From a virus, in IMG/VR virus record IMGVR_UViG_3300006149_000007: 64,000 bases of DNA; one strand, given 5' to 3'. Shown here piece by piece: positions 1-64,000 of this stretch. The position numbers were made by a program, and so were the translations under genes. The notes under the pieces were generated by a model that saw only the letters and a program-made list of their open reading frames with translations, was not told the DNA's origin and searched no databases. The first letter of the stretch is position 1; each line of letters begins with the position of its first letter.

Positions 1-106
1 GTCGCAATATAGCACTGCGGTAGCATGGAAACTATTACCCGAACCCTACCACCCATAACCGCAAAGGAGTTGATTACATTGCAGGAATTTATAACTATCG
101 AGGCAG

Positions 107-997
107 GTGGTTGAATTGAATGGATGGTTTAAGTTTCACAGGAAAATATTTGAAAACCCGATATGCAACAAAGATTCCGAGTATTTTCATGTTTGGTGTT
201 GGATTTTAGCAAACGCTGAATTTGAGGAAAAGAGAGTGCTGTTTGGTGGAGAAGATATTGTTTTGCAAAAAGGGCAGATGATAACGACATCAAAAGAAAT
301 CGCTCAAAGTCTGAATATAAACGAGAGTAAAGTCAGAAGAATTTTGAAAAGCCTTGAAAATGCCAAACAAATTGACAGACAAACAAGCACGAGAAACTCA
401 CTAATTACGGTGGTTAATTGGCATTTGTACCAAAATAGTGACGGACAAAATGACGAACTAGTGACGGACAAGTGGCAAACAACTGACGGACAAGTGACGG
501 ACAAGCGACAAACGAGTGGCGAACCTTCTTATTATATAAAGAATAAAAGAATGGAAGAAAAGGAAGAAGATAAGAAAGAGGAAATCGTTTCCCCAGTTTC
601 CGAATTTTCAAACTGCTCTGATATTCAATCTATACTGACGGCATGGAACGAATTGGAGCGATACGGCATAAAGGCAGTAACAAAATTAAAAAGCACAACT
701 AAAAGATACAATTGGTTGTCAGCAAGGATAAAGGAATACAGCGTTGATGATGTGCTGACTGCCATAGAAAACATAAAACAGAGTGATTTTTTACAAGGCA
801 AGAACAACAGAGGTTGGGTAATAACATTTGATTGGTTTGTAAGACCAAACAATTTCCCAAAGGTTCTTGATGGGAATTATTCAAAAAATGATATGCAGAC
901 CGAAAGAAAGTCTTATGTGGGCAACTCAAGGGATGAACAATTTCAAAGGCTTATGGAACAGATAAGGAGGGATGAAGAAAATGCGAATAGAGGATAG
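107..997 (+). CDS. phage replisome organizer / DnaD-like replication initiator
   Basis: 296-aa ORF with GTG start. N-terminal winged-helix-like region (WFKFHRKIF...TSKEIAQSLNINESKVRRILKSLE) is typical of Firmicute phage replication organizers. Iterons lie inside the gene and a loader-like ORF follows. Confidence 0.6.
   Translation: MVELNGWFKFHRKIFENPICNKDSEYFHVWCWILANAEFEEKRVLFGGEDIVLQKGQMITTSKEIAQSLNINESKVRRILKSLENAKQIDRQTSTRNSLITVVNWHLYQNSDGQNDELVTDKWQTTDGQVTDKRQTSGEPSYYIKNKRMEEKEEDKKEEIVSPVSEFSNCSDIQSILTAWNELERYGIKAVTKLKSTTKRYNWLSARIKEYSVDDVLTAIENIKQSDFLQGKNNRGWVITFDWFVRPNNFPKVLDGNYSKNDMQTERKSYVGNSRDEQFQRLMEQIRRDEENANRG
439..504 (+). repeat. iteron cluster (4x TGACGGACAA plus one degenerate copy), candidate origin
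   Basis: Perfect 10-mers at 439, 462, 484 and 495, with TGACGAAC at 451. They sit in the linker of the replisome-organizer gene. Confidence 0.55.
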
Positions 998-1652
998 CCG
1001 CAAACTGATAGCGGTGCTTATGGTTACATATCCGAACTATAAACCGATTGATACAGAATTAGCGGCTAAAACATGGGCAGATGTAACAGAGGAATACACT
1101 TATGAGCAAGTAGATATGGCGTTGCGAAGTTATATAAAGTCAAATACAAGCGGTTTTGCTCCTGCTCCTGGTCAAATCATAGATAAGATACATACCATGA
1201 CACAACCGCAGGAATTAAACGAAATGGAAGCATGGTCACTTGTCTATAAGGCAATCTGCAACAGTACATACAATTCTGTTTCAGAGTTTGAAAAGTTGCC
1301 GCCACTTGTTCAAAAAGCAGTAGGGTTGCCAGACAGTTTGCGAGAATGGGCGATGACGGAAAACCTTAATCACGAGGTTGTGATGTCCAACTTTCAGCGG
1401 GCATACAAAACAGAACTGAAACGCCACGAGGAATTTCAAAGAATGCCGCAGAACGTCCGAAAACTCATAGAAAAGGCAAATGTCGGCTCATATTCGGCTC
1501 AAATAGCCGAGAGAAGACAGCAAGCCATAGAAAGTGCCAGCGATAGGAAACAAGCCGAAATCAAGGCATTAGAGATGAAACATGAGGGCGTACCAATGCC
1601 AGAGAGATATAAGGAAAGATTGGAGGATATGAGGGATGAAGATATTGTATGA
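972..1652 (+). CDS. helicase loader-like protein (SPP1 G39P-like N-terminus)
   Basis: N-terminus LIAVLMVTYPNYKPIDTELAAKTWADVTEEYTYEQVDMALRSYI fits the G39P loader/inhibitor pattern. Lies directly after the organizer. True start is probably the ATG at 981. Confidence 0.5.
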   Translation: MKKMRIEDSRKLIAVLMVTYPNYKPIDTELAAKTWADVTEEYTYEQVDMALRSYIKSNTSGFAPAPGQIIDKIHTMTQPQELNEMEAWSLVYKAICNSTYNSVSEFEKLPPLVQKAVGLPDSLREWAMTENLNHEVVMSNFQRAYKTELKRHEEFQRMPQNVRKLIEKANVGSYSAQIAERRQQAIESASDRKQAEIKALEMKHEGVPMPERYKERLEDMRDEDIV

Positions 1653-2046
1653 ATTATCAATAAAATTCCCGGAAAGTGTAGAATTGATAAAACACGAAGT
1701 TGATGAATGCGGAGTTTTTGCCAACGGCGAAACATGTAAATTAAATGGGGTTATAGCTCAAAGTGTAGTTTGCGGTCAATTCGGAAGTCTGACTGATTTA
1801 TTATGCAATTTTAATATAGGCATACATGGATTTTTTGATGAAAATGCGGTTTTCCACGACATGAGAGGAAAATTTTCTACTGGTTGGACTGATTTTAAAG
1901 ATGAAATTCATTTTTATTCTTATAGAAAAGGAGATTGTTTGGCGGTATTGAAACAGCTTTACAAGTTGCTTGGGGAGCAAAATAAGAAGATTGCAGAAAT
2001 GAGAAGGAATATTTCAAAATTCAGAAAGGGAAATAGCAATGGATAA
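1636..2046 (+). CDS. hypothetical protein
   Basis: 136-aa ORF, co-oriented, overlaps both neighbours by a few nt (translational coupling). Confidence 0.45.
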   Translation: MKILYELSIKFPESVELIKHEVDECGVFANGETCKLNGVIAQSVVCGQFGSLTDLLCNFNIGIHGFFDENAVFHDMRGKFSTGWTDFKDEIHFYSYRKGDCLAVLKQLYKLLGEQNKKIAEMRRNISKFRKGNSNG

Positions 2047-2449
2047 TAAAATCACAGTCTACACAGACGGTTCGGCCCTAAACAATGGAAGTTCTGACAG
2101 CGGTTGCGGCTGGGCTTGCAAGCTGATTTACCGGGGGCATGAGTTAATGAAATCTGGCGGCGACAAGGGAAAGACAAATAATGTAATGGAAATGACAGCT
2201 GTATTGCAAGCCATGAGAGCCATAACGGACAAGTCTATTCCAGTGGAAGTGTTTTCAGACAGCAAGTATGTGGTAGAAACACTGAACGGAAATTTTAAGA
2301 TTAAGAAGAATGTGGAGTTATGGCAAGAACTTATGGCAGAGAAAGGGAAGTTTGCGGATATTAAGTTTATTTGGGTTAAGGGGCATGACAAAGACAGGCA
2401 TAATATTGAGGTTGATAAAATGGAGGTTATGGAGGCGAGGAAAGTATGA
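2039..2449 (+). CDS. rnhA: ribonuclease HI
   Basis: Motifs VYTDGS, TNNVMEMTA, FSDSKYV and WVKGH...N..VD match the RNase HI DEDD catalytic core. Confidence 0.8.
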   Translation: MDNKITVYTDGSALNNGSSDSGCGWACKLIYRGHELMKSGGDKGKTNNVMEMTAVLQAMRAITDKSIPVEVFSDSKYVVETLNGNFKIKKNVELWQELMAEKGKFADIKFIWVKGHDKDRHNIEVDKMEVMEARKV

Positions 2450-2772
2450 GTTTTGATTATCAGAAATTTACATACCATTTGAGAGAGGCGAAAGAAAAGG
2501 CTCTTGAAGTGGTTGCAGGAGATGATGGAGGAAGTGCAAATTTAGACAGACTTGCAATATCACTTCCAAGATTGAAGGAAGAAAAAGTTATTGAGGCAAT
2601 CAAAAAGGCAGGACTATGGACGAGTGGTAGACGTAATTGGATTGGAAAGAGATATTTTATCTCTGCTCCACATGGTTCACAAGGAAACGACAACACAAGA
2701 CAGATTGAGGCTATGAGAGATTATCTCAAAGAAAAAGGATATGATGTTTTGATTTATTATCAAATGGATTAA
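2446..2772 (+). CDS. hypothetical protein
   Basis: 108-aa ORF with ATGA overlap to rnhA. Confidence 0.45.
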   Translation: MSFDYQKFTYHLREAKEKALEVVAGDDGGSANLDRLAISLPRLKEEKVIEAIKKAGLWTSGRRNWIGKRYFISAPHGSQGNDNTRQIEAMRDYLKEKGYDVLIYYQMD

Positions 2773-2779
2773 AAAAATT

Positions 2780-3337
2780 ATGGAGGTAAAGAGGTTTCTG
2801 TGCAGAATAAAGTCGGCTTTACTCCAAAAAATTATGACAGAACGATATGAGGAATACCATTTTTACAAGGATTTGAAAATCTGCGTCCGCTGTCACAAGA
2901 ATTTAGCAGAACCGCACAAGGTCATGTGTTTGGAATGTGCCGATAAAGACAGCGAACAGAGTAAAAAGAACAGGCAGAGAAATTTAGAGAAACATAAGAA
3001 ACGGGATTTAGATAAATACAACAGATTGAAAGAAATGGGTATCTGCACATACTGTAAGCACGAAAAGGCGGTTGTAGGAAAGACAAAATGTGCGAAATGC
3101 CTTGCAAAGATACGGAATAAGAGGAATGCAAAGAAAGCCGACATTGACCGTTCGGAACGTGTGTCGTATGGGATTTGCTATATATGCGGCAAGGATAAGG
3201 TTATGGACGGCAAGGGAGTTTGCGAGAAATGCTATGAGAAACGCATGGAGAGCATAGGGAAGATTATGTATCTTCCAGGAAGTGATTTTTGGAGGAATGA
3301 CAATAAACTGGTTTTTGGAAATGGAGGTAGGGAATGA
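2780..3337 (+). CDS. multi-CxxC zinc-ribbon protein
   Basis: Three repeats of CxxC-x(8-12)-CxxC (CVRCHK..CLEC, CTYCKH..CAKC, CYICGK..CEKC). Confidence 0.5.
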   Translation: MEVKRFLCRIKSALLQKIMTERYEEYHFYKDLKICVRCHKNLAEPHKVMCLECADKDSEQSKKNRQRNLEKHKKRDLDKYNRLKEMGICTYCKHEKAVVGKTKCAKCLAKIRNKRNAKKADIDRSERVSYGICYICGKDKVMDGKGVCEKCYEKRMESIGKIMYLPGSDFWRNDNKLVFGNGGRE

Positions 3338-3603
3338 GTAAATCTATTTTAGTGATTGATACACCGGAAAGTTGCGGTCAATGTCCATGTTTTCTTGAAG
3401 TTGCGACAGATTGTTGTGGAATGAATGGAAAGGATATTGACAGTCATAGTAAACCTGATTGGTGTCCACTGAAAGATGTGCCAAAGAAAACAAGTGTTGG
3501 AATTGAGATTTGTATCGGAAATAAAACAGAATGTGTGAAAAGTTACGTTGATGGCTACAACGCTTGCATTGATGAGATTTTGAAAGGAGATGTTAGAGAA
3601 TGA
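3334..3603 (+). CDS. hypothetical Cys-rich protein
   Basis: 89-aa ORF with ATGA overlap; contains CGQCPC and CCG motifs. Confidence 0.45.
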   Translation: MSKSILVIDTPESCGQCPCFLEVATDCCGMNGKDIDSHSKPDWCPLKDVPKKTSVGIEICIGNKTECVKSYVDGYNACIDEILKGDVRE

Positions 3604-3803
3604 AGGAAACACCGAGGGTTGAGATAAAGGACAAACTGAATCTGACGATTGAAGAAGCGGCGGCATACAGCAATATTGGCATTAACAAGATTGGAGAGCT
3701 GATTAAACAGCCGAGATGTCCATTTGTTATATACATAGGAAGAAAGCGGCTAATTAAACGGAAAGAATTTGAAAAATTTATTGAAAATCAAATACAAATA
3801 TAA
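3600..3803 (+). CDS. xis: excisionase-type helix-turn-helix DNA-binding protein
   Basis: LTIEEAAAYSNIGINKIGELI...IGRKRLIKRKEFEKFI is a MerR/excisionase-family HTH. Lies immediately upstream of the integrase. Confidence 0.6.
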   Translation: MKETPRVEIKDKLNLTIEEAAAYSNIGINKIGELIKQPRCPFVIYIGRKRLIKRKEFEKFIENQIQI

Positions 3804-3885
3804 ATTTATGTGGAAATATAAAGCCTTATGTGGTAATATATAAGTTACTGTATTAAGGCTTTTTTCACAAGAAAGGAGCCGGATA

Positions 3886-5016
3886 ATGGGAAAGGATTTA
3901 AGAGGAAAGGAGTTAGGAGTTGGCATTTGCCAAGTAAAAAGTGGCAAATATGTTGCAAGGTTTACGAACCGCAACGGGAAACGCATTAAAAAAGTATTTG
4001 ATAAGCTGCAAGAGTGCAGACAATGGCTTGCGGATGCACAGTTTGAGGATGAACACGGGAATGTATTGCAAGGAGAGAATCCGACAGTGGACGCATGGTA
4101 TCATTACTGGATTGATAATGTAAAGGGCGATAACATCCGATTTAACACTCGAAGAAATTATAACGAGCGTTATGACAAGAACATAAAGCCGCTGATTGGG
4201 GATATGCTTTTAAAGGATGTAAAGCCGTTGCATTGCCAGAATGTGCTTAATCAAATGGCAGATAGATACGCAAATTCAGTCATTGAACATAGTCGCCTGG
4301 TTATGTGGATGATGTTTGACAGTGCAGTTGAAAATGAATTGATTGCCAAAAATCCAGTAACAAAGAGTGTCAAATGCACAAGTGGACGAAAGTCAAAGGA
4401 AATGCGGGCATTGACGATTGAAGAACAGAAGTTATTTCTTGAGACCGTTAATGGGACAAGCAATTACAACCAGTATGCTTTGCTTTTGCAGACGGGGCTA
4501 CGAACAGGGGAAATGATAGGATTGCGGTGGTCGGATGTGGATTTTGAAAATCGGGTATTACATATCCGCCGCACAATGGAGTACCGACACTCTGTAGGAG
4601 AATGGAGAATCGGGGAGCCTAAGACAAAGAACAGCGTTAGAGATGTGCCATTGACACAAGAGGCGGTTGATATTCTAAAAAACCAGAAAGAAAAGCTAAA
4701 AACACTGAAAGTCAGACCGATAGAGTTTAAGGATATCGTTTTCCTCTGCCGGGATGGTACGCCAACCAAGAATAGTGCGTATGATACAAAGTTATTCTAT
4801 TATTGCGACAAGGCAGGAATACCGAGGTTTTCCATGCATGTTTTAAGACACACTTTTGCTACCAGGTGCATAGAAGGTGGTATGCGTCCAAAGACATTAC
4901 AAACAATATTAGGACATTCAAGTATAGGAATTACTATGAACTTGTATGTTCATGTGACGGATGATGAAAAGGTAAAAGAAGTACAAAATATTGAAAAAAT
5001 ACTTAAAATCATCTAA
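3886..5016 (+). CDS. int: tyrosine site-specific integrase
   Basis: 376 aa. C-terminal catalytic signature GLRTGEMIGLRW, HVLRHTFAT, LGHSSIGITMNLYVH (R..HxxR..Y). SAM-like N-terminal core-binding region. Confidence 0.9.
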   Translation: MGKDLRGKELGVGICQVKSGKYVARFTNRNGKRIKKVFDKLQECRQWLADAQFEDEHGNVLQGENPTVDAWYHYWIDNVKGDNIRFNTRRNYNERYDKNIKPLIGDMLLKDVKPLHCQNVLNQMADRYANSVIEHSRLVMWMMFDSAVENELIAKNPVTKSVKCTSGRKSKEMRALTIEEQKLFLETVNGTSNYNQYALLLQTGLRTGEMIGLRWSDVDFENRVLHIRRTMEYRHSVGEWRIGEPKTKNSVRDVPLTQEAVDILKNQKEKLKTLKVRPIEFKDIVFLCRDGTPTKNSAYDTKLFYYCDKAGIPRFSMHVLRHTFATRCIEGGMRPKTLQTILGHSSIGITMNLYVHVTDDEKVKEVQNIEKILKII

Positions 5017-5018
5017 AA

Positions 5019-5281
5019 TTGGTACTTAAATTGGTACTCGAAGAAATATAGATATTAAGAAAACCGCCTATTTTAAGGCATTTACAAGGAGGAATATATA
5101 AAAATGAAACTGGGAATCGTAGGATTTTAAGGATTTTTATATAATTATTTATATTACCTTATATTCTTACAAATCCGCATAAATACAGTATTTTATGCTG
5201 ATTTAAGTTTTATGTATTTATTTATAAGTTTTTATAATTTTATATCAAATTGGTACTCAACTGGTACTCGGTTGGTACTCG
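5019..5281 (+). other. candidate attP (arm-type repeats plus core inverted repeat)
   Basis: Five direct (T/C)TGGTACT(C/T) copies at 5019, 5031, 5250, 5261 and 5272, spaced 11-12 bp. They flank an AT-rich stretch containing GCATAAA-N8-TTTATGC (5177-5198). Confidence 0.5.
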
Positions 5282-5442
5282 AAATTTTTTACAAATGAAA
5301 GCCTTAATACAGTTTTTTAATTGAATATATATTTGACGATTGACTTTTAAGCGACCATTATACACCTATTATTGAGCCAATAACGGACTGTTATAGGTTC
5401 TTTTTTTATGCGAAAATATAAACGTAAGGAGGTAAAAGTCCT

Positions 5443-5619
5443 ATGTTTACAGACACAGTTCTCGAAAAAATCTTCGCACATGTGGAAATGCAGAAAATCC
5501 CTATCGGTTTTCAGTCAACAGCCGTTCATGTGTTTGAAGAAATATTAAGTGATAGATTGGAGGAAAACCCTTATGTCAGCTTATCCGAACTATTCGTTTC
5601 AACCACAGCAGATGAATAA
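5443..5619 (+). CDS. small hypothetical protein (58 aa, below ORF-track cutoff)
   Basis: Strong RBS AAGGAGG lies 8 nt upstream of ATG 5443. Reads MFTDTVLEKIFAHVEMQKIP... and ends at TAA 5617-5619. Confidence 0.3.
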   Translation: MFTDTVLEKIFAHVEMQKIPIGFQSTAVHVFEEILSDRLEENPYVSLSELFVSTTADE

Positions 5620-6064
5620 CCCATATCAGGGCAGTTATCAGTCCATTCAGAACCCGTATATGGCACAGATGGGGCAGTATCAGCAGAATTTTCAGCCGCA
5701 GGTACAGCAAGTACAACAGCAACAGCAGGGGATAATCGGAAAGATTGTAAACGACTTTTCCGAACTGACCGCTAATGATGTTCCTATGAACGGAAGTGCA
5801 GCATTTTTTCCAAAAGCTGACGGTACAGAATTGCAAGTCAGAAGTTGGACACCTAACGGAACGATACAGACAATCGTTTACAAGCCCGTACAGCCCGAAA
5901 ACCAGTCGGAGGGTACAAATATTCCGCAGATGGATTTTAACGCCTTAAATGAGGACGTGAGAGCTTTGAGAGAGGATATTCTGGCAAGGCTTGACGCAAT
6001 AGAAAAGTCGGTGAGCAAGCCAAGTGCAAAAGGGAAGAGGACAGAGGTAGTCGAAAATGAGTGA
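5573..6064 (+). CDS. Q/N-rich low-complexity protein
   Basis: The ORF-track entry is 5549..6064, but the start is likelier ATG 5573, after GGAGG. N-terminus is ~60 aa of Q/N/Y/P-rich sequence (QPQQMNNPYQGSYQSIQNPYMAQMGQYQQNFQPQVQQVQQQQQ). Confidence 0.5.
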   Translation: MSAYPNYSFQPQQMNNPYQGSYQSIQNPYMAQMGQYQQNFQPQVQQVQQQQQGIIGKIVNDFSELTANDVPMNGSAAFFPKADGTELQVRSWTPNGTIQTIVYKPVQPENQSEGTNIPQMDFNALNEDVRALREDILARLDAIEKSVSKPSAKGKRTEVVENE

Positions 6065-6260
6065 AGTTAAAGAAAATACAGCAGTTGAAGAAAATAAAGA
6101 ATGGAAAACGAACGGGTTTGATTGGATTTTTATACTTATTCGTATGCTTTGCTTTGGCAGTTGGGGAAACTCTGAAAATCCACGCATTTCCGAACTTGAA
6201 AAGCAAGTCGCAAGGCTTGAAGGACAGATGTCTATGATTGGAGGTAATCGGTATGAATAG
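6057..6260 (+). CDS. hypothetical protein (hydrophobic segment plus short coiled coil)
   Basis: 67-aa ORF overlapping the upstream stop. Confidence 0.4.
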   Translation: MSEVKENTAVEENKEWKTNGFDWIFILIRMLCFGSWGNSENPRISELEKQVARLEGQMSMIGGNRYE

Positions 6261-6362
6261 AAGAAAACAGGCGCAGATTGCACAGGCAATGAAGAGCCGT
6301 TCCAATATAGTAAAACAGTTTGCAAGAAAAAAGTCTGAAAAGAAAAGCAAGGGGGTATGACC

Positions 6363-6605
6363 ATGAATCCTATGATGGCAATGATTGGACAGATGATGAA
6401 AGGTGGAATTAACCCACAAAATATGATGAAACAAATGATGAATAACAATCAGATAATGAGCAATCCAATGGGAAAGAACATTATGGAAATGGCGCAGAGT
6501 GGAAACATATCTGGCATTGAACAGCTTGGAAGAAATATTGCAAAGGAAAGGGGAATTGACTTCGACAAAGCATTTTCGGAGTTTAAAAGCCAATTCCCGC
6601 AATAA
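6363..6605 (+). CDS. Met/Asn-rich small protein
   Basis: MNPMMAMIGQMMKGGINPQNMMKQMMNNNQIM... RBS AAGGGGG lies 7 nt upstream of ATG 6363. Confidence 0.45.
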   Translation: MNPMMAMIGQMMKGGINPQNMMKQMMNNNQIMSNPMGKNIMEMAQSGNISGIEQLGRNIAKERGIDFDKAFSEFKSQFPQ

Positions 6606-6607
6606 GG

Positions 6608-7432
6608 CTATTTGTGTACTTTTTCCGTAAAGGCTCTTTCAACAGACCATCCTTTTCTTAATCGGTTATGGAGAACATCCCAACTCATATCAAGAATGTC
6701 AGACCATTCTTTTAATGTTTTGGTTTCTCCATGATATTCAATCAAAAGATTGCTTGATTTGTTTATGGATTGTTCTGCTTGAGTAGCCCACCGACAGTTA
6801 GATGGTTCATAGTTACCGTCATTGTCGATACGGTCAATGGTATATCCGTCAGGACGACCGCCTATGCCTTCAGACCATTTTGCAAAACTCCAAAAATCGT
6901 GCCATTCCTTACATACGGTTATTCCACGATTTCCATAAAGGTAATACTTTGGGTGATTTGGATTCTCACAACGACCAATCATATTTTTCCAAAGACCGTA
7001 AAGCGGATGTAGCGTTCTGCCGTCTATATATGCTGGACTGTTTTTCAGCAAGCAACCGCAACTTTTTAACTTTCCGTTTTTGAATTGGTACGGAAGAATG
7101 CGAATAGTGTTTCCACATTCGCAAAGGCAGTCAATATACTGCCGTTTATCGCTTGGTTTTCTTTCTGAAAAACCTATGGCAGTAAGTAGATAAGACTTTT
7201 TGCCTATGAAATCTTCAATTTTAACTTTTATAGGCTGTTTGTTTGAAAAAGAACAATTACCGCAAGACTTTTGAAGACCTCTTATTACTCTATCAGGAGC
7301 ATAAGAAACGATTTTACCGCAATCGCATTGAAAATCAAAAGCATTTGGAATGTCTGAATTTTCAGACTGCTTAACAACAGTGAGATAACCATACCGTTTT
7401 CCGGTATAGTCAGAAATATGGTATTTGAGCAT
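6608..7432 (-). CDS. zinc-ribbon-repeat / HNH_3-like endonuclease-family protein (paralog A)
   Basis: Two G.R.G.L.V..W.C.C.CGN....SCGC modules, followed by YGNRGITVCKEW...TIDRIDNDGNYEPSNCRWATQAEQ and a C-terminal HTH-like tail. Confidence 0.55.
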   Translation of the reverse strand: MLKYHISDYTGKRYGYLTVVKQSENSDIPNAFDFQCDCGKIVSYAPDRVIRGLQKSCGNCSFSNKQPIKVKIEDFIGKKSYLLTAIGFSERKPSDKRQYIDCLCECGNTIRILPYQFKNGKLKSCGCLLKNSPAYIDGRTLHPLYGLWKNMIGRCENPNHPKYYLYGNRGITVCKEWHDFWSFAKWSEGIGGRPDGYTIDRIDNDGNYEPSNCRWATQAEQSINKSSNLLIEYHGETKTLKEWSDILDMSWDVLHNRLRKGWSVERAFTEKVHK

Positions 7433-7614
7433 AAAAACAACACCGTCCTTTCAGTGTAAAAAGTCCTTTTTCGTTAAGTGCGGAAACCATTAAGGACTTA
7501 TGGCTTTCGGGTCGCGATTCCCTATCCGCACATAAATATTATATCACAAATCATAGATAAAATCAATAATTTTCATAAGTTAGCATATTAGAGGTTGCGC
7601 GCATAATACCTAGG

Positions 7615-7648
7615 TTCCTCTTTATGAAATATATCCATAAAGGAGGAA
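7615..7648 (+). promoter_or_regulatory. RBS-sequestering hairpin upstream of 7656 ORF
   Basis: TTCCTCTTTATG (7615-7626) pairs with CATAAAGGAGGAA (7636-7648): 12 bp with one bulge. The 3' arm contains the AAGGAGG Shine-Dalgarno. Confidence 0.45.
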
Positions 7649-7655
7649 AACTAAT

Positions 7656-8549
7656 ATGTTTAGTAGTGGAAATTGTGGTGTGCCTATCACAATGAATGTA
7701 GAACCTGCCGGGTCAAACTGCAATAACGGTAACGGAATGTGGGGCGGCGATGGTGCATGGTGGATTGTGATTTTTGTTCTCTTTTTCGCTTTTGGAGGCT
7801 GGGGCAATAACGGATGGGGTGGCAACGGCGGAAACGGCGGTGCAGTACCTTATGTGGTTGGAAACAGCTACACAGACGCTTCCATTCAGCGTGGATTTGA
7901 CACGCAGGCAATCCTTGGCAAGTTAGACGGTATCAACGGCGGCTTGTGTGATGGATTCTATGCGGTAAACACTTCAATCCTTAATGCACAGAGCGGTATC
8001 CAGAACAGCTTGTGTCAGGGCTTCAACAGTGTGAACACAAACATCATGCAGGGTAACTTCGGGTTACAGCAGGCTATCAACAATGCGGCTGTAGCGAATA
8101 TGCAGGGGCAGAACGCTTTGCAGGCACAGTTATCTGACTGCTGCTGCACAACACAGAGAGCCATTGACGGTGTAAACTACAACATGGCTACAAACACCTG
8201 TTCGATTACAAATCAGATGAACAACAACACGAGAGATATTATTGATTCACAGAACGCAGGAACTCGTGCTATCCTTGACTATCTGTGTCAGGATAAAATC
8301 GCAACCTTGCAGGCAGAGAACCAGAGCCTTAAACTGGCGGCTTCGCAGGCAGACCAGAACAACTTCATTGCGGCGAATCAGAGCGCACAGACAGCGGAGA
8401 TTATTCGCAGACTTGGTGCAGACTGTCCTCAGCCGGCATATGTTGTTCAGCCTCCGCAGCCTGTCACATTCCCGACTAATTGTTGCGGTGGCGTAAATTA
8501 CGCCGGATATGGCAATAACGGCTGTGGCTGTAACAGCGGTTGTTGCTAA
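7656..8549 (+). CDS. Gly/Asn/Gln/Cys-rich membrane-anchored low-complexity protein
   Basis: 297 aa. One hydrophobic segment WWIVIFVLFFAFGGW flanked by GNG/GWG repeats. About 16 Cys, including a C-terminal NGCGCNSGCC. Confidence 0.55.
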   Translation: MFSSGNCGVPITMNVEPAGSNCNNGNGMWGGDGAWWIVIFVLFFAFGGWGNNGWGGNGGNGGAVPYVVGNSYTDASIQRGFDTQAILGKLDGINGGLCDGFYAVNTSILNAQSGIQNSLCQGFNSVNTNIMQGNFGLQQAINNAAVANMQGQNALQAQLSDCCCTTQRAIDGVNYNMATNTCSITNQMNNNTRDIIDSQNAGTRAILDYLCQDKIATLQAENQSLKLAASQADQNNFIAANQSAQTAEIIRRLGADCPQPAYVVQPPQPVTFPTNCCGGVNYAGYGNNGCGCNSGCC

Positions 8550-8755
8550 TGTACGGTAACGGCAGGCAATGGTCTTTGATAGATATGCTCACGATGTTTG
8601 ACACTTTCCTGCAAATGGCTGACTTTCAGATGAATGTTCAGCAGTCATCAAATGACGACATTATGCGGGAACTTGGCAGGCAGAACGAGAAGTATCTTGA
8701 GAAGATTATTGCAAATCAGGAAGAAATCTTGAAAAAACTCGCCGATTTAGGCTGA
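8549..8755 (+). CDS. hypothetical protein
   Basis: TAATG overlap with the preceding stop; 68 aa. Confidence 0.4.
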   Translation: MYGNGRQWSLIDMLTMFDTFLQMADFQMNVQQSSNDDIMRELGRQNEKYLEKIIANQEEILKKLADLG

Positions 8756-8788
8756 TTATTCCCCATTTATGGGTTGATTATAAGCAAA

Positions 8789-8817
8789 GGGCGAGATGTA
8801 ACAGTCTTGCCCCTTTT
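8789..8817 (+). terminator. rho-independent terminator
   Basis: GGGCGAGA/TCTTGCCC stem (8 bp, one G-U) followed by TTTT. Confidence 0.55.
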
Positions 8818-8886
8818 GCGTTGCACATTGAAAACTGAATATTGGCTGGTAATTTGTGCGTTTCATAAAAACTTTGTAAAAACCTC

Positions 8887-8915
8887 TTGACACTTATACG
8901 TCAATGACGTATAAT
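8887..8915 (+). promoter_or_regulatory. consensus sigma-A promoter with embedded perfect palindrome (operator)
   Basis: TTGACA (8887-8892), 17-bp spacer, TATAAT (8910-8915). TATACGTCA-A-TGACGTATA (8895-8913) is a perfect 9-1-9 inverted repeat spanning the spacer and the -10 box. Confidence 0.65.
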
Positions 8916-8949
8916 AGACACAACAAAAGAAGTTAAGGAGGTTTTTGAT

Positions 8950-10125
8950 ATGGGTAAAATATATGAAGTTTTTGAGGGAAACATGGAAAGACTTGAAAAG
9001 AAACTGACAAGGATTTCTAACAAGTGCAAAAAGTACAGTTGCGATTTCAGATATGAGAAAGTCGGAGAAGCTTTCCGCAAGATGAAAGATGATAATGGCA
9101 AAGAGTATACTGCGAGATTTGTTCAGATTGAGGCAGAAGGAACAGCAATTATCAACGATTGGCGGTTTATCGCAAGTGTTGAGCATACAGAGAACGGAAA
9201 CATTATTAAGAAATGCTGTTATGATGTGGAAGTTCCTGAAAAATACTACGAAAGCAAGCCGATATGTGAACATTGCGGTAGCAACCGTTACAGAAAGAAT
9301 ACCTACATTGTTCAGAACGTGCAGACAGGAGAATTTAAGCAAGTAGGAAAGTCTTGCTTAACAGATTTTACAAACGGAATGAGTGCGGAGTATGTGGCAC
9401 ATTATATAAGCCTTTTCGATACTCTTATCGAGGGAGAATATATTGAACCGGGATATAGAGCAAAGAATTATATCGAGATAGGCGAGGCGCTAAGATATGT
9501 TGCTGAAACCACAAGGCATTTCGGATATGTAAAAACGGACGGAGAAAGACCTACGAAGTACAGAGCAAGAGATTATTACGAAGCAGACCACGGAATGGCA
9601 GGATTTTTACAAGAAGAATTTGAAAAAGAAATGTGGGAAGTTTCTTTTGACGCTAATTCTGATTATGCAAAAGAGATTTCTGCAAATGCTCTTGAATGGG
9701 TTTTAAGGCAGGAAGCAAACACCGAGTATATGCACAATCTGAAAACAGTGTGCAGTGCAAGTCATGTGACTTTTGAAAATTTTGGAATACTCACAAGTCT
9801 TATCCCGTCATACAACAGAGCAATGGAAAGAGAACAGAGGATAGAGGCGGAAAGAAGCGCTGATATGAAGTCAGAGCATATCGGGAAGGTCGGAGACAGA
9901 ATTACAATCCTTATATCTGATTACAGAGTTATTACAAGTTGGGAAACACAGTATGGGGTAACTGCAATCTATAAGATAACGGACGAAAGTGGAAATGTGT
10001 TTACATGGAAAACAAGTGGCTGTATAGTAGAAGATACAAAGAAGATTTCCGCAACTGTAAAATCTCATAACGAGTACAGTGGAACGAAGCAGACGGAAAT
10101 TACAAGATGCAGAGTGGTATCTTGA
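8950..10125 (+). CDS. hypothetical 391-aa protein with central Cys cluster
   Basis: Strong RBS AAGGAGG. Contains CEHCGSNRYRKNTYIVQN..GKSC and a beta-rich C-terminal domain. I recognise no family. Confidence 0.55.
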   Translation: MGKIYEVFEGNMERLEKKLTRISNKCKKYSCDFRYEKVGEAFRKMKDDNGKEYTARFVQIEAEGTAIINDWRFIASVEHTENGNIIKKCCYDVEVPEKYYESKPICEHCGSNRYRKNTYIVQNVQTGEFKQVGKSCLTDFTNGMSAEYVAHYISLFDTLIEGEYIEPGYRAKNYIEIGEALRYVAETTRHFGYVKTDGERPTKYRARDYYEADHGMAGFLQEEFEKEMWEVSFDANSDYAKEISANALEWVLRQEANTEYMHNLKTVCSASHVTFENFGILTSLIPSYNRAMEREQRIEAERSADMKSEHIGKVGDRITILISDYRVITSWETQYGVTAIYKITDESGNVFTWKTSGCIVEDTKKISATVKSHNEYSGTKQTEITRCRVVS

Positions 10126-10142
10126 TGATACGGAGGACTGAC

Positions 10143-10316
10143 ATGACAATACAAGAATTGAGGTCAAAAACAGGCTTATCACAATCAAAATTCGCTGAAT
10201 ATTTCGGCTTGCCACTACGGACAGTGCAAGAATGGGAGCAAGGCAGGCGGAAACCGCCAGACTACATACCGAAACTTTTAGAACGAATATGGAATTTAGA
10301 AACTACCAGCCAATAG
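10143..10316 (+). CDS. XRE-family HTH protein (MqsA/HigA-like antitoxin-type)
   Basis: MTIQELRSKTGLSQSKFAEYFGLPLRTVQEWEQGRRKPPDY. The EWEQGRRKP motif is typical of antitoxin-type HTH proteins. GGAGG lies upstream of ATG 10143. Confidence 0.65.
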   Translation: MTIQELRSKTGLSQSKFAEYFGLPLRTVQEWEQGRRKPPDYIPKLLERIWNLETTSQ

Positions 10317-10334
10317 GAGGTTGGTAGTTTTTTA
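10301..10334 (+). terminator. rho-independent terminator
   Basis: AACTACCA/TGGTAGTT 8-bp stem followed by a T-run. Confidence 0.6.
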
Positions 10335-10359
10335 TTTGGAATAATGGAGGTTAAAATAT

Positions 10360-10764
10360 ATGGCTTGTAAAAATACTTGTCGTTTATGCGACAAATTGAT
10401 TATCTCGACCGCAGTAACCTTTACAGCCGGAACAGGTCTTGTGATTACAATTCCGGCAGGAAGTTACAACGACGGATGCAAATACTGTATTGTTGTAGGT
10501 CAGAACATTCCGGCAGAAACAACGATTACCGCGCCTGTATTTATTCAGGTTGGTACGGGAGCAGTGCTTTATCAACTTACACAGCCTTGCTGTGACCAAG
10601 TAACGGCTTGCGGAATTAAAACCCGAACAAAGTATTGTACAAGAGTGCATACAAGCGGCGATACTGGCACATTCAGGCTCTTAGAGAGGGTTTGCTGTGT
10701 AACTGACAACTTGAGAGCGTTAAACGGTGACGGTACACCTGTAACGCCGACACCGGGAGCATAA
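10360..10764 (+). CDS. Cys-rich beta-type protein
   Basis: 134 aa with 11 Cys (CKNTCRLC, CKYC, PCCDQVTAC, VCC). Confidence 0.5.
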   Translation: MACKNTCRLCDKLIISTAVTFTAGTGLVITIPAGSYNDGCKYCIVVGQNIPAETTITAPVFIQVGTGAVLYQLTQPCCDQVTACGIKTRTKYCTRVHTSGDTGTFRLLERVCCVTDNLRALNGDGTPVTPTPGA

Positions 10765-10781
10765 GGAAAGGAGGAATTAAC

Positions 10782-11648
10782 GTGGATACGAAACACATTC
10801 ATTGTATGCTTGAAAAGATTGCCGAGTACGGCAAACAGATGATGGAAGAAGCAGTAGGAGCAGGGAATGTCAACCTTGAAATGGCAGGAAAGATTGTCGA
10901 CATGGTCAAGGATTTGGCTTGCGCTGAAAAAGACGCTCTGATTGCCAAAGAAATGCGGAAAGCACATGAAGATGAAGAAGCAGAAGAAAAATACATGATG
11001 AAGATGCTGAAAGAGGAAAACAAAGACGAATACAAAGAGATGAAAGAACAGTACGGAGATGAAGCTGACAGGCGTTTTTATGATAGTTGGAGACACGCAG
11101 ACGGTTCATTCGCAAGGAAAGGAACGGGCGAATATCGACCGAGAAGTTATTATAGGCGCAGAGGATATGCAGAGCCTATGTATCATATGCCCTTAGATAT
11201 GTACCATGACTATACACCAGAAGAACTCCGAGATATGGATAAGGAGAGCAGGGGCGTTATGTATTTCAGTTCCCCTATGAGTGGAAACATGAGCGGAGGA
11301 AATGCTTCTGGAAACAGTGGAAACTCTGGAAATTCTTCTGATGGAGGTACAAGGTCATACACAGATGGGTACAACGACGGAAGCCGCCGAGGATATGAAG
11401 AAGGAATGAGAGACGGAAGAAATCAAGGTGGAAATTCCCGTTATGAAAGAGCAAAGAGAGGATATGAAGAAACAAAGGAAAAGCACAAGGGTAATACGCC
11501 AGAAGACAAGCAATTAACCATGCGTGAGGCTGAAAAAGTGTTAAATGTCGTTTTTGACGAGATTGACGAAATGCTTCAAGACGCTACACCAGAAATGAAA
11601 AATATGGTTAAGACTAAGACCATGACGAGAATGCAGAAGATACAGTAA
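10782..11648 (+). CDS. charged low-complexity protein
   Basis: 288 aa with GTG start. Has E/K-rich and SGN/GNS repeat tracts (SGNMSGGNASGNSGNSGNSS). Confidence 0.45.
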   Translation: MDTKHIHCMLEKIAEYGKQMMEEAVGAGNVNLEMAGKIVDMVKDLACAEKDALIAKEMRKAHEDEEAEEKYMMKMLKEENKDEYKEMKEQYGDEADRRFYDSWRHADGSFARKGTGEYRPRSYYRRRGYAEPMYHMPLDMYHDYTPEELRDMDKESRGVMYFSSPMSGNMSGGNASGNSGNSGNSSDGGTRSYTDGYNDGSRRGYEEGMRDGRNQGGNSRYERAKRGYEETKEKHKGNTPEDKQLTMREAEKVLNVVFDEIDEMLQDATPEMKNMVKTKTMTRMQKIQ

Positions 11649-11667
11649 AAATCGGAGAGGGGGAAAT

Positions 11668-11829
11668 TTACTTTTCCCCTCTTTTAGAAATGTATTCCAC
11701 AATAGCCGCCTCAACGATTTTGCTAATCGGTATCATGGTTTGTTTGGAGTAATCCTTTAACATTTTATCGACTTCTGGCGGCAATGTAGAAGAAAACCGT
11801 ACTTTGTTTTTGAGAGTATCGCTTGCCAT
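11668..11829 (-). CDS. ribbon-helix-helix (CopG/Arc-like) protein, 53 aa
   Basis: Not in the ORF track (<60 aa). Minus-strand sequence is MASDTLKNKVRFSSTLPPEVDKMLKDYSKQTMIPISKIVEAAIVEYISKRGEK, which has a beta-alpha-alpha RHH pattern. Confidence 0.5.
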   Translation of the reverse strand: MASDTLKNKVRFSSTLPPEVDKMLKDYSKQTMIPISKIVEAAIVEYISKRGEK

Positions 11830-11878
11830 AGGTAAACCGCCTTTCTTTATTGTTATTTAATCTTAATTCATTTTTTGC

Positions 11879-11907
11879 TTGAAGTCAAGTGAAATAAATG
11901 TTATAAT
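11879..11907 (+). promoter_or_regulatory. sigma-A-type promoter (extended -10)
   Basis: TTGAAG, 17-bp spacer, TGtTATAAT. Confidence 0.45.
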
Positions 11908-11943
11908 ATTAAATAAGATTAAGTAATATATGGAGGCGGTTTT

Positions 11944-12804
11944 ATGGCAAAAGCTATTGACTTAACAGGGCAGAAGTTTGGCAGATTAACTGTTGTTTCA
12001 AGGGCAGAAAACAGAAACGGAAAAATAATATGGCATTGTAAATGCGACTGTGGAAATGAAAAAGATGTTATATATGATAATCTAAAACGAGGAAGAACGC
12101 AAAGTTGTGGCTGTGTGCAAAAAGAGATAGCAAGTAATTTATGCAAAAATTTATCGAAAACACAAAGACCATATGAGGATTTGACTGGAAGAAGATTTGG
12201 GAAACTTATTGTTGTTAAAAGAAATAAAAATATAAAATCAAATCACATTCATTGGGATTGCAAATGCGATTGCGGGAATATAACTACCGTTTCAGCTACA
12301 CATCTTAGAAGCGGTCATACAAAATCGTGTGGTTGCTATCGTATCGATTTTGAGCCAGAAGTTAAAAAACATGGTATGTCTGACACGAGGCTTTATAAGA
12401 TTTGGCAAGGAATGAAAGGTAGGTGTTGTAGAGCTTCAGAGCCTACTTATAAATGGTATGGCGGCAGAGGGATAGTGGTATGTGAAGAATGGCTACATAA
12501 CTTTCAAGCGTTCTACGATTGGGCTATTTCTAATGGATATGCCGATAATTTGACAATCGAGAGAAAAGATGTGAATGGCGATTATTGCCCCGAAAACTGT
12601 TGTTGGATACCATTAAAGAAACAGGCTCAAAACACAAGGGCAACTAGGTTTTTGACTTATAACGGAGAGCGCAAGTCCTTAACTGAATGGTCTGAAATTA
12701 CGGGCATAAAAAGCGGAACTTTGCACGGAAGGCTTGAAAGAGGATGGTCTGATGAAAAGTGCATAGAAACCCCAGTGAATAAGAAATATAGGAACAAAAA
12801 TTGA
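11944..12804 (+). CDS. zinc-ribbon-repeat / HNH_3-like endonuclease-family protein (paralog B)
   Basis: Same architecture as 6608..7432: two ...W.CKCDCGN...SCGC modules, then YGGRGIVVCEEW, TIERKDVNGDYCPENCCW, and an HTH-like tail. Confidence 0.55.
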   Translation: MAKAIDLTGQKFGRLTVVSRAENRNGKIIWHCKCDCGNEKDVIYDNLKRGRTQSCGCVQKEIASNLCKNLSKTQRPYEDLTGRRFGKLIVVKRNKNIKSNHIHWDCKCDCGNITTVSATHLRSGHTKSCGCYRIDFEPEVKKHGMSDTRLYKIWQGMKGRCCRASEPTYKWYGGRGIVVCEEWLHNFQAFYDWAISNGYADNLTIERKDVNGDYCPENCCWIPLKKQAQNTRATRFLTYNGERKSLTEWSEITGIKSGTLHGRLERGWSDEKCIETPVNKKYRNKN

Positions 12805-12818
12805 AAGAGGGTGCAAAC

Positions 12819-13139
12819 ATGACATACATAATGAACGGAATACTATGGACTGTCCGTTTCGTGAATAGCAGTAGTCCGTTGCTTATGAGAAGCAACAATA
12901 CAATGACAATCGGAATGTGCGATATAAACCGACATGAAATATGCTTGTCTGATAAGCTACATGGCGCAATGCTCCGCAAAGTGCTTATTCACGAGGTCAC
13001 GCACAGCGCAATGGCAAGCTATGGCATAGAAATGAGCATAGAGCAGGAGGAGATTTTTTGTTCACTTGTATCGACATACGGCGATGAAATTTTCGGTGTT
13101 GTGGATAATCTGTTTACGATTTTAAGGAGGATAGCATAA
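12819..13139 (+). CDS. HExxH zinc-metallopeptidase-like protein
   Basis: LIHEVTHSAM motif; 106 aa counted from ATG 12819. Confidence 0.5.
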   Translation: MTYIMNGILWTVRFVNSSSPLLMRSNNTMTIGMCDINRHEICLSDKLHGAMLRKVLIHEVTHSAMASYGIEMSIEQEEIFCSLVSTYGDEIFGVVDNLFTILRRIA

Positions 13140-13309
13140 TGATTGACGTTGACAAGTGTGTAAAGGAACAGGCGGAAAAGTTAGAAAATGCAACAGATGA
13201 GCAAAAACAAAATTTTATTGAAATGGCTACGCATTTTGGAAATTTCTTTAACTGTCTATGCAAACAAAGTGAAAGGGGTAAGAATGGAGAAAATAACACA
13301 GATTCTTAA
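13139..13309 (+). CDS. small hypothetical protein (56 aa)
   Basis: TAATG coupling to the upstream gene. Not in the ORF track. Confidence 0.3.
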   Translation: MIDVDKCVKEQAEKLENATDEQKQNFIEMATHFGNFFNCLCKQSERGKNGENNTDS

Positions 13310-13503
13310 ATATGTTCAGAAAACCAATCCGACCATGACAAAGGATAAACTGCTTGAAGAATTATCCAAGTGTTGATATTCGGCGGTTGCGCTTTGCATG
13401 GTGTGTGAGAATTATAAGAGGCTTACTTGCAATGAGTAGGCTTTTTATTGTTTTGTCAGTCATTTTATGGTAAGATAGATAAAAATAATTCGGAGGCGAT
13501 TTT

Positions 13504-13818
13504 ATGATTATATACAGACCGCACAGGGGCGGATTAGCGGATGCACTTGCTCAAGCAAAGGAATTTCAAAACGAAGAGGAAATGAAAGCCTATATCTATG
13601 AGGATTGGAAGAAGCTATATATGGAATTGGGTTTTAAGTCTGCGCCGTTTGAAATTAAAGACATTGTGATTGACGGTGAAGCATTAGATGATACCCATTG
13701 CGGCTGGCACGATACGAAGTATGTCTGCGTAAAACGCATGGGGGAAGATATTTATGATTGCCCACAATGTATAGGAATGTGTGCAACAGATTATGAAAGA
13801 ACAGAAGTGGCGGTTTAG
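13504..13818 (+). CDS. hypothetical protein
   Basis: 104-aa ORF with RBS GGAGG upstream. Confidence 0.5.
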   Translation: MIIYRPHRGGLADALAQAKEFQNEEEMKAYIYEDWKKLYMELGFKSAPFEIKDIVIDGEALDDTHCGWHDTKYVCVKRMGEDIYDCPQCIGMCATDYERTEVAV

Positions 13819-13959
13819 TCTGTCGCTTTTATTATGTCCTATGAAAACGCTGAACGGCTCAAATTTGCCTTTAAATTGATTTGACAATATTTTATAGGGT
13901 AATAAAATAAAACGCCTTAAATCGCACAATACAACGTTTGAAATCCATCGCAAGAAAAT

Positions 13960-13985
13960 AGCCTGCGGTTGCAGGCTTAGTTTTT
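13960..13985. terminator. bidirectional terminator
   Basis: AGCCTGC-GGTT-GCAGGCT perfect 7-bp stem with an A-run before it and a T-run after it. Sits between convergent genes. Confidence 0.6.
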
Positions 13986-14174
13986 ATTTCTTCCTTTTTT
14001 ACAATTCCGGCAACTCCAAAAACAATCATAGTCACGGTTTCCGACAATATCCATATAATTGTTATTATATACTGCTCCGCATTCGTATTCTTTGCTGTAT
14101 GCGTTGCATTCATCATCGCCCGTTCTCCATGTGTTTATAATTTTTCCCATGTCATTACATGTAGGTTTTTCCAT
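13977..14174 (-). CDS. small Cys-rich protein
   Basis: 65-aa ORF, last gene of the minus-strand islet. Confidence 0.4.
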   Translation of the reverse strand: MEKPTCNDMGKIINTWRTGDDECNAYSKEYECGAVYNNNYMDIVGNRDYDCFWSCRNCKKGRNKN

Positions 14175-14278
14175 GTATATTTTCTCCTCTTTTTTGTGGT
14201 ATTTTAATTATAATTCCGCTGCGGGTGCGTGTCAAGGCGGAAAGGGCGGATTATGAGGTTATTCCGCCCTTTTTTTGA

Positions 14279-14989
14279 TTATTCTTCGCCCCAAAGAATC
14301 CTTTCTGCCTCATCTTCTCCGACTCCGTTACCCTGCCAATCTGCAAGGCACGGGGCGCTTTTGTCGGCGGAAATTATCAAGTCTGCCGCATGACTCCACC
14401 CGATTCCGTACGGAAGCGGATTCCCTACTATGTCTTTGGACGCTTGCCAATGCAGCGGGTCTTCTGTGAGAAGTCGCTGTAATATCTTCCCGCAGTTTGT
14501 GCTATTGCAGAGCTTTTCGAATTCCGGACAATGTTCTGCTGCATTACGGAATCCCTTTAAGCCACCGTAATACTTGTCTTCATTTTTCAAATCTGAAAAA
14601 TAAGAATATCTTTCCGGCAAAAGCGACAAATGCTGATTGCCACTCCCTAATTCTTTTATCATGGATTCAAAGTCTCCATACAGCCGGAGGAACGAAGAAA
14701 ACCCGCTGTTTCTCCGGTGGCATTTAACCGGACACGAACCGACCAAAAACTCATGGGCCTTTTCGTCGCCACCCAGCACAGGGATGACCAGTTTTCCGTC
14801 CTCCATATTGGCAGGATGGATATCCAGCGGCAAAGTTTCTCCAAACTTCTCCATGCTCCACCCGTTAACAATTTCTGCCGCTTCGCTCTCTGGCATATTT
14901 GTCAAGATGTCGATGTCCCTTGGCCTATTAGCCCTTGTCGCGAAATTTCCAGTTACAGCAGAGCCGAAAATAACTAATACTTTTTCCAT
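14279..14989 (-). CDS. Pol-beta-superfamily nucleotidyltransferase with C-terminal Rx4H (HEPN-like?) domain
   Basis: VIFGSAVTGN-x11-RDIDIL is the GS...DxD NTase motif, with a third acidic residue at LPLDIH. The C-terminal half carries R148-NAAE-H153. The gene is visibly GC-richer than its flanks. Confidence 0.65.
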   Translation of the reverse strand: MEKVLVIFGSAVTGNFATRANRPRDIDILTNMPESEAAEIVNGWSMEKFGETLPLDIHPANMEDGKLVIPVLGGDEKAHEFLVGSCPVKCHRRNSGFSSFLRLYGDFESMIKELGSGNQHLSLLPERYSYFSDLKNEDKYYGGLKGFRNAAEHCPEFEKLCNSTNCGKILQRLLTEDPLHWQASKDIVGNPLPYGIGWSHAADLIISADKSAPCLADWQGNGVGEDEAERILWGEE

Positions 14990-15051
14990 ATATTTTTCTT
15001 TCTCCCCTATATCCCTGGGGGCCAGGAATTTTTAGAATTTCAGAAAATTTA

Positions 15052-15426
15052 TTAAATAAGATTAACAAAGTGATCGCTTTTAGAATCTTGATATTTGCTA
15101 TAACTGTCACATTTCCAGTAAGCACGTTTTTTACCATAATTGTGCCATACAATAAATTTAATTCCATATTCTCCATCAAGTAACAATTCTGTCTTCTTTG
15201 CTGCTATTTTTAAATATTCTTCATGGCTTACTTCAAGCTTCTCAACCATCTCGGCTTCTTCTTTAGCTTCCTGCCATGCCATTTTTAAACATTCACCAAA
15301 AACCGCTTTTTCCTCTCTTTTAAGATTGCGAGATCTGCTCTCGATAACGGAAATCATATTTTTTGTTTTCAAATCAATATCTTTTTTAATTTCCCATGCT
15401 CTTTTCATAATTTCACTTCTTGTCAT
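15052..15426 (-). CDS. hypothetical protein
   Basis: Start is likely ATG 15426 (MTRSEIMKRAWEI...), preceded by AGGAGG. First gene of the minus-strand islet. Confidence 0.5.
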   Translation of the reverse strand: MTRSEIMKRAWEIKKDIDLKTKNMISVIESRSRNLKREEKAVFGECLKMAWQEAKEEAEMVEKLEVSHEEYLKIAAKKTELLLDGEYGIKFIVWHNYGKKRAYWKCDSYSKYQDSKSDHFVNLI

Positions 15427-15532
15427 AACTTTATGCCTCCTGAGTTTGTTTTTGTTTCTTTCTATAATTATAATATCACTTTTATAAGAAATAGTCAAGC
15501 TTTTTTATAACTTTTTTAAGAAATATTTTCCG

Positions 15533-15561
15533 TTGACTTTTTTAGCTTGATATTGTATAGT
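15533..15561 (+). promoter_or_regulatory. sigma-A-type promoter
   Basis: TTGACT, 17-bp spacer, TATAGT. Confidence 0.5.
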
Positions 15562-15583
15562 AGATATTAAAAGGAGGGATAGC

Positions 15584-15817
15584 ATGATTAAGTATAAAAT
15601 AAATATAGCGGACGCTTTGGAACGTGCGGGATTTAACACATACAAAGCAAAGACGACCAAGCTATTAAGTCAAGATACGCTAAAAAAAATAAAATGCGAA
15701 GATACTAATATATCATTAGAGAGTATCAATCGAATTTGTATGATTTTAGATATGCAACCAAAAGACCTAATAGAGTATGTAGAAAATGAGGAAGAAAAAA
15801 AGAAATATAAATTTTGA
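15584..15817 (+). CDS. small HTH DNA-binding protein (Cro/CI-type)
   Basis: NIADALERAGFNTYKAKTTKLLSQDTLKKIK...SLESINRICMILDMQPKDLIEY. Confidence 0.55.
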   Translation: MIKYKINIADALERAGFNTYKAKTTKLLSQDTLKKIKCEDTNISLESINRICMILDMQPKDLIEYVENEEEKKKYKF

Positions 15818-15934
15818 AAATATCTCTTTACAAAGTGATAAAAGTATGATATTATATAATTGTCCAAAGGGAACAGAGGACAATAACCGACAAGGCAGAG
15901 GGCAAGTGAAACCTCAAGGAGAAAGGAGAAAATC

Positions 15935-16120
15935 ATGGAAGATATGACAGAACAGGAAGTTAAACAAAGCCTTATAGACAATTACATTAATCTGTTAAGG
16001 ATTAAGGCATCAGAAACAGCAACAAACAAAGAACTGAATATCCAGCTTGAAGTTGCAAAGATAAAATTATCCTCATACAGCATTGATACAGCGGGAATTG
16101 AAAAGATGATTTTGGGATAA
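15935..16120 (+). CDS. hypothetical protein
   Basis: 61-aa helical ORF with RBS AAAGGAG. Confidence 0.4.
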   Translation: MEDMTEQEVKQSLIDNYINLLRIKASETATNKELNIQLEVAKIKLSSYSIDTAGIEKMILG

Positions 16121-16239
16121 CAGAATAAGTGTTCACAGAAAGGGCGGGCTTGCCACCGCCCCAACTGTAAAACAGATTATAGCAGATTGTGGAATATAAA
16201 TCAAATAAATTTTGGAAAGGCGGCTGGAAGGTGAGAATT

Positions 16240-16470
16240 ATGAAAACATTATCTTATATTTACGGAACAGAGCAGGAAATCGAAATTGGGGCAGAATTGT
16301 ATTTTGGGCAATTATGGGATGGAAACGGCGACGGCGAGGAATTGCTGAACAGCGGTGAGATTGCTGTCTGGGACGAAGAAACGGAAACTGACAACATTGT
16401 CAGTTTCGAGATTATCGAACCGAGCGAGGACATTTTAAATGCCCTTGTAAGGGTAACGGATTTATATTAA
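16240..16470 (+). CDS. highly acidic small protein
   Basis: 76 aa from ATG 16240, with 19 D/E against 2 K/R. Confidence 0.45.
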   Translation: MKTLSYIYGTEQEIEIGAELYFGQLWDGNGDGEELLNSGEIAVWDEETETDNIVSFEIIEPSEDILNALVRVTDLY

Positions 16471-16492
16471 GGCGCATTTTGCGCCTTTTTTT
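16469..16492 (+). terminator. rho-independent terminator
   Basis: AAGGCGC-ATTTT-GCGCCTT followed by a T-run. Confidence 0.65.
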
Positions 16493-16510
16493 GAATGAAA
16501 GGAGATAATT

Positions 16511-17221
16511 ATGGCATATATAAGAGCAAAGGACCGGATTGGCACAATGGTTAATGGGTTTTATATACAGGACATAAAAAGAGAGAATAATAAAACGTTT
16601 GCATATATAAAGTGTCCTTATTGCAAAAAGCAAAAATGGACAAGACTGGATGATGTTGCAGCCGGAAAAGTTGTATCTTGTGGTTGCTATAACGCAGAAA
16701 ATAACTACAAGAAACCTATAGATATAAAAGACAAGATTTTTAATTATCTAAAAGCATTGGAGCCAACGAAAGACAGGGATAAGTCCAACGGCTCTATTAT
16801 TTGGAAATGCAAGTGTAAGTGTGGAAATATTGTTTTTATTTCCGCAGCAGACTTGGTAGAAAAAAGAGTACAGAGTTGCGGATGTCTTGCTGTGGAAGTA
16901 CATTCTAAAAGCGGGAAAATTGCAGGAAAAAGTGTTGTGGAAAACTTTTGTGTAGAAGGCACAAATATTAAAAATTTAACTGCAAAAATCTCAAAAAATA
17001 ATACATCTGGAATAAAAGGTGTAACATGGGATAAAGCGCGGCGAAAATGGCTCGCACAAATCGAATTTAAAGGGAAAAATTACAACCTTGGTCGATTCGA
17101 TAAAAAAGAAGACGCTGCGGAGATAAGAAAAATAGCAGAAGAAAATTTGTTCGGAGATTTTTTACAATGGTTCGCAGAAAGTTTTCCGGAACGCTGGAAT
17201 AAAATAAATAAAAATAATTAA
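16511..17221 (+). CDS. zinc-ribbon-repeat protein with AP2-type DNA-binding domain (paralog C)
   Basis: Two C..C...SCGC modules as in paralogs A and B. C-terminus GIKGVTWDKARRKWLAQIEFKGKNYNLGRFDKKEDAAEIRK is an AP2/ERF-like domain. Confidence 0.6.
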   Translation: MAYIRAKDRIGTMVNGFYIQDIKRENNKTFAYIKCPYCKKQKWTRLDDVAAGKVVSCGCYNAENNYKKPIDIKDKIFNYLKALEPTKDRDKSNGSIIWKCKCKCGNIVFISAADLVEKRVQSCGCLAVEVHSKSGKIAGKSVVENFCVEGTNIKNLTAKISKNNTSGIKGVTWDKARRKWLAQIEFKGKNYNLGRFDKKEDAAEIRKIAEENLFGDFLQWFAESFPERWNKINKNN

Positions 17222-17269
17222 AAAGCAATACATTTGCAAAGTTATACTTTTTTGATATAATATTATTGT

Positions 17270-17340
17270 TAATAGTAATGCATGGCGTGTTGCAATAATA
17301 ACATATAAAGATTTTTTTTAATTAATAGTAGTGCATGGCG
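17270..17340 (+). repeat. 18-bp direct repeat pair
   Basis: TAATAGTA(A/G)TGCATGGCG at 17270-17287 and 17323-17340. Confidence 0.6.
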
Positions 17341-17370
17341 CATTTGTAAATTTCTTTTAAAAAAATATGC

Positions 17371-17399
17371 TTGACAGTTTCCGGAAGTTGTGTTATTTT
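17371..17399 (+). promoter_or_regulatory. sigma-A-type promoter (extended -10)
   Basis: TTGACA, 17-bp spacer, TGtTATTTT. Confidence 0.45.
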
Positions 17400-17665
17400 A
17401 TCTAATTTTTATAATATACTTAAATACTGTATATAATATTATAATATACTAAGAGATATACTATATTTATTGTAATTAATATCTATACAGTAAAACATAG
17501 CATAGTGTATAGTATAAGCCAATACAGTATAGTATACACATATACAGATTATAGAATATACGTTCTTTAAATACACAGTTGACAGATAAATAAATCCATG
17601 GTATAGTTTAAATAATTTAACAGATTTACTTAATTTTTAGGATGGAATTGTAGAGGGAAACTTGG

Positions 17666-17716
17666 AACCCGGATTGTCTAGTCGCTTACTAGGCTTTCCG
17701 GGTTATTTTTATTTTT
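17666..17716 (+). terminator. terminator/attenuator hairpin in leader
   Basis: AACCCGGA/TCCGGGTT 8-bp stem enclosing CTAGT/ACTAG, followed by ATTTTTATTTTT. Lies just upstream of the TerS-like ORF. Confidence 0.55.
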
Positions 17717-17723
17717 AGGCAGA

Positions 17724-18368
17724 TTGGAGGTGTGGGACGTGGAGAAAGTGCAGGAACAGAAGCAAGAGGTATTTGAAAACGATATAGCGTTATATCTCAA
17801 AATGTTTTGTGAGGAACAGAAGATTGAGGATATGCGGACGGCTTCACAAAGCGTCTGGAATGCCGCGTTGATGTATATCAAACGCCATGTATTTAGTGAT
17901 AGTAGTATATTAAAGCTATCTACACCTTTAGAGGGTTATGTAAATAATAATTATACTACAGATAATAATATATATAAATTAAATAACAGTAACTGTAATG
18001 CTTATGATATAGATAAGCTAAATGGTATCTGTGATTATTATATATATATCTGCATGATGTATGATAAAGAGGTATCTGTTATAGGGTTTAGTAATTTGAC
18101 TGGTGTGAGTGATACTGTAATATACGAGTGGGGAGCAGATGACAGCAGAAAGCTAAGCTCTGCGGGTTCGGCTATATACAAAAAACTTAACCAATACCGG
18201 GAGGAAAGCCTATCAAACAAACTCGTAACGGGTAGGCAAAACCCTGTGGGCGTGTTGGGTGTGCTGAATCGGCATTATGCCTGGAATATGCCGGGCGTTA
18301 GGGAGGATAAGAACAGTAAGAGGGTTATATCTGCCGAAGAGCCTATCAGATTGGATGTTAGAGATTAA
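17724..18368 (+). CDS. putative terminase small-subunit-like DNA-packaging protein
   Basis: C-terminal part GFSNLTGVSDTVIYEWG...IYKKLNQYREESLSNKL..GRQNPVGVLGVLNRHYAWN resembles HTH-type TerS proteins. Likely GTG start at 17739. Weak call. Confidence 0.35.
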   Translation: MEVWDVEKVQEQKQEVFENDIALYLKMFCEEQKIEDMRTASQSVWNAALMYIKRHVFSDSSILKLSTPLEGYVNNNYTTDNNIYKLNNSNCNAYDIDKLNGICDYYIYICMMYDKEVSVIGFSNLTGVSDTVIYEWGADDSRKLSSAGSAIYKKLNQYREESLSNKLVTGRQNPVGVLGVLNRHYAWNMPGVREDKNSKRVISAEEPIRLDVRD

Positions 18369-18599
18369 TAATTAAATTGCAACAAATAAATTGTGTAAAA
18401 ATTTAATACAATTATCTCAGTGCAAAGCCTTAAAATCATTTAAATTTTTTACACACAATTATATACAATTTAAAAACCGCATAAAATCAACGTTTTTAAT
18501 AAATAAAAGCTATTTATTTATCGGTTAAGGATTGATTTAACCGATAGAATAGCTTAATTGTCAGAATATTCATAAAAATAGAAACAATAGGGTGGGGGT

Positions 18600-18623
18600 T
18601 ATATAGAACACGTGTTCTATATA
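18600..18623. repeat. perfect 24-bp palindrome
   Basis: TATATAGAACAC|GTGTTCTATATA. Confidence 0.8.
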
Positions 18624-18739
18624 TACTTAGTCCCTTGAACTCCCGTAAAAATAAAAAACCCCTTTATATACTAGTCTTAAAAATTTTTTAAAAATAAAAA
18701 GGCTATATATATTATATATTTCATACATAATTAGAACTA

Positions 18740-18965
18740 GTGACGGTTTTTCTTCGGATGGCAGACAGGTGCATTTGTCAGTAAAGACATACAAAATCCT
18801 ATGCAGTCCTCATAAACATAAATTGGACGGTGGATAGTTGATGTAGTGGGCCAACGCAGGATTAACAGTCATCTTCGCGAGTGTACGGTTCGAATTCGTG
18901 CCTATCTATGCGGTGTAGTAGCACTACACTAGACAGGAGTAAGGCGGTCACTGCCCTGTCGAATC
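18740..18965 (+). ncRNA. candidate structured RNA (unclassified)
   Basis: ORF-free and GC-richer than the flanks. Stems: GTGTAGT-AGC-ACTACAC (18913-18929), GACAGG/CCTGTC (18932-18960) with an inner stem, and a T-arm-like GGTTCGAATTC (18887-18897). Confidence 0.35.
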
Positions 18966-19035
18966 AAAAATAATGCTGGCAGGAACATTCTTTCTGCCAG
19001 ATAAACCGCAAAATGAAGTTAGGAGGGATTTTGAT

Positions 19036-19230
19036 ATGAAATGTTGTAGATGTGGCGATAGTCCAGAAAGTGGAAAAAGTTTTATTCCGATTGATGCGGC
19101 AGGAGCGCCGAACAGAAGATGGTGCTGCACGCAGTGTGCTAATTTGGTTGAAAGACAGCAAGCGAAAAACGCACTCGGAAAAGAGGGAATGGAAATATCA
19201 AGAATGATTGACTCTAAATTTTTGAAATAA
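19036..19230 (+). CDS. small Cys-rich protein
   Basis: MKCCRCGDSPESGK...WCCTQCANL, with RBS AGGAGGG. Confidence 0.4.
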   Translation: MKCCRCGDSPESGKSFIPIDAAGAPNRRWCCTQCANLVERQQAKNALGKEGMEISRMIDSKFLK

Positions 19231-19340
19231 CCTCATAAAAGCCATTTTAACGCTGTACCATATATTTCCTCACAAAAACACAAAAGAGGACGATTTGGGG
19301 CAAATAGGAGTGTTAGGGAGGTATTGAAAGGAGAAATTAC

Positions 19341-19913
19341 ATGAAGAAAATTCCAACACTGTTTGAAAGAGTATATGAAAATCACAAAGTCGTTGACTGT
19401 CTGCCGAATGTAACCACAGGAATGGAATGGGTACTTGAGGGAGAGGGCGTTGCAACGGTCAAAATTGACGGTTCGTGCTGCTCAATCATCAATGGCGAGT
19501 TTTATAAGCGTTATGATGCTAAAAAGGGGCGTAAAGTTCCAGATGGTGCTATTAAGTGTCAAGATGAACCAGACCCGATTACGGGGCATCTGCCTTGTTG
19601 GGTAAAATGTGACAGGGATAACCCGTCTGATAAGTGGTTTTGGGCGGCTTATGATTGCGCAATGATTGATTGTTTGAGCAAATTACAAGACGGAACATAT
19701 GAAGCTATTGGAAAGCATTTTCGCAACAATTCCTACAACATGGATTATGATGTGCTTGTACCACATGGCAGACAGGAAGTAGAGGTTGAACGTACATTTG
19801 AGGGCATAAAGAAGTATCTTTCAGAAAATTACATTGAAGGCATTGTTTTCTGGAAAGATGGACAACCTCAATGCAAGATAAAGAGGTCGGATTTTAGATT
19901 TGACTGGAAATAG
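19341..19913 (+). CDS. minimal ATP-dependent RNA (or DNA) ligase-like nucleotidyltransferase
   Basis: Motif I is VKIDGS (KxDG), motif IV-like is EGIVFWK, motif V-like is CKIKRSDF. 190 aa. Confidence 0.6.
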   Translation: MKKIPTLFERVYENHKVVDCLPNVTTGMEWVLEGEGVATVKIDGSCCSIINGEFYKRYDAKKGRKVPDGAIKCQDEPDPITGHLPCWVKCDRDNPSDKWFWAAYDCAMIDCLSKLQDGTYEAIGKHFRNNSYNMDYDVLVPHGRQEVEVERTFEGIKKYLSENYIEGIVFWKDGQPQCKIKRSDFRFDWK

Positions 19914-19919
19914 TTTCAA

Positions 19920-19991
19920 GGCGATATAGCCAAACGGTCAAGGCGGCAGTCTGCAAAACTGCTATTATCAGTTCGATTCTGATTATCGCCT
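19920..19991 (+). tRNA. tRNA-Cys: tRNA-Cys (anticodon GCA)
   Basis: Acceptor GGCGATA/TATCGCC. D-arm contains GG. Anticodon stem GCAGT/ACTGC with loop CTGCAAA. T-arm ATCAG-TTCGATT-CTGAT. No encoded CCA. Confidence 0.85.
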
Positions 19992-20096
19992 TTATAACGG
20001 ACTAGACAAAGCTAGTCGAAAAGCAAAAAACTCCGTAACTTGCCTGTCCGTTATTCAAATAAATTTACGGAGAGAAAGCATTGCGGAGGTGCGAAT

Positions 20097-21131
20097 ATGG
20101 ATTTTAGAAGCTTATTTATAGACAAAGATAAAATTGTAATGGCAAATATGGAACTGGGAGTTGCACTCAACAGCCTTGACGAAGCAATAGTGCTTAATCA
20201 GTTAAATTACTGGATTGAACGCAATAAAGACGCAAATAGGAATTTCCGAGACGGTCATTACTGGGTATATAATTCATACGAAGCGTGGAAAAAACAAGAT
20301 TTCCCTGTTTGGTCTGCAACAAAGATTAAACGGATATTTACAAGCCTTGAGGGGAAGGGGATTGTTTTATCTGCAAATTACAATAAACTTGCCATTGATA
20401 AAACAAAGTGGTACACGATTGATTATGACAAATTAAAAAAGTTTATTGAAGAATACTCGAAAGGTCAAAATGAAACACCGACAGACCAAGATGAAATATC
20501 GAAAGACGCTGATGACCAACCGATAGACCAAAATGACCAGACGTTAGACCAAAGTGAAAGAGCATTACCAGATACTAACTACAGAGATTATTCTACAGAG
20601 AATACTAACAGAGATTTACATACAGATACTACAAAGGATAAAACATTATCTAACGATAATGGAGAGGTAAAAACATCTTCTTCTGAAAACCGAAAGAAGA
20701 TGTCCGTACCAAAAACCGCCTTAGAAAAATATTTCGGCAAAAAAGCAGATGAACAGGACATGATGAAGCGGCTTGCCGATATCTGCATATCCAACTATGA
20801 CGAGGAAACCGCAAAAGATATATTTGAAACCATAGAGCATTATTTTAGGCGATATACTGACAAGACGGGGCTGATACACCCAATACTGAAAGATGAAACT
20901 CTTATACGCATAACAGAGAAAATGGATTGCTTTTATGATAGCGAATATTCACATTTTGAACGCCTGATAGGACAAGACCATGCTTTTATGAAAATGGTTG
21001 ACATGTTCTTTGACGGAGATTTTGGGGCGGTTAAGGGAAACGAAACGAATTATCATCTCCCTGCATTTATGACAGACGGAGTTTTGAATCGATTAGGGCA
21101 AAGGTTGTTTGAGTTAGGGGAGGTAGAGTGA
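20097..21131 (+). CDS. second replication-initiator-like protein (winged-helix N-terminus)
   Basis: LNQLNYWIERNKDANRNFRDGHYWVYNSYEAWKKQDFPVWSATKIKRIFTSLEGKGIV. The acidic linker carries iterons. ATG 20097 follows GGAGG. Confidence 0.5.
   Translation: MDFRSLFIDKDKIVMANMELGVALNSLDEAIVLNQLNYWIERNKDANRNFRDGHYWVYNSYEAWKKQDFPVWSATKIKRIFTSLEGKGIVLSANYNKLAIDKTKWYTIDYDKLKKFIEEYSKGQNETPTDQDEISKDADDQPIDQNDQTLDQSERALPDTNYRDYSTENTNRDLHTDTTKDKTLSNDNGEVKTSSSENRKKMSVPKTALEKYFGKKADEQDMMKRLADICISNYDEETAKDIFETIEHYFRRYTDKTGLIHPILKDETLIRITEKMDCFYDSEYSHFERLIGQDHAFMKMVDMFFDGDFGAVKGNETNYHLPAFMTDGVLNRLGQRLFELGEVE
20483..20552 (+). repeat. iteron cluster, 5x (A/T)GACCA(A/G)
   Basis: Copies at 20483, 20513, 20525, 20534 and 20546, inside the linker of the Rep-like gene. 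Confidence 0.5.
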
Positions 21132-21132
21132 T

Positions 21133-21657
21133 ATGGCTTACAGAAGTCCAGAAGAACAAGTAAGTAAAAAATTACGAGAAAAGATTTTGAAAAGGGATAA
21201 TTACACTTGCAAATATTGTAGGAAGAAATTTCCTGCTGAAGATTTACAGATAGACCATATCAGACCTGTTTGTTTAGGCGGCGATAACAGAGAAAGCAAC
21301 TTAACAACTGCTTGCTGGAAGTGTAATAACGAAAAGGGAACAAATTTAATGCCGGAATTAGAAACGGAAGAAAACAAGAGAGATTTTGACGAGAGATACA
21401 GACAAAAAGTAAAAAATTATGGATATTATACGAATTACATCAAGAAAGTATTTGTTTCAAGCGGTGTGGACTGCCTTATGTTGTCAAGACCGCAAATTAA
21501 TAGATATGTTAAAGCAAATATAAAAAACGATGAAGATTTTGAAAATTTCAAAATAAAGTTGAAAGAAATCGGAGCAGGTGGAATGAAAAAGGAATTTCTT
21601 AGATTTTTTGCAAGCGAGAGCAGAAAAAGGCTGAATAGTAGGAAAAAATCGGTATAG
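21133..21657 (+). CDS. HNH endonuclease
   Basis: CKYCRKKF...DHIRPVCLGGDNRESNLTTACWKCNNEKG. Confidence 0.85.
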   Translation: MAYRSPEEQVSKKLREKILKRDNYTCKYCRKKFPAEDLQIDHIRPVCLGGDNRESNLTTACWKCNNEKGTNLMPELETEENKRDFDERYRQKVKNYGYYTNYIKKVFVSSGVDCLMLSRPQINRYVKANIKNDEDFENFKIKLKEIGAGGMKKEFLRFFASESRKRLNSRKKSV

Positions 21658-21751
21658 AAATGACGGAGAGATTGTATTGAGTTTCCCACACTTTATGTCT
21701 GACACGATACGAGGAAATTTAGCAAATAGGCTTTGGAAGTAGGGAGGTAGT

Positions 21752-21985
21752 ATGATGTGTGAATTTTGTAAAGATATATGCAAACTTAAAAGAATAGATA
21801 ATCAGCATTTCAAAGGCTATTACCCAAAAGAAAATATAACACAGATTGTTCAGGACAAAGACGGAAAATTCCATATATGGTTTGATGGATTCGGAAATTG
21901 TTTTCAATGCGGAATAGACATTGAGGATATTAAGTTTTGTCCAAAATGCGGCAGGAATTTGACGGAGGTATCAACCCATGACTAA
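21752..21985 (+). CDS. small zinc-ribbon protein
   Basis: CEFC...CFQC...CPKC. Confidence 0.4.
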   Translation: MMCEFCKDICKLKRIDNQHFKGYYPKENITQIVQDKDGKFHIWFDGFGNCFQCGIDIEDIKFCPKCGRNLTEVSTHD

Positions 21986-22030
21986 AACCGAACTACTCTC
22001 AACCTACACAGCGGAAAGGAAAATAAAGCC

Positions 22031-22756
22031 ATGAACATATCAGACATTCAGAAATGCCAAGAGGAATACGAGAAAGTTTTGAAAGAAAGCCCTCTTAATG
22101 GAACAATAGATAAAATCTGCAAAGATATTCTTGAACAGAAAAATAATGCTATGGCAATGGAATTTACAAGGATAATCTCCGACTTGCTGAAAAGATACGG
22201 TGTGTATTTGCATTGCACGGAAACCAAATTTGGACGGAAGATAACCACAAATTCCATTGAAGAAAAATATGGGATTGTATTTGACAGCATGGACTTCTCA
22301 CAACATGACAAAGAATTTACGGATAAAATCGAAGAATTACAATCCGAAGTCAATCACTACCGCAAATCCTTTGAGGACGCAAAGAAAGAGCGTGACTGCC
22401 AGATTGCGGAGTATCAGAACAGAACCGAAAAGGATAAAACAGAACTAGAAAGAGCCAAAAACACCATAAACCAGATTGATAATATTCTGGAAAAGTTATT
22501 CGGTGTTCGGCATGATGTTGGAAAGCCAGATGAATTTGAAAAGATTTTGGCTGATAGAGCAAAAGGCAATGCTTCTGATTTTCTACCGGCAGAACCTATA
22601 AAAGTTGCGGATATGTTGATAAACGTAATGTGTGAGCCGTGTGCAAGCGTATTATCGTTTGGAAAGCCATATAGCATGTATGATATGTCAGAGTTAAGAC
22701 AGATTGCGGAACATTTGCTTGTGTATTGCAATCATAACGAGGAGGTAGGAGAATGA
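22031..22756 (+). CDS. hypothetical protein (central coiled coil)
   Basis: 241-aa ORF. Confidence 0.5.
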   Translation: MNISDIQKCQEEYEKVLKESPLNGTIDKICKDILEQKNNAMAMEFTRIISDLLKRYGVYLHCTETKFGRKITTNSIEEKYGIVFDSMDFSQHDKEFTDKIEELQSEVNHYRKSFEDAKKERDCQIAEYQNRTEKDKTELERAKNTINQIDNILEKLFGVRHDVGKPDEFEKILADRAKGNASDFLPAEPIKVADMLINVMCEPCASVLSFGKPYSMYDMSELRQIAEHLLVYCNHNEEVGE

Positions 22757-22947
22757 GTTTATCAACAGTAATTCAGAGCATAGAGCGAGAAATGTTTGAC
22801 AGGGCGACAAAAAGAAACTGCGGAAACTGTAAATGGTGGGCAGATAATGAAGTTTGTGTAAATGGGGATTCAGAACAGGTTGCGGATTTTACAGACAAAG
22901 ACTTTTCTTGCGACCACCACGAATTTAAGGAGAGTGAAGAAGCATGA
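22753..22947 (+). CDS. small Cys-containing protein
   Basis: ATGA overlap with the upstream gene; 64 aa. Confidence 0.4.
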   Translation: MSLSTVIQSIEREMFDRATKRNCGNCKWWADNEVCVNGDSEQVADFTDKDFSCDHHEFKESEEA

Positions 22948-23090
22948 GTAAACGAGAATTAAAACTTCATCTTGAAGAAAAATTAGAGGAAATTAGCGAA
23001 ATCTTAGACAAAGGAAACGACTGCGAACTCCGCGCATCTCCTAATGGCGTGGCTGTCATTAAGGTCAAAAAGGAGGTTGTGTCAAAATGA
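22944..23090 (+). CDS. small hypothetical protein (48 aa)
   Basis: ATGA coupling at both ends. Below the ORF-track cutoff. Confidence 0.3.
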   Translation: MSKRELKLHLEEKLEEISEILDKGNDCELRASPNGVAVIKVKKEVVSK

Positions 23091-23248
23091 TTATTGTAAA
23101 TTGTCCACATTGTGGAAAACAACATGTGTTACTGCCTGATGAAATTGAAAGATTGTTTAGGGGAGGAAAAGTGGTAATTACAGAATGTTCATGCGGTCAT
23201 ATGTATACTGTTGAACAGGGAGACGATTGCTATTTTACAAGTAAGTGA
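23087..23248 (+). CDS. small zinc-ribbon protein (53 aa)
   Basis: CPHC...CSC. ATGA coupling to the upstream ORF. Confidence 0.3.
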   Translation: MIIVNCPHCGKQHVLLPDEIERLFRGGKVVITECSCGHMYTVEQGDDCYFTSK

Positions 23249-23255
23249 GGTATAT

Positions 23256-23681
23256 ATGAAAGTAATATTTCTTGATGTAGACGGAGTATTGAACCACGGA
23301 AAACAAATAGAAAAAGTGGAAGATGATAAAATAGGACTCCTAAATCAGATTGTCAAGGCGACAAATGCAGAAATAGTTCTATCTTCTGATTGGCGTTATT
23401 GGCTCAATACAGATGATGAAGATGTGATACTTTTGGAAAGGAAATTAAGCAGTGTTGGCATAGATATTATGTCAAGTACACCCATAACAAAACATGGGTA
23501 TAGAGGGGCAGAAATATACCAATGGATAAACGAATGGAATGGAGAACAGATTGAAAAATTTGTAATTCTTGATGATAGAGATGATATGAAGCCATATATG
23601 AATAGATTGGTTCAGACATCTTTTGATTTAGGATTGCAAGAAAAGCATGTTAAAAGAGTAATACAATTATTAAACGAATAA
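23256..23681 (+). CDS. HAD-superfamily phosphatase-like protein
   Basis: Motif I FLDVDGVLN, then LSSDWR and a late ILDDRDD. This pattern resembles HAD domains seen in RNA-repair proteins. Confidence 0.6.
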   Translation: MKVIFLDVDGVLNHGKQIEKVEDDKIGLLNQIVKATNAEIVLSSDWRYWLNTDDEDVILLERKLSSVGIDIMSSTPITKHGYRGAEIYQWINEWNGEQIEKFVILDDRDDMKPYMNRLVQTSFDLGLQEKHVKRVIQLLNE

Positions 23682-23744
23682 AATATCTAAGGCTTACCCG
23701 AAGCGTGGGTAAGTATCAAACCGAAGTGTGGTTTTTCTTTTAAG

Positions 23745-25550
23745 TTGGAAGAAAGGAGGACTGCGCTTTTGTCTTTAGAACTTCAAAAAGCCATATCTGG
23801 CTATGAATCCTATATTGAGAAAAAAGGTTATACATACGAAGTGGCAAATGCCTACCATAATGCCGTGTTCTTTGCATCCGAAAAGGATAACGATTTGCAA
23901 GAAGCATTAAAAATATCTATCAGGGCGAAAGAAGTATTAAATCAATTCTGCGTAAATCAGTATAAAGGCGACATATGGGAGCTTGAAAAATTCTGTTTTG
24001 CCAACAAGACAGGGCATGAAATGGTGGATAAGTGGTATGAGATATTGAAGTTGGAAGCTCCGTATAAGTTTGAGAGTTTTATTTACTACATGGAGAAAAA
24101 CAGACCGTATGCAAAGCGGTTTTATCTTCCGAGAAGAAATCCTATGAAAATAGTTGTCAGTGACCTACAGGATTTAGAGGATAGGACAAGTGGTAAAAAA
24201 TTCTATGGTTTATCCATGCCAAGCCGTGTTGGAAAGTCCACTGACTGTATATTTTTTCTTTCGTGGATAGCCTTAAAACGCCCAAACAGTCACTCTGCTA
24301 TGGGTGGACACTCTGGAATACTTGCGAAAGGATTTTACAAGGAACTGATGAACCTAATCGCAACGCCAGAGTACACATTTAAAGAATTATTCGATTATCT
24401 GCACCCAGAATATCAAAATAGACCATTTCTGACAGATAAGAGTGCGGACGAATTTACAATCACATTGGGAGACTCAGACCGATTCGCAACAATCACTTGC
24501 CGAGGAATTGATGGAACATGGACGGGGGCTATTGACGTATCAGAGGACGGTTATCTGTATGTGGACGACCTTGTAAGGGACAGGCAGCATTCATTAAGTC
24601 CCCGAAGAATGGAAGAAACCTATCAAGAGTACCTAAACAAGATGGTTGACCGTAAAAATGATGGGGCAAGGGAGCTTATGGTAGGTACTCTATGGAATGT
24701 ATTAGACCCGTTGGAACGAATAAGAAAAGAGGAAAAAGACAATCCAAAGTATGGATTTAGAAAAATTCCTGCCTTAAATGAGAAAGATAAAAGTAATTTT
24801 GCTTATGAGATAAACGGATTTTCCACAAAATATTATCACGAAATGAGGGATAGGCTCGATAAAGCAGAGTGGATGGCTAAATTCATGCAGCAGCCGTTTG
24901 TAAGAGAGGGATTATTATTCCCGACAGATGAATTACAATTTTTTAACGGAATATTGCCAGACGGAGATTTTCGGATTGTTGCGGTAGTTGACGTAGCCTG
25001 GGGCGGCGGCGACAGCTTATCAATGCCAATCGGTGCAGAATATGAAAGTGGAGACGTATATGTGTTTGCATGGGTATTTAACAAAGGGGCAAAAGAAGTC
25101 ACATTACCACTTGTGACAGGGCAAATCATAAACAACCGCATAAGACAGATACGGTTTGAGGGAAACACGGGCGGAGATTTGTACTGCAAATATGTTGATG
25201 AAATGTTGCAAAAGCAAGGGTGGAAATGTAGCTGCACACACAGAAAAGCACCTAACACTATGGAGAAAATGTCCAAAATTATAGCATATTCGGGAGATAT
25301 AAAGAGAAAGTATCATTTTCTGACTTCAAAGATACCAACGCAAAAAGAACGAGAGAGGGATAATGAGTTAGGCATTGTTCGGTATGTCAGAGATAAAGAA
25401 TATCAAGATGCTATGGACGAACTGGAAACCTTTGTAACGATAGGAAAAAACGACCACGAAGACGCAGCAGACGGATTAACACAGCTTGAAATGTTTATAG
25501 AAAATCCGGGCGGAATAAGGCAAACAATCATAATGCCAAGCCCAATCTAA
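23745..25550 (+). CDS. terL: terminase large subunit
   Basis: Walker A-like SRVGKST and Walker B-like YLYVDDLV. C-terminal nuclease region carries acidic motifs. True start may be TTG 23769, after AGGAGGA. Confidence 0.85.
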   Translation: MEERRTALLSLELQKAISGYESYIEKKGYTYEVANAYHNAVFFASEKDNDLQEALKISIRAKEVLNQFCVNQYKGDIWELEKFCFANKTGHEMVDKWYEILKLEAPYKFESFIYYMEKNRPYAKRFYLPRRNPMKIVVSDLQDLEDRTSGKKFYGLSMPSRVGKSTDCIFFLSWIALKRPNSHSAMGGHSGILAKGFYKELMNLIATPEYTFKELFDYLHPEYQNRPFLTDKSADEFTITLGDSDRFATITCRGIDGTWTGAIDVSEDGYLYVDDLVRDRQHSLSPRRMEETYQEYLNKMVDRKNDGARELMVGTLWNVLDPLERIRKEEKDNPKYGFRKIPALNEKDKSNFAYEINGFSTKYYHEMRDRLDKAEWMAKFMQQPFVREGLLFPTDELQFFNGILPDGDFRIVAVVDVAWGGGDSLSMPIGAEYESGDVYVFAWVFNKGAKEVTLPLVTGQIINNRIRQIRFEGNTGGDLYCKYVDEMLQKQGWKCSCTHRKAPNTMEKMSKIIAYSGDIKRKYHFLTSKIPTQKERERDNELGIVRYVRDKEYQDAMDELETFVTIGKNDHEDAADGLTQLEMFIENPGGIRQTIIMPSPI

Positions 25551-25565
25551 AGGAGGATTGCATAC

Positions 25566-26006
25566 ATGACAACCAAGGAATATTTATCTCAAATAAGTAG
25601 ACTTGACCGCATGATAAAAAATAAGCTGACAGAATTGGCACAGTTAAAGGAATTATCATACGGATTATCCGCCATACCAAACGAAGAAAGAGTGCAGACA
25701 ACACCTAACCACGACAAAATCGGTACAGCGTTTTGTAAAATAGAATCAATGGAAGAAAGTATTGATAAACTGATAGATGAATATGTGGATAAGAAAAATG
25801 AGATAATCTCACAAATTGACAGCATGGAAGATGAAACACATTATGATGTCCTATTTTCAAGATACATAGAAAAAAAGACTTTTGAAAAAATTGCTACGGA
25901 TATGCACTACTCATTCCGAAACACAACAAGGTTGCATGGCAGGGCATTGCAGGAATTTGAAAAGAAATATGGAGAATTATATCTTGAAAGTGAAAATGTG
26001 TCCTAG
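25566..26006 (+). CDS. sigma-70 region-4-like phage transcription regulator (DUF1492-like)
   Basis: C-terminal YDVLFSRYIEKKTFEKIATDMHYSFRNTTRLHGRALQEFEK is an HTH of sigma r4 type. Confidence 0.5.
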   Translation: MTTKEYLSQISRLDRMIKNKLTELAQLKELSYGLSAIPNEERVQTTPNHDKIGTAFCKIESMEESIDKLIDEYVDKKNEIISQIDSMEDETHYDVLFSRYIEKKTFEKIATDMHYSFRNTTRLHGRALQEFEKKYGELYLESENVS

Positions 26007-26084
26007 AATGTCCTATTGATATTTTGATATAGTTATACTCGAAGAACGTACAGAGTTTTCATTGAAAATACTCCCGAACGAAAA

Positions 26085-26112
26085 GGCGTTGCACGGCGGC
26101 AGCGTCTTTTTT
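26085..26112 (+). terminator. leader terminator/attenuator
   Basis: GGCGTTGC/GCAGCGTC 8-bp stem (2 G-U pairs) followed by TTTTTT. Confidence 0.5.
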
Positions 26113-26142
26113 CGTGGGGAAAACGATTTAAGGAGGGGAAAC

Positions 26143-26370
26143 ATGAGGACACGAAACATAATCCCCGACTTCACAAAACCAGAAATTGATTACATCATAG
26201 AGAACGCCAACTTTACCGAGCAGGAATTACAGTTTTTCAATCTGCGGAATAAGGAATACTCCTACGAACTCTGCGCCGAGGAAATGAATGTTGGCGTAAC
26301 GACGGTAAAGAAGATTGCGAAAAAGACCATGAATAAGATTTTGAAAGTCATAGCACATATGGATATTTGA
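26143..26370 (+). CDS. small sigma-r4/ArpU-like late regulator
   Basis: LQFFNLRNKEYSYELCAEEMNVGVTTVKKIAKKTMNKI. Confidence 0.45.
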   Translation: MRTRNIIPDFTKPEIDYIIENANFTEQELQFFNLRNKEYSYELCAEEMNVGVTTVKKIAKKTMNKILKVIAHMDI

Positions 26371-26394
26371 TTTGCGTGGAAAGAGAGGGTAATT

Positions 26395-26628
26395 ATGGAT
26401 TTGGCAACAGATTTAGATAGACGAGTAAAAAAGATGAAACAAGATTTACGGTTTGGACTTAAACCCAAAAACTGCAAGCATTGTTATGGAGCAAGTGCTG
26501 GAGTTATGGGTGTTCATTATTCTTGTGACTGTGAAAAAAGTAAGATGTACCGAAGTTATCCGCTTATTATGTGTCCGCAAGATTGTGAATTTTATGAAAA
26601 AGAAGAACAAGCAACTACCGAGAAATAA
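26395..26628 (+). CDS. Cys-rich small protein
   Basis: 77-aa ORF with CKHC, SCDC and CPQDC. Confidence 0.4.
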   Translation: MDLATDLDRRVKKMKQDLRFGLKPKNCKHCYGASAGVMGVHYSCDCEKSKMYRSYPLIMCPQDCEFYEKEEQATTEK

Positions 26629-26658
26629 TCGGCGGTTGTTTTTATTTTGGAGGGAATT

Positions 26659-26823
26659 ATGAAATTTTGCATACACGACTGGAAACGGATAGAAAAAGCA
26701 AAACACGCCTATTACGATTATGGCGGCATGGAAGTATTGACTGCTATGTGCGTGTGTAAGAAATGTGGAAAGAAAAAAGTCCGTAAATTTGCAGGAAAAT
26801 ATGTCGGACAGTTGTTCGGTTAG
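26659..26823 (+). CDS. small Cys-containing protein (54 aa)
   Basis: RBS GGAGGG upstream. Below the ORF-track cutoff. Confidence 0.3.
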   Translation: MKFCIHDWKRIEKAKHAYYDYGGMEVLTAMCVCKKCGKKKVRKFAGKYVGQLFG

Positions 26824-26833
26824 ATGGTGCGAT

Positions 26834-27034
26834 ATGAAGAAATATAAACCAGTAAAAATACTTTGCCCAAAATGTAATTCTTATGTAGGAACATGGGACG
26901 GGCGGCCAACAATGAATTTTATCGCAAGATGTAGCAAATGCAGAAAGCGTGTTGTTTACCATGTTGAAAGTGGAGAGATTGAATTAAAACCGTTGCCGCT
27001 AAGAACGTGCGGTAGCGGTTTAACTTTTTGTTAG
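26834..27034 (+). CDS. Com-like zinc-ribbon protein
   Basis: ILCPKCNSYVG...IARCSKCRKRVVY is a two-CxxC architecture like the Mu Com translational activator. Confidence 0.4.
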   Translation: MKKYKPVKILCPKCNSYVGTWDGRPTMNFIARCSKCRKRVVYHVESGEIELKPLPLRTCGSGLTFC

Positions 27035-27045
27035 GCGGTGGTTAA

Positions 27046-28602
27046 ATGCAGTATGGCAGAAAAATTTTATATACAGATGAGCCGGAAATCACATACGAAA
27101 ACATCATTGGCGTTGTTCAAAAAGTAATTTCCGACCACGAAAGCAACGCAAGCGAAATTGACCGCCTAATTCGTTATGACGCAGGGGAGCAGGAAAAAAC
27201 ACGCATTAAAACATACCGTAGCGATATTGACAACTGGTGCGTGGATAACTTAGCAAATGAAGCGGTAGAATTTTGGCTTGGTTATTTATGGTCTAACCCT
27301 ATGACACTTGTACAGACAGATGAACTTGAAGAATCAAGGAAAGGTGTAATTGCAGGAATATCAGCACTGAACAGGTGTTATCGGGCAGAGAAAATAAAAA
27401 AGAAAAATCAGAAGTTAGGGCGTTTTGTTGAAATCGGAGCATTGGGATATACTCATGTTTCCACAAACGAAGAATGGCAAGAGGGAGATAGCTACTTCAA
27501 ATTAGAAGCATTAGACCCTAGAACAGCCTTTGTTATTCGGTCAAGTTACTATATAGACCAACGTGTCATGCTTGGTGTGACATTTAGAAAAGACGACCAA
27601 GGAAACAGATTTTTTACTTGCTATAGTAAAGATAGACGGTTTGAGATTAAAAACCTAATAGAAATCGTAAATGGAGAAAAAACAGGAAAAATCATATGGG
27701 GACATGACTTGCGAAGCGGAGAAGAAAACCCATTGCATATAGTGCCTATAGTGGAATGGATAAGAAGTTATGACCGTATGGGATTGTTTGAACGCCAAAA
27801 GCCGGAAATGGATAACTTAAATCTTCTTATTTCTGACTTTACAAATGATGTCGACCAAAATACACAGGCAATGTGGCACTCGAATGATGTAGAATTTCCG
27901 ACAGAGAAGATTAAATTATCTGACGGAACAGAAAAAGAAGTTGCAGTTAAACCAAAATCGGGCGAGTGGTTGCAGACATTCACGCCACAGGACGGTAAAA
28001 CACCGATTGTTGAGGCACTGGCTATTAACTACGACTATCCCGGAATGCTACAAAACATTATTACAAGGCGAGCATTGATTTTGCAAAAGATGAATGTTCC
28101 ACAGAGAAACGACAACAGCGGAGGCAGTACAGGAGTTGCGATGTCAGACGCTACCGGTTGGAGTGCGGCTGAAATGGCGGCAAGCAAACAGCAAAACATT
28201 ATGGAAGATTGCAAAATGGAGGAAGTAAAGGTTGTATTGGCGGCAATAAAAAATTCAAGTTTTATAAAGCCAGACAATCCGCTTTTGAAACTTACCATAT
28301 CCGATATTCAAGCAAACACAAACAGACAAAAGACCTATGAACTTACCGTAAAAACAAATGCCATGTGTACTTTGCTTGCAAAAGGTTTTGACCTTGACGA
28401 TGTTTTGACGATTGCGCCGCTATTCTCTGACCCAAACCAAGTGTCAGTAAGAAGTGGGGCAGGGGTAAGGAGATACCAAGAGGCAAATATATTTAATACC
28501 GCAACACAAACAGAAAAAACAGAAAAAAAACGACCATTCCCTGATTATTCAGACCAAGAGAGCAATTCGCCAAACATTGGAGGAATGGAAATAGAAAATT
28601 AG
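27046..28602 (+). CDS. portal protein
   Basis: 518 aa. Lies between TerL and the scaffold/capsid genes, with an SPP1 gp6-like size. Confidence 0.8.
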   Translation: MQYGRKILYTDEPEITYENIIGVVQKVISDHESNASEIDRLIRYDAGEQEKTRIKTYRSDIDNWCVDNLANEAVEFWLGYLWSNPMTLVQTDELEESRKGVIAGISALNRCYRAEKIKKKNQKLGRFVEIGALGYTHVSTNEEWQEGDSYFKLEALDPRTAFVIRSSYYIDQRVMLGVTFRKDDQGNRFFTCYSKDRRFEIKNLIEIVNGEKTGKIIWGHDLRSGEENPLHIVPIVEWIRSYDRMGLFERQKPEMDNLNLLISDFTNDVDQNTQAMWHSNDVEFPTEKIKLSDGTEKEVAVKPKSGEWLQTFTPQDGKTPIVEALAINYDYPGMLQNIITRRALILQKMNVPQRNDNSGGSTGVAMSDATGWSAAEMAASKQQNIMEDCKMEEVKVVLAAIKNSSFIKPDNPLLKLTISDIQANTNRQKTYELTVKTNAMCTLLAKGFDLDDVLTIAPLFSDPNQVSVRSGAGVRRYQEANIFNTATQTEKTEKKRPFPDYSDQESNSPNIGGMEIEN

Positions 28603-28661
28603 CTATCAAGCGTTTAGAGAAATCTAAACGCTTTTTATATTGTCAGGAGAAGTGACATTAA

Positions 28662-29330
28662 ATGGAGCGAACGCCGGAGAAGGGCGGTAAAACGAGCGAA
28701 TTTAAGGAAAGGAAGGTAAAAAAAATCATGGAAGAAACAACAAAGAATGTAACTGAAAATCAGCAGACGGAAAAACCAGAAGGGCAACAGGAAACCAACA
28801 CAAAGCCGGAAAACCAGCAGGAAACCAAAACATCGAACGAGGAGTATATGGCTCAAATCGCAGAGTTAAAAGTTCAAGTGCAAAAATTGCAAAACAAAAA
28901 TAATGCTCTTAGTTCTGAGAACGCAGAACAGAAAAAGGCAATTCGGGCAAAGCAGACCGCAGAGGAAGCAGAGGCAGAGGAAAAAGCTGAGGCGCAGCGT
29001 AAATCGGATGAAGAAAAAGAGGCAATGCGAAAAGAACTGAACCACATCAAGGCGGTTGCGGCTTATAAGAACATTCCTGATGAAAAGACGGTGGAAAACC
29101 TAATTGCGGCGATTGATGAAAACGACCACGCCTCCATTTCGGCCATTATCGAAAGGGAAAAGGAAAAGGCAGTCAAAGAGGCTAAGGCAGAGTGGCAGAA
29201 GTCCATTCCGCAGCCGCAGTTTGGAACGGGAGAGTATTCTTCCATGAGTAAAAAAGACATTATGGCAATCAAGGACACAGCCGAGAGGCAGAAAGCAATT
29301 TTAGCGAACAGACAGATGTTCGGAATTTAA
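28662..29330 (+). CDS. scaffolding protein
   Basis: E/K/Q-rich helical 222-aa protein immediately upstream of the capsid gene. Confidence 0.6.
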   Translation: MERTPEKGGKTSEFKERKVKKIMEETTKNVTENQQTEKPEGQQETNTKPENQQETKTSNEEYMAQIAELKVQVQKLQNKNNALSSENAEQKKAIRAKQTAEEAEAEEKAEAQRKSDEEKEAMRKELNHIKAVAAYKNIPDEKTVENLIAAIDENDHASISAIIEREKEKAVKEAKAEWQKSIPQPQFGTGEYSSMSKKDIMAIKDTAERQKAILANRQMFGI

Positions 29331-29350
29331 GAAAGGATAGGTAAATAAAA

Positions 29351-30262
29351 ATGGCAGGAGTAACAAGAGAAACACCAGAAACAAATTTGATTAAGAGCGC
29401 AGACCTTGCGAGAGTTCGTGAGGTCGATTTTGTTTATATGTTTGGAGAAACATTGGCAAAGCTCATTGAGGCATTGGGTATCACAAGAAAGATTCCAAAG
29501 CAGGCAGGAACAGTTTTGAAGTATTACAAGGCGGTCGGTACGCTTGAAAGCGGGCAGGTGCCGGAAGGTCAGCTTATTCCGCTTTCCCATTACCGCACAG
29601 AGCCGGTAGATTTTGAGGAAATCAAGCTGGAGAAGTGGAGAAAGGCAACGACCGCAGAGGCGATTATGGATAAGGGATATGAGCAGGCAGTCCTTATGAC
29701 AAATGCGGAGATGAAGAAAGATATCCAGAAGGACATCAGGAAGAAGTTTTTCGCCTCCCTTGCAAAAGGCACAGGAACAGCAAGCGGAGCAAAGTTACAG
29801 CCCGCCCTTGCGAACGCATGGGGCAAGTTACAGGTGCTTTTTGAAGATGACGCAATCGACGCTGTATATTTCCTCAACCCGGAAGATGTTGCGGAATATC
29901 TCGGCGAGGCTCAAATTATCGCACAGACCGCTTTTGGAATGACCTACATCGTAAATTTCCTCGGTCTTGGAACGGTCATTATGAACGGTTCTGTACCGAA
30001 AGGCACATTTTATGCAACTGCAAAGAACAACCTTATCTTGTACTATATTAACGCAGCAGAATCCGACCTTGCCCTTGCGTTTGATTTGACAATGGACGAG
30101 TTGGGGCTTATCGGTATGCACGAGGAACCGGATTACAAGACTATGACTGCTGAAATGGTTGCGACTTCCGGCATTACGCTGTTTGCAGAGCGTATTGACG
30201 GCGTGGTAGTCGGAACAATCGGAGGCGGCGTGGCAGGAGCAAGCGAAGAAACAGGAGCGTAA
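29351..30262 (+). CDS. major capsid protein
   Basis: 303 aa with strong RBS, positioned after the scaffold gene. Confidence 0.75.
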   Translation: MAGVTRETPETNLIKSADLARVREVDFVYMFGETLAKLIEALGITRKIPKQAGTVLKYYKAVGTLESGQVPEGQLIPLSHYRTEPVDFEEIKLEKWRKATTAEAIMDKGYEQAVLMTNAEMKKDIQKDIRKKFFASLAKGTGTASGAKLQPALANAWGKLQVLFEDDAIDAVYFLNPEDVAEYLGEAQIIAQTAFGMTYIVNFLGLGTVIMNGSVPKGTFYATAKNNLILYYINAAESDLALAFDLTMDELGLIGMHEEPDYKTMTAEMVATSGITLFAERIDGVVVGTIGGGVAGASEETGA

Positions 30263-30275
30263 AAGGAGTGATTGT

Positions 30276-30635
30276 ATGTATGAGGTAATCCATTACTTTA
30301 CCGACTTGCAGGACAATGAATATCCGTACAATGTGGGGGATATATTTCCTCGCGACGGATTGGCGGTCAGTGAGAAACGGATAAAGGAACTTTCGGGCAG
30401 TAACAACAAGCAGTATAAACCGCTGATTAAACTTGTGGAGGAAGAACTACCGTTTACCGACAATGACATTGAGTTAGAGGAAGATTCGGCGAAGAAGAAA
30501 TACACAAAATCCGAAATTAACCGCATGAGTACCGCAGAATTGCAGAACTTAGCGGCGTCAGAGGGCATTGAGAACGCTTTTGAAACAAGCGGAAGTAAGT
30601 TAAAAGACATTCTGGCAGAACATTTCGGTCTGTAA
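30276..30635 (+). CDS. hypothetical head-associated protein with C-terminal HeH/Rho-N-like motif
   Basis: MSTAELQNLAASEGIENAFETSGSKLKDILAEHFGL. Confidence 0.4.
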   Translation: MYEVIHYFTDLQDNEYPYNVGDIFPRDGLAVSEKRIKELSGSNNKQYKPLIKLVEEELPFTDNDIELEEDSAKKKYTKSEINRMSTAELQNLAASEGIENAFETSGSKLKDILAEHFGL

Positions 30636-30648
30636 AGGCGGTGGAACT

Positions 30649-31005
30649 ATGGAAGAAATCGACAGCAGCATGACCGTAGGGCTTGAACAGGAGATTTTTG
30701 CAGACCTCTCCACTGAACTGTCCGCATCTGATGAGAATTTGAATGAAACTCTCCTGCTGTCAAAGGTCAGAAATGCCATGCGAGAGGTCAAGAGGGCAAG
30801 GAATTACCCTAAAAGTTATACGGACAGCCAGATTGAAGTGGATATGTACGATTATTTCAGTAACATACGGAATATCGCACTGTATGACTACAATCAAATC
30901 GGGAATGAGGGGCAACAGTCCGGTAGCGAGAATGGCACTAGCCGTTCATACGTGGATAGAAACACATATTTTTCCGGCATATGCCCATTTGTAAGGGTTT
31001 TGTAG
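30649..31005 (+). CDS. head-tail connector (gp6-like)
   Basis: Called from size and position only. Sequence includes LLLSKVRNAMREVKRARNYP. Confidence 0.5.
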   Translation: MEEIDSSMTVGLEQEIFADLSTELSASDENLNETLLLSKVRNAMREVKRARNYPKSYTDSQIEVDMYDYFSNIRNIALYDYNQIGNEGQQSGSENGTSRSYVDRNTYFSGICPFVRVL

Positions 31006-31114
31006 AAGATTGTGCGTGGCTGTCCTATTGCGGTGCGGTAGGGCGGTTGCAGGGTGTCCGTCATCAAGCGGTGGAGGGCAGACGGATTTAAGAAACAGAA
31101 AGGATTGATAAGTT

Positions 31115-31507
31115 ATGACATTACCAATCGTTATCAGCCTTGCAGGAGTGGCGATAAGCCTTGTATCTGTAAGTGCTATGATTTATTTCAACAAAAAGAA
31201 TGGAAAACATACCGATGATGAAGATTTGAAAGAACAAATCAGAGAAAAAATGAACGACTTAAAAGAGCGTGAACGAGAGAGAGCGAAAGACATTGAGGAC
31301 AGGACAAGGGAAAATACGATTATCAATACAAAACTTGACAATATCAATTTTTCCAATCAGGAAATCAAAGACAGGCTAAATTCTGCAATAAAGCAGATAC
31401 AAGACCACGGCGACCGACTTATTAAAGTTGAGGAAAGTGTGAAATCTGCTCATCATCGGTTAAACACCCTTGAGGAGCGTATTGAGGAAAAGGAGGACAA
31501 AAAATAA
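31115..31507 (+). CDS. N-terminal TM plus coiled-coil protein (XhlA-like?)
   Basis: TM segment LPIVISLAGVAISLVSVSAMIYF followed by a long charged helix. Precedes the holin-like gene. Confidence 0.35.
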   Translation: MTLPIVISLAGVAISLVSVSAMIYFNKKNGKHTDDEDLKEQIREKMNDLKERERERAKDIEDRTRENTIINTKLDNINFSNQEIKDRLNSAIKQIQDHGDRLIKVEESVKSAHHRLNTLEERIEEKEDKK

Positions 31508-31770
31508 TGGATATAATGCAAATCGGAAGCGTAACAGCTATTGTTGTGATAGCGTATTTAATCGGACTTGGAGCAAAGAACATTTCCACGATCAAAGACG
31601 AGACGATCCCTGTTATCGTCGGCGTATGCGGCGGTATCTTGGGCGTTGCCGGAATGTTCGTCATGCCTGATTTTCCGGCACATGACATTCTGAACGCTAT
31701 CGCAATTGGAATTGTCAGCGGACTTGCAAGCACTGGCGTAAATCAGGTATGGAAACAGGCTAAGAAGTAG
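31507..31770 (+). CDS. putative holin
   Basis: 87 aa with 2-3 TM segments and a charged C-terminus (WKQAKK). Confidence 0.5.
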
Positions 31771-31781
31771 GAGGATTTTCT

Positions 31782-32063
31782 ATGAAATACAGAAAGAAAC
31801 CCGTTGTAATTGATGCTGTTCAGTGGAACGGATTGAACCTTGAGGAAATCAAAGAGTTTGTCGGTAAAGATTTGGAGTACAACATTCTTGATACAGCCTG
31901 GGAAGTAGGCGAAGGAGCACCTCATGTGATTATGAAAATACATACATTAGAGGGTGACATGGAAGTGAGCAAGGAAGATTTCGTTATCAAGGGTGTAAAT
32001 GGAGAGTTTTACCCTTGCAAACCAGACATCTTTGAAAAGACCTATGAGGCGGTGGTTGATTGA
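31782..32063 (+). CDS. conserved phage protein, copy A of a duplicated gene
   Basis: [12 protein letters not shown]...[18 protein letters not shown]. Paralog of 33833..34117. Confidence 0.5.
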
Positions 32064-32500
32064 GAACCCTCCGAAAAAACAAACAATCCATGAAATACGC
32101 CCTCCAAAACGCCGAAATCCCAATCTACCAAACAGACGAGGACGGCAACATTCTCTACTACGAGGACAGCGAGGGAAACAAGATACCGCTTGAAACAGGA
32201 GAAACGGAGATAGGTTTTGGTGAGCCTATTCCTTTTTTGGCTAACATCAATAATAAACTTGATGAAGTCGCATGGCGTGAGTATGGGATTGACAACTCCA
32301 CGAATTACGCCCAAATCGTAGCGAGCAAAAATGTTTTGCCATTAAAGGCAGGAAGTATCATATGGAAAAAGTCGGAAGTCGGATATAAAGACGAGGCACA
32401 TACAATTATTGATGATACAACCGCTGATTATGTAGTAAAAGGCGTTGCAGACGAGGGATTGTCGGTTGACTTGTTTCTGTTGCAGAAGAATTTGAAGTGA
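32060..32500 (+). CDS. hypothetical structural protein
   Basis: 146-aa ORF with overlapping stop/start. Confidence 0.4.
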
Positions 32501-32509
32501 GGTGAAAGT

Positions 32510-32674
32510 ATGGCAAAGAAAGAATTATTTGAGCATAAATGCGAGAAATGCGGAAAACCGCAACCAAAAGACGAAAGCAAGTCTAATGGAAATTGGGATG
32601 TTTACAAGACAAATCAGACTTGCGAATGTGGCGGTAAATTCGTTACATATGTAAACGGTCAGAAAATGGGGTAG
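32510..32674 (+). CDS. small zinc-ribbon protein (54 aa)
   Basis: CEKCGK...CECGG. Below the ORF-track cutoff. Confidence 0.3.
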   Translation: MAKKELFEHKCEKCGKPQPKDESKSNGNWDVYKTNQTCECGGKFVTYVNGQKMG

Positions 32675-32678
32675 CGGT

Positions 32679-32942
32679 ATGACAACAAGAGAGTTTGAAG
32701 ATTTCTTGGAAAAAGAAATTATGACAGAGGAAGATAAAAAGAATATCTTTGCCCCGCCGCTTGAACCGCAGATTGCATTAAACATTCTGATTGAACATTT
32801 TCTCGGAAAAGACTGGTACACTCCTAACCCAATCGGAGTAAAGCAAGTGAATACAGAAGCGGTGCATGAAATTCTTAACAAATACCCAAAGAAAAAAGGA
32901 TTACTTGAAAGGCTGGTGGAATTTTGGAAAAGAAAACAGTAA
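32679..32942 (+). CDS. hypothetical protein
   Basis: 87-aa ORF. Confidence 0.4.
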   Translation: MTTREFEDFLEKEIMTEEDKKNIFAPPLEPQIALNILIEHFLGKDWYTPNPIGVKQVNTEAVHEILNKYPKKKGLLERLVEFWKRKQ

Positions 32943-33289
32943 ATATTCTTGGATCGGAATACACGATTGAGAAAAAGGCATACAAAGACGAACCTACATT
33001 TGAAAAACGTGGAATTGATGGATATTGCGATGGACGGTTAAGGAAAATTGTACATTGCGATATGGTAACACACCCGATTATGAAAGAAGAACCAGAAGAA
33101 TATTGCAAGGTTTGTGAAAAGCAGACACTTAGACACGAAATTATTCACGGATTTTTCAACGAATCGGGGCTTATGGAAAGTTCTGCACAATATACAAGCG
33201 GTTGGTCACAAAATGAAGAAATGGTTGACTGGTTCGCAATCCAATCTCCAAAGATTTTCAAGGTGTTTCAGGAATTGGATATTTTGTAG
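32924..33289 (+). CDS. HExxH metallopeptidase-like protein
   Basis: LRHEIIHGFFNESG motif. Confidence 0.5.
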   Translation: MEKKTVNILGSEYTIEKKAYKDEPTFEKRGIDGYCDGRLRKIVHCDMVTHPIMKEEPEEYCKVCEKQTLRHEIIHGFFNESGLMESSAQYTSGWSQNEEMVDWFAIQSPKIFKVFQELDIL

Positions 33290-33301
33290 GAGTGGTAGCC
33301 T

Positions 33302-33832
33302 ATGGCAAAGAAAATTCTGAAAAGCGACCTGTCAGTCAGCGGAATTAAGGCACTCCAAAAGGAGTTGGAGAAATACCGAGATAGCCTAACCTATAAAGCC
33401 AGACTTCTTGCGGAAAAACTTAGCGAGCGTGGCGTAGAAATTTCCAGAGTACAGATAGCCGACCTTGACGCAATTTTTACGGGAGAGCTGATACAGAGTT
33501 TGCACAGCGAGTACAAGAACAGTACACCGTATGGGGCGATATTTGCAATCGTGACCGACAGCGACCATGCGGCATTTGTGGAGTTCGGAACCGGACAGCG
33601 AGGAGAAGATAAACCATATCCCTATCCTCTGCCAGAAGGCGTGAGCTGGGATTACAATGTCGGTAAGACGATACGGCAGAACGCAGTAACGGGTAGATAT
33701 TACTGGTTTTATCCAGGGCAGGACGGATTGTGGCACTATACAGAGGGAATGCCCTCTCGTCCTTTTATGTACCTGACAAGCATGGAACTAATAAGAGAAG
33801 TGCCTAAAATCGCAAAGGAGGTGTTTAAGTAA
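33302..33832 (+). CDS. HK97 gp10-family head-tail joining protein
   Basis: ...TDSDHAAFVEFGTGQRGE is a pattern typical of the gp10 family. Confidence 0.6.
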   Translation: MAKKILKSDLSVSGIKALQKELEKYRDSLTYKARLLAEKLSERGVEISRVQIADLDAIFTGELIQSLHSEYKNSTPYGAIFAIVTDSDHAAFVEFGTGQRGEDKPYPYPLPEGVSWDYNVGKTIRQNAVTGRYYWFYPGQDGLWHYTEGMPSRPFMYLTSMELIREVPKIAKEVFK

Positions 33833-34117
33833 ATGAAATATAGAAAGAAACCCGTTGTAATTGAGGCGTTTCAGTATGACGGAGATTTGAAAGGTTCTGA
33901 TGGCAAGTATTATGTGCCGGATTGGGCGGTAAAGGCATATGAAGACGGAACAATGTATTATGGAGAACTTGACGGACAACCGGGCGAGTTATTTATTAAG
34001 ACGTTGGAGGGCGCTCATCATGCGAGTGTTGGAGATTATATCATTCAAGGCATAAACGGAGAGTTTTACCCTTGCAAGCCCGACATCTTTGAAAAGACCT
34101 ATGAGGCGGTGGTCTAA
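33833..34117 (+). CDS. conserved phage protein, copy B of a duplicated gene
   Basis: [12 protein letters not shown]...[19 protein letters not shown]. Confidence 0.5.
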   Translation: MKYRKKPVVIEAFQYDGDLKGSDGKYYVPDWAVKAYEDGTMYYGELDGQPGELFIKTLEGAHHASVGDYIIQGINGEFYPCKPDIFEKTYEAVV

Positions 34118-34519
34118 TTGCTTGAACTAAACATGCTTGAAAGCATTATATTTTCAAGGATAAAAGCCGAGTTTTCGCCAAAGATAAAGGCAAAATACAA
34201 AGACCTATCGTTTACCACACAAGAGGAAAGCAAGGTCAAGCCAAAATTTCCCAACGTGTATTTATACCTCATGCCGGGAACAGAAACAGGGCTGACGCTT
34301 GAGAGGACAGTATTTGAGGAAGGATTGTTTACATTCCAAATTCGCGTGACAAACAACAGCGGGCAAACCGCAGTACAGGAAACCATAAATGAAGTCATAA
34401 GACTTATGAAGAAAATGTCATTTGAAATCGTTGCGACGCCAGTATATGAAAATGACGCAGATACACAATGGTCTGTCATGCGTTTTCGGCGCACGATTGG
34501 AAGGAATGACGTATTGTAG
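34118..34519 (+). CDS. tail completion/terminator-like protein
   Basis: Lies before the major tail gene; TTG start. Call is positional only. Confidence 0.4.
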   Translation: MLELNMLESIIFSRIKAEFSPKIKAKYKDLSFTTQEESKVKPKFPNVYLYLMPGTETGLTLERTVFEEGLFTFQIRVTNNSGQTAVQETINEVIRLMKKMSFEIVATPVYENDADTQWSVMRFRRTIGRNDVL

Positions 34520-34574
34520 CAAACGCCTTAACGGGCGTTATTTTTATGCAAAATTTTAAGGAGGAAAACAGATT

Positions 34575-35078
34575 ATGGCAACAGGATTAAAAAGCAGGAT
34601 TATCTATCGGGAACAGCCTGCAAGCCCGACAGAGGGCGCATATTGGGCAGGTACATATAAATTACTGATGAGAGCAAAAAGTATTCCAAGCCCGTTCGGG
34701 AGCCAAAACACGGTGGATACTTCCACATTGGAAGATTTAGTTGAAACGCAGGAGCCGGGAAGACGGTCAGCGGCATCAATGGAAGTTCCGGGGGCGTTTG
34801 AAAAGGCATATAAAGACGAAATGGCGGAGAATGAGGGAAAGAAACTTGACTTCTGTATTTTGTACGGCACAGACGGAAAAGGAAGCGAGGGTATCTGTGC
34901 ATTTAAAGGACAGGAAAGTTTTGCGCCAGATGAAGCAACAGACGACCATCTGACAGGAACGGCAACTGTATCCGTATCAACAGTTCCTAGATGGATTGAA
35001 GACGACTACACAGTATCGGTAACAGAAGACCCTGACACAGGATATCCTACGTCAATTACACTGACAAAAAAAGCGTAA
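34575..35078 (+). CDS. major tail (tube) protein
   Basis: 167 aa with strong RBS, directly upstream of the chaperone pair. Confidence 0.6.
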   Translation: MATGLKSRIIYREQPASPTEGAYWAGTYKLLMRAKSIPSPFGSQNTVDTSTLEDLVETQEPGRRSAASMEVPGAFEKAYKDEMAENEGKKLDFCILYGTDGKGSEGICAFKGQESFAPDEATDDHLTGTATVSVSTVPRWIEDDYTVSVTEDPDTGYPTSITLTKKA

Positions 35079-35225
35079 GCTATTCGTCAAGAAAATCAAG
35101 AAGTAAGGCTGTGACGGATAGCGAGGATATAGAAACAGCCGAAGCAGATTATCAATTTTAAAAAATTCAAGGCGGTGTAAATACCGCCTTTTTTAAGAAA
35201 TATAAAAAAAGGAAGGTAAAATATT

Positions 35226-35660
35226 ATGGCAATGGAATTAAAAGTAAAGGATAAAGTATATAAAGTAAAATTCGGATTCAATAGTTTCTGCGATACGGAC
35301 CTTATGGACAGAACAAGCGATTTGATAAAAATTTTCAGTGATTCAGAAGTGACAGATGATAATGAGGTAAATGGAATCGGAAAAATAAAAGAATTGTTTA
35401 GCTGCACAAGAGATTTATTATTTGTCGGATTTCAAAAATTTAATCCCGTTGAAACTGTGCAGCAAATCGGAGATATCCTCGATGATTACCTCGATGAAGC
35501 GCAGGAAGAAGATAAGAGAGGAATTCTTGATTTGTTTACCAAACTAACAGAGGAGTTAATGAATGAGGGTTTTTTAGGGGGTCTGATGAAGCAGATAACA
35601 GAAACAACAGAGGTGAAAGTTACGAAGATTCCACAGGACCACAAGAATCCACAGAAGTAA
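35226..35660 (+). CDS. tail assembly chaperone (G-like)
   Basis: Acidic 144-aa ORF preceding the tape-measure gene. Contains a slippery site near its 3' end. Confidence 0.65.
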   Translation: MAMELKVKDKVYKVKFGFNSFCDTDLMDRTSDLIKIFSDSEVTDDNEVNGIGKIKELFSCTRDLLFVGFQKFNPVETVQQIGDILDDYLDEAQEEDKRGILDLFTKLTEELMNEGFLGGLMKQITETTEVKVTKIPQDHKNPQK

Positions 35661-36013
35661 AGCCGTATGCACAGGCGATATATGAGGATATTTTGCCCTT
35701 TCATCTTACAATCGGCGTGTCATGGGAACGATTTATGGATAGCTGCCCAAGAGAGCTTGAACCGTTTTTAGCAGCATACAAACTGCAAATAAATAGAGAG
35801 GATATAAAACAATGGCAATTAGGACAATATATGGCGGCAGCTATAACATGCAACTTCTCAAAACAAAAATATCCGAAAAAACCTATCTTTCAGATAAAAT
35901 GTAATATATCACATAATAGTTACAAAGAATCGCAGGAAGAAATTGCGGTGTTTGAAATGAAGCAAAGAATAAATCTTTTAAGAGCGCAAGGGCTTCCGGA
36001 AAGCCCATTATAA
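35226..36013 (+). CDS. tail assembly chaperone G-T fusion (via -1 frameshift)
   Basis: A -1 slip at 35570-35576 joins the G ORF to the frame of ORF 35693..36013 (ELEPFLAAYKLQINRED... is T-like). Confidence 0.55.
35570..35576 (+). promoter_or_regulatory. -1 programmed frameshift slippery heptamer T_TTT_TTA
   Basis: The zero frame reads GG[T TTT TTA]. The -1 frame is open from 35567 to 36013. Confidence 0.6.
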
Positions 36014-36178
36014 GGTGGTACGGGTTCAAATCCTGCCGTCTTTTTCATCAAAAAACACAAATATGGTAATTCCGGCAGGGATAGGAGTGTACAGCCGAAA
36101 GCGGTAAGCCTTAACCGCTTCCCTGCTGATTACAGATAAGGCGATTCTAACAAAATAAATTATAGGAGGTATGAATTT

Positions 36179-36841
36179 ATGTTAGTAGAAATTATAGGAA
36201 AGAGAAATGAAGAGAGGCTTATAACGACAAGCCTAAAGGTGGCAGAAGTTTTTGAAAGGGAGCACAAAGATGTTCTCGAAAGTATCAGAAATCTCACAGC
36301 GGAAAAGTCCGCAGCCAAATTCTTCAATGAAACAACATACAAAAGCAGAGGAAAAGAATATCCAATGTATGAAATAGATAGGGACGGATTTTCTTTGCTT
36401 GTCATGGGGTTTAATGGAGAAAAGGCGTTGAAGTGGAAATTGAAATACATAGACGCTTTCAACGCAATGGAAAACGAACTGAAACGCATTTATACCGAAC
36501 GTCAGCAATGGCAGATTGAACGTGACAAGGGCGTTGTTATCCGGCATATCCTTACAGACACAATTAAGATGAAAATTGCAGACAGCCCGCATAAACGTTT
36601 TGCATATCCAAACTATACAAATTTAATTTATCGGGCTTTGTTTGATAAGACGGCAAAGGAACTTGAACAAGAATATGGCGTTAAATCCAAAGAGAACCTT
36701 AGAGATTTCTTTACAGGAGAAGACTTATCAAGAGTTCAAAGCATGGAAATGCTTATTTCAAGTCTTATTAACTGCGGTTGGGGATATTCAGAAATAAAAG
36801 AATTTGTTCAGAACAATACAAGAAAAATGATTGAATCTTAG
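36179..36841 (+). CDS. Rha-family phage regulatory protein / antirepressor
   Basis: ITTSLKVAEVFEREHKDVLESIRNL...YEIDRDGFSLLVMGFNGEKALKWKLKYIDAFNAME. Its C-terminal domain is shared with 44414 and 56442. Confidence 0.7.
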   Translation: MLVEIIGKRNEERLITTSLKVAEVFEREHKDVLESIRNLTAEKSAAKFFNETTYKSRGKEYPMYEIDRDGFSLLVMGFNGEKALKWKLKYIDAFNAMENELKRIYTERQQWQIERDKGVVIRHILTDTIKMKIADSPHKRFAYPNYTNLIYRALFDKTAKELEQEYGVKSKENLRDFFTGEDLSRVQSMEMLISSLINCGWGYSEIKEFVQNNTRKMIES

Positions 36842-36888
36842 AAGATAGCATCAGCTATCTTTTTTTGATTTTGAAAAGGAGGTGAAAC

Positions 36889-38888
36889 ATGGCGACAATA
36901 GAAACTTTGGATATACAAATAAACGCTTCTACTGATAAAGCCTCTAAGGCAATCGACAAACTTGCAACCGGAGTAGGACATCTTGCAGACGCAATGAATA
37001 AGTTTCAATCGGTCAAAGCAGAAAATTTTACTACCGTTAAAAATGGAATCGAAAAACTTGGACAAACAAATACCGAAAATTTATCAAAACTTGGAAGAGC
37101 TTTAAAATCTCTTGGTAAGGGCATGAGTTCGTTTAATGCTGTGTCATTCGGTGAAGACAAGTCAATCAGCATAAATAATATGGCGAGTTCTTTAGATAAG
37201 ATAGCCTCCATTCCTGACATTCCGATTGCTAAAATAAAAGTTTTGCCTCAAGCAGCAAAAAACATATCAAAATTTTGCCAAGAGATAAGCAAGATTAATC
37301 AAGTTACGTTTGATTCAACGAAAATTTCTGGAATTATTAGTCCTTTATCTGGATTAGATACAGAGAAGTTAGTTCCAATAACAGCGAAACTTCCTAGCAT
37401 TGCGAACAATTTATCTAAATTTTATTCAAAGATAAGTCAAACCAACATAGTTGATTTTGATATATCAAATCTTACAAGTTTAATAACAAAACTCGGAAAA
37501 AAATCAGGGGACATATCTTCAATAGAGAAATCCGCTTCAAAATTACCTACTATCGGTTATCACTTATCTAATTTCTATTCCCAGATAAAGAAGTCAGGAA
37601 CGATTAATTTTGATATAGCAGGATTATCAAAATTGATAACAGGTCTTGAAAAAGTTTCAGGGGAAACAAGTTCTGTAGAAACGATTGCGGCGAAACTTCC
37701 TATTATCGGAAGTAATTTATCTAAATTTATTAGAGAAGTAAATAAAGCTGGAAAAGTTACTTTTGATATAACAAGTCTTGCGAATTTGATTTCAGGTATC
37801 GGAAAATTAGAAAGCAAAACAGCAACGACATCAACAACAAATTTGCCTAGAGTAAGTAAGGATTTACAAAAATTTATCAAAGGATTGAATGGATTAGAGA
37901 AAGTTACCTTTGATGTAGCAGGACTTTCAAATTTGGTAAATTCTATATCGAAATTAGGGGGCGGTTCTGTTTTATCTGCTGTTGAAAATATTCCGCGCAT
38001 TACAGCAGCATTAAAGGATATGATGACAGAATTATCATCAGCTCCAAGGGTATCAAGGAATATTATTGATATGACAAACGCCCTTGCCAGATTAATAAGT
38101 CAAAGCAGGTCAGCGTCGTCAGCAAGCGAAAAATTCAGTTCTTCAATGAACCGTACAAGTTCTTCGGTTTCAAAGTCACATCAACAGCTTAAAAACCTGA
38201 CTTTAAATCTGAAATCTGTAACTCAGCAATTATTGGCGGCTTCAGGAATATATTTAAGTATTTATGGAGCAGTAAGAGGTTTCAAAAGTGCCGTTCAAAG
38301 CTCTATGGATTACGTAGAGGACCTGAACTATTTCAATGCTGCATTTGGGCAAGTGGCAGAAAGCGCAGATTTATCAAACTGGAAAGAAGCTGGGTATAAT
38401 TCGGCAACTGCATACTACAATTCTTTCGCAGAAAGAGCCGAACAGATAACGCAGAAGATGACAGGATATCAGGTATCGCAAAGCGGAATGCTTCTATCTA
38501 CTGGCGAAAAGAATCTTGGTATAAATCCAAGCCAATTAATGAATTATCAGGCTGTATTCGGGCAGATGTCATCATCTATGGGGACCACATCAGAAAATGC
38601 TTTGCTTCTGTCTGATGTTTTAACCAAAATAGGTGCTGACCTTGCTTCTGTGAAAAATATGGACTTTGATAAGGTCTGGAATGATATGTCAAGTGGCCTT
38701 GCTGGTATGTCGAGAACGCTTGACAAGTATGGCGTAAATATCCGAAACGTCAACTTACAGCAGAAATTAAATGAATTAGGGATTCAGGCAAACATAACGA
38801 AGCTGAACCAGAACGAAAAAGCGCTTTTGAGAACTATTATTTTGCTTGATACTACACGTTACGCGTGGTCTGATATGTCGGAAACGAT
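36889..38888 (+). CDS. tail tape measure protein, exon 1
   Basis: ORF-track 36889..38922. Has TMP-like repeats and the ...LNQNEKALLRTIILLDTTRYAWSDMSETI motif. Proposed 5' splice site is after U38888. Confidence 0.7.
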
Positions 38889-39151
38889 AGACAATAGCAA
38901 TAAGCTATTACTTGTCGCCTAATATGGCAACATATTAGTGAAAATCGAGGTATTAAGCGGGAACCCTAAACCGAAAGGCATGGGAATCCGAACCGAAGGC
39001 TGTGCAAAGCGCAGTCAGGGGCAACGCATAGGCAGCGAAAAGATATAATCTGCCCACGAGACCTCGACAACCTTATAGGTTGAAAAGATATGCTGACCTT
39101 ATGGGAAACCATAAGAAATAAAGGATAAAAAGCCTTTATGATAACAATGTG
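38889..39151 (+). mobile_element. group I-like self-splicing intron (ORF-less, ~263 nt)
   Basis: P1-like helix with a U38888-G38914 wobble. GNRA-capped hairpins at 38919-38938 and 39098-39115. Long-range pairing TCGAGGT/ACCTCGA. Terminal G39151. Removing it restores the TMP reading frame and motif. Confidence 0.6.
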
Positions 39152-42100
39152 AAATCAACCGGCAAATCAGCTTCGTCTTTTACAAGCAAATTTTAGCAAC
39201 TTAGGGCGGACCATAGGAAATATATTCCTGCCAATCGTAGCAAAAGTATTGCCATATCTCAATGCAGTAGCAATAGCTTTGCAAAGACTTGCAGAAAAAA
39301 TTGTGTTGCTGCTAGGCTTCGAGGATTTTGACTGGGGCGGCTTAGGCAAAAGCGGAGGTACTACCTCTGACGCATTGAGCACTATCTATGACGAAACGGA
39401 AAATGTTTCTGACGCAATGGGCGACGCAACGAAGAAGACGAAAGAGTTTCAAAATCAGCTCCTAGGCTTTGATGAAGCTTACAAATTATCCGAGCCGGCA
39501 GAAGATACATCATCTTCTGCAACGGGAGCAGGATTAAGCGGACCAGATACCGCAGCTTTGGATGCAGCGTTTAAAAAGATTGCAAACGAATATCAGGCGG
39601 CATGGACAGCGGCTTTTGAAAAAATGGAACAGGAATCAACAGCGATTGCGGATAGGATAATCAGTGCCTTTGAACGTGGCGATTATAAAGGTATCGGAAC
39701 ATACATAAGCACAAACATCTCTGACGCATTAGCTTCTATCAACTGGGATTCTGTTTATCAAGGTGCAAGGAATTTCGGGACTGGTCTCGCCGAATTTATG
39801 AATGGGTTAATCACACCGGATTTGTTCGGAAATGTCGGAAAAACGATTGCAGGGACTTTGAATACAAAACTTTATGCGGTGTTATCTTTTGGGCAGACAT
39901 TTGATTTTACGAATCTAGGAGAATCCATAGCAGCAGGAGTGAACAACTTCTTTGCGACGTTTGATTTTGGAAGTCTGGCGGAAACATTAAATGTTTGGGC
40001 GAAAGGTATATTAAACACTGCTATTACAGCGCTTGATAATATTGACTGGGGAATGATAGGGAAGCAAATAGGAACTTTCCTAGCAGATATTGACCTGTTT
40101 GAAATTGGATTTAAAGTAGTGCAAGCTTTATGGAAAGGTATTAATGCTGAATTTGATTTGCTTGTTGGAGCGTTTGAAAAAGCGCCGTTAGAAACTATAA
40201 TAGTATCTTTTGCGACAATGCCAAAGTTATTAAAGGCGATTATGACAAGCAAATTTATAACAGGATTCAAGAAACTCGCAAATGGAATTAAATTAGTTTC
40301 TGGTGCATTAATAGGCAATCAAACTGCTATTACTGCTCTTTCAAGTCAATATCCAAAATTATCAAAAGCAATTAATATTGCTAAAGATTCTTTTAGAGCA
40401 TTAAGAACAGGAATTTCAAACGGAAATGTTTTCAATGGTGTAAAACTTGCGATAGAAAATCTTAGAAATAATTTAACCGGATTACAGAAAGGTGCAATTA
40501 CGGCAGTTGCGGGATTTGCAGAATTTAAAGTTATATCAAATACCTTTGAGGGATTAATTTCAGGAAATGAAAATTTATTAGAGGGCATAATGAAAATAGG
40601 CGGAGTCGCAGCAGCAGCGGCAGCAGCAATGTATACAGCTCTTGGACCAGCCGGGCTTGCGATAGCGGCAGTTATAGGTGCTGTTGGTGCAGTAAAAGGA
40701 ATAAGTGACGCATTTGAAGAAATAAGAATTAAGGAATTTGGAGAAATAATCAAAAATGCCATGACAAATCCGGGAGGCGTCCCGTTAAGCGAAATTACTT
40801 CTCAATTTGCAAACGCTTTTTCTGAAGCTGCTAGTGGATTCGATATAATAAAAGAAAAATCTTCTGAAATGGACAGTGTTCAAAAAAATGTTGAAAGTAC
40901 ATGGACGGAAATTTATAAAATACAGGAGGCAATGGATAATGGAGTTCTTTCTGTTGAAGAAGGAAAACAAAAGCTATCCGATTTGTTCTCAGAACTTGCA
41001 ACATTAACAGAAACAAAATTTTCCACAATGAACACAGTTATCATGTCTGTTTATGGGGAAGGAGGCTCTTTTCACAATGCTTTAGATAGTATAGGTGCTG
41101 ATACTGAAACTGCTATTGATACAATGATATCCTATGGATATCAGAATAGTGAAAGAGCAAAAGAAATAGCAAAAGAACTTTCGGGAATGAATATAGATTC
41201 TGATGAATACAAAAGTTTAGTTTCTGAACTTGCAACATTAACAGGGGAGATGTCGAAGTTTGAGCAAGCAACAAGTGATTTTGCTTATGATATGAACTCT
41301 TTACAAGGAAAAATTTCTTATGAAGAAATTTTTCCAAATGGAGAATTTGATGCAGATGCTTTAAAACAATATCTTGGAGAGGCTTCAATAGCGCTTTATG
41401 ATTATGAAGATACTATTGAAGAAGCTGGAAAGGAATTAAAGCAATATTGGGAAGAAATCTATAATAGTTCGACAGCTACCGAAGAACAAAAAGCAATAGC
41501 GAGAGCTAATATAGAATATATACCGCAAGCAATAGAGAGTATGAAATCCGAGGCAGAAGAGCAAATATTAAGTTTTACTGATATGTTGCAATATGATTTT
41601 CTTACAAAACTTCCAACGATTGTTGACAATGCAGCAAATGAGTGGGAGTCTAAAAAACCTACAGAGAAATTTTGGGCTAGTATTTGGCAAGGTAAAGATG
41701 CTCAAAGCACATATATAAGAGAATCTACTCATGAATTTTATGAAGGCATGAATACTTTATCAGATTCAATAGAGGAAAAATTTGGAGAGTTAGGAATTAA
41801 AGGAGCTGGTTGGTCAAAAGAAGCCGGAGAAGAAATTCTTAATGGCATTTTTGAATTTGGATATAGTGAAGAAAATGTAGCAAGGTTAGAGTCGAATTAC
41901 GAAGAAATAATAAGTGATGGACTAGAAAAAGCAAAAACAAATGTAAGAACAACAGCTTCCGAAGTCGGAACTTCTATCACTGATGGAACATCAGATGGGA
42001 TATTGATTTCTTCGTGGAAAGTAAGCGAAGCTACTGGAAAAATGATAAACAAAGCTATTGAGGCAGCAAGAGAAAAGGCTCAAATTCATAGTCCATCTAA

Positions 42101-42896
42101 AGTTTTTCAAGAAATGGGTGGATATATAGTTGAAGGATTTAGTTCTGGAATATCAAATAATATAAATTTTTCTCAATCAAAAGTGCAACAATGGATAGAT
42201 AACACAAGACAGATAATGTCAAATTCTAATCTATTAAGTTTATCACAGCAAAATGGATTAAATGTTGTTTCAGGTTTTAATCAAGGAATAAATGGAGGCG
42301 CTTCAAGTACATATGATACAATAAATTATTATACAGAAAGGATAAAATCCGGTTTTTCAAATATATCAAATTCATTTTATGATATCGGAGAATCAGCAAT
42401 GCAAGGATTTTCCAATGGACTTTCAGATAAGCAGCAAGAAATATACAATAAAGCACAGACAATTTCTAAAAACCTTGCAAAAACAATCAAATCTGCGCTA
42501 AGTATCCATAGCCCGTCAAAGGTCATGTTCGAGTTAGGCGATTATACCATGCAAGGATTTAAAAATGGATTGGAGCATTTGTACCAACCAATATTATCAT
42601 CAGTTCAAGGATTTAGTTCGGATTTGCAAATTGCTCCTGCACCTGATTTAAAAAGTATTTACAGAGATTATCAATATGCAGATATGAATTATTCTATGTC
42701 CTATGAAGGAATAGAAGATTATCAAAGCAATTACCAAAATAGCAACGCAGAAACAAACGCTTTGCTTAGAGAATTGTTGTCGGCGGTTAGAGAAGGAAAA
42801 ATCATACAAGTAGATGGTAAGCAACTCGGAAAAACCGTTCAGGAGCAAGATAAAGCGCATTTTGCAATGACAGGAAAAGGAATGTTTATATATTAG
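39152..42896 (+). CDS. tail tape measure protein, exon 2
   Basis: The frame of ORF 39249..42896 is open back to 39153. It encodes NQPANQLRLLQANFSNLGRTIGNIFLPIVAKVLPYLNA, which is conserved TMP core. Confidence 0.7.
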
Positions 42897-42971
42897 TTTT
42901 AAAATATTTAACAATATTTGACAATATTCTACTTTTGTGATAGACTTTAATATTATTATTACAAAAGGAGA

Positions 42972-43940
42972 ATGAGAATGAAAAAACTTATAGCTTTAAT
43001 AATGTGTAGTATTTTAATGTTAACAGGTTGTAAAAATGATAAAGCCAGCAATAAAAACGTATCGTCAAAGGAAACCAGCCAAAATAATATTGAAAAAGTT
43101 TTTGATGTAGACAAAAAAGGTTTAGAATCAAAAGGATATGAGAATCTTGCTGATATTGCATATGGAAGAATTACTGAAATAGAAGGAAAAATAACTGTAT
43201 TTTTGGCTTATTATCAAAACGAACCAGAAATATCATTTTATTTATTAGCAAAGATAATGCAATTATTAGATAATAATGTGAATTTTCTTATAACATGGGA
43301 CTCGAAAGATTATGATATTAATGAAGAAAAAATGAATAAAGTAGGAAAAGATAGTTTTGAATCTATATTTCCGAATGATTGGCATGATATAATTAAAAAA
43401 TCATTATCTGATGGAAGCAGTATAGAAGATTTTGTTTCTAAAAGTTCAGCAGATATGATTGATAAAGTCGCAGAGAAGTTTGTTTCTAAATATTTAGAAG
43501 ACAATCAGGCAGAGATTATTTCGCAGCAAGAGTATAATACAAATAGTGGTAAATTTTCTATGAAAATAGAAAAACACGAAGAAAAATTAAGTCTTGATAT
43601 TCAAGGAATTGAAAGTACAGAAGAAAAAGCATATTTGATGTTTTCTGCATTTTTGATTGAATTTAATAATATTGGAGATGAATTTAGTGATTGTTCCTGC
43701 ACAATAAGATATAATGATATTTATGTTCTTTACCAGCGCGTTAATGAAAATGTATCAATTATAAGTGGGCTTAACAAAGATGGCTCTTTTACTATGGATA
43801 TGCCAGACTGGGTCGATAAAAATATTAGTGATTTGAATATGGCGGAAGATGAAGTAAATAAATATCTTTTAGATTTAGAAACATATATAAAAAATTTTGG
43901 AAAATTATCAGGTTATAAAATGGGATATTTATTACAATAA
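42972..43940 (+). CDS. lipoprotein
   Basis: Signal peptide with lipobox MLTGC; AT-rich gene. Confidence 0.6.
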   Translation: MRMKKLIALIMCSILMLTGCKNDKASNKNVSSKETSQNNIEKVFDVDKKGLESKGYENLADIAYGRITEIEGKITVFLAYYQNEPEISFYLLAKIMQLLDNNVNFLITWDSKDYDINEEKMNKVGKDSFESIFPNDWHDIIKKSLSDGSSIEDFVSKSSADMIDKVAEKFVSKYLEDNQAEIISQQEYNTNSGKFSMKIEKHEEKLSLDIQGIESTEEKAYLMFSAFLIEFNNIGDEFSDCSCTIRYNDIYVLYQRVNENVSIISGLNKDGSFTMDMPDWVDKNISDLNMAEDEVNKYLLDLETYIKNFGKLSGYKMGYLLQ

Positions 43941-43965
43941 TAAAAAACTTAAACGGAGGATAACA

Positions 43966-44166
43966 ATGAAAAAATACATAATACGATTCTTAGTATTCTT
44001 GGTTGCATTTGCAATAATATTCTTGTCTCTGATAAATGCTAATAATCATCTTGAGAGTGGAGAATCTATAGCTTTTACTTGGATTGCAAGATTATACACT
44101 TATGCGCCATTAATCATTATATTACTTCTGGTGATTATTATTATATTGCTGATAAAGAAAAAGTAA
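43966..44166 (+). CDS. small two-TM membrane protein
   Basis: TM segments FLVFLVAFAIIFLSLI and LIIILLLVIIIILLI; ATG 43966 follows GGAGGA. Confidence 0.5.
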   Translation: MKKYIIRFLVFLVAFAIIFLSLINANNHLESGESIAFTWIARLYTYAPLIIILLLVIIIILLIKKK

Positions 44167-44212
44167 GAAACTTTTAATACGGGCAACCTTAAATTCATAT
44201 AGCGATTTATCA

Positions 44213-44236
44213 AGAGGGTAGAAATGCCCTCTTTTT
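44213..44236 (+). terminator. rho-independent terminator
   Basis: AGAGGG/CCCTCT stem followed by TTTTT. Confidence 0.6.
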
Positions 44237-44270
44237 GTATGCAAAAAATTTATAAAAAATTTACAATTCA

Positions 44271-44310
44271 CATAACTTATCATAAGTTATCATAACTTGT
44301 TATAATTTAT
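44271..44310 (+). promoter_or_regulatory. 10-bp-periodic operator-like repeats overlapping a promoter
   Basis: Four 10-mers: CATAACTTAT, CATAAGTTAT, CATAACTTGT, TATAATTTAT. They contain ATAACTTAT-C-ATAAGTTAT, a perfect palindrome, and TGtTATAAT, a -10 box at 44301-44306. Confidence 0.5.
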
Positions 44311-44413
44311 CACGAGCTATTTTGAAGCGCTTTGGCAGGATTTACAAGGTTATTCTTGTGTGATATGATGACGCAAAATCTACACAATAAAAATCATAAA
44401 GGAGGAAAATGAT

Positions 44414-45067
44414 ATGTTGGTGGAAACGAGAAAATTAAACAAAAGAGAAATCAATGTTGTTACAAGCCTTGATGTGTCTGAAACATTTGAGAAGGAACAT
44501 AGAAATGTATTAGCTGATATTCGCAATATTCAAAGCGAAATTAGTACCGCTGAATTTTCAGCTCTATTCTTTGAAGATGAATACAAGGCTTCTAACGGAA
44601 AGAAGAACCCCATGTATTACATGAACCGAGACGGGTTTACACTTCTTGTAATGGGTTATACCGGAGAAAAAGCCATGAGGTTTAAGTTGGCGTACATCAA
44701 TCAGTTTAACCAGATGGAGGAACTTCTCAAAGGCAAACTAATTGAAAGAGAAAAAGGAATTGTAGTTCGTCAGGCTTTTACAAAGGCATTAAAACAAAGT
44801 GGTGAAAATGAACGTATGCACAACCACGCATATTCGACTTACACTGACTTGATTTATAAAGTGGTATTTGGAAAGAACGCTAAACAGCTAAGAGAAGAAT
44901 ACGGAATAACCAAGCAGGATAATTTAAGGGATTTATTTGCACAGGAAGAGCTTGCAAAGGTAAAGTCTGTTGAAATGGTTGTCAGCGGTCTTATGGATTG
45001 CGGCTGGGGTTATGATGATATAAAAGCATTTGTAATGAATGGAGCGAAAAAGTTGATAGCAGCTTAG
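44414..45067 (+). CDS. Rha-family regulatory protein / antirepressor
   Basis: VVTSLDVSETFEKEHRNVLADIRNI...YYMNRDGFTLLVMGYTGEKAMRFKLAYINQFNQME. Confidence 0.7.
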   Translation: MLVETRKLNKREINVVTSLDVSETFEKEHRNVLADIRNIQSEISTAEFSALFFEDEYKASNGKKNPMYYMNRDGFTLLVMGYTGEKAMRFKLAYINQFNQMEELLKGKLIEREKGIVVRQAFTKALKQSGENERMHNHAYSTYTDLIYKVVFGKNAKQLREEYGITKQDNLRDLFAQEELAKVKSVEMVVSGLMDCGWGYDDIKAFVMNGAKKLIAA

Positions 45068-45099
45068 AATTTCAATACAGTTAATAAACATGGTAATTA

Positions 45100-45158
45100 C
45101 AGCAAAGATAGGGTCGCTCCCGAAAACGTCAAGCCTTAGGCGCTGCTTTGCTGTTTTT
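45100..45158 (+). terminator. terminator-like long hairpin
   Basis: CAGCAAAG...CTTTGCTG followed by TTTTT. Confidence 0.4.
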
Positions 45159-45183
45159 ATAAACAAGGTGAATTTACAGAAAG

Positions 45184-45981
45184 GTGGTAAATACTGTGAA
45201 TGATTTAATTATTAAAAATGTACCGTTTTGCCAAGCTGAATTATTGGCGGTACAGGATAAGGAAACAGGAAAGATTTATGCAGGAATAAACTGCATATTA
45301 AAAGAACTTGGATTTGATGATAGGCAGATTGAGTACAGGAGAAATAAATGGAATGATGATAAAATTATTTCCAAAGGGGTACAAAAATTTTCGTACCCAT
45401 CAGAAAACAGAGGGTATCAAGAGACGTACTGCATAGACATTAAGAAACTTCCTATTGCTCTTGCTAAAATTGAGATTACGCCTAAAATGGAAAAGAAAAT
45501 ACCAGAACTATCTGTTAGATTAGAGAAGTATCAAGATGAATGTGCGGATATTTTGGCAGAAGCTTTTATCCCTATATTCAAGAAGAAATCAGCCATAGAA
45601 GAATTACAGGAAATACAAACCAGAGCTATTCTTGAGGTTAATGAGAAAGTTGGAGAAGTGGAAAACAGGGTAACAAAACTTGAAAACAACATGACAATAA
45701 CCCATGAGCAGATACAGATAATTAAGAATCGAGTAAATGCAAAGATTGTAAAAGATATTTTAGGCGGATATGAAAATAATGCTTATAATGATATACATTT
45801 AAGAGGAAAAGTTTACAGTCGATTCAACAAAGACTACTGTGATTACTTCCGCATAAACGCAAGAGCGAATACATTAGCTTCAAAATTTGATGAAGCTTTG
45901 CACTACATAGATATGTGGGAACCGGACACAAATATAAAGCTGACAATACAATATGCCAATGCTCAAATGAATATTTCTTAG
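45184..45981 (+). CDS. P22 Ant-like antirepressor (N-terminal AR domain plus ORF6C-like C-terminus)
   Basis: VPFCQAELLAVQDKETGKIYAGINCILKELGFDDRQ...LPIALAKIEI...LEKYQDECADILAEAF. Confidence 0.55.
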   Translation: MVNTVNDLIIKNVPFCQAELLAVQDKETGKIYAGINCILKELGFDDRQIEYRRNKWNDDKIISKGVQKFSYPSENRGYQETYCIDIKKLPIALAKIEITPKMEKKIPELSVRLEKYQDECADILAEAFIPIFKKKSAIEELQEIQTRAILEVNEKVGEVENRVTKLENNMTITHEQIQIIKNRVNAKIVKDILGGYENNAYNDIHLRGKVYSRFNKDYCDYFRINARANTLASKFDEALHYIDMWEPDTNIKLTIQYANAQMNIS

Positions 45982-46018
45982 AATATTTTTAGAATCTGGC
46001 GAAAGATGACTATATTGA

Positions 46019-46744
46019 ATGAAGAAATGTTTTAAACATATGCAAGAATTAAAAATTTTTGAGAAAGAAGAGTTTGGAGCAGTAAGAATTGTAATAGTTG
46101 AGGATGAACCGTGGTTTGTGGCGAGTGACATTTGCAAAGCATTGGAAATCCAGAATGTGACGCAGGCGGTTCAGAAGTTAGATGATGATGAACGGTCTAT
46201 GTTCAACATAGGGCGTCAAGGAAGTGCCAATTGCGTGAACGAATACGGATTATACAACCTTGTATTGTCGAGCCGAAAGAAAGAAGCTAGGGAATTTAAG
46301 CGGTGGATAACCCACGAGGTACTCCCATCAATCCGCAAGCATGGAATTTATGCAACCGATAATGTGATTGATGAAATTCTGAACAATCCTGACTTTGGTA
46401 TAGAACTTCTGACAAAATTAAAAGAAGAGCGAAAAGCAAGGGTTGAAGCAGAGAAAAAGAACGCTATCCTTATGCACGTCAATAAGACATACACCATGAC
46501 AGAAATAGCCAAAGAGTTAAATTTAAAATCAGCAACGGAGCTTAATAAAATACTTGCGGAAAAGAAAGTGCAATACAAGGTAAATGATACATGGGTACTA
46601 TACTCTGATTATAGCAATTTGGGTTATGAGGACATCAAACAGGAAGTTCTTGATAATGGAAAAGTTATCTATCATAGAAAAATAACGCAAACAGGAAGAA
46701 AATTTATACTGGGATTGTTTAATAATCAAAAATATGTGAAATAA
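46019..46744 (+). CDS. BRO-N / KilA-C antirepressor
   Basis: FGAVRIVIVEDEPWFVASDICKALEI...EFKRWITHEVLPSIRKHGIY is a Bro-N domain. The C-terminus is a KilAC-like HTH. Confidence 0.75.
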   Translation: MKKCFKHMQELKIFEKEEFGAVRIVIVEDEPWFVASDICKALEIQNVTQAVQKLDDDERSMFNIGRQGSANCVNEYGLYNLVLSSRKKEAREFKRWITHEVLPSIRKHGIYATDNVIDEILNNPDFGIELLTKLKEERKARVEAEKKNAILMHVNKTYTMTEIAKELNLKSATELNKILAEKKVQYKVNDTWVLYSDYSNLGYEDIKQEVLDNGKVIYHRKITQTGRKFILGLFNNQKYVK

Positions 46745-46766
46745 AATTAAAAGATATTGAATATAT

Positions 46767-46796
46767 CGGCGGCATCTAAAATAGATGCTGCTTTTG
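46767..46796 (+). terminator. rho-independent terminator
   Basis: CGGCGGCATCT/AGATGCTGCT stem followed by TTTT. Confidence 0.6.
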
Positions 46797-46860
46797 TTAT
46801 ATAAAACAGAAGCATTTTAGTAAAATTGTAGATTATATTTTTGAAATAGGAGGTATAAGA

Positions 46861-47244
46861 ATGATTCTGGAATACAGGGAAGATAATGCTGACGATTTTA
46901 TATGGCATATGATTGAATCAGACCATATAGCGAAAAGCTGTTTCCACATTGAAGAAGATATGAAAATGTTGTCCGAAAAATCAGGAGACAGCGTATCTGA
47001 CAATTTTCATGAAATACACAACATTGCAAAGAAGATGATGAACAAGGCAGGATATTGTTCATATTTTTACACACATCTTCATGCCACAAACAAAGAAAAA
47101 ATAACGTACATAAAAGAAATTGTAATGATTGTACTGGACAGGAATAAAGGAACTGAAATTCATTTCTTTGATTCAGAATATCCGTTCAGAATTTGCTCTA
47201 AAGACGGAACAATAGTAGAAGAATCAATGCATTTTAAAATTTAA
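46861..47244 (+). CDS. hypothetical protein
   Basis: 127-aa ORF with RBS AGGAGG. Confidence 0.5.
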   Translation: MILEYREDNADDFIWHMIESDHIAKSCFHIEEDMKMLSEKSGDSVSDNFHEIHNIAKKMMNKAGYCSYFYTHLHATNKEKITYIKEIVMIVLDRNKGTEIHFFDSEYPFRICSKDGTIVEESMHFKI

Positions 47245-47246
47245 AC

Positions 47247-47269
47247 TGGCTCCCCGTTTTGAGGAGCCA
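47247..47269. terminator. bidirectional hairpin between convergent genes
   Basis: TGGCTCC/GGAGCCA stem. Confidence 0.45.
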
Positions 47270-47275
47270 TGAGAA

Positions 47276-47467
47276 TTATTCCTTGATTGAGTTAAGTATG
47301 GAACATTGTCTTGGGTGATGACAGCACCCAGTAACACTTGAAAATTCACAGATAAGTCTGCCGTTTTCAAATTTGTTTGGTTCATCTTCCAGCGTGGAAG
47401 TTGATATTTTCTCGAACTCAACAGAATAATTTCTTTTCTGCTTATTACAGAAACCATGATAAACCAT
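47276..47467 (-). CDS. small hypothetical protein
   Basis: 63 aa. Strong minus-strand RBS GAAAGGAGGTG lies 6 nt before the ATG. Confidence 0.45.
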   Translation of the reverse strand: MVYHGFCNKQKRNYSVEFEKISTSTLEDEPNKFENGRLICEFSSVTGCCHHPRQCSILNSIKE

Positions 47468-47543
47468 AGACGCACCTCCTTTCTTTCGTGATACCCTGAT
47501 TATACCACAGATATAGAAGAATGAAATTTTTGTTTTACACCAT

Positions 47544-47572
47544 TCGACAAGATTTCCTTTTTATGGTATAAT
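47544..47572 (+). promoter_or_regulatory. promoter P1 of a repeated promoter family
   Basis: TCGACA, 17-bp spacer, TGgTATAAT. Confidence 0.55.
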
Positions 47573-47599
47573 GTGGAAAACACGAAAGAGGGATAATGA

Positions 47600-48469
47600 A
47601 TGAAAAAACTAATATATAATGAAAATACCAAAGAAATAGATGTTATGGAGCAAAAAAATTGTTCAGAGAAAGAGAAACCGAAAGGATTTAAAGCATGGTT
47701 AAAAAATAATAAGATTTTCTTTGAAATTTTTTCTTTATTTTTCGTTGGAGTTATGAGTATTATATTGTCTGTGGTTGGATTACGAATAAATAAAAAAACT
47801 GCGGAAATATATCAAAAGCAATTAAAAATCGAGGAAGATAATAGAGAACCACTTTTTCAATTAAAGACCGAATTGATTAATGAAAACATTGAAAAAAATC
47901 AAAAAGAATACCGACATATAATAAAAAATGAAGGAGGGAGTATTTCATATGCTACTGCAATGATTAGAAAATATATAGAAGTTGGAATTATATCCATAGA
48001 AGGTAAAGAAATAATTGAACCAATTATTTTTAGAGCTCCAATTTCTGATAGACATTATACAGAAACAAGATTTGGCGTTCAGTATAATGAGTTTGATAAA
48101 AATTTTGTTTTGCATGAAATTGATTGCAAAGAAGATATGCTTACATTTAGTGATGAGTTATCAGGTAGGATTGCATTACTTATAGATGATACTAGGTTCT
48201 ATAGTAGTGGTATACACACATATATAGAAATTGTTTATAATGATTATCAAAACAAGCAAGTTAAAGAAAAATATGAAATAAATAATGTTTATTTTACTAA
48301 AGGCGATAAACAATATTATACTAAAAGCATGTCACCAGAGTATGATGAAGATAATATTATATATTTAGATGAAGTAAATGAAAATAATATGGAATCTATT
48401 GCCAAACAGGCGAAAAAAGAGTTTGACCGACGCTGGAATTTAGAAGAAAATCAAAATATTGAGAAATAA
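47600..48469 (+). CDS. single-pass membrane protein
   Basis: 289 aa with TM segment IFFEIFSLFFVGVMSIILSVVGL; very AT-rich. Confidence 0.55.
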   Translation: MKKLIYNENTKEIDVMEQKNCSEKEKPKGFKAWLKNNKIFFEIFSLFFVGVMSIILSVVGLRINKKTAEIYQKQLKIEEDNREPLFQLKTELINENIEKNQKEYRHIIKNEGGSISYATAMIRKYIEVGIISIEGKEIIEPIIFRAPISDRHYTETRFGVQYNEFDKNFVLHEIDCKEDMLTFSDELSGRIALLIDDTRFYSSGIHTYIEIVYNDYQNKQVKEKYEINNVYFTKGDKQYYTKSMSPEYDEDNIIYLDEVNENNMESIAKQAKKEFDRRWNLEENQNIEK

Positions 48470-48504
48470 AAATATTTATTTTTCAACTTTCTTTCCGGTA
48501 CTAC

Positions 48505-48533
48505 CTGACAAATATTCCCTATCATGGTATAAT
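48505..48533 (+). promoter_or_regulatory. promoter P2 of a repeated promoter family
   Basis: CTGACA, 17-bp spacer, TGgTATAAT. Confidence 0.55.
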
Positions 48534-48556
48534 ACAAAAAAACAAAAGAAAGGGAG

Positions 48557-49036
48557 ATGTACATGGCGTTAATTAAGTGTCCTGAATGTGGAAAGATGAT
48601 ATCCGATATGACAGATAAATGTACTGATTGTGGATATCCTATATATTTAATGAAAAGAACAATAAAAAAATGCCCATTTTGTGGCGGAATAAATTATGGA
48701 TATGATTCAACTTGCAAGAACTGTGGCGGAGAATTAGAATTAGAGCCAGAAGACACAAAATTGAATAGTGTTTCGCAATCATATAGAATTAAACACCAAA
48801 GCGAAAAGATTCAGGAAAATATACGTGTTGTCACAATATACGGAAAAGCAGTAAATAAATACGTAGCGTTACTATTGTGTATATTTTTTGGATATTTTGG
48901 TGCACATAAATTTTATGAAGGAAAAACAATCATGGGATTAATCTATTTATTTACATTAGGATTGTTTGGATTTGGTTGGCTTATAGATATTATAATTATT
49001 GCGACAAATCCGAATCCATATTATGTACAAACATGA
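48557..49036 (+). CDS. double zinc-ribbon plus TM2-domain membrane protein
   Basis: CPECG..CTDCG and CPFCGG..CKNCGG, then LLCIFFGYFGAHKFYEGKTIMGLIYLFTLGLFGFGWLIDIIII, a TM2 domain. Confidence 0.65.
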   Translation: MYMALIKCPECGKMISDMTDKCTDCGYPIYLMKRTIKKCPFCGGINYGYDSTCKNCGGELELEPEDTKLNSVSQSYRIKHQSEKIQENIRVVTIYGKAVNKYVALLLCIFFGYFGAHKFYEGKTIMGLIYLFTLGLFGFGWLIDIIIIATNPNPYYVQT

Positions 49037-49122
49037 ATCCAAAACAGAAAATTGTTATGAGGTAGCAGGATTTTGTTTTTTGCTATCTTTTGGCAAAATT
49101 TTAAATTTTCTCTTGACAATAA

Positions 49123-49151
49123 CTGACAAATTCTTCCTTTTGTGGTATAGT
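49123..49151 (+). promoter_or_regulatory. promoter P3 of a repeated promoter family
   Basis: CTGACA, 17-bp spacer, TGgTATAGT. Confidence 0.55.
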
Positions 49152-49182
49152 TAAGAAAACTACGAAAGGAAGAAATTTTGAT

Positions 49183-51096
49183 ATGGGGCTATTTGGGAAC
49201 TCAAAGCAAAATAAAGAAATTATAAATAACTTTTCATCTCAAATATTGAAACAACAAGAAATTATAGATAACTTAACAAAGGAAAATACTTTACTAAGAA
49301 AAGAATATAATAAAAATAAATCAAAAAAAGAACCTAAAGATAGTATATTCGAATTAAACAATGGGGAATATACCGGAGGTGTTGAAATACCTGCTGGAAT
49401 ATATGATTTGAAAATTTTATTTGGTTATGGAACTATGGAAATAAAAAGTTTTAACCGAATTTTTTTCAGACTATCAGAAGAAACTATTGAAAATTCAACA
49501 GAATACAACTGTGTAAGTATTTACAGAGGAACATATATAAAAATAGAAGGATATGTAAAAGTACAATTTAAACTTAGCGAATATAGTCTTTTAGAAAAAG
49601 AAGTCAAAAATCTCAGAAAGGAAAAGTTTGAATTAATAAAGGATATAGAGTATATAAGGGAATTAAAAAGTTCTGATAAAACAAATTCTAAAAATAAATT
49701 TGTTTTATGTGCAGGCAAATATAGAGGTGATATTGATATTCCTGTTGGCATGTATTCTTTGAAAATAATATCTGGGTACGGATTAGTAGAAATAGACAAA
49801 CCAGATGATATTTGGTTCTGGATGTATTCAGACGAAAAAGAGGCGAAGAAAAATGGTGGTACTAAAACATATAAAAACCTTGAAATTAGTGAAAAAAGTA
49901 TATTAAAAATTGGAGAAAGCGCAACAATAGAATTTTCTGCATCAAAAAAATGTGATTTTTCAGAAGAATATATTGATAGCAAGGAAGAAACTGAAACAAG
50001 ACTGCCTGAAATTAAAGAAGAACTTGAATCAGAAAAATATGATATAGAATATGAATTAAATATTTTAAAAGAAGAATTAAAAAGATTAAACGATGAATGT
50101 ATAAGAAAATATTATCAATTTTCTTCTTATGAATCCTTAACATCTCAAGATTGCAAAAACGAACTTGCTGTATTGAAACAGCAAGAAATCAGAATGAGAA
50201 GAGAAGAAAAAGATATTACCAAGCAAAATGGTGTAAAAATGGAAGCAAAAGATAAAAGAATTGTAAGGCAAATGCTTAGAACATTTAATGCTGAATGTGA
50301 TAATATTATGATGAACATTTCTTTGAAAAATATTGACAGAGCGAGAAATCAGATACAAAAGTCTTTTGAAACTATTAACACTATATATACAAATGGAAAT
50401 TGGCTTAGTCATTCTTTGCTGGAATTGAAATTACAACAAGTTACCTTAATGTACACATATGAATTGAAATATGAGCAAGAAAAAGAAATTCAAAAAGCAA
50501 TCAAAGAACAAATGATTGAAGAAGCAAAGGCAGAAAAAGAGATTGAGCAGCAAAAGAAAAAGATAGAAAAAGATTTACAGCAGCATTTAAGTGAAGTAAA
50601 TCGAATGATGAAGTATATGCAAAAAACGCAGATAGATGTTGAAAAACAGTTATACATGGATAAGATAAAAGAATTGGAAGAAAAGATAAAACTTCTCGAA
50701 GCTGATAAAGAAACAGTATCAGAAAGGCAAGCCAATGCTAAGGCCGGATTTGTTTACATTATATCAAATATAGGTTCTTTTGGAGAAGGTATATATAAAA
50801 TTGGAATGACAAGGCGACTTGAACCTATGGAAAGAATAAGAGAGCTAAGTTCTGCTTCTGTTCCGTTTGAATTTGATGTACATGCTATGATATTTAGCAG
50901 TAATGCGCCAGAACTGGAAACCATTTTACATAAACATTTTTCTGACAGAGCAGTTAATAAAGTAAACCCAAGAAAAGAATTTTTTAGAGTAGATATTGAT
51001 GAAATAGAGAGAGTAGTTAAGGAAAATTATAATGATACTGTGCAGTTTACAAAGATACCAGTAGCGACAGAATACAGACAGTCTATGGATTCTTAA
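49183..51096 (+). CDS. DUF4041-like coiled-coil protein with C-terminal T5orf172 (GIY-YIG-related) domain
   Basis: C-terminus GFVYIISNIGSFGEGIYKIGMTRRLEPMERIRELSSASVPFEFDVHAMIFS...EFFRV. The N-terminus has two G.Y.G..DIP.G.Y beta-repeats. Confidence 0.65.
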   Translation: MGLFGNSKQNKEIINNFSSQILKQQEIIDNLTKENTLLRKEYNKNKSKKEPKDSIFELNNGEYTGGVEIPAGIYDLKILFGYGTMEIKSFNRIFFRLSEETIENSTEYNCVSIYRGTYIKIEGYVKVQFKLSEYSLLEKEVKNLRKEKFELIKDIEYIRELKSSDKTNSKNKFVLCAGKYRGDIDIPVGMYSLKIISGYGLVEIDKPDDIWFWMYSDEKEAKKNGGTKTYKNLEISEKSILKIGESATIEFSASKKCDFSEEYIDSKEETETRLPEIKEELESEKYDIEYELNILKEELKRLNDECIRKYYQFSSYESLTSQDCKNELAVLKQQEIRMRREEKDITKQNGVKMEAKDKRIVRQMLRTFNAECDNIMMNISLKNIDRARNQIQKSFETINTIYTNGNWLSHSLLELKLQQVTLMYTYELKYEQEKEIQKAIKEQMIEEAKAEKEIEQQKKKIEKDLQQHLSEVNRMMKYMQKTQIDVEKQLYMDKIKELEEKIKLLEADKETVSERQANAKAGFVYIISNIGSFGEGIYKIGMTRRLEPMERIRELSSASVPFEFDVHAMIFSSNAPELETILHKHFSDRAVNKVNPRKEFFRVDIDEIERVVKENYNDTVQFTKIPVATEYRQSMDS

Positions 51097-51271
51097 AATG
51101 GAATGTAAAATTTTTAAATTTTCCTCAATAATAAATAACGAAAGGATTAATTTTATTTATGAAAAGACTAATGATTATGTTGCCGATGTGTAATATTCCT
51201 CTTATAACTTATAGAATTGAAGGGTATTGCAAAAATAAAATAATGATAAAAAACTAAATGGAGGATTACTT

Positions 51272-52213
51272 ATGAAACGAAAGAAATTTATTAATTTGCT
51301 AATGTCTTTGTTGTTAATATGTTCTCTGTCTGCATGTTCAAAAAAATCAGAAAATAAACCAGAACAACAAAAAGAAACCGAAAGTCAATCAAAAGAAGAA
51401 ATCAAAAAATCAGAAGATGACATTACTGAGTTTGAAAAGATAAAGGAGTCAATTTTTGAAGAAGCAAGAAAAGAATCAAATTCTGATGAAACTTTATTGT
51501 ATTTGGTGCAATTATTTGAAGAAACTTATTCATTAGTTTCAAAAGTAAATACTTGGGAGGAGTTTATAGAAATAGGAGACGACAAAGGAATATTTACTTA
51601 TGCAATAGCTTGTTTTGTAGAAAAATCAAAAGATGGAACAATATTACATGAAGCAGGAGAAGAAGCTTGGCAGGCAATAGAAGCTTTATATAATAATGAT
51701 GGTTCATACAAAACTCATATAGAAAAAGTAAAATCCATTTGGGAAGAAAGCGGAAATTTTTTATATGAATCGATTTATCGTGAAGGTCAATACAAAGTAG
51801 GAGTTGATATTCCTTCGGGCGAATATGTGATTTTTTCGGGTTATACAAATTCGGGTTATTTTTCACTTACATCAGATTCTAACGGGAACGATATAATAGC
51901 AAATGAAAACTTTGATTATAATTCAATAATAACTATATATGACGGAGAATATATAGAGCTATCGAGAAGCAAAGCGGTTCCTATATCAGAAGTTACAAGC
52001 CTTCCAAAAGATAAATCGGATATGTTTAAAATCGGAGTTCATTTGCCTGCTGGAGAATATAAACTTATAGCCGATGAAGTTGGTGGGTATTATTGTGTAT
52101 ATAATGATAATAGGCAGCAAGACATAGAATCTAATGATAATTTTAGTGGGCAATCTTATGTTACTGTTAAAGACGGTCAATATTTAGTTTTGTCAAGATG
52201 CAGAATAGAGTAA
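51272..52213 (+). CDS. lipoprotein with two G.Y.VG.DIP.GEY repeats
   Basis: Lipobox LSAC. Repeats QYKVGVDIPSGEYVIF and FKIGVHLPAGEYKLI resemble those in the 49183 protein. Confidence 0.6.
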   Translation: MKRKKFINLLMSLLLICSLSACSKKSENKPEQQKETESQSKEEIKKSEDDITEFEKIKESIFEEARKESNSDETLLYLVQLFEETYSLVSKVNTWEEFIEIGDDKGIFTYAIACFVEKSKDGTILHEAGEEAWQAIEALYNNDGSYKTHIEKVKSIWEESGNFLYESIYREGQYKVGVDIPSGEYVIFSGYTNSGYFSLTSDSNGNDIIANENFDYNSIITIYDGEYIELSRSKAVPISEVTSLPKDKSDMFKIGVHLPAGEYKLIADEVGGYYCVYNDNRQQDIESNDNFSGQSYVTVKDGQYLVLSRCRIE

Positions 52214-52248
52214 TGTTAAAATAAAAATATAATTTTTCAAATTTCCTC

Positions 52249-52278
52249 TTGACAAAATGTAGCAACATAATATATAAT
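52249..52278 (+). promoter_or_regulatory. sigma-A-type promoter
   Basis: TTGACA, 18-bp spacer, TATAAT. Confidence 0.5.
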
Positions 52279-52314
52279 TAAATCGTAACCAAAATTTGAA
52301 AGGAGGTTGATAGC

Positions 52315-52494
52315 GTGTCACCCAGAACGGGGCAAAAAATCAAAGACAACCCGAAAGATTTTATGCTTAGAACAAGACTTGATAGCGAAACACTTGAAAA
52401 ATTGGATTATTCTGCTGAAAAGTTTGGCGTAAGTCGGTCAGAGGTTGTCAGAAATGGTATCGAAAGTGAATACCAAAAAGCAAGAGAACAGTAA
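52315..52494 (+). CDS. ribbon-helix-helix protein (copy 1, 59 aa)
   Basis: GTG start after AGGAGG. Reads VSPRTGQKIKDNPKDFMLRTRLDSETLEKLDYSAEKFGVSRSEVVRNGIE. Confidence 0.5.
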   Translation: MSPRTGQKIKDNPKDFMLRTRLDSETLEKLDYSAEKFGVSRSEVVRNGIESEYQKAREQ

Positions 52495-52624
52495 AAGAGC
52501 AATCGGCATAACTTGGCGGTCAGCGATTGCTCAATCCCAACACCCTAAAAAAGTGTCTATTGATATAATACCACTTTTTTTAGGGAATGTCAAAAACATT
52601 TTTTAGAAAGGTGGTATTTTTTTA

Positions 52625-52720
52625 ATGAGCAGCAAAGAAAACAACGAAGAAACTGAAAACATCACACCAGAACCAATCACAACCGAACATCTTGCTCTTG
52701 AGGTTTTGAAAATTTTTTAA
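52625..52720 (+). pseudogene. truncated copy of the 53100 gene
   Basis: MSSKENNEETENITPEPITTEHLALEVLKIF stop. It shares TTEHLALE(I/V)LK with the 53100..53372 product but lacks the TM segment and C-terminus. Confidence 0.4.
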
Positions 52721-52729
52721 AATTAGGGG

Positions 52730-52770
52730 TTGACTTGTGCCCGTACTAATGTTAATATAAATGTACGGGC
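52730..52770 (+). promoter_or_regulatory. promoter with flanking 8-bp inverted repeat
   Basis: TTGACT, 17-bp spacer, TAATAT. GCCCGTAC (52739-46) and GTACGGGC (52763-70) bracket the -10 box. Confidence 0.5.
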
Positions 52771-52787
52771 GAAAGTGAGGTGATAAA

Positions 52788-52967
52788 GTGTCGCCACGTA
52801 CAGGCAGACCAACAGCCAATAAAAAGACAGAACGGTTAGAGATACGTCTTGCACCTGATGAATTAGAACTGATAGAGAAATGTTCTGAAATTCTTGGAAT
52901 TAGTAAAACAGATGTAATAAATAAAGGTGTAAAATTGGTGAAGGCTGAAATTGACAAGCAAAAATAA
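52788..52967 (+). CDS. ribbon-helix-helix protein (copy 2, 59 aa)
   Basis: VSPRTGRPTANKKTERLEIRLAPDELELIEKCSEILGISKTDVINKGV. Confidence 0.5.
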   Translation: MSPRTGRPTANKKTERLEIRLAPDELELIEKCSEILGISKTDVINKGVKLVKAEIDKQK

Positions 52968-53099
52968 GAGTAATCGCTCAACCTACCACAGCATTGCGAT
53001 TACCCTTGTTGGCACCAGAGGTTTCCCACTGATAAATCTAATTATATCAGATATGGAAGCCTCTTTCAAGAACTTTTTTTGAAGGAGGTATTATTTTAA

Positions 53100-53372
53100 A
53101 TGAATGACAATGAAAAGATTACAACCGAGCATCTCGCTCTTGAAATCCTGAAGCAGGAGCAGGAAAAATCAAAGGCGAAGAACGTCGGCATTATCAGCTT
53201 AACCGTAGCAGTAGTCATCATCGCTATCGGAATGGCGCTTATCAACTACCAGAACGACCACGAATGGCGTGCTTTATTCGATTCCTACGACTTTATCTCA
53301 CAAGACGGTGAAGGCTTCAACAACGTTAATTCTGGCACACAAGGCAATCTGGATAATTCAGACGCAGAATAG
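53100..53372 (+). CDS. single-TM small protein
   Basis: 90 aa with TM segment IISLTVAVVIIAIGMALI. Confidence 0.5.
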   Translation: MNDNEKITTEHLALEILKQEQEKSKAKNVGIISLTVAVVIIAIGMALINYQNDHEWRALFDSYDFISQDGEGFNNVNSGTQGNLDNSDAE

Positions 53373-53382
53373 GGGGTGTGGC

Positions 53383-53568
53383 ATGAAAAGAACAGTAAAG
53401 CAGAGAGTTGATGAATACGTCAAGAAACACCCTGAAGTCCATAGTAGCCTTTTGGTTATGGATATGAATGATATAAGGGAACTCGGAAACATGGTTGATG
53501 TTATCAGTACCGCATTTGCTTATGGCTACATGAAGGGCGCAAAGGCGAAGAAAGGCGGTGCAAGATGA
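53383..53568 (+). CDS. hypothetical protein
   Basis: 61 aa from ATG 53383, after GGGGG. Confidence 0.4.
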   Translation: MKRTVKQRVDEYVKKHPEVHSSLLVMDMNDIRELGNMVDVISTAFAYGYMKGAKAKKGGAR

Positions 53569-53672
53569 TAGCTTATAAAGCAGCTTTATTAAAACTTCTT
53601 GACCGCTTGTCAGACAAGTCAATCAAGCGTTTGTATCAGCTTGCAGAGTATCTTTATGTTTATAAAGAGTAG
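53565..53672 (+). CDS. small hypothetical protein (35 aa)
   Basis: ATGA coupling to the upstream gene. Confidence 0.25.
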   Translation: MIAYKAALLKLLDRLSDKSIKRLYQLAEYLYVYKE

Positions 53673-53685
53673 GAGGTGTGAAAAA

Positions 53686-54471
53686 ATGAACGATATGATT
53701 GTAAAGAATGTTGATGTTCTTGGCGATAGCATTATGGCGGCGAAGGATAGCGACGAAAATGTGTATGCAGGAGTAAGCTATTTTTGCAACGCTCTTGGTA
53801 TGAGCAGAGGTCAAAAGAACAGACAAGTCATAAATGTCCAGAAGGACGAAACTTTAAAGAGAGGGTGTATCAAATTAGGTGCAGGGGTACTTGATGAAGG
53901 CAATGAAACAATCGCATTAAGAATTGACTTTATACCTTTATGGCTTGCTAAAATTTCCATTACGGACAAGACAAAGCGAGAAAATCCCGAACTTGCCGAC
54001 AAACTCTTAGAGTACCAGTTAAAGGCAAAGGACATTCTTACGGAAGCATTTATGCCAAAACAAAGTATGCCACAAACAACAGACGGAAAAATAGCCTTGC
54101 TTGCGCAGGGGCATACGGAACTGAAAGCAGAAGTTGACGAAATCAAGGTGGATTTACAGGCTTTGAAACTCGACTTGCCGCTTATGCCGGTAGAAGCTGA
54201 TGAAATTTCAAATCGAATCAAAAAGCGTGGTGTAGAAATTCTCGGCGGTAAATCATCATCGGCATACAATGACCGCAGTATCAGACAGAAATTATATAAT
54301 AACTATTATTTCTACCTGAAACAGAATTTTAATGTCGGCTCGTATAAAGCCATAAAACGGAATAGACGCAATCAGGCGTTAGAAATTATTGAAGAATATA
54401 AGCCACCGTTGTTTCTGAAAGAAATGATAGAAGAATCGAATACGGCGAAGAAAGGCGTTTCTAATGACTGA
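53686..54471 (+). CDS. P22 Ant-like antirepressor (second copy of this architecture)
   Basis: VYAGVSYFCNALGMSRGQ...IPLWLAKISI...LLEYQLKAKDILTEAF. The C-terminus is ORF6C-like (ILGGKSSSAYND). Confidence 0.55.
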   Translation: MNDMIVKNVDVLGDSIMAAKDSDENVYAGVSYFCNALGMSRGQKNRQVINVQKDETLKRGCIKLGAGVLDEGNETIALRIDFIPLWLAKISITDKTKRENPELADKLLEYQLKAKDILTEAFMPKQSMPQTTDGKIALLAQGHTELKAEVDEIKVDLQALKLDLPLMPVEADEISNRIKKRGVEILGGKSSSAYNDRSIRQKLYNNYYFYLKQNFNVGSYKAIKRNRRNQALEIIEEYKPPLFLKEMIEESNTAKKGVSND

Positions 54472-54637
54472 TAAGGTACATGAATATTCAGAAAAGCACA
54501 TCGGGTTTCTTACTGAATGGGAACATGGAGAGCCGGTTGGAAGTTGGATTAACAACGAAGGTTTCCTGTGTATCATTTACGAAGACGGCGCATGGTGGCA
54601 TTACAAGGTAGAAAATGATAAATTGGTATGGTGGTAG
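54464..54637 (+). CDS. small Trp-rich protein (57 aa)
   Basis: Start overlaps the upstream stop. Below the ORF-track cutoff. Confidence 0.3.
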   Translation: MTDKVHEYSEKHIGFLTEWEHGEPVGSWINNEGFLCIIYEDGAWWHYKVENDKLVWW

Positions 54638-54688
54638 ATAACCACTAGAAGCTGACTTAACGGCTTGACGGAGAGAAAGAGGCACATA

Positions 54689-55027
54689 ATGAAAATAAGA
54701 AATTTGACACCCCACGATATTACGGTTTTTGCGGATGATTATAATGAAATGCCTTATATTATCCCTACTGCTGGTATTGTTGCAAGAGTTTCCACTACAC
54801 AAGAAACTGTTGGAAATATTAATGGTATACCGGTACAAAAGGTAAAATATGGTAGTGTGGAAAACTTACCAGAACCACAGGAAGATGTAGTATTTATAGT
54901 ATCCCAAATGGTTTTATCCGCATTAAACGGAAGTCGAACAGATGTATTTGCTCCGGATACAGGGAAAGGAGCTGTACGAGACAAAGAAGGTAAAATTTTA
55001 GGGACCCTTAATTTGATAGTTTTATAA
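54689..55027 (+). CDS. hypothetical protein
   Basis: 112 aa from ATG 54689. Confidence 0.45.
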   Translation: MKIRNLTPHDITVFADDYNEMPYIIPTAGIVARVSTTQETVGNINGIPVQKVKYGSVENLPEPQEDVVFIVSQMVLSALNGSRTDVFAPDTGKGAVRDKEGKILGTLNLIVL

Positions 55028-55072
55028 TAAAATAAGCTGAGCTATCAGCTATACAGGCAGAAAGGGAAAACT

Positions 55073-55237
55073 ATGGTAGCAGTTAAAGTATATCGTTGTG
55101 GTCCTCATATTTTCCGAAATAAAGAAGAACGTAACAGGCATGCGGCAGAGCATGGACAACACGGATATGGAAACTATGTATATTGCACAGTTGACATAAA
55201 AAATATCGGAAAAACGCTATTTTATTATTATAAATAA
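55073..55237 (+). CDS. small hypothetical protein (54 aa)
   Basis: RBS AAAGGGA upstream. Below the ORF-track cutoff. Confidence 0.3.
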   Translation: MVAVKVYRCGPHIFRNKEERNRHAAEHGQHGYGNYVYCTVDIKNIGKTLFYYYK

Positions 55238-55252
55238 GAGGAGGCGTGTGTT

Positions 55253-55456
55253 ATGAAAATTTATATTATAACAGCGGAAACGCTGATGGATAAAGATGAG
55301 CGTGCTGTTGAGTTTACTTTGCTTGGAGCGTATACGAGCTTAAGAAAAGCAAAGAAAAAGCACAAAGAAGCAGAAAAAAAATTTGTGATTGCGAAGCTGA
55401 CAACAGTTAATAGCAGAACAGATTGTTGGGAGCAAATCGGACACTATTACGAATAA
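55253..55456 (+). CDS. hypothetical protein
   Basis: 67-aa ORF with RBS GAGGAGG. Confidence 0.4.
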   Translation: MKIYIITAETLMDKDERAVEFTLLGAYTSLRKAKKKHKEAEKKFVIAKLTTVNSRTDCWEQIGHYYE

Positions 55457-55471
55457 AAGAAAGGAAATGGT

Positions 55472-56227
55472 ATGGCAAGACCACCAAAACAGGGACTTGA
55501 CTACTTTCCTTTTGATACTGATTTTTTTCAGAATAAAAAAATTAAAAAGTTAAAAGCAGAGTATGGTGCAGATGGTATTGCTATCTATATGTACCTGCTC
55601 TGCGAAATATATAAAAACGGGTACTACATCATAGCTGACGAAGATTTTATAGATTCTATGGCTGACGACCTGAGAATGAACGTTAATAAAATAAACCTAG
55701 TTTTGAGATTCTTGCTGGGGCGGTCACTGTTTGACAACACACTTTTCCAGTCGGACACTGTCTTGACTAGCGTATCTGTACAGAGGCGTTATCAGTTCGC
55801 AGTCCAAGAGCGTATAAATGACCATAGTGCAAATATAGAGGATTTCTGGCTGTTAAAAAAATCAGATACAGAAACCCTTGGACAAGTGCACCCATTTTTA
55901 AAAAATTCCGAGGAAAAATTCGCAAAGGAAAGTAAAGAAAATAAAAGTAAATTAAATGAAAGTATATTAGAGCGTAAAGAGGGGAAAACTCTCACGCCCG
56001 AGGAAAAAGAACGGCTAATAAAAGAATATGGTGTTGAGGTAACGGAAGACTACATACGGCGTACCACACAATACCATTGTTGCAGTTATGCCACAATCAG
56101 GAAATGGATAGCGGAGGACAAAGAGAAGGAACAGAGCCGAAAGCCAAAAAAGAATACCTTTAACAATATTCCACAACATGATTATGATTTTGATGAATTG
56201 GAAAGAAAACTATTAAAAAGAAACTAG
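55472..56227 (+). CDS. DUF4373-type (Lin1244-like) replisome-organizer N-terminal domain protein
   Basis: MARPPKQGLDYFPFDTDFFQNKKIKKLKAEYGADGIAIYMYLLCEIYKNGYY. Confidence 0.55.
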   Translation: MARPPKQGLDYFPFDTDFFQNKKIKKLKAEYGADGIAIYMYLLCEIYKNGYYIIADEDFIDSMADDLRMNVNKINLVLRFLLGRSLFDNTLFQSDTVLTSVSVQRRYQFAVQERINDHSANIEDFWLLKKSDTETLGQVHPFLKNSEEKFAKESKENKSKLNESILERKEGKTLTPEEKERLIKEYGVEVTEDYIRRTTQYHCCSYATIRKWIAEDKEKEQSRKPKKNTFNNIPQHDYDFDELERKLLKRN

Positions 56228-56233
56228 ATTTTC

Positions 56234-56262
56234 TTGACATAAAGATTTTATAGTGGTATTAT
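56234..56262 (+). promoter_or_regulatory. sigma-A-type promoter (extended -10) with ~180-nt leader
   Basis: TTGACA, 17-bp spacer, TGgTATTAT. Confidence 0.5.
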
Positions 56263-56441
56263 ACAAATTAATTGAATAAATTCAGATAAATCATGATTAA
56301 TTCATGTGTAAGATACAGTTTTAATTTATTTTTAGTGTTCGGAGATTCGAAACCCTAGCACATCGGCAGACATTTTTGTCTGTTTGGTGAGCTGGGGTTT
56401 TCCTTTTAGAAAAAATTATCAATATCAGGAGGAATAATATT

Positions 56442-57134
56442 ATGAATGAGATTATCGAAACAGCAAACAGGACACCAATTGAGATTGCATTACAGATTGA
56501 TGACGAAGGGTACACTACATCAAGAAAATTGTACTTTTGGTTATACGAAAATGGTACCCATTATGCAAAATGGCTTAAAGAAAACGTGACAGAAAATCCG
56601 TTTGCAGAAGAAAATGAGTTTTCGCCAATCTTGCGAAAACCCCAAAAACAGGGAGGTAGACCGACAGAGGACTACAAAATCACAGCTTCACTTGCAAAAA
56701 GAATTTCTATGGCTGATAAGTCAGAGCGTGGAGAACAAGCAAGAAATTATTTCATAGGTTGCGAACAGGCACTTGTTAGAATTGCAGAAGAAAGACACAA
56801 AACAGAGATGGAAAGAGCCAAAGGAATCGCGGTAAGACAGGCATTAACAAAGGCAATTCAGCAATCAGGCGAAAATGACCGTATGCACGGACATGCTTAT
56901 TCAACATATACAGACGTGATGTATAAATCTATATTTGGAAAAAATGCAAAACAGTTACGAGTAGAATATGGAATTACAAAAAAAGATAATTTAAGAGATA
57001 TTTTTTCTGAAGAGGAATTAAATCGGGTACAAAATGCAGAAATGATGATTAGTTCTCTTATTGGGTATGGTTGGGGTTTTTGTGATATAAAAGATTTCAT
57101 GTTAAATAAGGCAAATAAGATGATTACAGAATAA
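56442..57134 (+). CDS. AntA-type antirepressor with the Rha-paralog C-terminal domain
   Basis: HYAKWLKENVTENPFAEENEF...GGRPTEDYKITASLAKRISMADKSERGEQARNYFI. The C-terminus is about 65% identical to that of the 44414 protein, by eye. Confidence 0.6.
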   Translation: MNEIIETANRTPIEIALQIDDEGYTTSRKLYFWLYENGTHYAKWLKENVTENPFAEENEFSPILRKPQKQGGRPTEDYKITASLAKRISMADKSERGEQARNYFIGCEQALVRIAEERHKTEMERAKGIAVRQALTKAIQQSGENDRMHGHAYSTYTDVMYKSIFGKNAKQLRVEYGITKKDNLRDIFSEEELNRVQNAEMMISSLIGYGWGFCDIKDFMLNKANKMITE

Positions 57135-57161
57135 AATTATTACTTATGGAAGGAAAAACGT

Positions 57162-57530
57162 GTGCAATATTTAAAAATATCTGATACAGATGTATCGCAA
57201 TATATACAAACATTATCAATCGAGCATGAGCCGGTATGGTCCACAAATGCCGGTAGAACATTAGACGCAACATTTGTAGGGGATATAATCGCTTGGAAAT
57301 GGAAGCTGCAAATCACAACCAAACCTTTAACGCAGAAAGAAAGCGCAGTAATTAAGGGGTTAATTGAAAATACTGCATTTTTTAATGTAAGTTTTATAAG
57401 CCCTAATAGCACATCTGATGTTTTGCAGACAGCCAGCATGTACACAAACGCACCGGCTAGTACGTTGTACAGTTACCATGAAAATTTAATTCGGTATCAG
57501 GGACTTTCTTTTAATTTAATAGAACAGTAG
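57162..57530 (+). CDS. small distal-tail-type protein
   Basis: GTG start. Lies immediately upstream of the giant tail-tip/fibre gene and is coupled to it. Call is positional only. Confidence 0.4.
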   Translation: MQYLKISDTDVSQYIQTLSIEHEPVWSTNAGRTLDATFVGDIIAWKWKLQITTKPLTQKESAVIKGLIENTAFFNVSFISPNSTSDVLQTASMYTNAPASTLYSYHENLIRYQGLSFNLIEQ

Positions 57531-60500
57531 GTGAATGTAATGTATAAAGGAACTTCTAAAGAATTTAACAATTTAATAGAGCAAAACGGAGGGAGAACTT
57601 TTAAAATCAGGCTGGCGGCACCTTCTTTTTCAATTGAAACCGGAATTAAAAAAGTTACCTTTAATGCCGGCTCCAGTTCTGATGAAAGCATTACTGTTGG
57701 TTCAGCTATGTCTGCTTACATAGAAGTTACAGTGGAAAAGATACCTCATATCGTTACAGGACAGTCTATTTCCTTTGATTTGGGGCTGGAAGTGAATGGA
57801 GACATAGAATATATGCCTATGGGTATTTTTAAGGCAAATAAGCCCGAAATGACGGACTATGAAATAACATTTAAGGCATATGACAGAATGACACAGGCAG
57901 AAAAAAATTACGTCTCTGATTTAAAATACCCGACAGATACCGTGAAAGTTATGCAGGAGATTGAGAAAAAGCTTGGAATCAAATTTATTACAGACATCTC
58001 TCCGATAACCTTAAATAATCCAAGCACAGAGGAAGGCAGCAGCAATATTGTATTTGCTGGATATACCACGAGGGAAGCGATTGGATATATCGCAGGATTA
58101 TATGGCAAATTTGCAGTATTTAACCGGTTGGGGCAACTTGAATTTCGGTGGTATGAGGACAGTGGATTTGAAGTACCAGTATCGAAATGCTATTCTTTTG
58201 TGAAAAATGAAAACAACTATACTGTAAATAAGATTATTGGAACCGCCGTAGATAACACTCAGTATGAAGCCGGAAGCGGAATCACTGGCATTTCTTTTAG
58301 CAATCCTTTTGTGACGCAGGAGATTGTGAATAGAATCCATACAGATATTGGAGGATTTACTTATCGTGGCGGTGAAACGCGATTCTTGGGAGACTGTCGG
58401 ATTGATGTATGGGATATTGTAACTGGCACAGATTTATTCGGTAATACTTATAAATTGCCTGTTATGGAGATTGTACATGAGATTGACGGCGGTCTGACAA
58501 CAACTGTAAAATCGAAAGTAAGCGACAGCGAAAATGTAGAAGATACCTTTAAAGGGCCGGTTGTAAAAGCAATGGAGCGCACTCATGCGCAGCTTCTTGT
58601 TGTAAACAATTTAATTGCTTCCAAAGCAAGTATAGAATATCTGGAAGCAAATTACATAAAAACAGATGAGCTTGACGCAGTAGAGGCAAATATCGAAAAT
58701 GCAGTTATTACAAATTTGCAAGGAAAGTTTGCAAGTATAGAATATTTGGAAGCAAATTATGCGGCAATTGATTTTGCAAATGTACAAAAGGCGTCTATAG
58801 GAACAATGCTGGCTGATGTAGGACTGATATCTTCCGCTACGATTGTAGATGGACATGTAACAGGTTTCCTTGACGCAGTAAAAGTAAATGCCAGCAATAT
58901 TACAGCAGGAGTTTTAGACGCTGGAAACATAGAAGTAGTAAACTTAAAAGCTGCAAGCATTACAGTAGGACAGATAAATGGATATCAGATTGCGCCTGGA
59001 GCGATTGATATGAATAATCTGGCCGAATCTATTACTAATGAAATAAATTCTGCTAGTTCAAACGCGCAAACAGCTCTTGATGAAGCATTAAAAGCATTTA
59101 ACGAATCACAGGCGGCAGCTCTAGCGGCAGGAACAGCACAAGCGACAGCAAACGGGAAAAACACTGTTTATTATCAAGCGTCTGCACCGACAACAGCTAA
59201 GAAAAATGATATCTGGTTTAACACCTCAAAAGATAATCAAATGTCTATATATAACGGTTCTAAATGGGTGGCAGAGCAGTTTGGGGCTGGCGCAATTGCA
59301 GATAATACTATTACGGCTGCACAGATAGCAACAGAAGTAAATACAAAAATAGATAATGCCTTTAATAATGCCAATGCAGCAAATACAATAGCAAATTCGG
59401 CATTGACTACAGCAGATGGAAAAAATACAGTTTTTTACCAAACAGCGGCACCAAGTGGTGGAAAATACAAGGTAAATGATACATGGTTTGATACGGATGA
59501 CGGAAACAAAATGTATTACTGGAATGGTTCCGCATGGGTGGCAAAGCAGTTTGGAACAAATGCGATAGCCAACGCAAGTATTACAAATGCTCTTATTGCC
59601 AACGCAACAATCCAGAGTGCCAAAATCGCAAGTCTGGATGCAGCGAAAATTACCACTGGTACATTAAACGCTGCAAGGATAGGTTCAAAAAGCATTACAG
59701 CAGACAAACTTGTATCTAAAACAATTACAGCAGCAAGTGGAGTAATAGCAGACGCGGCAATCTTAACAGCAAATATATCAGATTTGGCAGTAACAGGAGC
59801 GAAGCTTGCAAATGCGACAATTGGAACTGCTAAAATAGCAGACGCAGCAATTACCAGTGCAAAAATTGCAAATCTAGATGCAGGGAAAATTACTACAGGA
59901 ACTTTAAATGCTGATAGAATTGGCGCAAATACTATAACAACAATTAAAATTGCTGTAGGAGATTTTATAAACTACGCTTCTTGGAAAGATAAAACTGCTG
60001 CCACATCTCCATTTACTAAAAGAAATTCTCCTTGGTCCATTGACACAACTGTTTATAGAACTTCCAAGGCAAGTTATAAATTTGTAGGAACAGCTGAAGC
60101 AAGTATGACTGAAATTGTAATTCCCGTAAACATAGGGGAAGAAATATATGCTGAATTTTGGTATAAAACAGATTCAGGATGGACATGTAATACTGGAAAC
60201 AGTAAGTTAAGGTTCGGTTCCAGCAGTGGCGGTTTATTGACCCAATTCGCAGTATCTGCAACTGCACAAACATCTTGGACAAAAGTTAGCGGAACTTATA
60301 AAGTTACAACCTCGGCGGGACCTTATATATCTGTAAGTTTTAACATGTCTGGCACAGCAGCAGGAAAAAGTATTTGGATAGATGATATTACCATTAAAAA
60401 AAGGACCACGGGAGAACTAATTGTAGACGGTGCGATAACAGCTGCTAAATTATCCGCAAATGCGGTCACAGCGGACAAGATAAATGCAGGGGCGATTACA

Positions 60501-61778
60501 ACAGCCAAAATAGCAACAGGAGCGATAACATCTGGAACTATAGCTTCTGGTTCAATTACAACGGATAAACTAGCAGCAAATGCGGTCACAGCCGCCAAAA
60601 TAGCCTCAAGGACTATTACAGCAGATAGAATTGTTTCTGGCACAATTACAGCCAACGAGATAGCAGCAAGTGCAATTACAACAGATAAGCTGGCAGCAAA
60701 TTCTATAACAGCAGCAAAAATAGCAAGTGGGGCGATTACAGCAGATAAAATAGCAGCTGGGGCAGTTACGGCAGCAAAAATAAGTGTTACAGATTTAAAA
60801 GCACTAGGGGCCAAAATCGCGGGGTTTGAGATAACAGATACCTACATCCGTGCAACAGATGATACAGTAGGAATGGGTAGAACAGCGGACTGGGCATTTT
60901 GGGCAGGTGGCGGAACAGTAGAAACAGCAAAATTTCGAGTGAAAAATGCCGGAGATGTATATATGTCATCAGCAATAATTACAGGCGGGAGTGTGTCTAT
61001 TTCTGCTAAAAATGAAACTGCAAAAATAACAATAAAATCTACAACAAACTCTGCTATATATACATCAATATCTCCAATGTATACATGGCTATATCATAAT
61101 TCCAACAGTTATATGAGATTATCTGGGTATAGTGGCGGTTCTATCACAATGACAAATGGCGGAACACAAACAATAAATATAAATGCTGTTACTGGTATTA
61201 CTGCAAATTCAATAAGTAGTACAGGAAGTATAACTGGAACAAATTGTACTTTTAATGGACAAACAAATATAAAAGGAGGAATTGAAATATTTCATGCAAC
61301 TCCTTATATAGATTTTCATTATAATAATTCTACAGCGGATAATACAGGAAGAATTATAAATACATCTAATGGTGTGCTTACTGTGTATAACACGATTACT
61401 AATGCGTCTGACAGAAGACTTAAAAAGAATATAGAAAAATTAGATGATAAATATATAAGTGTTTTGGAAAAGTTAAATCCAGTGAAATATCGCTTTATAA
61501 AGGGTGACGAAACTCTTAATCTGGGGTTTATAGCCCAAGATGTAGAAAAGGCTTTAATAGAATCTGGAATTAAAGACATGCCATTAATTACAAAAGGAGC
61601 AGATGAAATATATGCATTAGATTATAATGGAATTATTCCGTTGCTTGTATTAGGATATCAAAAACAGAAGGAGCAGTTAAACAAGCAGGAAAGTAAAATT
61701 AATTATCTTGAAAACATGATAACACACCTTATCGGAATCGCAATGAATCCGGCAAGGGTTGAAACATATCAAAATTAA
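57531..61778 (+). CDS. tail tip / fibre protein with C-terminal S74 intramolecular chaperone domain
   Basis: 1415 aa. N-terminus resembles a phage minor structural protein. Long AITxxKIA-type repeats. C-terminus SDRRLKKNI...LNPVKYRF...LGFIAQDVEK...YNGIIPLLV. Confidence 0.8.
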   Translation: MNVMYKGTSKEFNNLIEQNGGRTFKIRLAAPSFSIETGIKKVTFNAGSSSDESITVGSAMSAYIEVTVEKIPHIVTGQSISFDLGLEVNGDIEYMPMGIFKANKPEMTDYEITFKAYDRMTQAEKNYVSDLKYPTDTVKVMQEIEKKLGIKFITDISPITLNNPSTEEGSSNIVFAGYTTREAIGYIAGLYGKFAVFNRLGQLEFRWYEDSGFEVPVSKCYSFVKNENNYTVNKIIGTAVDNTQYEAGSGITGISFSNPFVTQEIVNRIHTDIGGFTYRGGETRFLGDCRIDVWDIVTGTDLFGNTYKLPVMEIVHEIDGGLTTTVKSKVSDSENVEDTFKGPVVKAMERTHAQLLVVNNLIASKASIEYLEANYIKTDELDAVEANIENAVITNLQGKFASIEYLEANYAAIDFANVQKASIGTMLADVGLISSATIVDGHVTGFLDAVKVNASNITAGVLDAGNIEVVNLKAASITVGQINGYQIAPGAIDMNNLAESITNEINSASSNAQTALDEALKAFNESQAAALAAGTAQATANGKNTVYYQASAPTTAKKNDIWFNTSKDNQMSIYNGSKWVAEQFGAGAIADNTITAAQIATEVNTKIDNAFNNANAANTIANSALTTADGKNTVFYQTAAPSGGKYKVNDTWFDTDDGNKMYYWNGSAWVAKQFGTNAIANASITNALIANATIQSAKIASLDAAKITTGTLNAARIGSKSITADKLVSKTITAASGVIADAAILTANISDLAVTGAKLANATIGTAKIADAAITSAKIANLDAGKITTGTLNADRIGANTITTIKIAVGDFINYASWKDKTAATSPFTKRNSPWSIDTTVYRTSKASYKFVGTAEASMTEIVIPVNIGEEIYAEFWYKTDSGWTCNTGNSKLRFGSSSGGLLTQFAVSATAQTSWTKVSGTYKVTTSAGPYISVSFNMSGTAAGKSIWIDDITIKKRTTGELIVDGAITAAKLSANAVTADKINAGAITTAKIATGAITSGTIASGSITTDKLAANAVTAAKIASRTITADRIVSGTITANEIAASAITTDKLAANSITAAKIASGAITADKIAAGAVTAAKISVTDLKALGAKIAGFEITDTYIRATDDTVGMGRTADWAFWAGGGTVETAKFRVKNAGDVYMSSAIITGGSVSISAKNETAKITIKSTTNSAIYTSISPMYTWLYHNSNSYMRLSGYSGGSITMTNGGTQTININAVTGITANSISSTGSITGTNCTFNGQTNIKGGIEIFHATPYIDFHYNNSTADNTGRIINTSNGVLTVYNTITNASDRRLKKNIEKLDDKYISVLEKLNPVKYRFIKGDETLNLGFIAQDVEKALIESGIKDMPLITKGADEIYALDYNGIIPLLVLGYQKQKEQLNKQESKINYLENMITHLIGIAMNPARVETYQN

Positions 61779-61796
61779 GAAAGAGAGGTAAAGATT

Positions 61797-62027
61797 ATGT
61801 TAGAAGTAAGAAAAAGTACTACATTATCAGGAACTATTTCATTGGAAGAGGAAACAGTAGAAGGAACACAAAAAACACCTGTGCTTTATATATCTTCCAC
61901 TATCAACGAAGATGGCTTACCAAGTACCACTGAAAGCTATCAGAACAAGCAGCTTTATCTTGCAAATAAAGAAGCGATAAGACAGGATATAAATGAATTT
62001 AAAGACATGGTAGACAATTTAATGTAA
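61797..62027 (+). CDS. hypothetical protein
   Basis: 76-aa ORF with RBS AGAGAGG. Confidence 0.4.
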   Translation: MLEVRKSTTLSGTISLEEETVEGTQKTPVLYISSTINEDGLPSTTESYQNKQLYLANKEAIRQDINEFKDMVDNLM

Positions 62028-62046
62028 GAAAGAGAGAGGTAAAAAA

Positions 62047-62445
62047 ATGAAGATGACCTTGAATGAAGTACTAGAAAATCACAAAAACCTATTGGAAATA
62101 TCAGGAAAGAAACTTCCAGTCCGCTTTTCTTATGCGGTCTCCAAAAACTTAAAGAAGCTGGGAGACGAAGTAAGACTGATTCAGGAAGAACAAAGCAAGT
62201 TGGCGAAAGAATACTGTGAGAAAGACGAGGAAGGGAAGCCGAAGCAGAACGATAAAGGATTTTTGATATTCAAGGATAACGGAAAAGAATTTATGACTGA
62301 ATATAATGAATATCTAAATACAGAAATAGAAGTAGATGTACATAAAATCCCGTTTGCAGAGATTGAAAGAACAGAGGAAGATAGGTATGATATTCTGTCT
62401 CCGGCGGAGCTTGCCGGAATTGAATTTATGATTGAGGAGGAATAA
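62047..62445 (+). CDS. hypothetical protein
   Basis: 132-aa ORF. Confidence 0.45.
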   Translation: MKMTLNEVLENHKNLLEISGKKLPVRFSYAVSKNLKKLGDEVRLIQEEQSKLAKEYCEKDEEGKPKQNDKGFLIFKDNGKEFMTEYNEYLNTEIEVDVHKIPFAEIERTEEDRYDILSPAELAGIEFMIEEE

Positions 62446-62447
62446 AT

Positions 62448-63527
62448 ATGGAATTAAAATTAATTGATTTATCTTATCACAATGGAGCGATTGATTTTGT
62501 AAAAGTAAAAACACAGGTAGACGGAATAATCTTGCGCTGCGGATATGGCAGTAATATTACTAGCCAAGATGATAAGAAGTTTAAAGAGTATGCAGATAAC
62601 TGTGTTAAATGCAATATTCCATTTGGCATTTATTTGTATTCTTATGCTAAGACAATGGAAGAAGCTAAATCAGAAGCGGAACATTGTTTGCGACTGGCAG
62701 AACCGTATAAAAACAATTTATTTTATCCAATATACTTAGACTTGGAAGAATCTGGAACAGAATCAGGGGCTGTGGATAGAGCACTTGTATTTGGGGGAAT
62801 CGTAGAAAAAAATGGTTATTGGTGTGGAATTTATGCAAATGAATACTGGTGGAATAAACCACTTGCCGGAGGTAATCTTGATAGATTTACCAAGTGGGTT
62901 GCAAAGTATGGGAAAAATGACGGCATTCCACATGAGAAGCCGAATATTTCCGGTACATATGATATATGGCAGTATTCTTCTACCGGAAAAGTAGACGGAA
63001 TTAGCGGGAATGTAGATGTGAATATCTGTTACAGAGATTTACCTGCTGAAATTAAACCAAATGCACCTCAAGAGCCAATTTTACAACCAGCACAAAGAAC
63101 TTATGCACATAAAATCGGGGAACATGTTGTTTTTAGCACTTGCTATCGTGCTTCCACAGACCCAATTTCGGCACATCTGTCCGCTGTCCAGATGTCAAAA
63201 AACCACGGAGTAATTACAAGGATTGTAGATGCAGCAAATCCGTATCTGCTGGACGATGGCTTGTGTTGGGTAAACGACGGAGATATTCGAGGATTATATA
63301 CGGCTCTCGCACTAGCTCCAAAACCAGTTCCACAGGTAAGCTATTATCCGAGATACACTGGAAATAGTGTCAGTATTGTAGATGGATTGCAAACTGTGGG
63401 AGTAGAAAGTTCCTTTGCAAACAGGGCAAAAATTGCAGAAAGAAATGGAATTGCAGGATACAAAGGAAACGTAGAACAGAATAATACAATGCTTTCTTTA
63501 CTCAAAAACGGAAAATTAATTAAATAA
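62448..63527 (+). CDS. endolysin, GH25 muramidase plus C-terminal cell-wall-binding region
   Basis: IDLSYHNGAIDFVKVK..VDGIILRCGYG...DIWQYSSTGKVDGISGNVDVNICY. Confidence 0.85.
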   Translation: MELKLIDLSYHNGAIDFVKVKTQVDGIILRCGYGSNITSQDDKKFKEYADNCVKCNIPFGIYLYSYAKTMEEAKSEAEHCLRLAEPYKNNLFYPIYLDLEESGTESGAVDRALVFGGIVEKNGYWCGIYANEYWWNKPLAGGNLDRFTKWVAKYGKNDGIPHEKPNISGTYDIWQYSSTGKVDGISGNVDVNICYRDLPAEIKPNAPQEPILQPAQRTYAHKIGEHVVFSTCYRASTDPISAHLSAVQMSKNHGVITRIVDAANPYLLDDGLCWVNDGDIRGLYTALALAPKPVPQVSYYPRYTGNSVSIVDGLQTVGVESSFANRAKIAERNGIAGYKGNVEQNNTMLSLLKNGKLIK

Positions 63528-63542
63528 CCAGAAAGACAAAAT

Positions 63543-63569
63543 TCCCTGCTGTTTTATATTCAGCAGGGA
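63543..63569. terminator. bidirectional terminator
   Basis: TCCCTGCTG/CAGCAGGGA stem between convergent genes. Confidence 0.6.
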
Positions 63570-63575
63570 GCGAAT

Positions 63576-63899
63576 TTAATCACGATTATGTTTAATCAAA
63601 TTTGGTAAAATCTTATAATTATTCTTTCCGTCAGTCAACACAAAATCTGACATCACTCTGTCCAAAGTTTTCTTGTCTAGTTCTTCTTGCAATCCCAAAA
63701 CATCAATCAAGGATATATCATGCGCTTCACAGATTTTTTCAGCGATTTCAAATGTGATATGAGACTTTCTACTCAATATATTATTTACTGTCCTCGCTGA
63801 TACTCCTGCTTCATCAGCAAACCTTGTAATTGTATAGTGCCCTTTCTCAATTTTTTCTAAGACTAGTTCTGATAAGTTTTTCAAATACTCTTTTTTCAT
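63576..63899 (-). CDS. XRE/CI-like repressor
   Basis: YTITRFADEAGVSARTVNNILSRKSHITFEIAEKICEAHDISLIDVLG. Oriented divergently from the rest of the genome. Confidence 0.65.
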   Translation of the reverse strand: MKKEYLKNLSELVLEKIEKGHYTITRFADEAGVSARTVNNILSRKSHITFEIAEKICEAHDISLIDVLGLQEELDKKTLDRVMSDFVLTDGKNNYKILPNLIKHNRD

Positions 63900-63912
63900 A
63901 TGCGTTTTAACG

Positions 63913-63954
63913 AATAGATTTTACAAAATATGGATATAACAACGCAAATCTATT
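63913..63954. promoter_or_regulatory. operator-like inverted repeat in the divergent control region
   Basis: AATAGATTT (63913-21) and AAATCTATT (63946-54), upstream of the repressor gene. Confidence 0.4.
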
Positions 63955-64000
63955 TTTCAATACCTCCTTTAATTATAGTATATTTTATACATGGGGGGGG

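Follow-up and report, generated by a model that had tools for sequence, protein, structure and literature searches.

A SNIPE-family gene within a string of putative moron cassettes in the tail region of a temperate siphovirus

We analysed four adjacent genes (A to D) at positions 47531-52213 of a 64,000-nucleotide viral sequence (the window). This segment is probably a string of independently acquired, self-promoted moron cassettes in the variable slot of an accessory island; one of them, gene C, matches a named anti-phage family, SNIPE (PD-lambda-1), and may work with its upstream neighbour, gene B. All four open reading frames were confirmed on the + strand, with the features first described for them:

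47600..48469, + strand: gene A, single-pass membrane protein, 289 aa
48557..49036, + strand: gene B, double zinc ribbon and TM2 protein, 159 aa (Pfam)
49183..51096, + strand: gene C, SNIPE (PD-lambda-1) homologue without a transmembrane helix, 637 aa
51272..52213, + strand: gene D, lipoprotein, 313 aa

An earlier note on this DNA had proposed that the four genes form one prophage defence or exclusion system. That proposal was right in spirit, because gene C falls in an experimentally characterised anti-phage family, but the evidence below argues against a four-gene system.

A variable island between tail genes

PHROG and Pfam maps place the genes in an island flanked by the tape-measure gene on one side and the distal tail genes on the other, with the following landmarks:

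42972..57134, + strand: accessory (moron) island, about 14 kb
47247..47269, no strand assigned: GC-rich hairpin at the left edge of the A-D block (terminator scan, sequence)
52249..52494, + strand: perfect-consensus promoter-like site (TTGACA, 18-nt spacer, TATAAT) and gene for a 59-aa RHH regulator
57162 onwards: DUF6711 gene, on the distal tail side of the island
57531 onwards: Peptidase_S74 tail protein gene, on the distal tail side of the island

The island contains two lipoprotein genes, five antirepressor-type genes, genes A to D, two RHH genes and a Lin1244_N/DnaD-like gene, and DNA comparison showed it to be highly mosaic. The earlier placement of the array inside the tail operon thus holds for the island as a whole, but the direct neighbours of A to D are antirepressor-like and RHH genes rather than tail genes. 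The hairpin on the left follows a 127-aa ORF and lies at the end of a convergent 63-aa minus-strand gene (47276-47467). GC content over 47-52 kb was 27-30%, compared with 36-46% in the head and tail genes, consistent with the earlier description of the segment as more AT-rich than the structural genes around it.

Related phages keep the island backbone at the same site (RHH, ORF6C-type antirepressor and, in one relative, Lin1244_N) while carrying different cargo in the slot (L178-L184, L191 and L277). The 59-aa RHH gene (52315-52494) belongs to this backbone and comes after the variable slot in all relatives. The slot between the tape-measure and distal tail genes is therefore a cargo hotspot in related Clostridia siphoviruses; judged from homologues, the host of this temperate phage is probably a member of the Lachnospiraceae or other Clostridia. 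We considered whether a discrete parasitic element might have settled in the tail operon, so that the whole block (42972-57134) would be, for example, a satellite or an integrative island and A to D its cargo. Its low GC content, its own RHH regulators and antirepressors and its replication-type Lin1244_N/DnaD-like gene would fit, but we found no integrase or recombinase in the block, and every sampled copy of the phage carries it at 99.97-100% identity. Since the same backbone recurs at the same site with different variable cargo, a conserved hotspot fits better than a mobile element, and we regard a parasitic origin as improbable.

Promoter-like sites and transcription

Three promoter-like sites precede genes A, B and C:

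47544..47572, + strand: P_A (TCGACA, 17-nt spacer, TATAAT with TG extension)
48505..48533, + strand: P_B (CTGACA, 17-nt spacer, TATAAT with TG extension)
49123..49151, + strand: P_C (CTGACA, 17-nt spacer, TATAGT with TG extension)

These sites share a non-random motif, as expected from the near-identical promoters with a 17-nt spacer that had been reported at these positions. The core GACAA-N13-TGGTATA occurs without mismatch three times in the 64-kb window, solely upstream of A, B and C; allowing up to one mismatch gave four matches against 0.42 expected, a number reached in none of 100 shuffles. P_A is kept together with a gene A homologue in another phage (L190), and P_C with the SNIPE gene in its closest relative. 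The genes had also been called monocistronic, but a terminator scan found no terminator-like hairpin on the + strand between A, B, C and D, so that nested read-through transcripts across the four genes are more likely than monocistronic units.

Gene C is a SNIPE homologue

HMM searches with Pfam and PADLOC, which the earlier note had proposed, assigned C to PD-Lambda-1/SNIPE and B to TM2, and gave no match for A. Gene C aligned with the PADLOC PD-Lambda-1 profile at E = 4.6e-107 (aa 227-635, nt 49861-51087) and with phrog_1847 at E = 2e-123. Within this region, Pfam located DUF4041 (aa 363-404, nt 50269-50394) and a C-terminal GIY-YIG/T5orf172 domain (T5orf172/MUG113; aa 522-614, nt 50746-51024), in which the GIY-YIG residues Y525, Y538, G541, R544/R545, N592 and E599 are invariant or nearly so across 36 homologues. 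The N-terminal region comprises an MGLFG motif, a coiled coil and two beta-modules (aa 58-143, nt 49354-49611; aa 175-263, nt 49705-49971). These positions agree with the first description of a 637-aa protein with two beta-repeats, a coiled coil and a C-terminal T5orf172/GIY-YIG domain, whereas the accompanying statement that no named defence system could be recognised is overturned. The PD-lambda-1 family has been renamed SNIPE (PMC13190303), a label now also given to PF13250 in precomputed Pfam labels, and by domain content and residue conservation gene C is a member of this single-gene defence family with DUF4041 and an intact GIY-YIG domain.

The reference member is E. coli SNIPE (Vassallo et al. 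2022 screen; Saxton et al., Nature 2026, PMC13190303), for which direct anti-phage defence has been demonstrated (PMC13190303). Gene C resembles it in DUF4041, linker helices, the C-terminal GIY-YIG/T5orf172 domain, conserved catalytic residues, a full-length profile match and a variable N-terminal 'adapter' region (PMC13190303), and is prophage-borne, as are many defence genes. Unlike E. coli SNIPE, it belongs to a phage of a Gram-positive host, is located inside a tail operon and has no hydrophobic helix, a condition shared by 34% of SNIPE homologues (PMC13190303). It thus lacks the transmembrane helix that keeps E. coli SNIPE off host DNA, and a membrane location for C is putative. Its MGLFG motif, coiled coil and two Rv1352/PF27111-type beta-modules are also not among the published adapters, which include FtsB, PilO, PspB, P22 needle, DivIVA, T3SS ATPase and PH domains (PMC13190303). 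An MG[LI]FG N-terminus was seen in 28 of the 63 helix-less relatives but in none of the 57 that have a helix.

By extension from E. coli SNIPE (PMC13190303), C would be expressed from the prophage through a sigma-A-type extended -10 promoter, sit at the cytoplasmic face of the membrane and cut the DNA of superinfecting siphoviruses during injection. To recognise the injection site it would use both DUF4041, which would bind tape-measure and DNA, and the variable adapter at its N-terminus (the MGLFG motif, coiled coil and beta-modules). Gene C could otherwise have no part in defence and instead encode a selfish homing endonuclease of the GIY-YIG/T5orf172 kind, or a mobility nuclease situated at a recombination boundary. 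T5orf172 nucleases are reported to be frequent markers of exchange boundaries in phage genomes (PMC10448857), three HNH endonucleases and a probable group I intron are also present in this phage, and the island is mosaic. We give this explanation very little credence, however: C matches PD-lambda-1 along its entire architecture, DUF4041 and linker helix included, rather than in the nuclease alone, the gene is served by a promoter of its own and does not interrupt a host gene, and the tested family member defends directly (PMC13190303).

Gene B as a possible partner of gene C

Gene B encodes two zinc ribbons (aa 6-57, nt 48572-48727) followed by a TM2 domain (PF05154, E = 1.1e-18; aa 99-146, nt 48851-48994). 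A zinc-ribbon/TM2 gene directly upstream, and relatives fused to TM2, are further differences between C and the described SNIPE systems; TM2 was not found in those portions of the SNIPE paper text and supplements that were available (PMC13190303). Only three TM2 ORFs occurred in 2.25 Mb around 160 SNIPE genes (L070, L072 and L083), each directly abutting a helix-less SNIPE, and a fourth abutting pair was found in L226; the partners in L070, L072 and L226 also have N-terminal zinc ribbons, like B. TM2-SNIPE fusions were identified in five proteins (P0088, P0089, P0090, P0097 and P0100), that of P0088 being located in the syntenic island of a related phage, and a zinc ribbon is fused to SNIPE in P0062 and P0053. 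The B-C pairing, possibly a real one, is the sole link among the four genes that is backed independently, by the adjacency seen in other lineages and by these fusions. Gene neighbourhoods and fusions suggest that B could supply the membrane anchor or partner absent from C, the two together being a split form of the TM2-SNIPE fusions seen in the same island of related phages.

B cannot be obligatory, since neither the closest SNIPE relative (L185) nor any of the genome loci L008-L010 has a neighbouring TM2 gene. It is quite possible, if somewhat short of an even chance, that B is unrelated to C and is another zinc-ribbon/TM2 moron, for example for exclusion or membrane stress, and that C reaches the membrane through its MGLFG motif, its beta-modules or a host protein. 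B is preceded by a promoter of its own, no SNIPE gene adjoins 79 of the 80 B-like TM2 proteins seen in metagenomes, TM2 families are present in many PHROGs, and the MGLFG motif is specific to helix-less SNIPEs. A crude comparison also gave no general excess of membrane-protein neighbours for helix-less over helix-bearing SNIPEs. Against an unrelated B, the TM2 genes near SNIPE all abut it directly, in four phylogenetically separate lineages and always beside helix-less SNIPEs, and TM2-SNIPE fusions occur in the syntenic island.

Genes A and D are separate cassettes

Gene A consists of a conserved N-terminus (MKKLIYNENTKEIDV), a single hydrophobic transmembrane helix near aa 41-63 (38-80 in the AF2 model) and a variable beta-sandwich C-domain, and had no match in Pfam, PHROG or PADLOC. 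Positive charge is equal on the two flanks of the helix, leaving the topology of A ambiguous. In L190, a homologue and its promoter are found between the terL and portal genes, a second lies in the same island of L191, and homologues occur in phages without SNIPE; this distribution identifies gene A as an independent moron.

Gene D has a lipobox (LSAC), a disordered K/E/S spacer, a helical domain (aa 50-158) and two beta-modules of the Rv1352/Rv1906c type (aa 170-246, nt 51779-52009; aa 249-309, nt 52016-52198). Its AF2 model reached a pLDDT of 88, with no PDB sequence match and no significant fold match. The repeats in C and D had been taken to link the two genes. They are indeed related, although distantly (BLASTP E = 4e-4 and 2e-3), and an HMM built from SNIPE modules with C and D left out matched D at E = 4.6e-6; the 97% hhalign probability between the two module sets is inflated because the same motif was used to pick both. 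The repeat is, however, a widespread module (PF27111; NCBIfam NF053833, Rv1352/Rv1906c domain) of many unrelated Clostridia proteins, and so provides no specific link between C and D. D homologues follow the tape-measure gene in the same slot of L178-L184, which lack SNIPE. In the window, D is flanked by repeats of about 33 nt:

51092..51124, + strand: junction repeat, left copy, imperfect, AAATTT(T)CCTC core, bracketing the D cassette
52216..52248, + strand: junction repeat, right copy (repeat family D12), running straight into the RHH gene promoter

In L185, SNIPE and its promoter are 90.5% identical to window 49097-51124 and joined directly to the RHH region (window 52216-53010), which indicates that D is an insertion bracketed by repeats.

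Together, these patterns bear on the reading of A to D as one four-component system, in which the TM and TM2 proteins would act as membrane effectors, C would serve as both sensor and nuclease, and the shared repeat would tie in D. The genes are contiguous on one strand in a single AT-rich block that has no terminators inside it, the promoters are related, C and D have a beta-module in common, and B is linked to C. Nevertheless, we did not find A, B, C and D together outside this one phage: homologues of A or D were absent near 160 other SNIPE loci, the closest SNIPE relative (P0002, 90% identity) lacks A, B and D, and phages that lack SNIPE carry A and D homologues. The boundaries of the cassettes and the repeats beside them point to separate acquisition, and the shared module is common in unrelated Clostridia proteins. 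By their distribution, A, C and D travel between phages independently of one another, and A to D are not a four-gene system; the absent co-occurrence largely refutes the four-component reading, which we consider very improbable.

Analogues among exclusion proteins

Neither A nor D showed homology or a significant fold match to any known exclusion protein. As independent cassettes, A, with its fast-evolving beta-sandwich domain, and the lipoprotein D are speculative candidates for envelope-level superinfection exclusion. In HK97, the prophage expresses gp15, a small protein of the inner membrane whose block on genome injection depends on the tail (Cumby et al. 2012; PMC3594210). Its gene is an insertion with its own promoter and a different GC content, placed in the tail operon beside the tape-measure gene (PMC3594210). 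This moron is the best positional and conceptual analogue of gene A and of the whole island. There is no sequence relationship, gp15 belonging to the YebO family and A having no Pfam match; A is also much larger (289 aa), with a beta-sandwich domain, and any shared function would be putative.

For gene D, the comparison is with Ltp, a prophage-encoded lipoprotein of Streptococcus phage TP-J34, which combines a lipid anchor, flexible spacer and tandem repeat domain (PMC3952083; Bebeacua et al. 2013) and blocks DNA injection via the tape-measure protein (PMC3952083). D has the same three-part layout, but its repeats are beta-modules, it has an extra helical domain, and it lies in the tail operon whereas the Ltp gene belongs to the lysogeny module. 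Llp of T5 and Cor of phi80 and HK022 are small lipoproteins whose genes neighbour those for tail or receptor-binding proteins and which block the phage's own receptor, but these are Gram-negative outer-membrane systems, unlike that of this phage. The only match of this kind was a weak, signal-peptide-level PHROG match to Cor in the other island lipoprotein (42972-43940).

Gene C belongs to a known defence family

The four genes under study (A to D) were all recovered as open reading frames with the domains that the earlier note had described, as checked by ORF calling and Pfam. The beta-module is a repeat with the motif G.Y.G..DIP.G.Y.

47600-48469, + strand: gene A, single-pass membrane protein
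48557-49036, + strand: gene B, zinc ribbons and TM2 domain
49183-51096, + strand: gene C, two beta-modules, coiled coil, DUF4041 and T5orf172
51272-52213, + strand: gene D, lipoprotein with two beta-modules

The earlier note did not recognize a named defence system here, which for C proved incorrect: the protein matched the PADLOC model PD-Lambda-1 (PDLC03976) at E = 4.6e-107 (aa 227-635, profile positions 50-470 of 491) and phrog_1847 at E = 2e-123. Its central DUF4041 (PF13250; aa 363-404; E = 1.9e-13; score 50.5 bits, cut-off 27) carries the label SNIPE in precomputed Pfam annotations, and its nuclease domain (aa 522-614) matched both PF10544 (T5orf172, E = 2.4e-18) and PF13455 (MUG113, E = 5e-19). 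In an alignment of 36 homologues, residues Y525, G541, R544/R545, E599 and N592 were invariant and Y538 was kept in at least 90%. A PDB sequence search with C returned nothing meaningful.

PD-lambda-1 was renamed SNIPE by Saxton et al. (Nature 2026; PMC13190303), who describe a GIY-YIG nuclease that is constitutively membrane-localized and cuts phage DNA while it is being injected. The nuclease associates with host entry proteins as well as with the tape-measure protein, and its N-terminal region acts as a variable adapter. A hydropathy scan found no transmembrane helix in C, and so no counterpart of the typical N-terminal anchor. That anchor is typical of SNIPE and not universal, since 34% of homologues also have no helix, with one in 59% and two in 7% (PMC13190303). 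On profile matches and hydropathy, C can thus be assigned with confidence to the helix-less class of the SNIPE family and, by extension from its characterized relative, which protects against siphoviruses, would cut superinfecting siphovirus DNA at the site of injection.

Among the 120 closest relatives of C, an MG[LI]FG N-terminus was found in 28 of 63 helix-less proteins (a lower bound, because some starts are called too far upstream) versus 0 of 57 helix-bearing ones. The beta-module, with the fuller pattern G-x-Y-x-(V/G)-G-x-D-I-P-x-G-x-Y, is common in this clade in one to four copies, and SNIPE relatives are frequent in viral contigs, with 561 confirmed stretches in IMG/VR. A presumed likeness of C's MGLFG N-terminus to the membrane-binding N-termini of PspA or ESCRT-III was unsupported, as Pfam scans of seven N-termini gave coiled-coil noise. 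Separately, a subgroup of helix-bearing relatives (P0093, P0096, P0101, P0103, P0105, P0108, P0111 and P0112) has, within the N-terminal region, a winged-helix DNA-binding domain of the FtsK-gamma type (PF09397).

SNIPE was characterized only in 2026 and for a single E. coli protein. What this locus adds is a variant without a transmembrane helix, beta-module adapters and a candidate TM2 partner, set in a tail-operon hotspot.

A cargo hotspot beside the tape-measure gene

The gene content of the window is that of a temperate siphovirus:

3886-5016: integrase
23745: terminase
27046: portal
29351: major head protein
36889-38922 and 39249-42896: tape-measure gene, in two pieces
42972-57134: accessory island, ~14 kb, non-structural, with the tape-measure gene on one side and the DUF6711 gene on the other
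57162: DUF6711/phrog_1194 tail gene
57531: Peptidase_S74 tail protein, 1415 aa
62448: endolysin

Besides A to D, the island holds two lipoproteins, five antirepressor-type genes (Rha, two P22_AR_N/ORF6C, Bro/ANT and AntA), two paralogous RHH genes and a Lin1244_N/DnaD-like gene. The earlier placement of A to D inside the tail operon is therefore right by position, although their direct neighbours are regulatory genes within a large accessory island. The A-D block has a GC content of 27-30% compared with 36-46% in the structural genes, bearing out its description as AT-rich.

In every relative examined, a 59-aa RHH gene lies 3' of the variable slot. We considered this gene as a SNIPE-specific partner and rejected the idea because the same RHH family also occurs 3' of a D homologue in a phage that lacks SNIPE, which makes it part of the island backbone. 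The island is a conserved cargo hotspot, newly recognized here, with a variable slot filled by independent promoter-plus-gene cassettes (morons, of which HK97 gp15 is the paradigm), and it should repay searches for more exclusion genes, the A and D families being examples. Gut Firmicutes prophages thus carry SNIPE within their own tail operons, beside the tape-measure gene, the product of which is what SNIPE recognizes in other phages (PMC13190303).

Megablast of window positions 40-56 kb against 50,697 GenBank phages gave no match, and no relatives were found in IMG/VR with the tape-measure protein as query. Contigs with exact matches all represent the same phage and provide no independent context.

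Promoter-like sites and transcription

Promoter-like sites precede the first three genes, and hairpins bound the block:

47544: P_A, 5' of gene A
48505: P_B, 5' of gene B
49123: P_C, 5' of gene C
47247-47269: hairpin bounding the A-D block
53059-53089, + strand: first terminator-like site downstream of A to D

Each of the three sites has a 17-nt spacer and a TG-extended -10 element, as the earlier note had reported. In all of the 64 kb, the core GACAA-N13-TGGTATA is present at just three places, those 5' of A, B and C; with up to one mismatch there are four matches compared with 0.42 expected, and none of 100 shuffles reached four. The shared motif is non-random, and the evidence for A, B and C having promoters of their own is at the level of consensus; D has no such site. 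The promoter moves together with its gene in two relatives (L190 and L185), and the block has both the deviating base composition and the variable presence in related phages that mark morons in the Hendrix/Juhala sense (PMC3594210).

No + strand terminator-like hairpin was found between the genes (47.6-53.05 kb), and so none of them has a terminator of its own. Of the proposal that these are monocistronic morons, the predicted promoters of the first three genes stand; given the lack of intervening hairpins, nested read-through transcripts appear more likely than strictly monocistronic ones.

A fourth copy of the motif, with one mismatch, lies at 17581-17605, 5' of an ORF at 17724-18368 (214 aa, no Pfam match) in another AT-rich stretch (GC 0.30), and may mark another moron.

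A single four-gene system finds no support

We assembled 160 loci centred on SNIPE relatives (80 genome and 80 viral, 2.25 Mb in all) and searched all of their ORFs with A, B, D and module HMMs. No homologue of A or D was present in any of them, and the contexts in which A and D homologues do occur lack SNIPE. The closest SNIPE relative (P0002, 90% identity) sits in a similar island with the order Rha, AntA, Bro-N, a 258-aa multi-TM protein (PF20712) ending 27 nt upstream of SNIPE, SNIPE and two RHH genes; A, B and D are all absent.

DNA comparison with the P0002 locus (L185) reveals a mosaic. Positions 5852-7882 of L185 correspond to window 49097-51124, comprising P_C and SNIPE, at 90.5% identity, with P_C kept 5' of the true start of the P0002 gene. 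The locus then runs straight into window 52216-53010, the RHH region, at 91.5% identity. Because SNIPE joins the RHH region directly in L185, D (~51125-52215) is an insertion, and it is bracketed by imperfect repeats of ~33 nt. These neighbourhoods show the cassettes to be independent of each other, with B, which has ties to SNIPE, as the exception. The suggestion that A to D form one four-gene defence system is not supported, and the defence reading holds only for C, as a member of a known family.

Gene B as a candidate membrane partner of C

Gene B matched TM2 (PF05154) at aa 99-146 (E = 1.1e-18, 67.6 bits, cut-off 27.9). The SNIPE flanks searched (2.25 Mb) contain no more than three TM2 ORFs, all abutting SNIPE on the same strand: 60 nt downstream in Ruthenibacterium (L070), overlapping the end of the SNIPE gene in Faecousia (L072) and 20 nt upstream in Cellulomonadaceae (L083). 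The adjoining SNIPEs are ~430 aa long and have no transmembrane helix and MGLFG-like N-termini. A reverse search from B-like TM2 proteins added a fourth adjacency (L226), and the TM2 partners in L070, L072 and L226 have N-terminal zinc ribbons like those of B. TM2 is also fused to the SNIPE N-terminus in five relatives (P0088, P0089, P0090, P0097 and P0100), and a zinc ribbon is fused to SNIPE in P0062 and P0053. The setting of P0088 is the syntenic tape-measure/DUF6711 island in a related phage, where the RHH gene again comes after it.

Several results speak against B being an obligatory partner: only one of 80 B-like TM2 proteins from metagenomes adjoins SNIPE (79 do not), the closest SNIPE relatives have no TM2 neighbour and B has its own promoter. 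A crude ORF-based comparison revealed no clear general excess of membrane-protein neighbours beside helix-less SNIPEs, and an IMG/VR search with B returned zinc-ribbon matches only. Neither TM2 nor zinc ribbons are mentioned in the accessible parts of the text and supplements of the SNIPE paper (PMC13190303).

Other membrane proteins lie immediately 5' of helix-less SNIPEs: a multi-TM PF20712 protein in L185 (5077-5853) and small zinc-ribbon membrane proteins in L189 (3753-3977, 74 aa, zinc ribbon/glycine zipper) and L076 (9018-9752, zinc ribbon plus TM).

From the neighbourhoods and fusions, B may anchor C at the membrane in trans or otherwise partner it, a reading that we consider plausible but tentative. 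A more far-reaching and unlikely proposal would be a two-component SNIPE in which a separate double-zinc-ribbon/TM2 protein tethers or gates helix-less MGLFG nucleases at the membrane. Its place could be taken by other small proteins with zinc ribbons or several TM helices (as in L185, L189 and L076), and the tape-measure/tail junction would be a dedicated hotspot shuffling alternative SNIPE anchors and adapters. In its boldest form, D would carry the same beta-module on the outward side of the membrane and cooperate at the injection site.

The locus and its relatives offer a natural series for asking how the helix-less third or so of SNIPEs avoid cutting host DNA, with TM2 encoded apart, TM2 fused, a zinc ribbon fused or another membrane protein 5' of a 90%-identical nuclease. 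All members of the series share one hotspot in related Clostridia phages, which allows a direct test of whether an anchor acts in trans.

Genes A and D as candidate exclusion proteins

Related phages have full-length D homologues (45-50% identity) located right behind the tape-measure gene and ahead of the DUF6711/Peptidase_S74 genes, with differing cargo around them (methylase plus Vsr, ParD, Spo0A_C, choline-binding protein) and no SNIPE nearby. D matched NCBIfam NF053833 (Rv1352/Rv1906c domain) over two stretches (E = 1.4e-11, 44.5 bits, cut-off 25), while an NCBIfam scan of C gave no match, so that C can be tied to this domain only indirectly, by way of hhalign and an HMM of the module. 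When both C and D were left out of the SNIPE-module HMM, it still found D (E = 4.6e-6); the reverse HMM did not find C. The hhalign probability between the C and D modules was 97%, a value inflated by both sets having been picked with the same motif.

The modules of C and D are probably homologous by these comparisons. They are cytoplasmic in C and extracytoplasmic in D. PF27111, a new Pfam family, is present in homologues of D and often accompanied there by PG_binding_1, Big_2 or zinc-ribbon domains, indicating that the module is widespread in Clostridia envelope proteins. The shared repeat, which had been taken to link the two genes, is no functional link.

The AlphaFold2 model of D (pLDDT 88) comprises a disordered spacer, a helical domain (aa 50-158) and two beta-modules. 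Its best Foldseek match in the PDB had E = 1.7e-3 and a TM-score of 0.14; weak matches were viral-spike and jelly-roll-like, and Ltp, an exclusion lipoprotein that targets the tape-measure protein (PMC3952083), was absent among the matches listed. A PDB sequence search with D also gave no match, including to the Ltp repeat domain. D shares with Ltp the succession of anchor, spacer and repeat domain, an analogy of layout and not homology.

Gene A has no family match; its own family is rare, 23 members having been found in 5.8 billion clusters. A homologue in another phage, located between terminase and portal genes, has kept a copy of P_A from the -35 element on, and a third phage has a homologue in its tape-measure/DUF6711 island; neither context contains SNIPE. 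For A, the AlphaFold2 model (pLDDT 76) has a hairpin at the N-terminus, a long helix (aa 38-80), a beta-sandwich and a helix at the C-terminus. Foldseek against the PDB gave nothing at E <= 1e-3, with weak matches to ApaG, arrestin and Spo0M-like beta-sandwiches; BFVD gave only uncharacterized viral transmembrane proteins (TM-scores ~0.25), and a PDB sequence search gave nothing meaningful. Speculatively, A and D could each be envelope-level exclusion proteins. The HK97 gp15 moron (PMC3594210) likewise lies in the tail operon adjoining the tape-measure gene, as does this island.

In one metagenome copy of the phage (L005, SRR6833898), D is frameshifted by an extra A in an A7 run (window 51340-51346) just after the lipobox cysteine codon, which could be homopolymer phase variation or an assembly error.

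Other features of the phage genome

A GC-rich structured insert (38897-39248; fold z-score -4.66) divides the tape-measure gene in two. Within it, 38897-39115 matches the full Rfam group I intron model (RF00028) with E = 2e-6 and 32.5 bits, short of the gathering score of 50. The tape-measure gene is split in the relative L182 and unsplit in L181, and in L179 an I-HmuI-like endonuclease gene lies just upstream of it. In the window, the tape-measure gene has directly 3' of it a 322-aa lipoprotein (42972-43940; lipobox LTGC, no family, unrelated to D) and then a small membrane protein (43966-44166).

A 63-aa gene without a family match (47276-47467, minus strand) has a strong RBS, is convergent to the island genes and ends at the hairpin at 47247-47269; L185 has a different 57-aa minus-strand gene at the matching position. 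Several independent assemblies of this phage break at window 53279-53306, where L002, L005 and L006 end and L168, L170 and L175 start. The breaks, which lie just past the terminator-like site at 53059-53089, point to strain heterogeneity or a repeat; paralogous antirepressor and RHH genes flank the position.

An int-alpA RNA match (RF02996), which at 40.1 bits exceeds the gathering score, comes directly after a tRNA gene (19920-19991); the two together span 19920-20070. The gene set is unusually redundant and mosaic, with three HNH endonuclease genes (6608-7432 on the minus strand, 11944-12804 and 16511-17221) and three DnaD-like or replication-initiator-like genes (107-997, 20040-21131 and 55472-56227) in addition to the five antirepressor-type genes.
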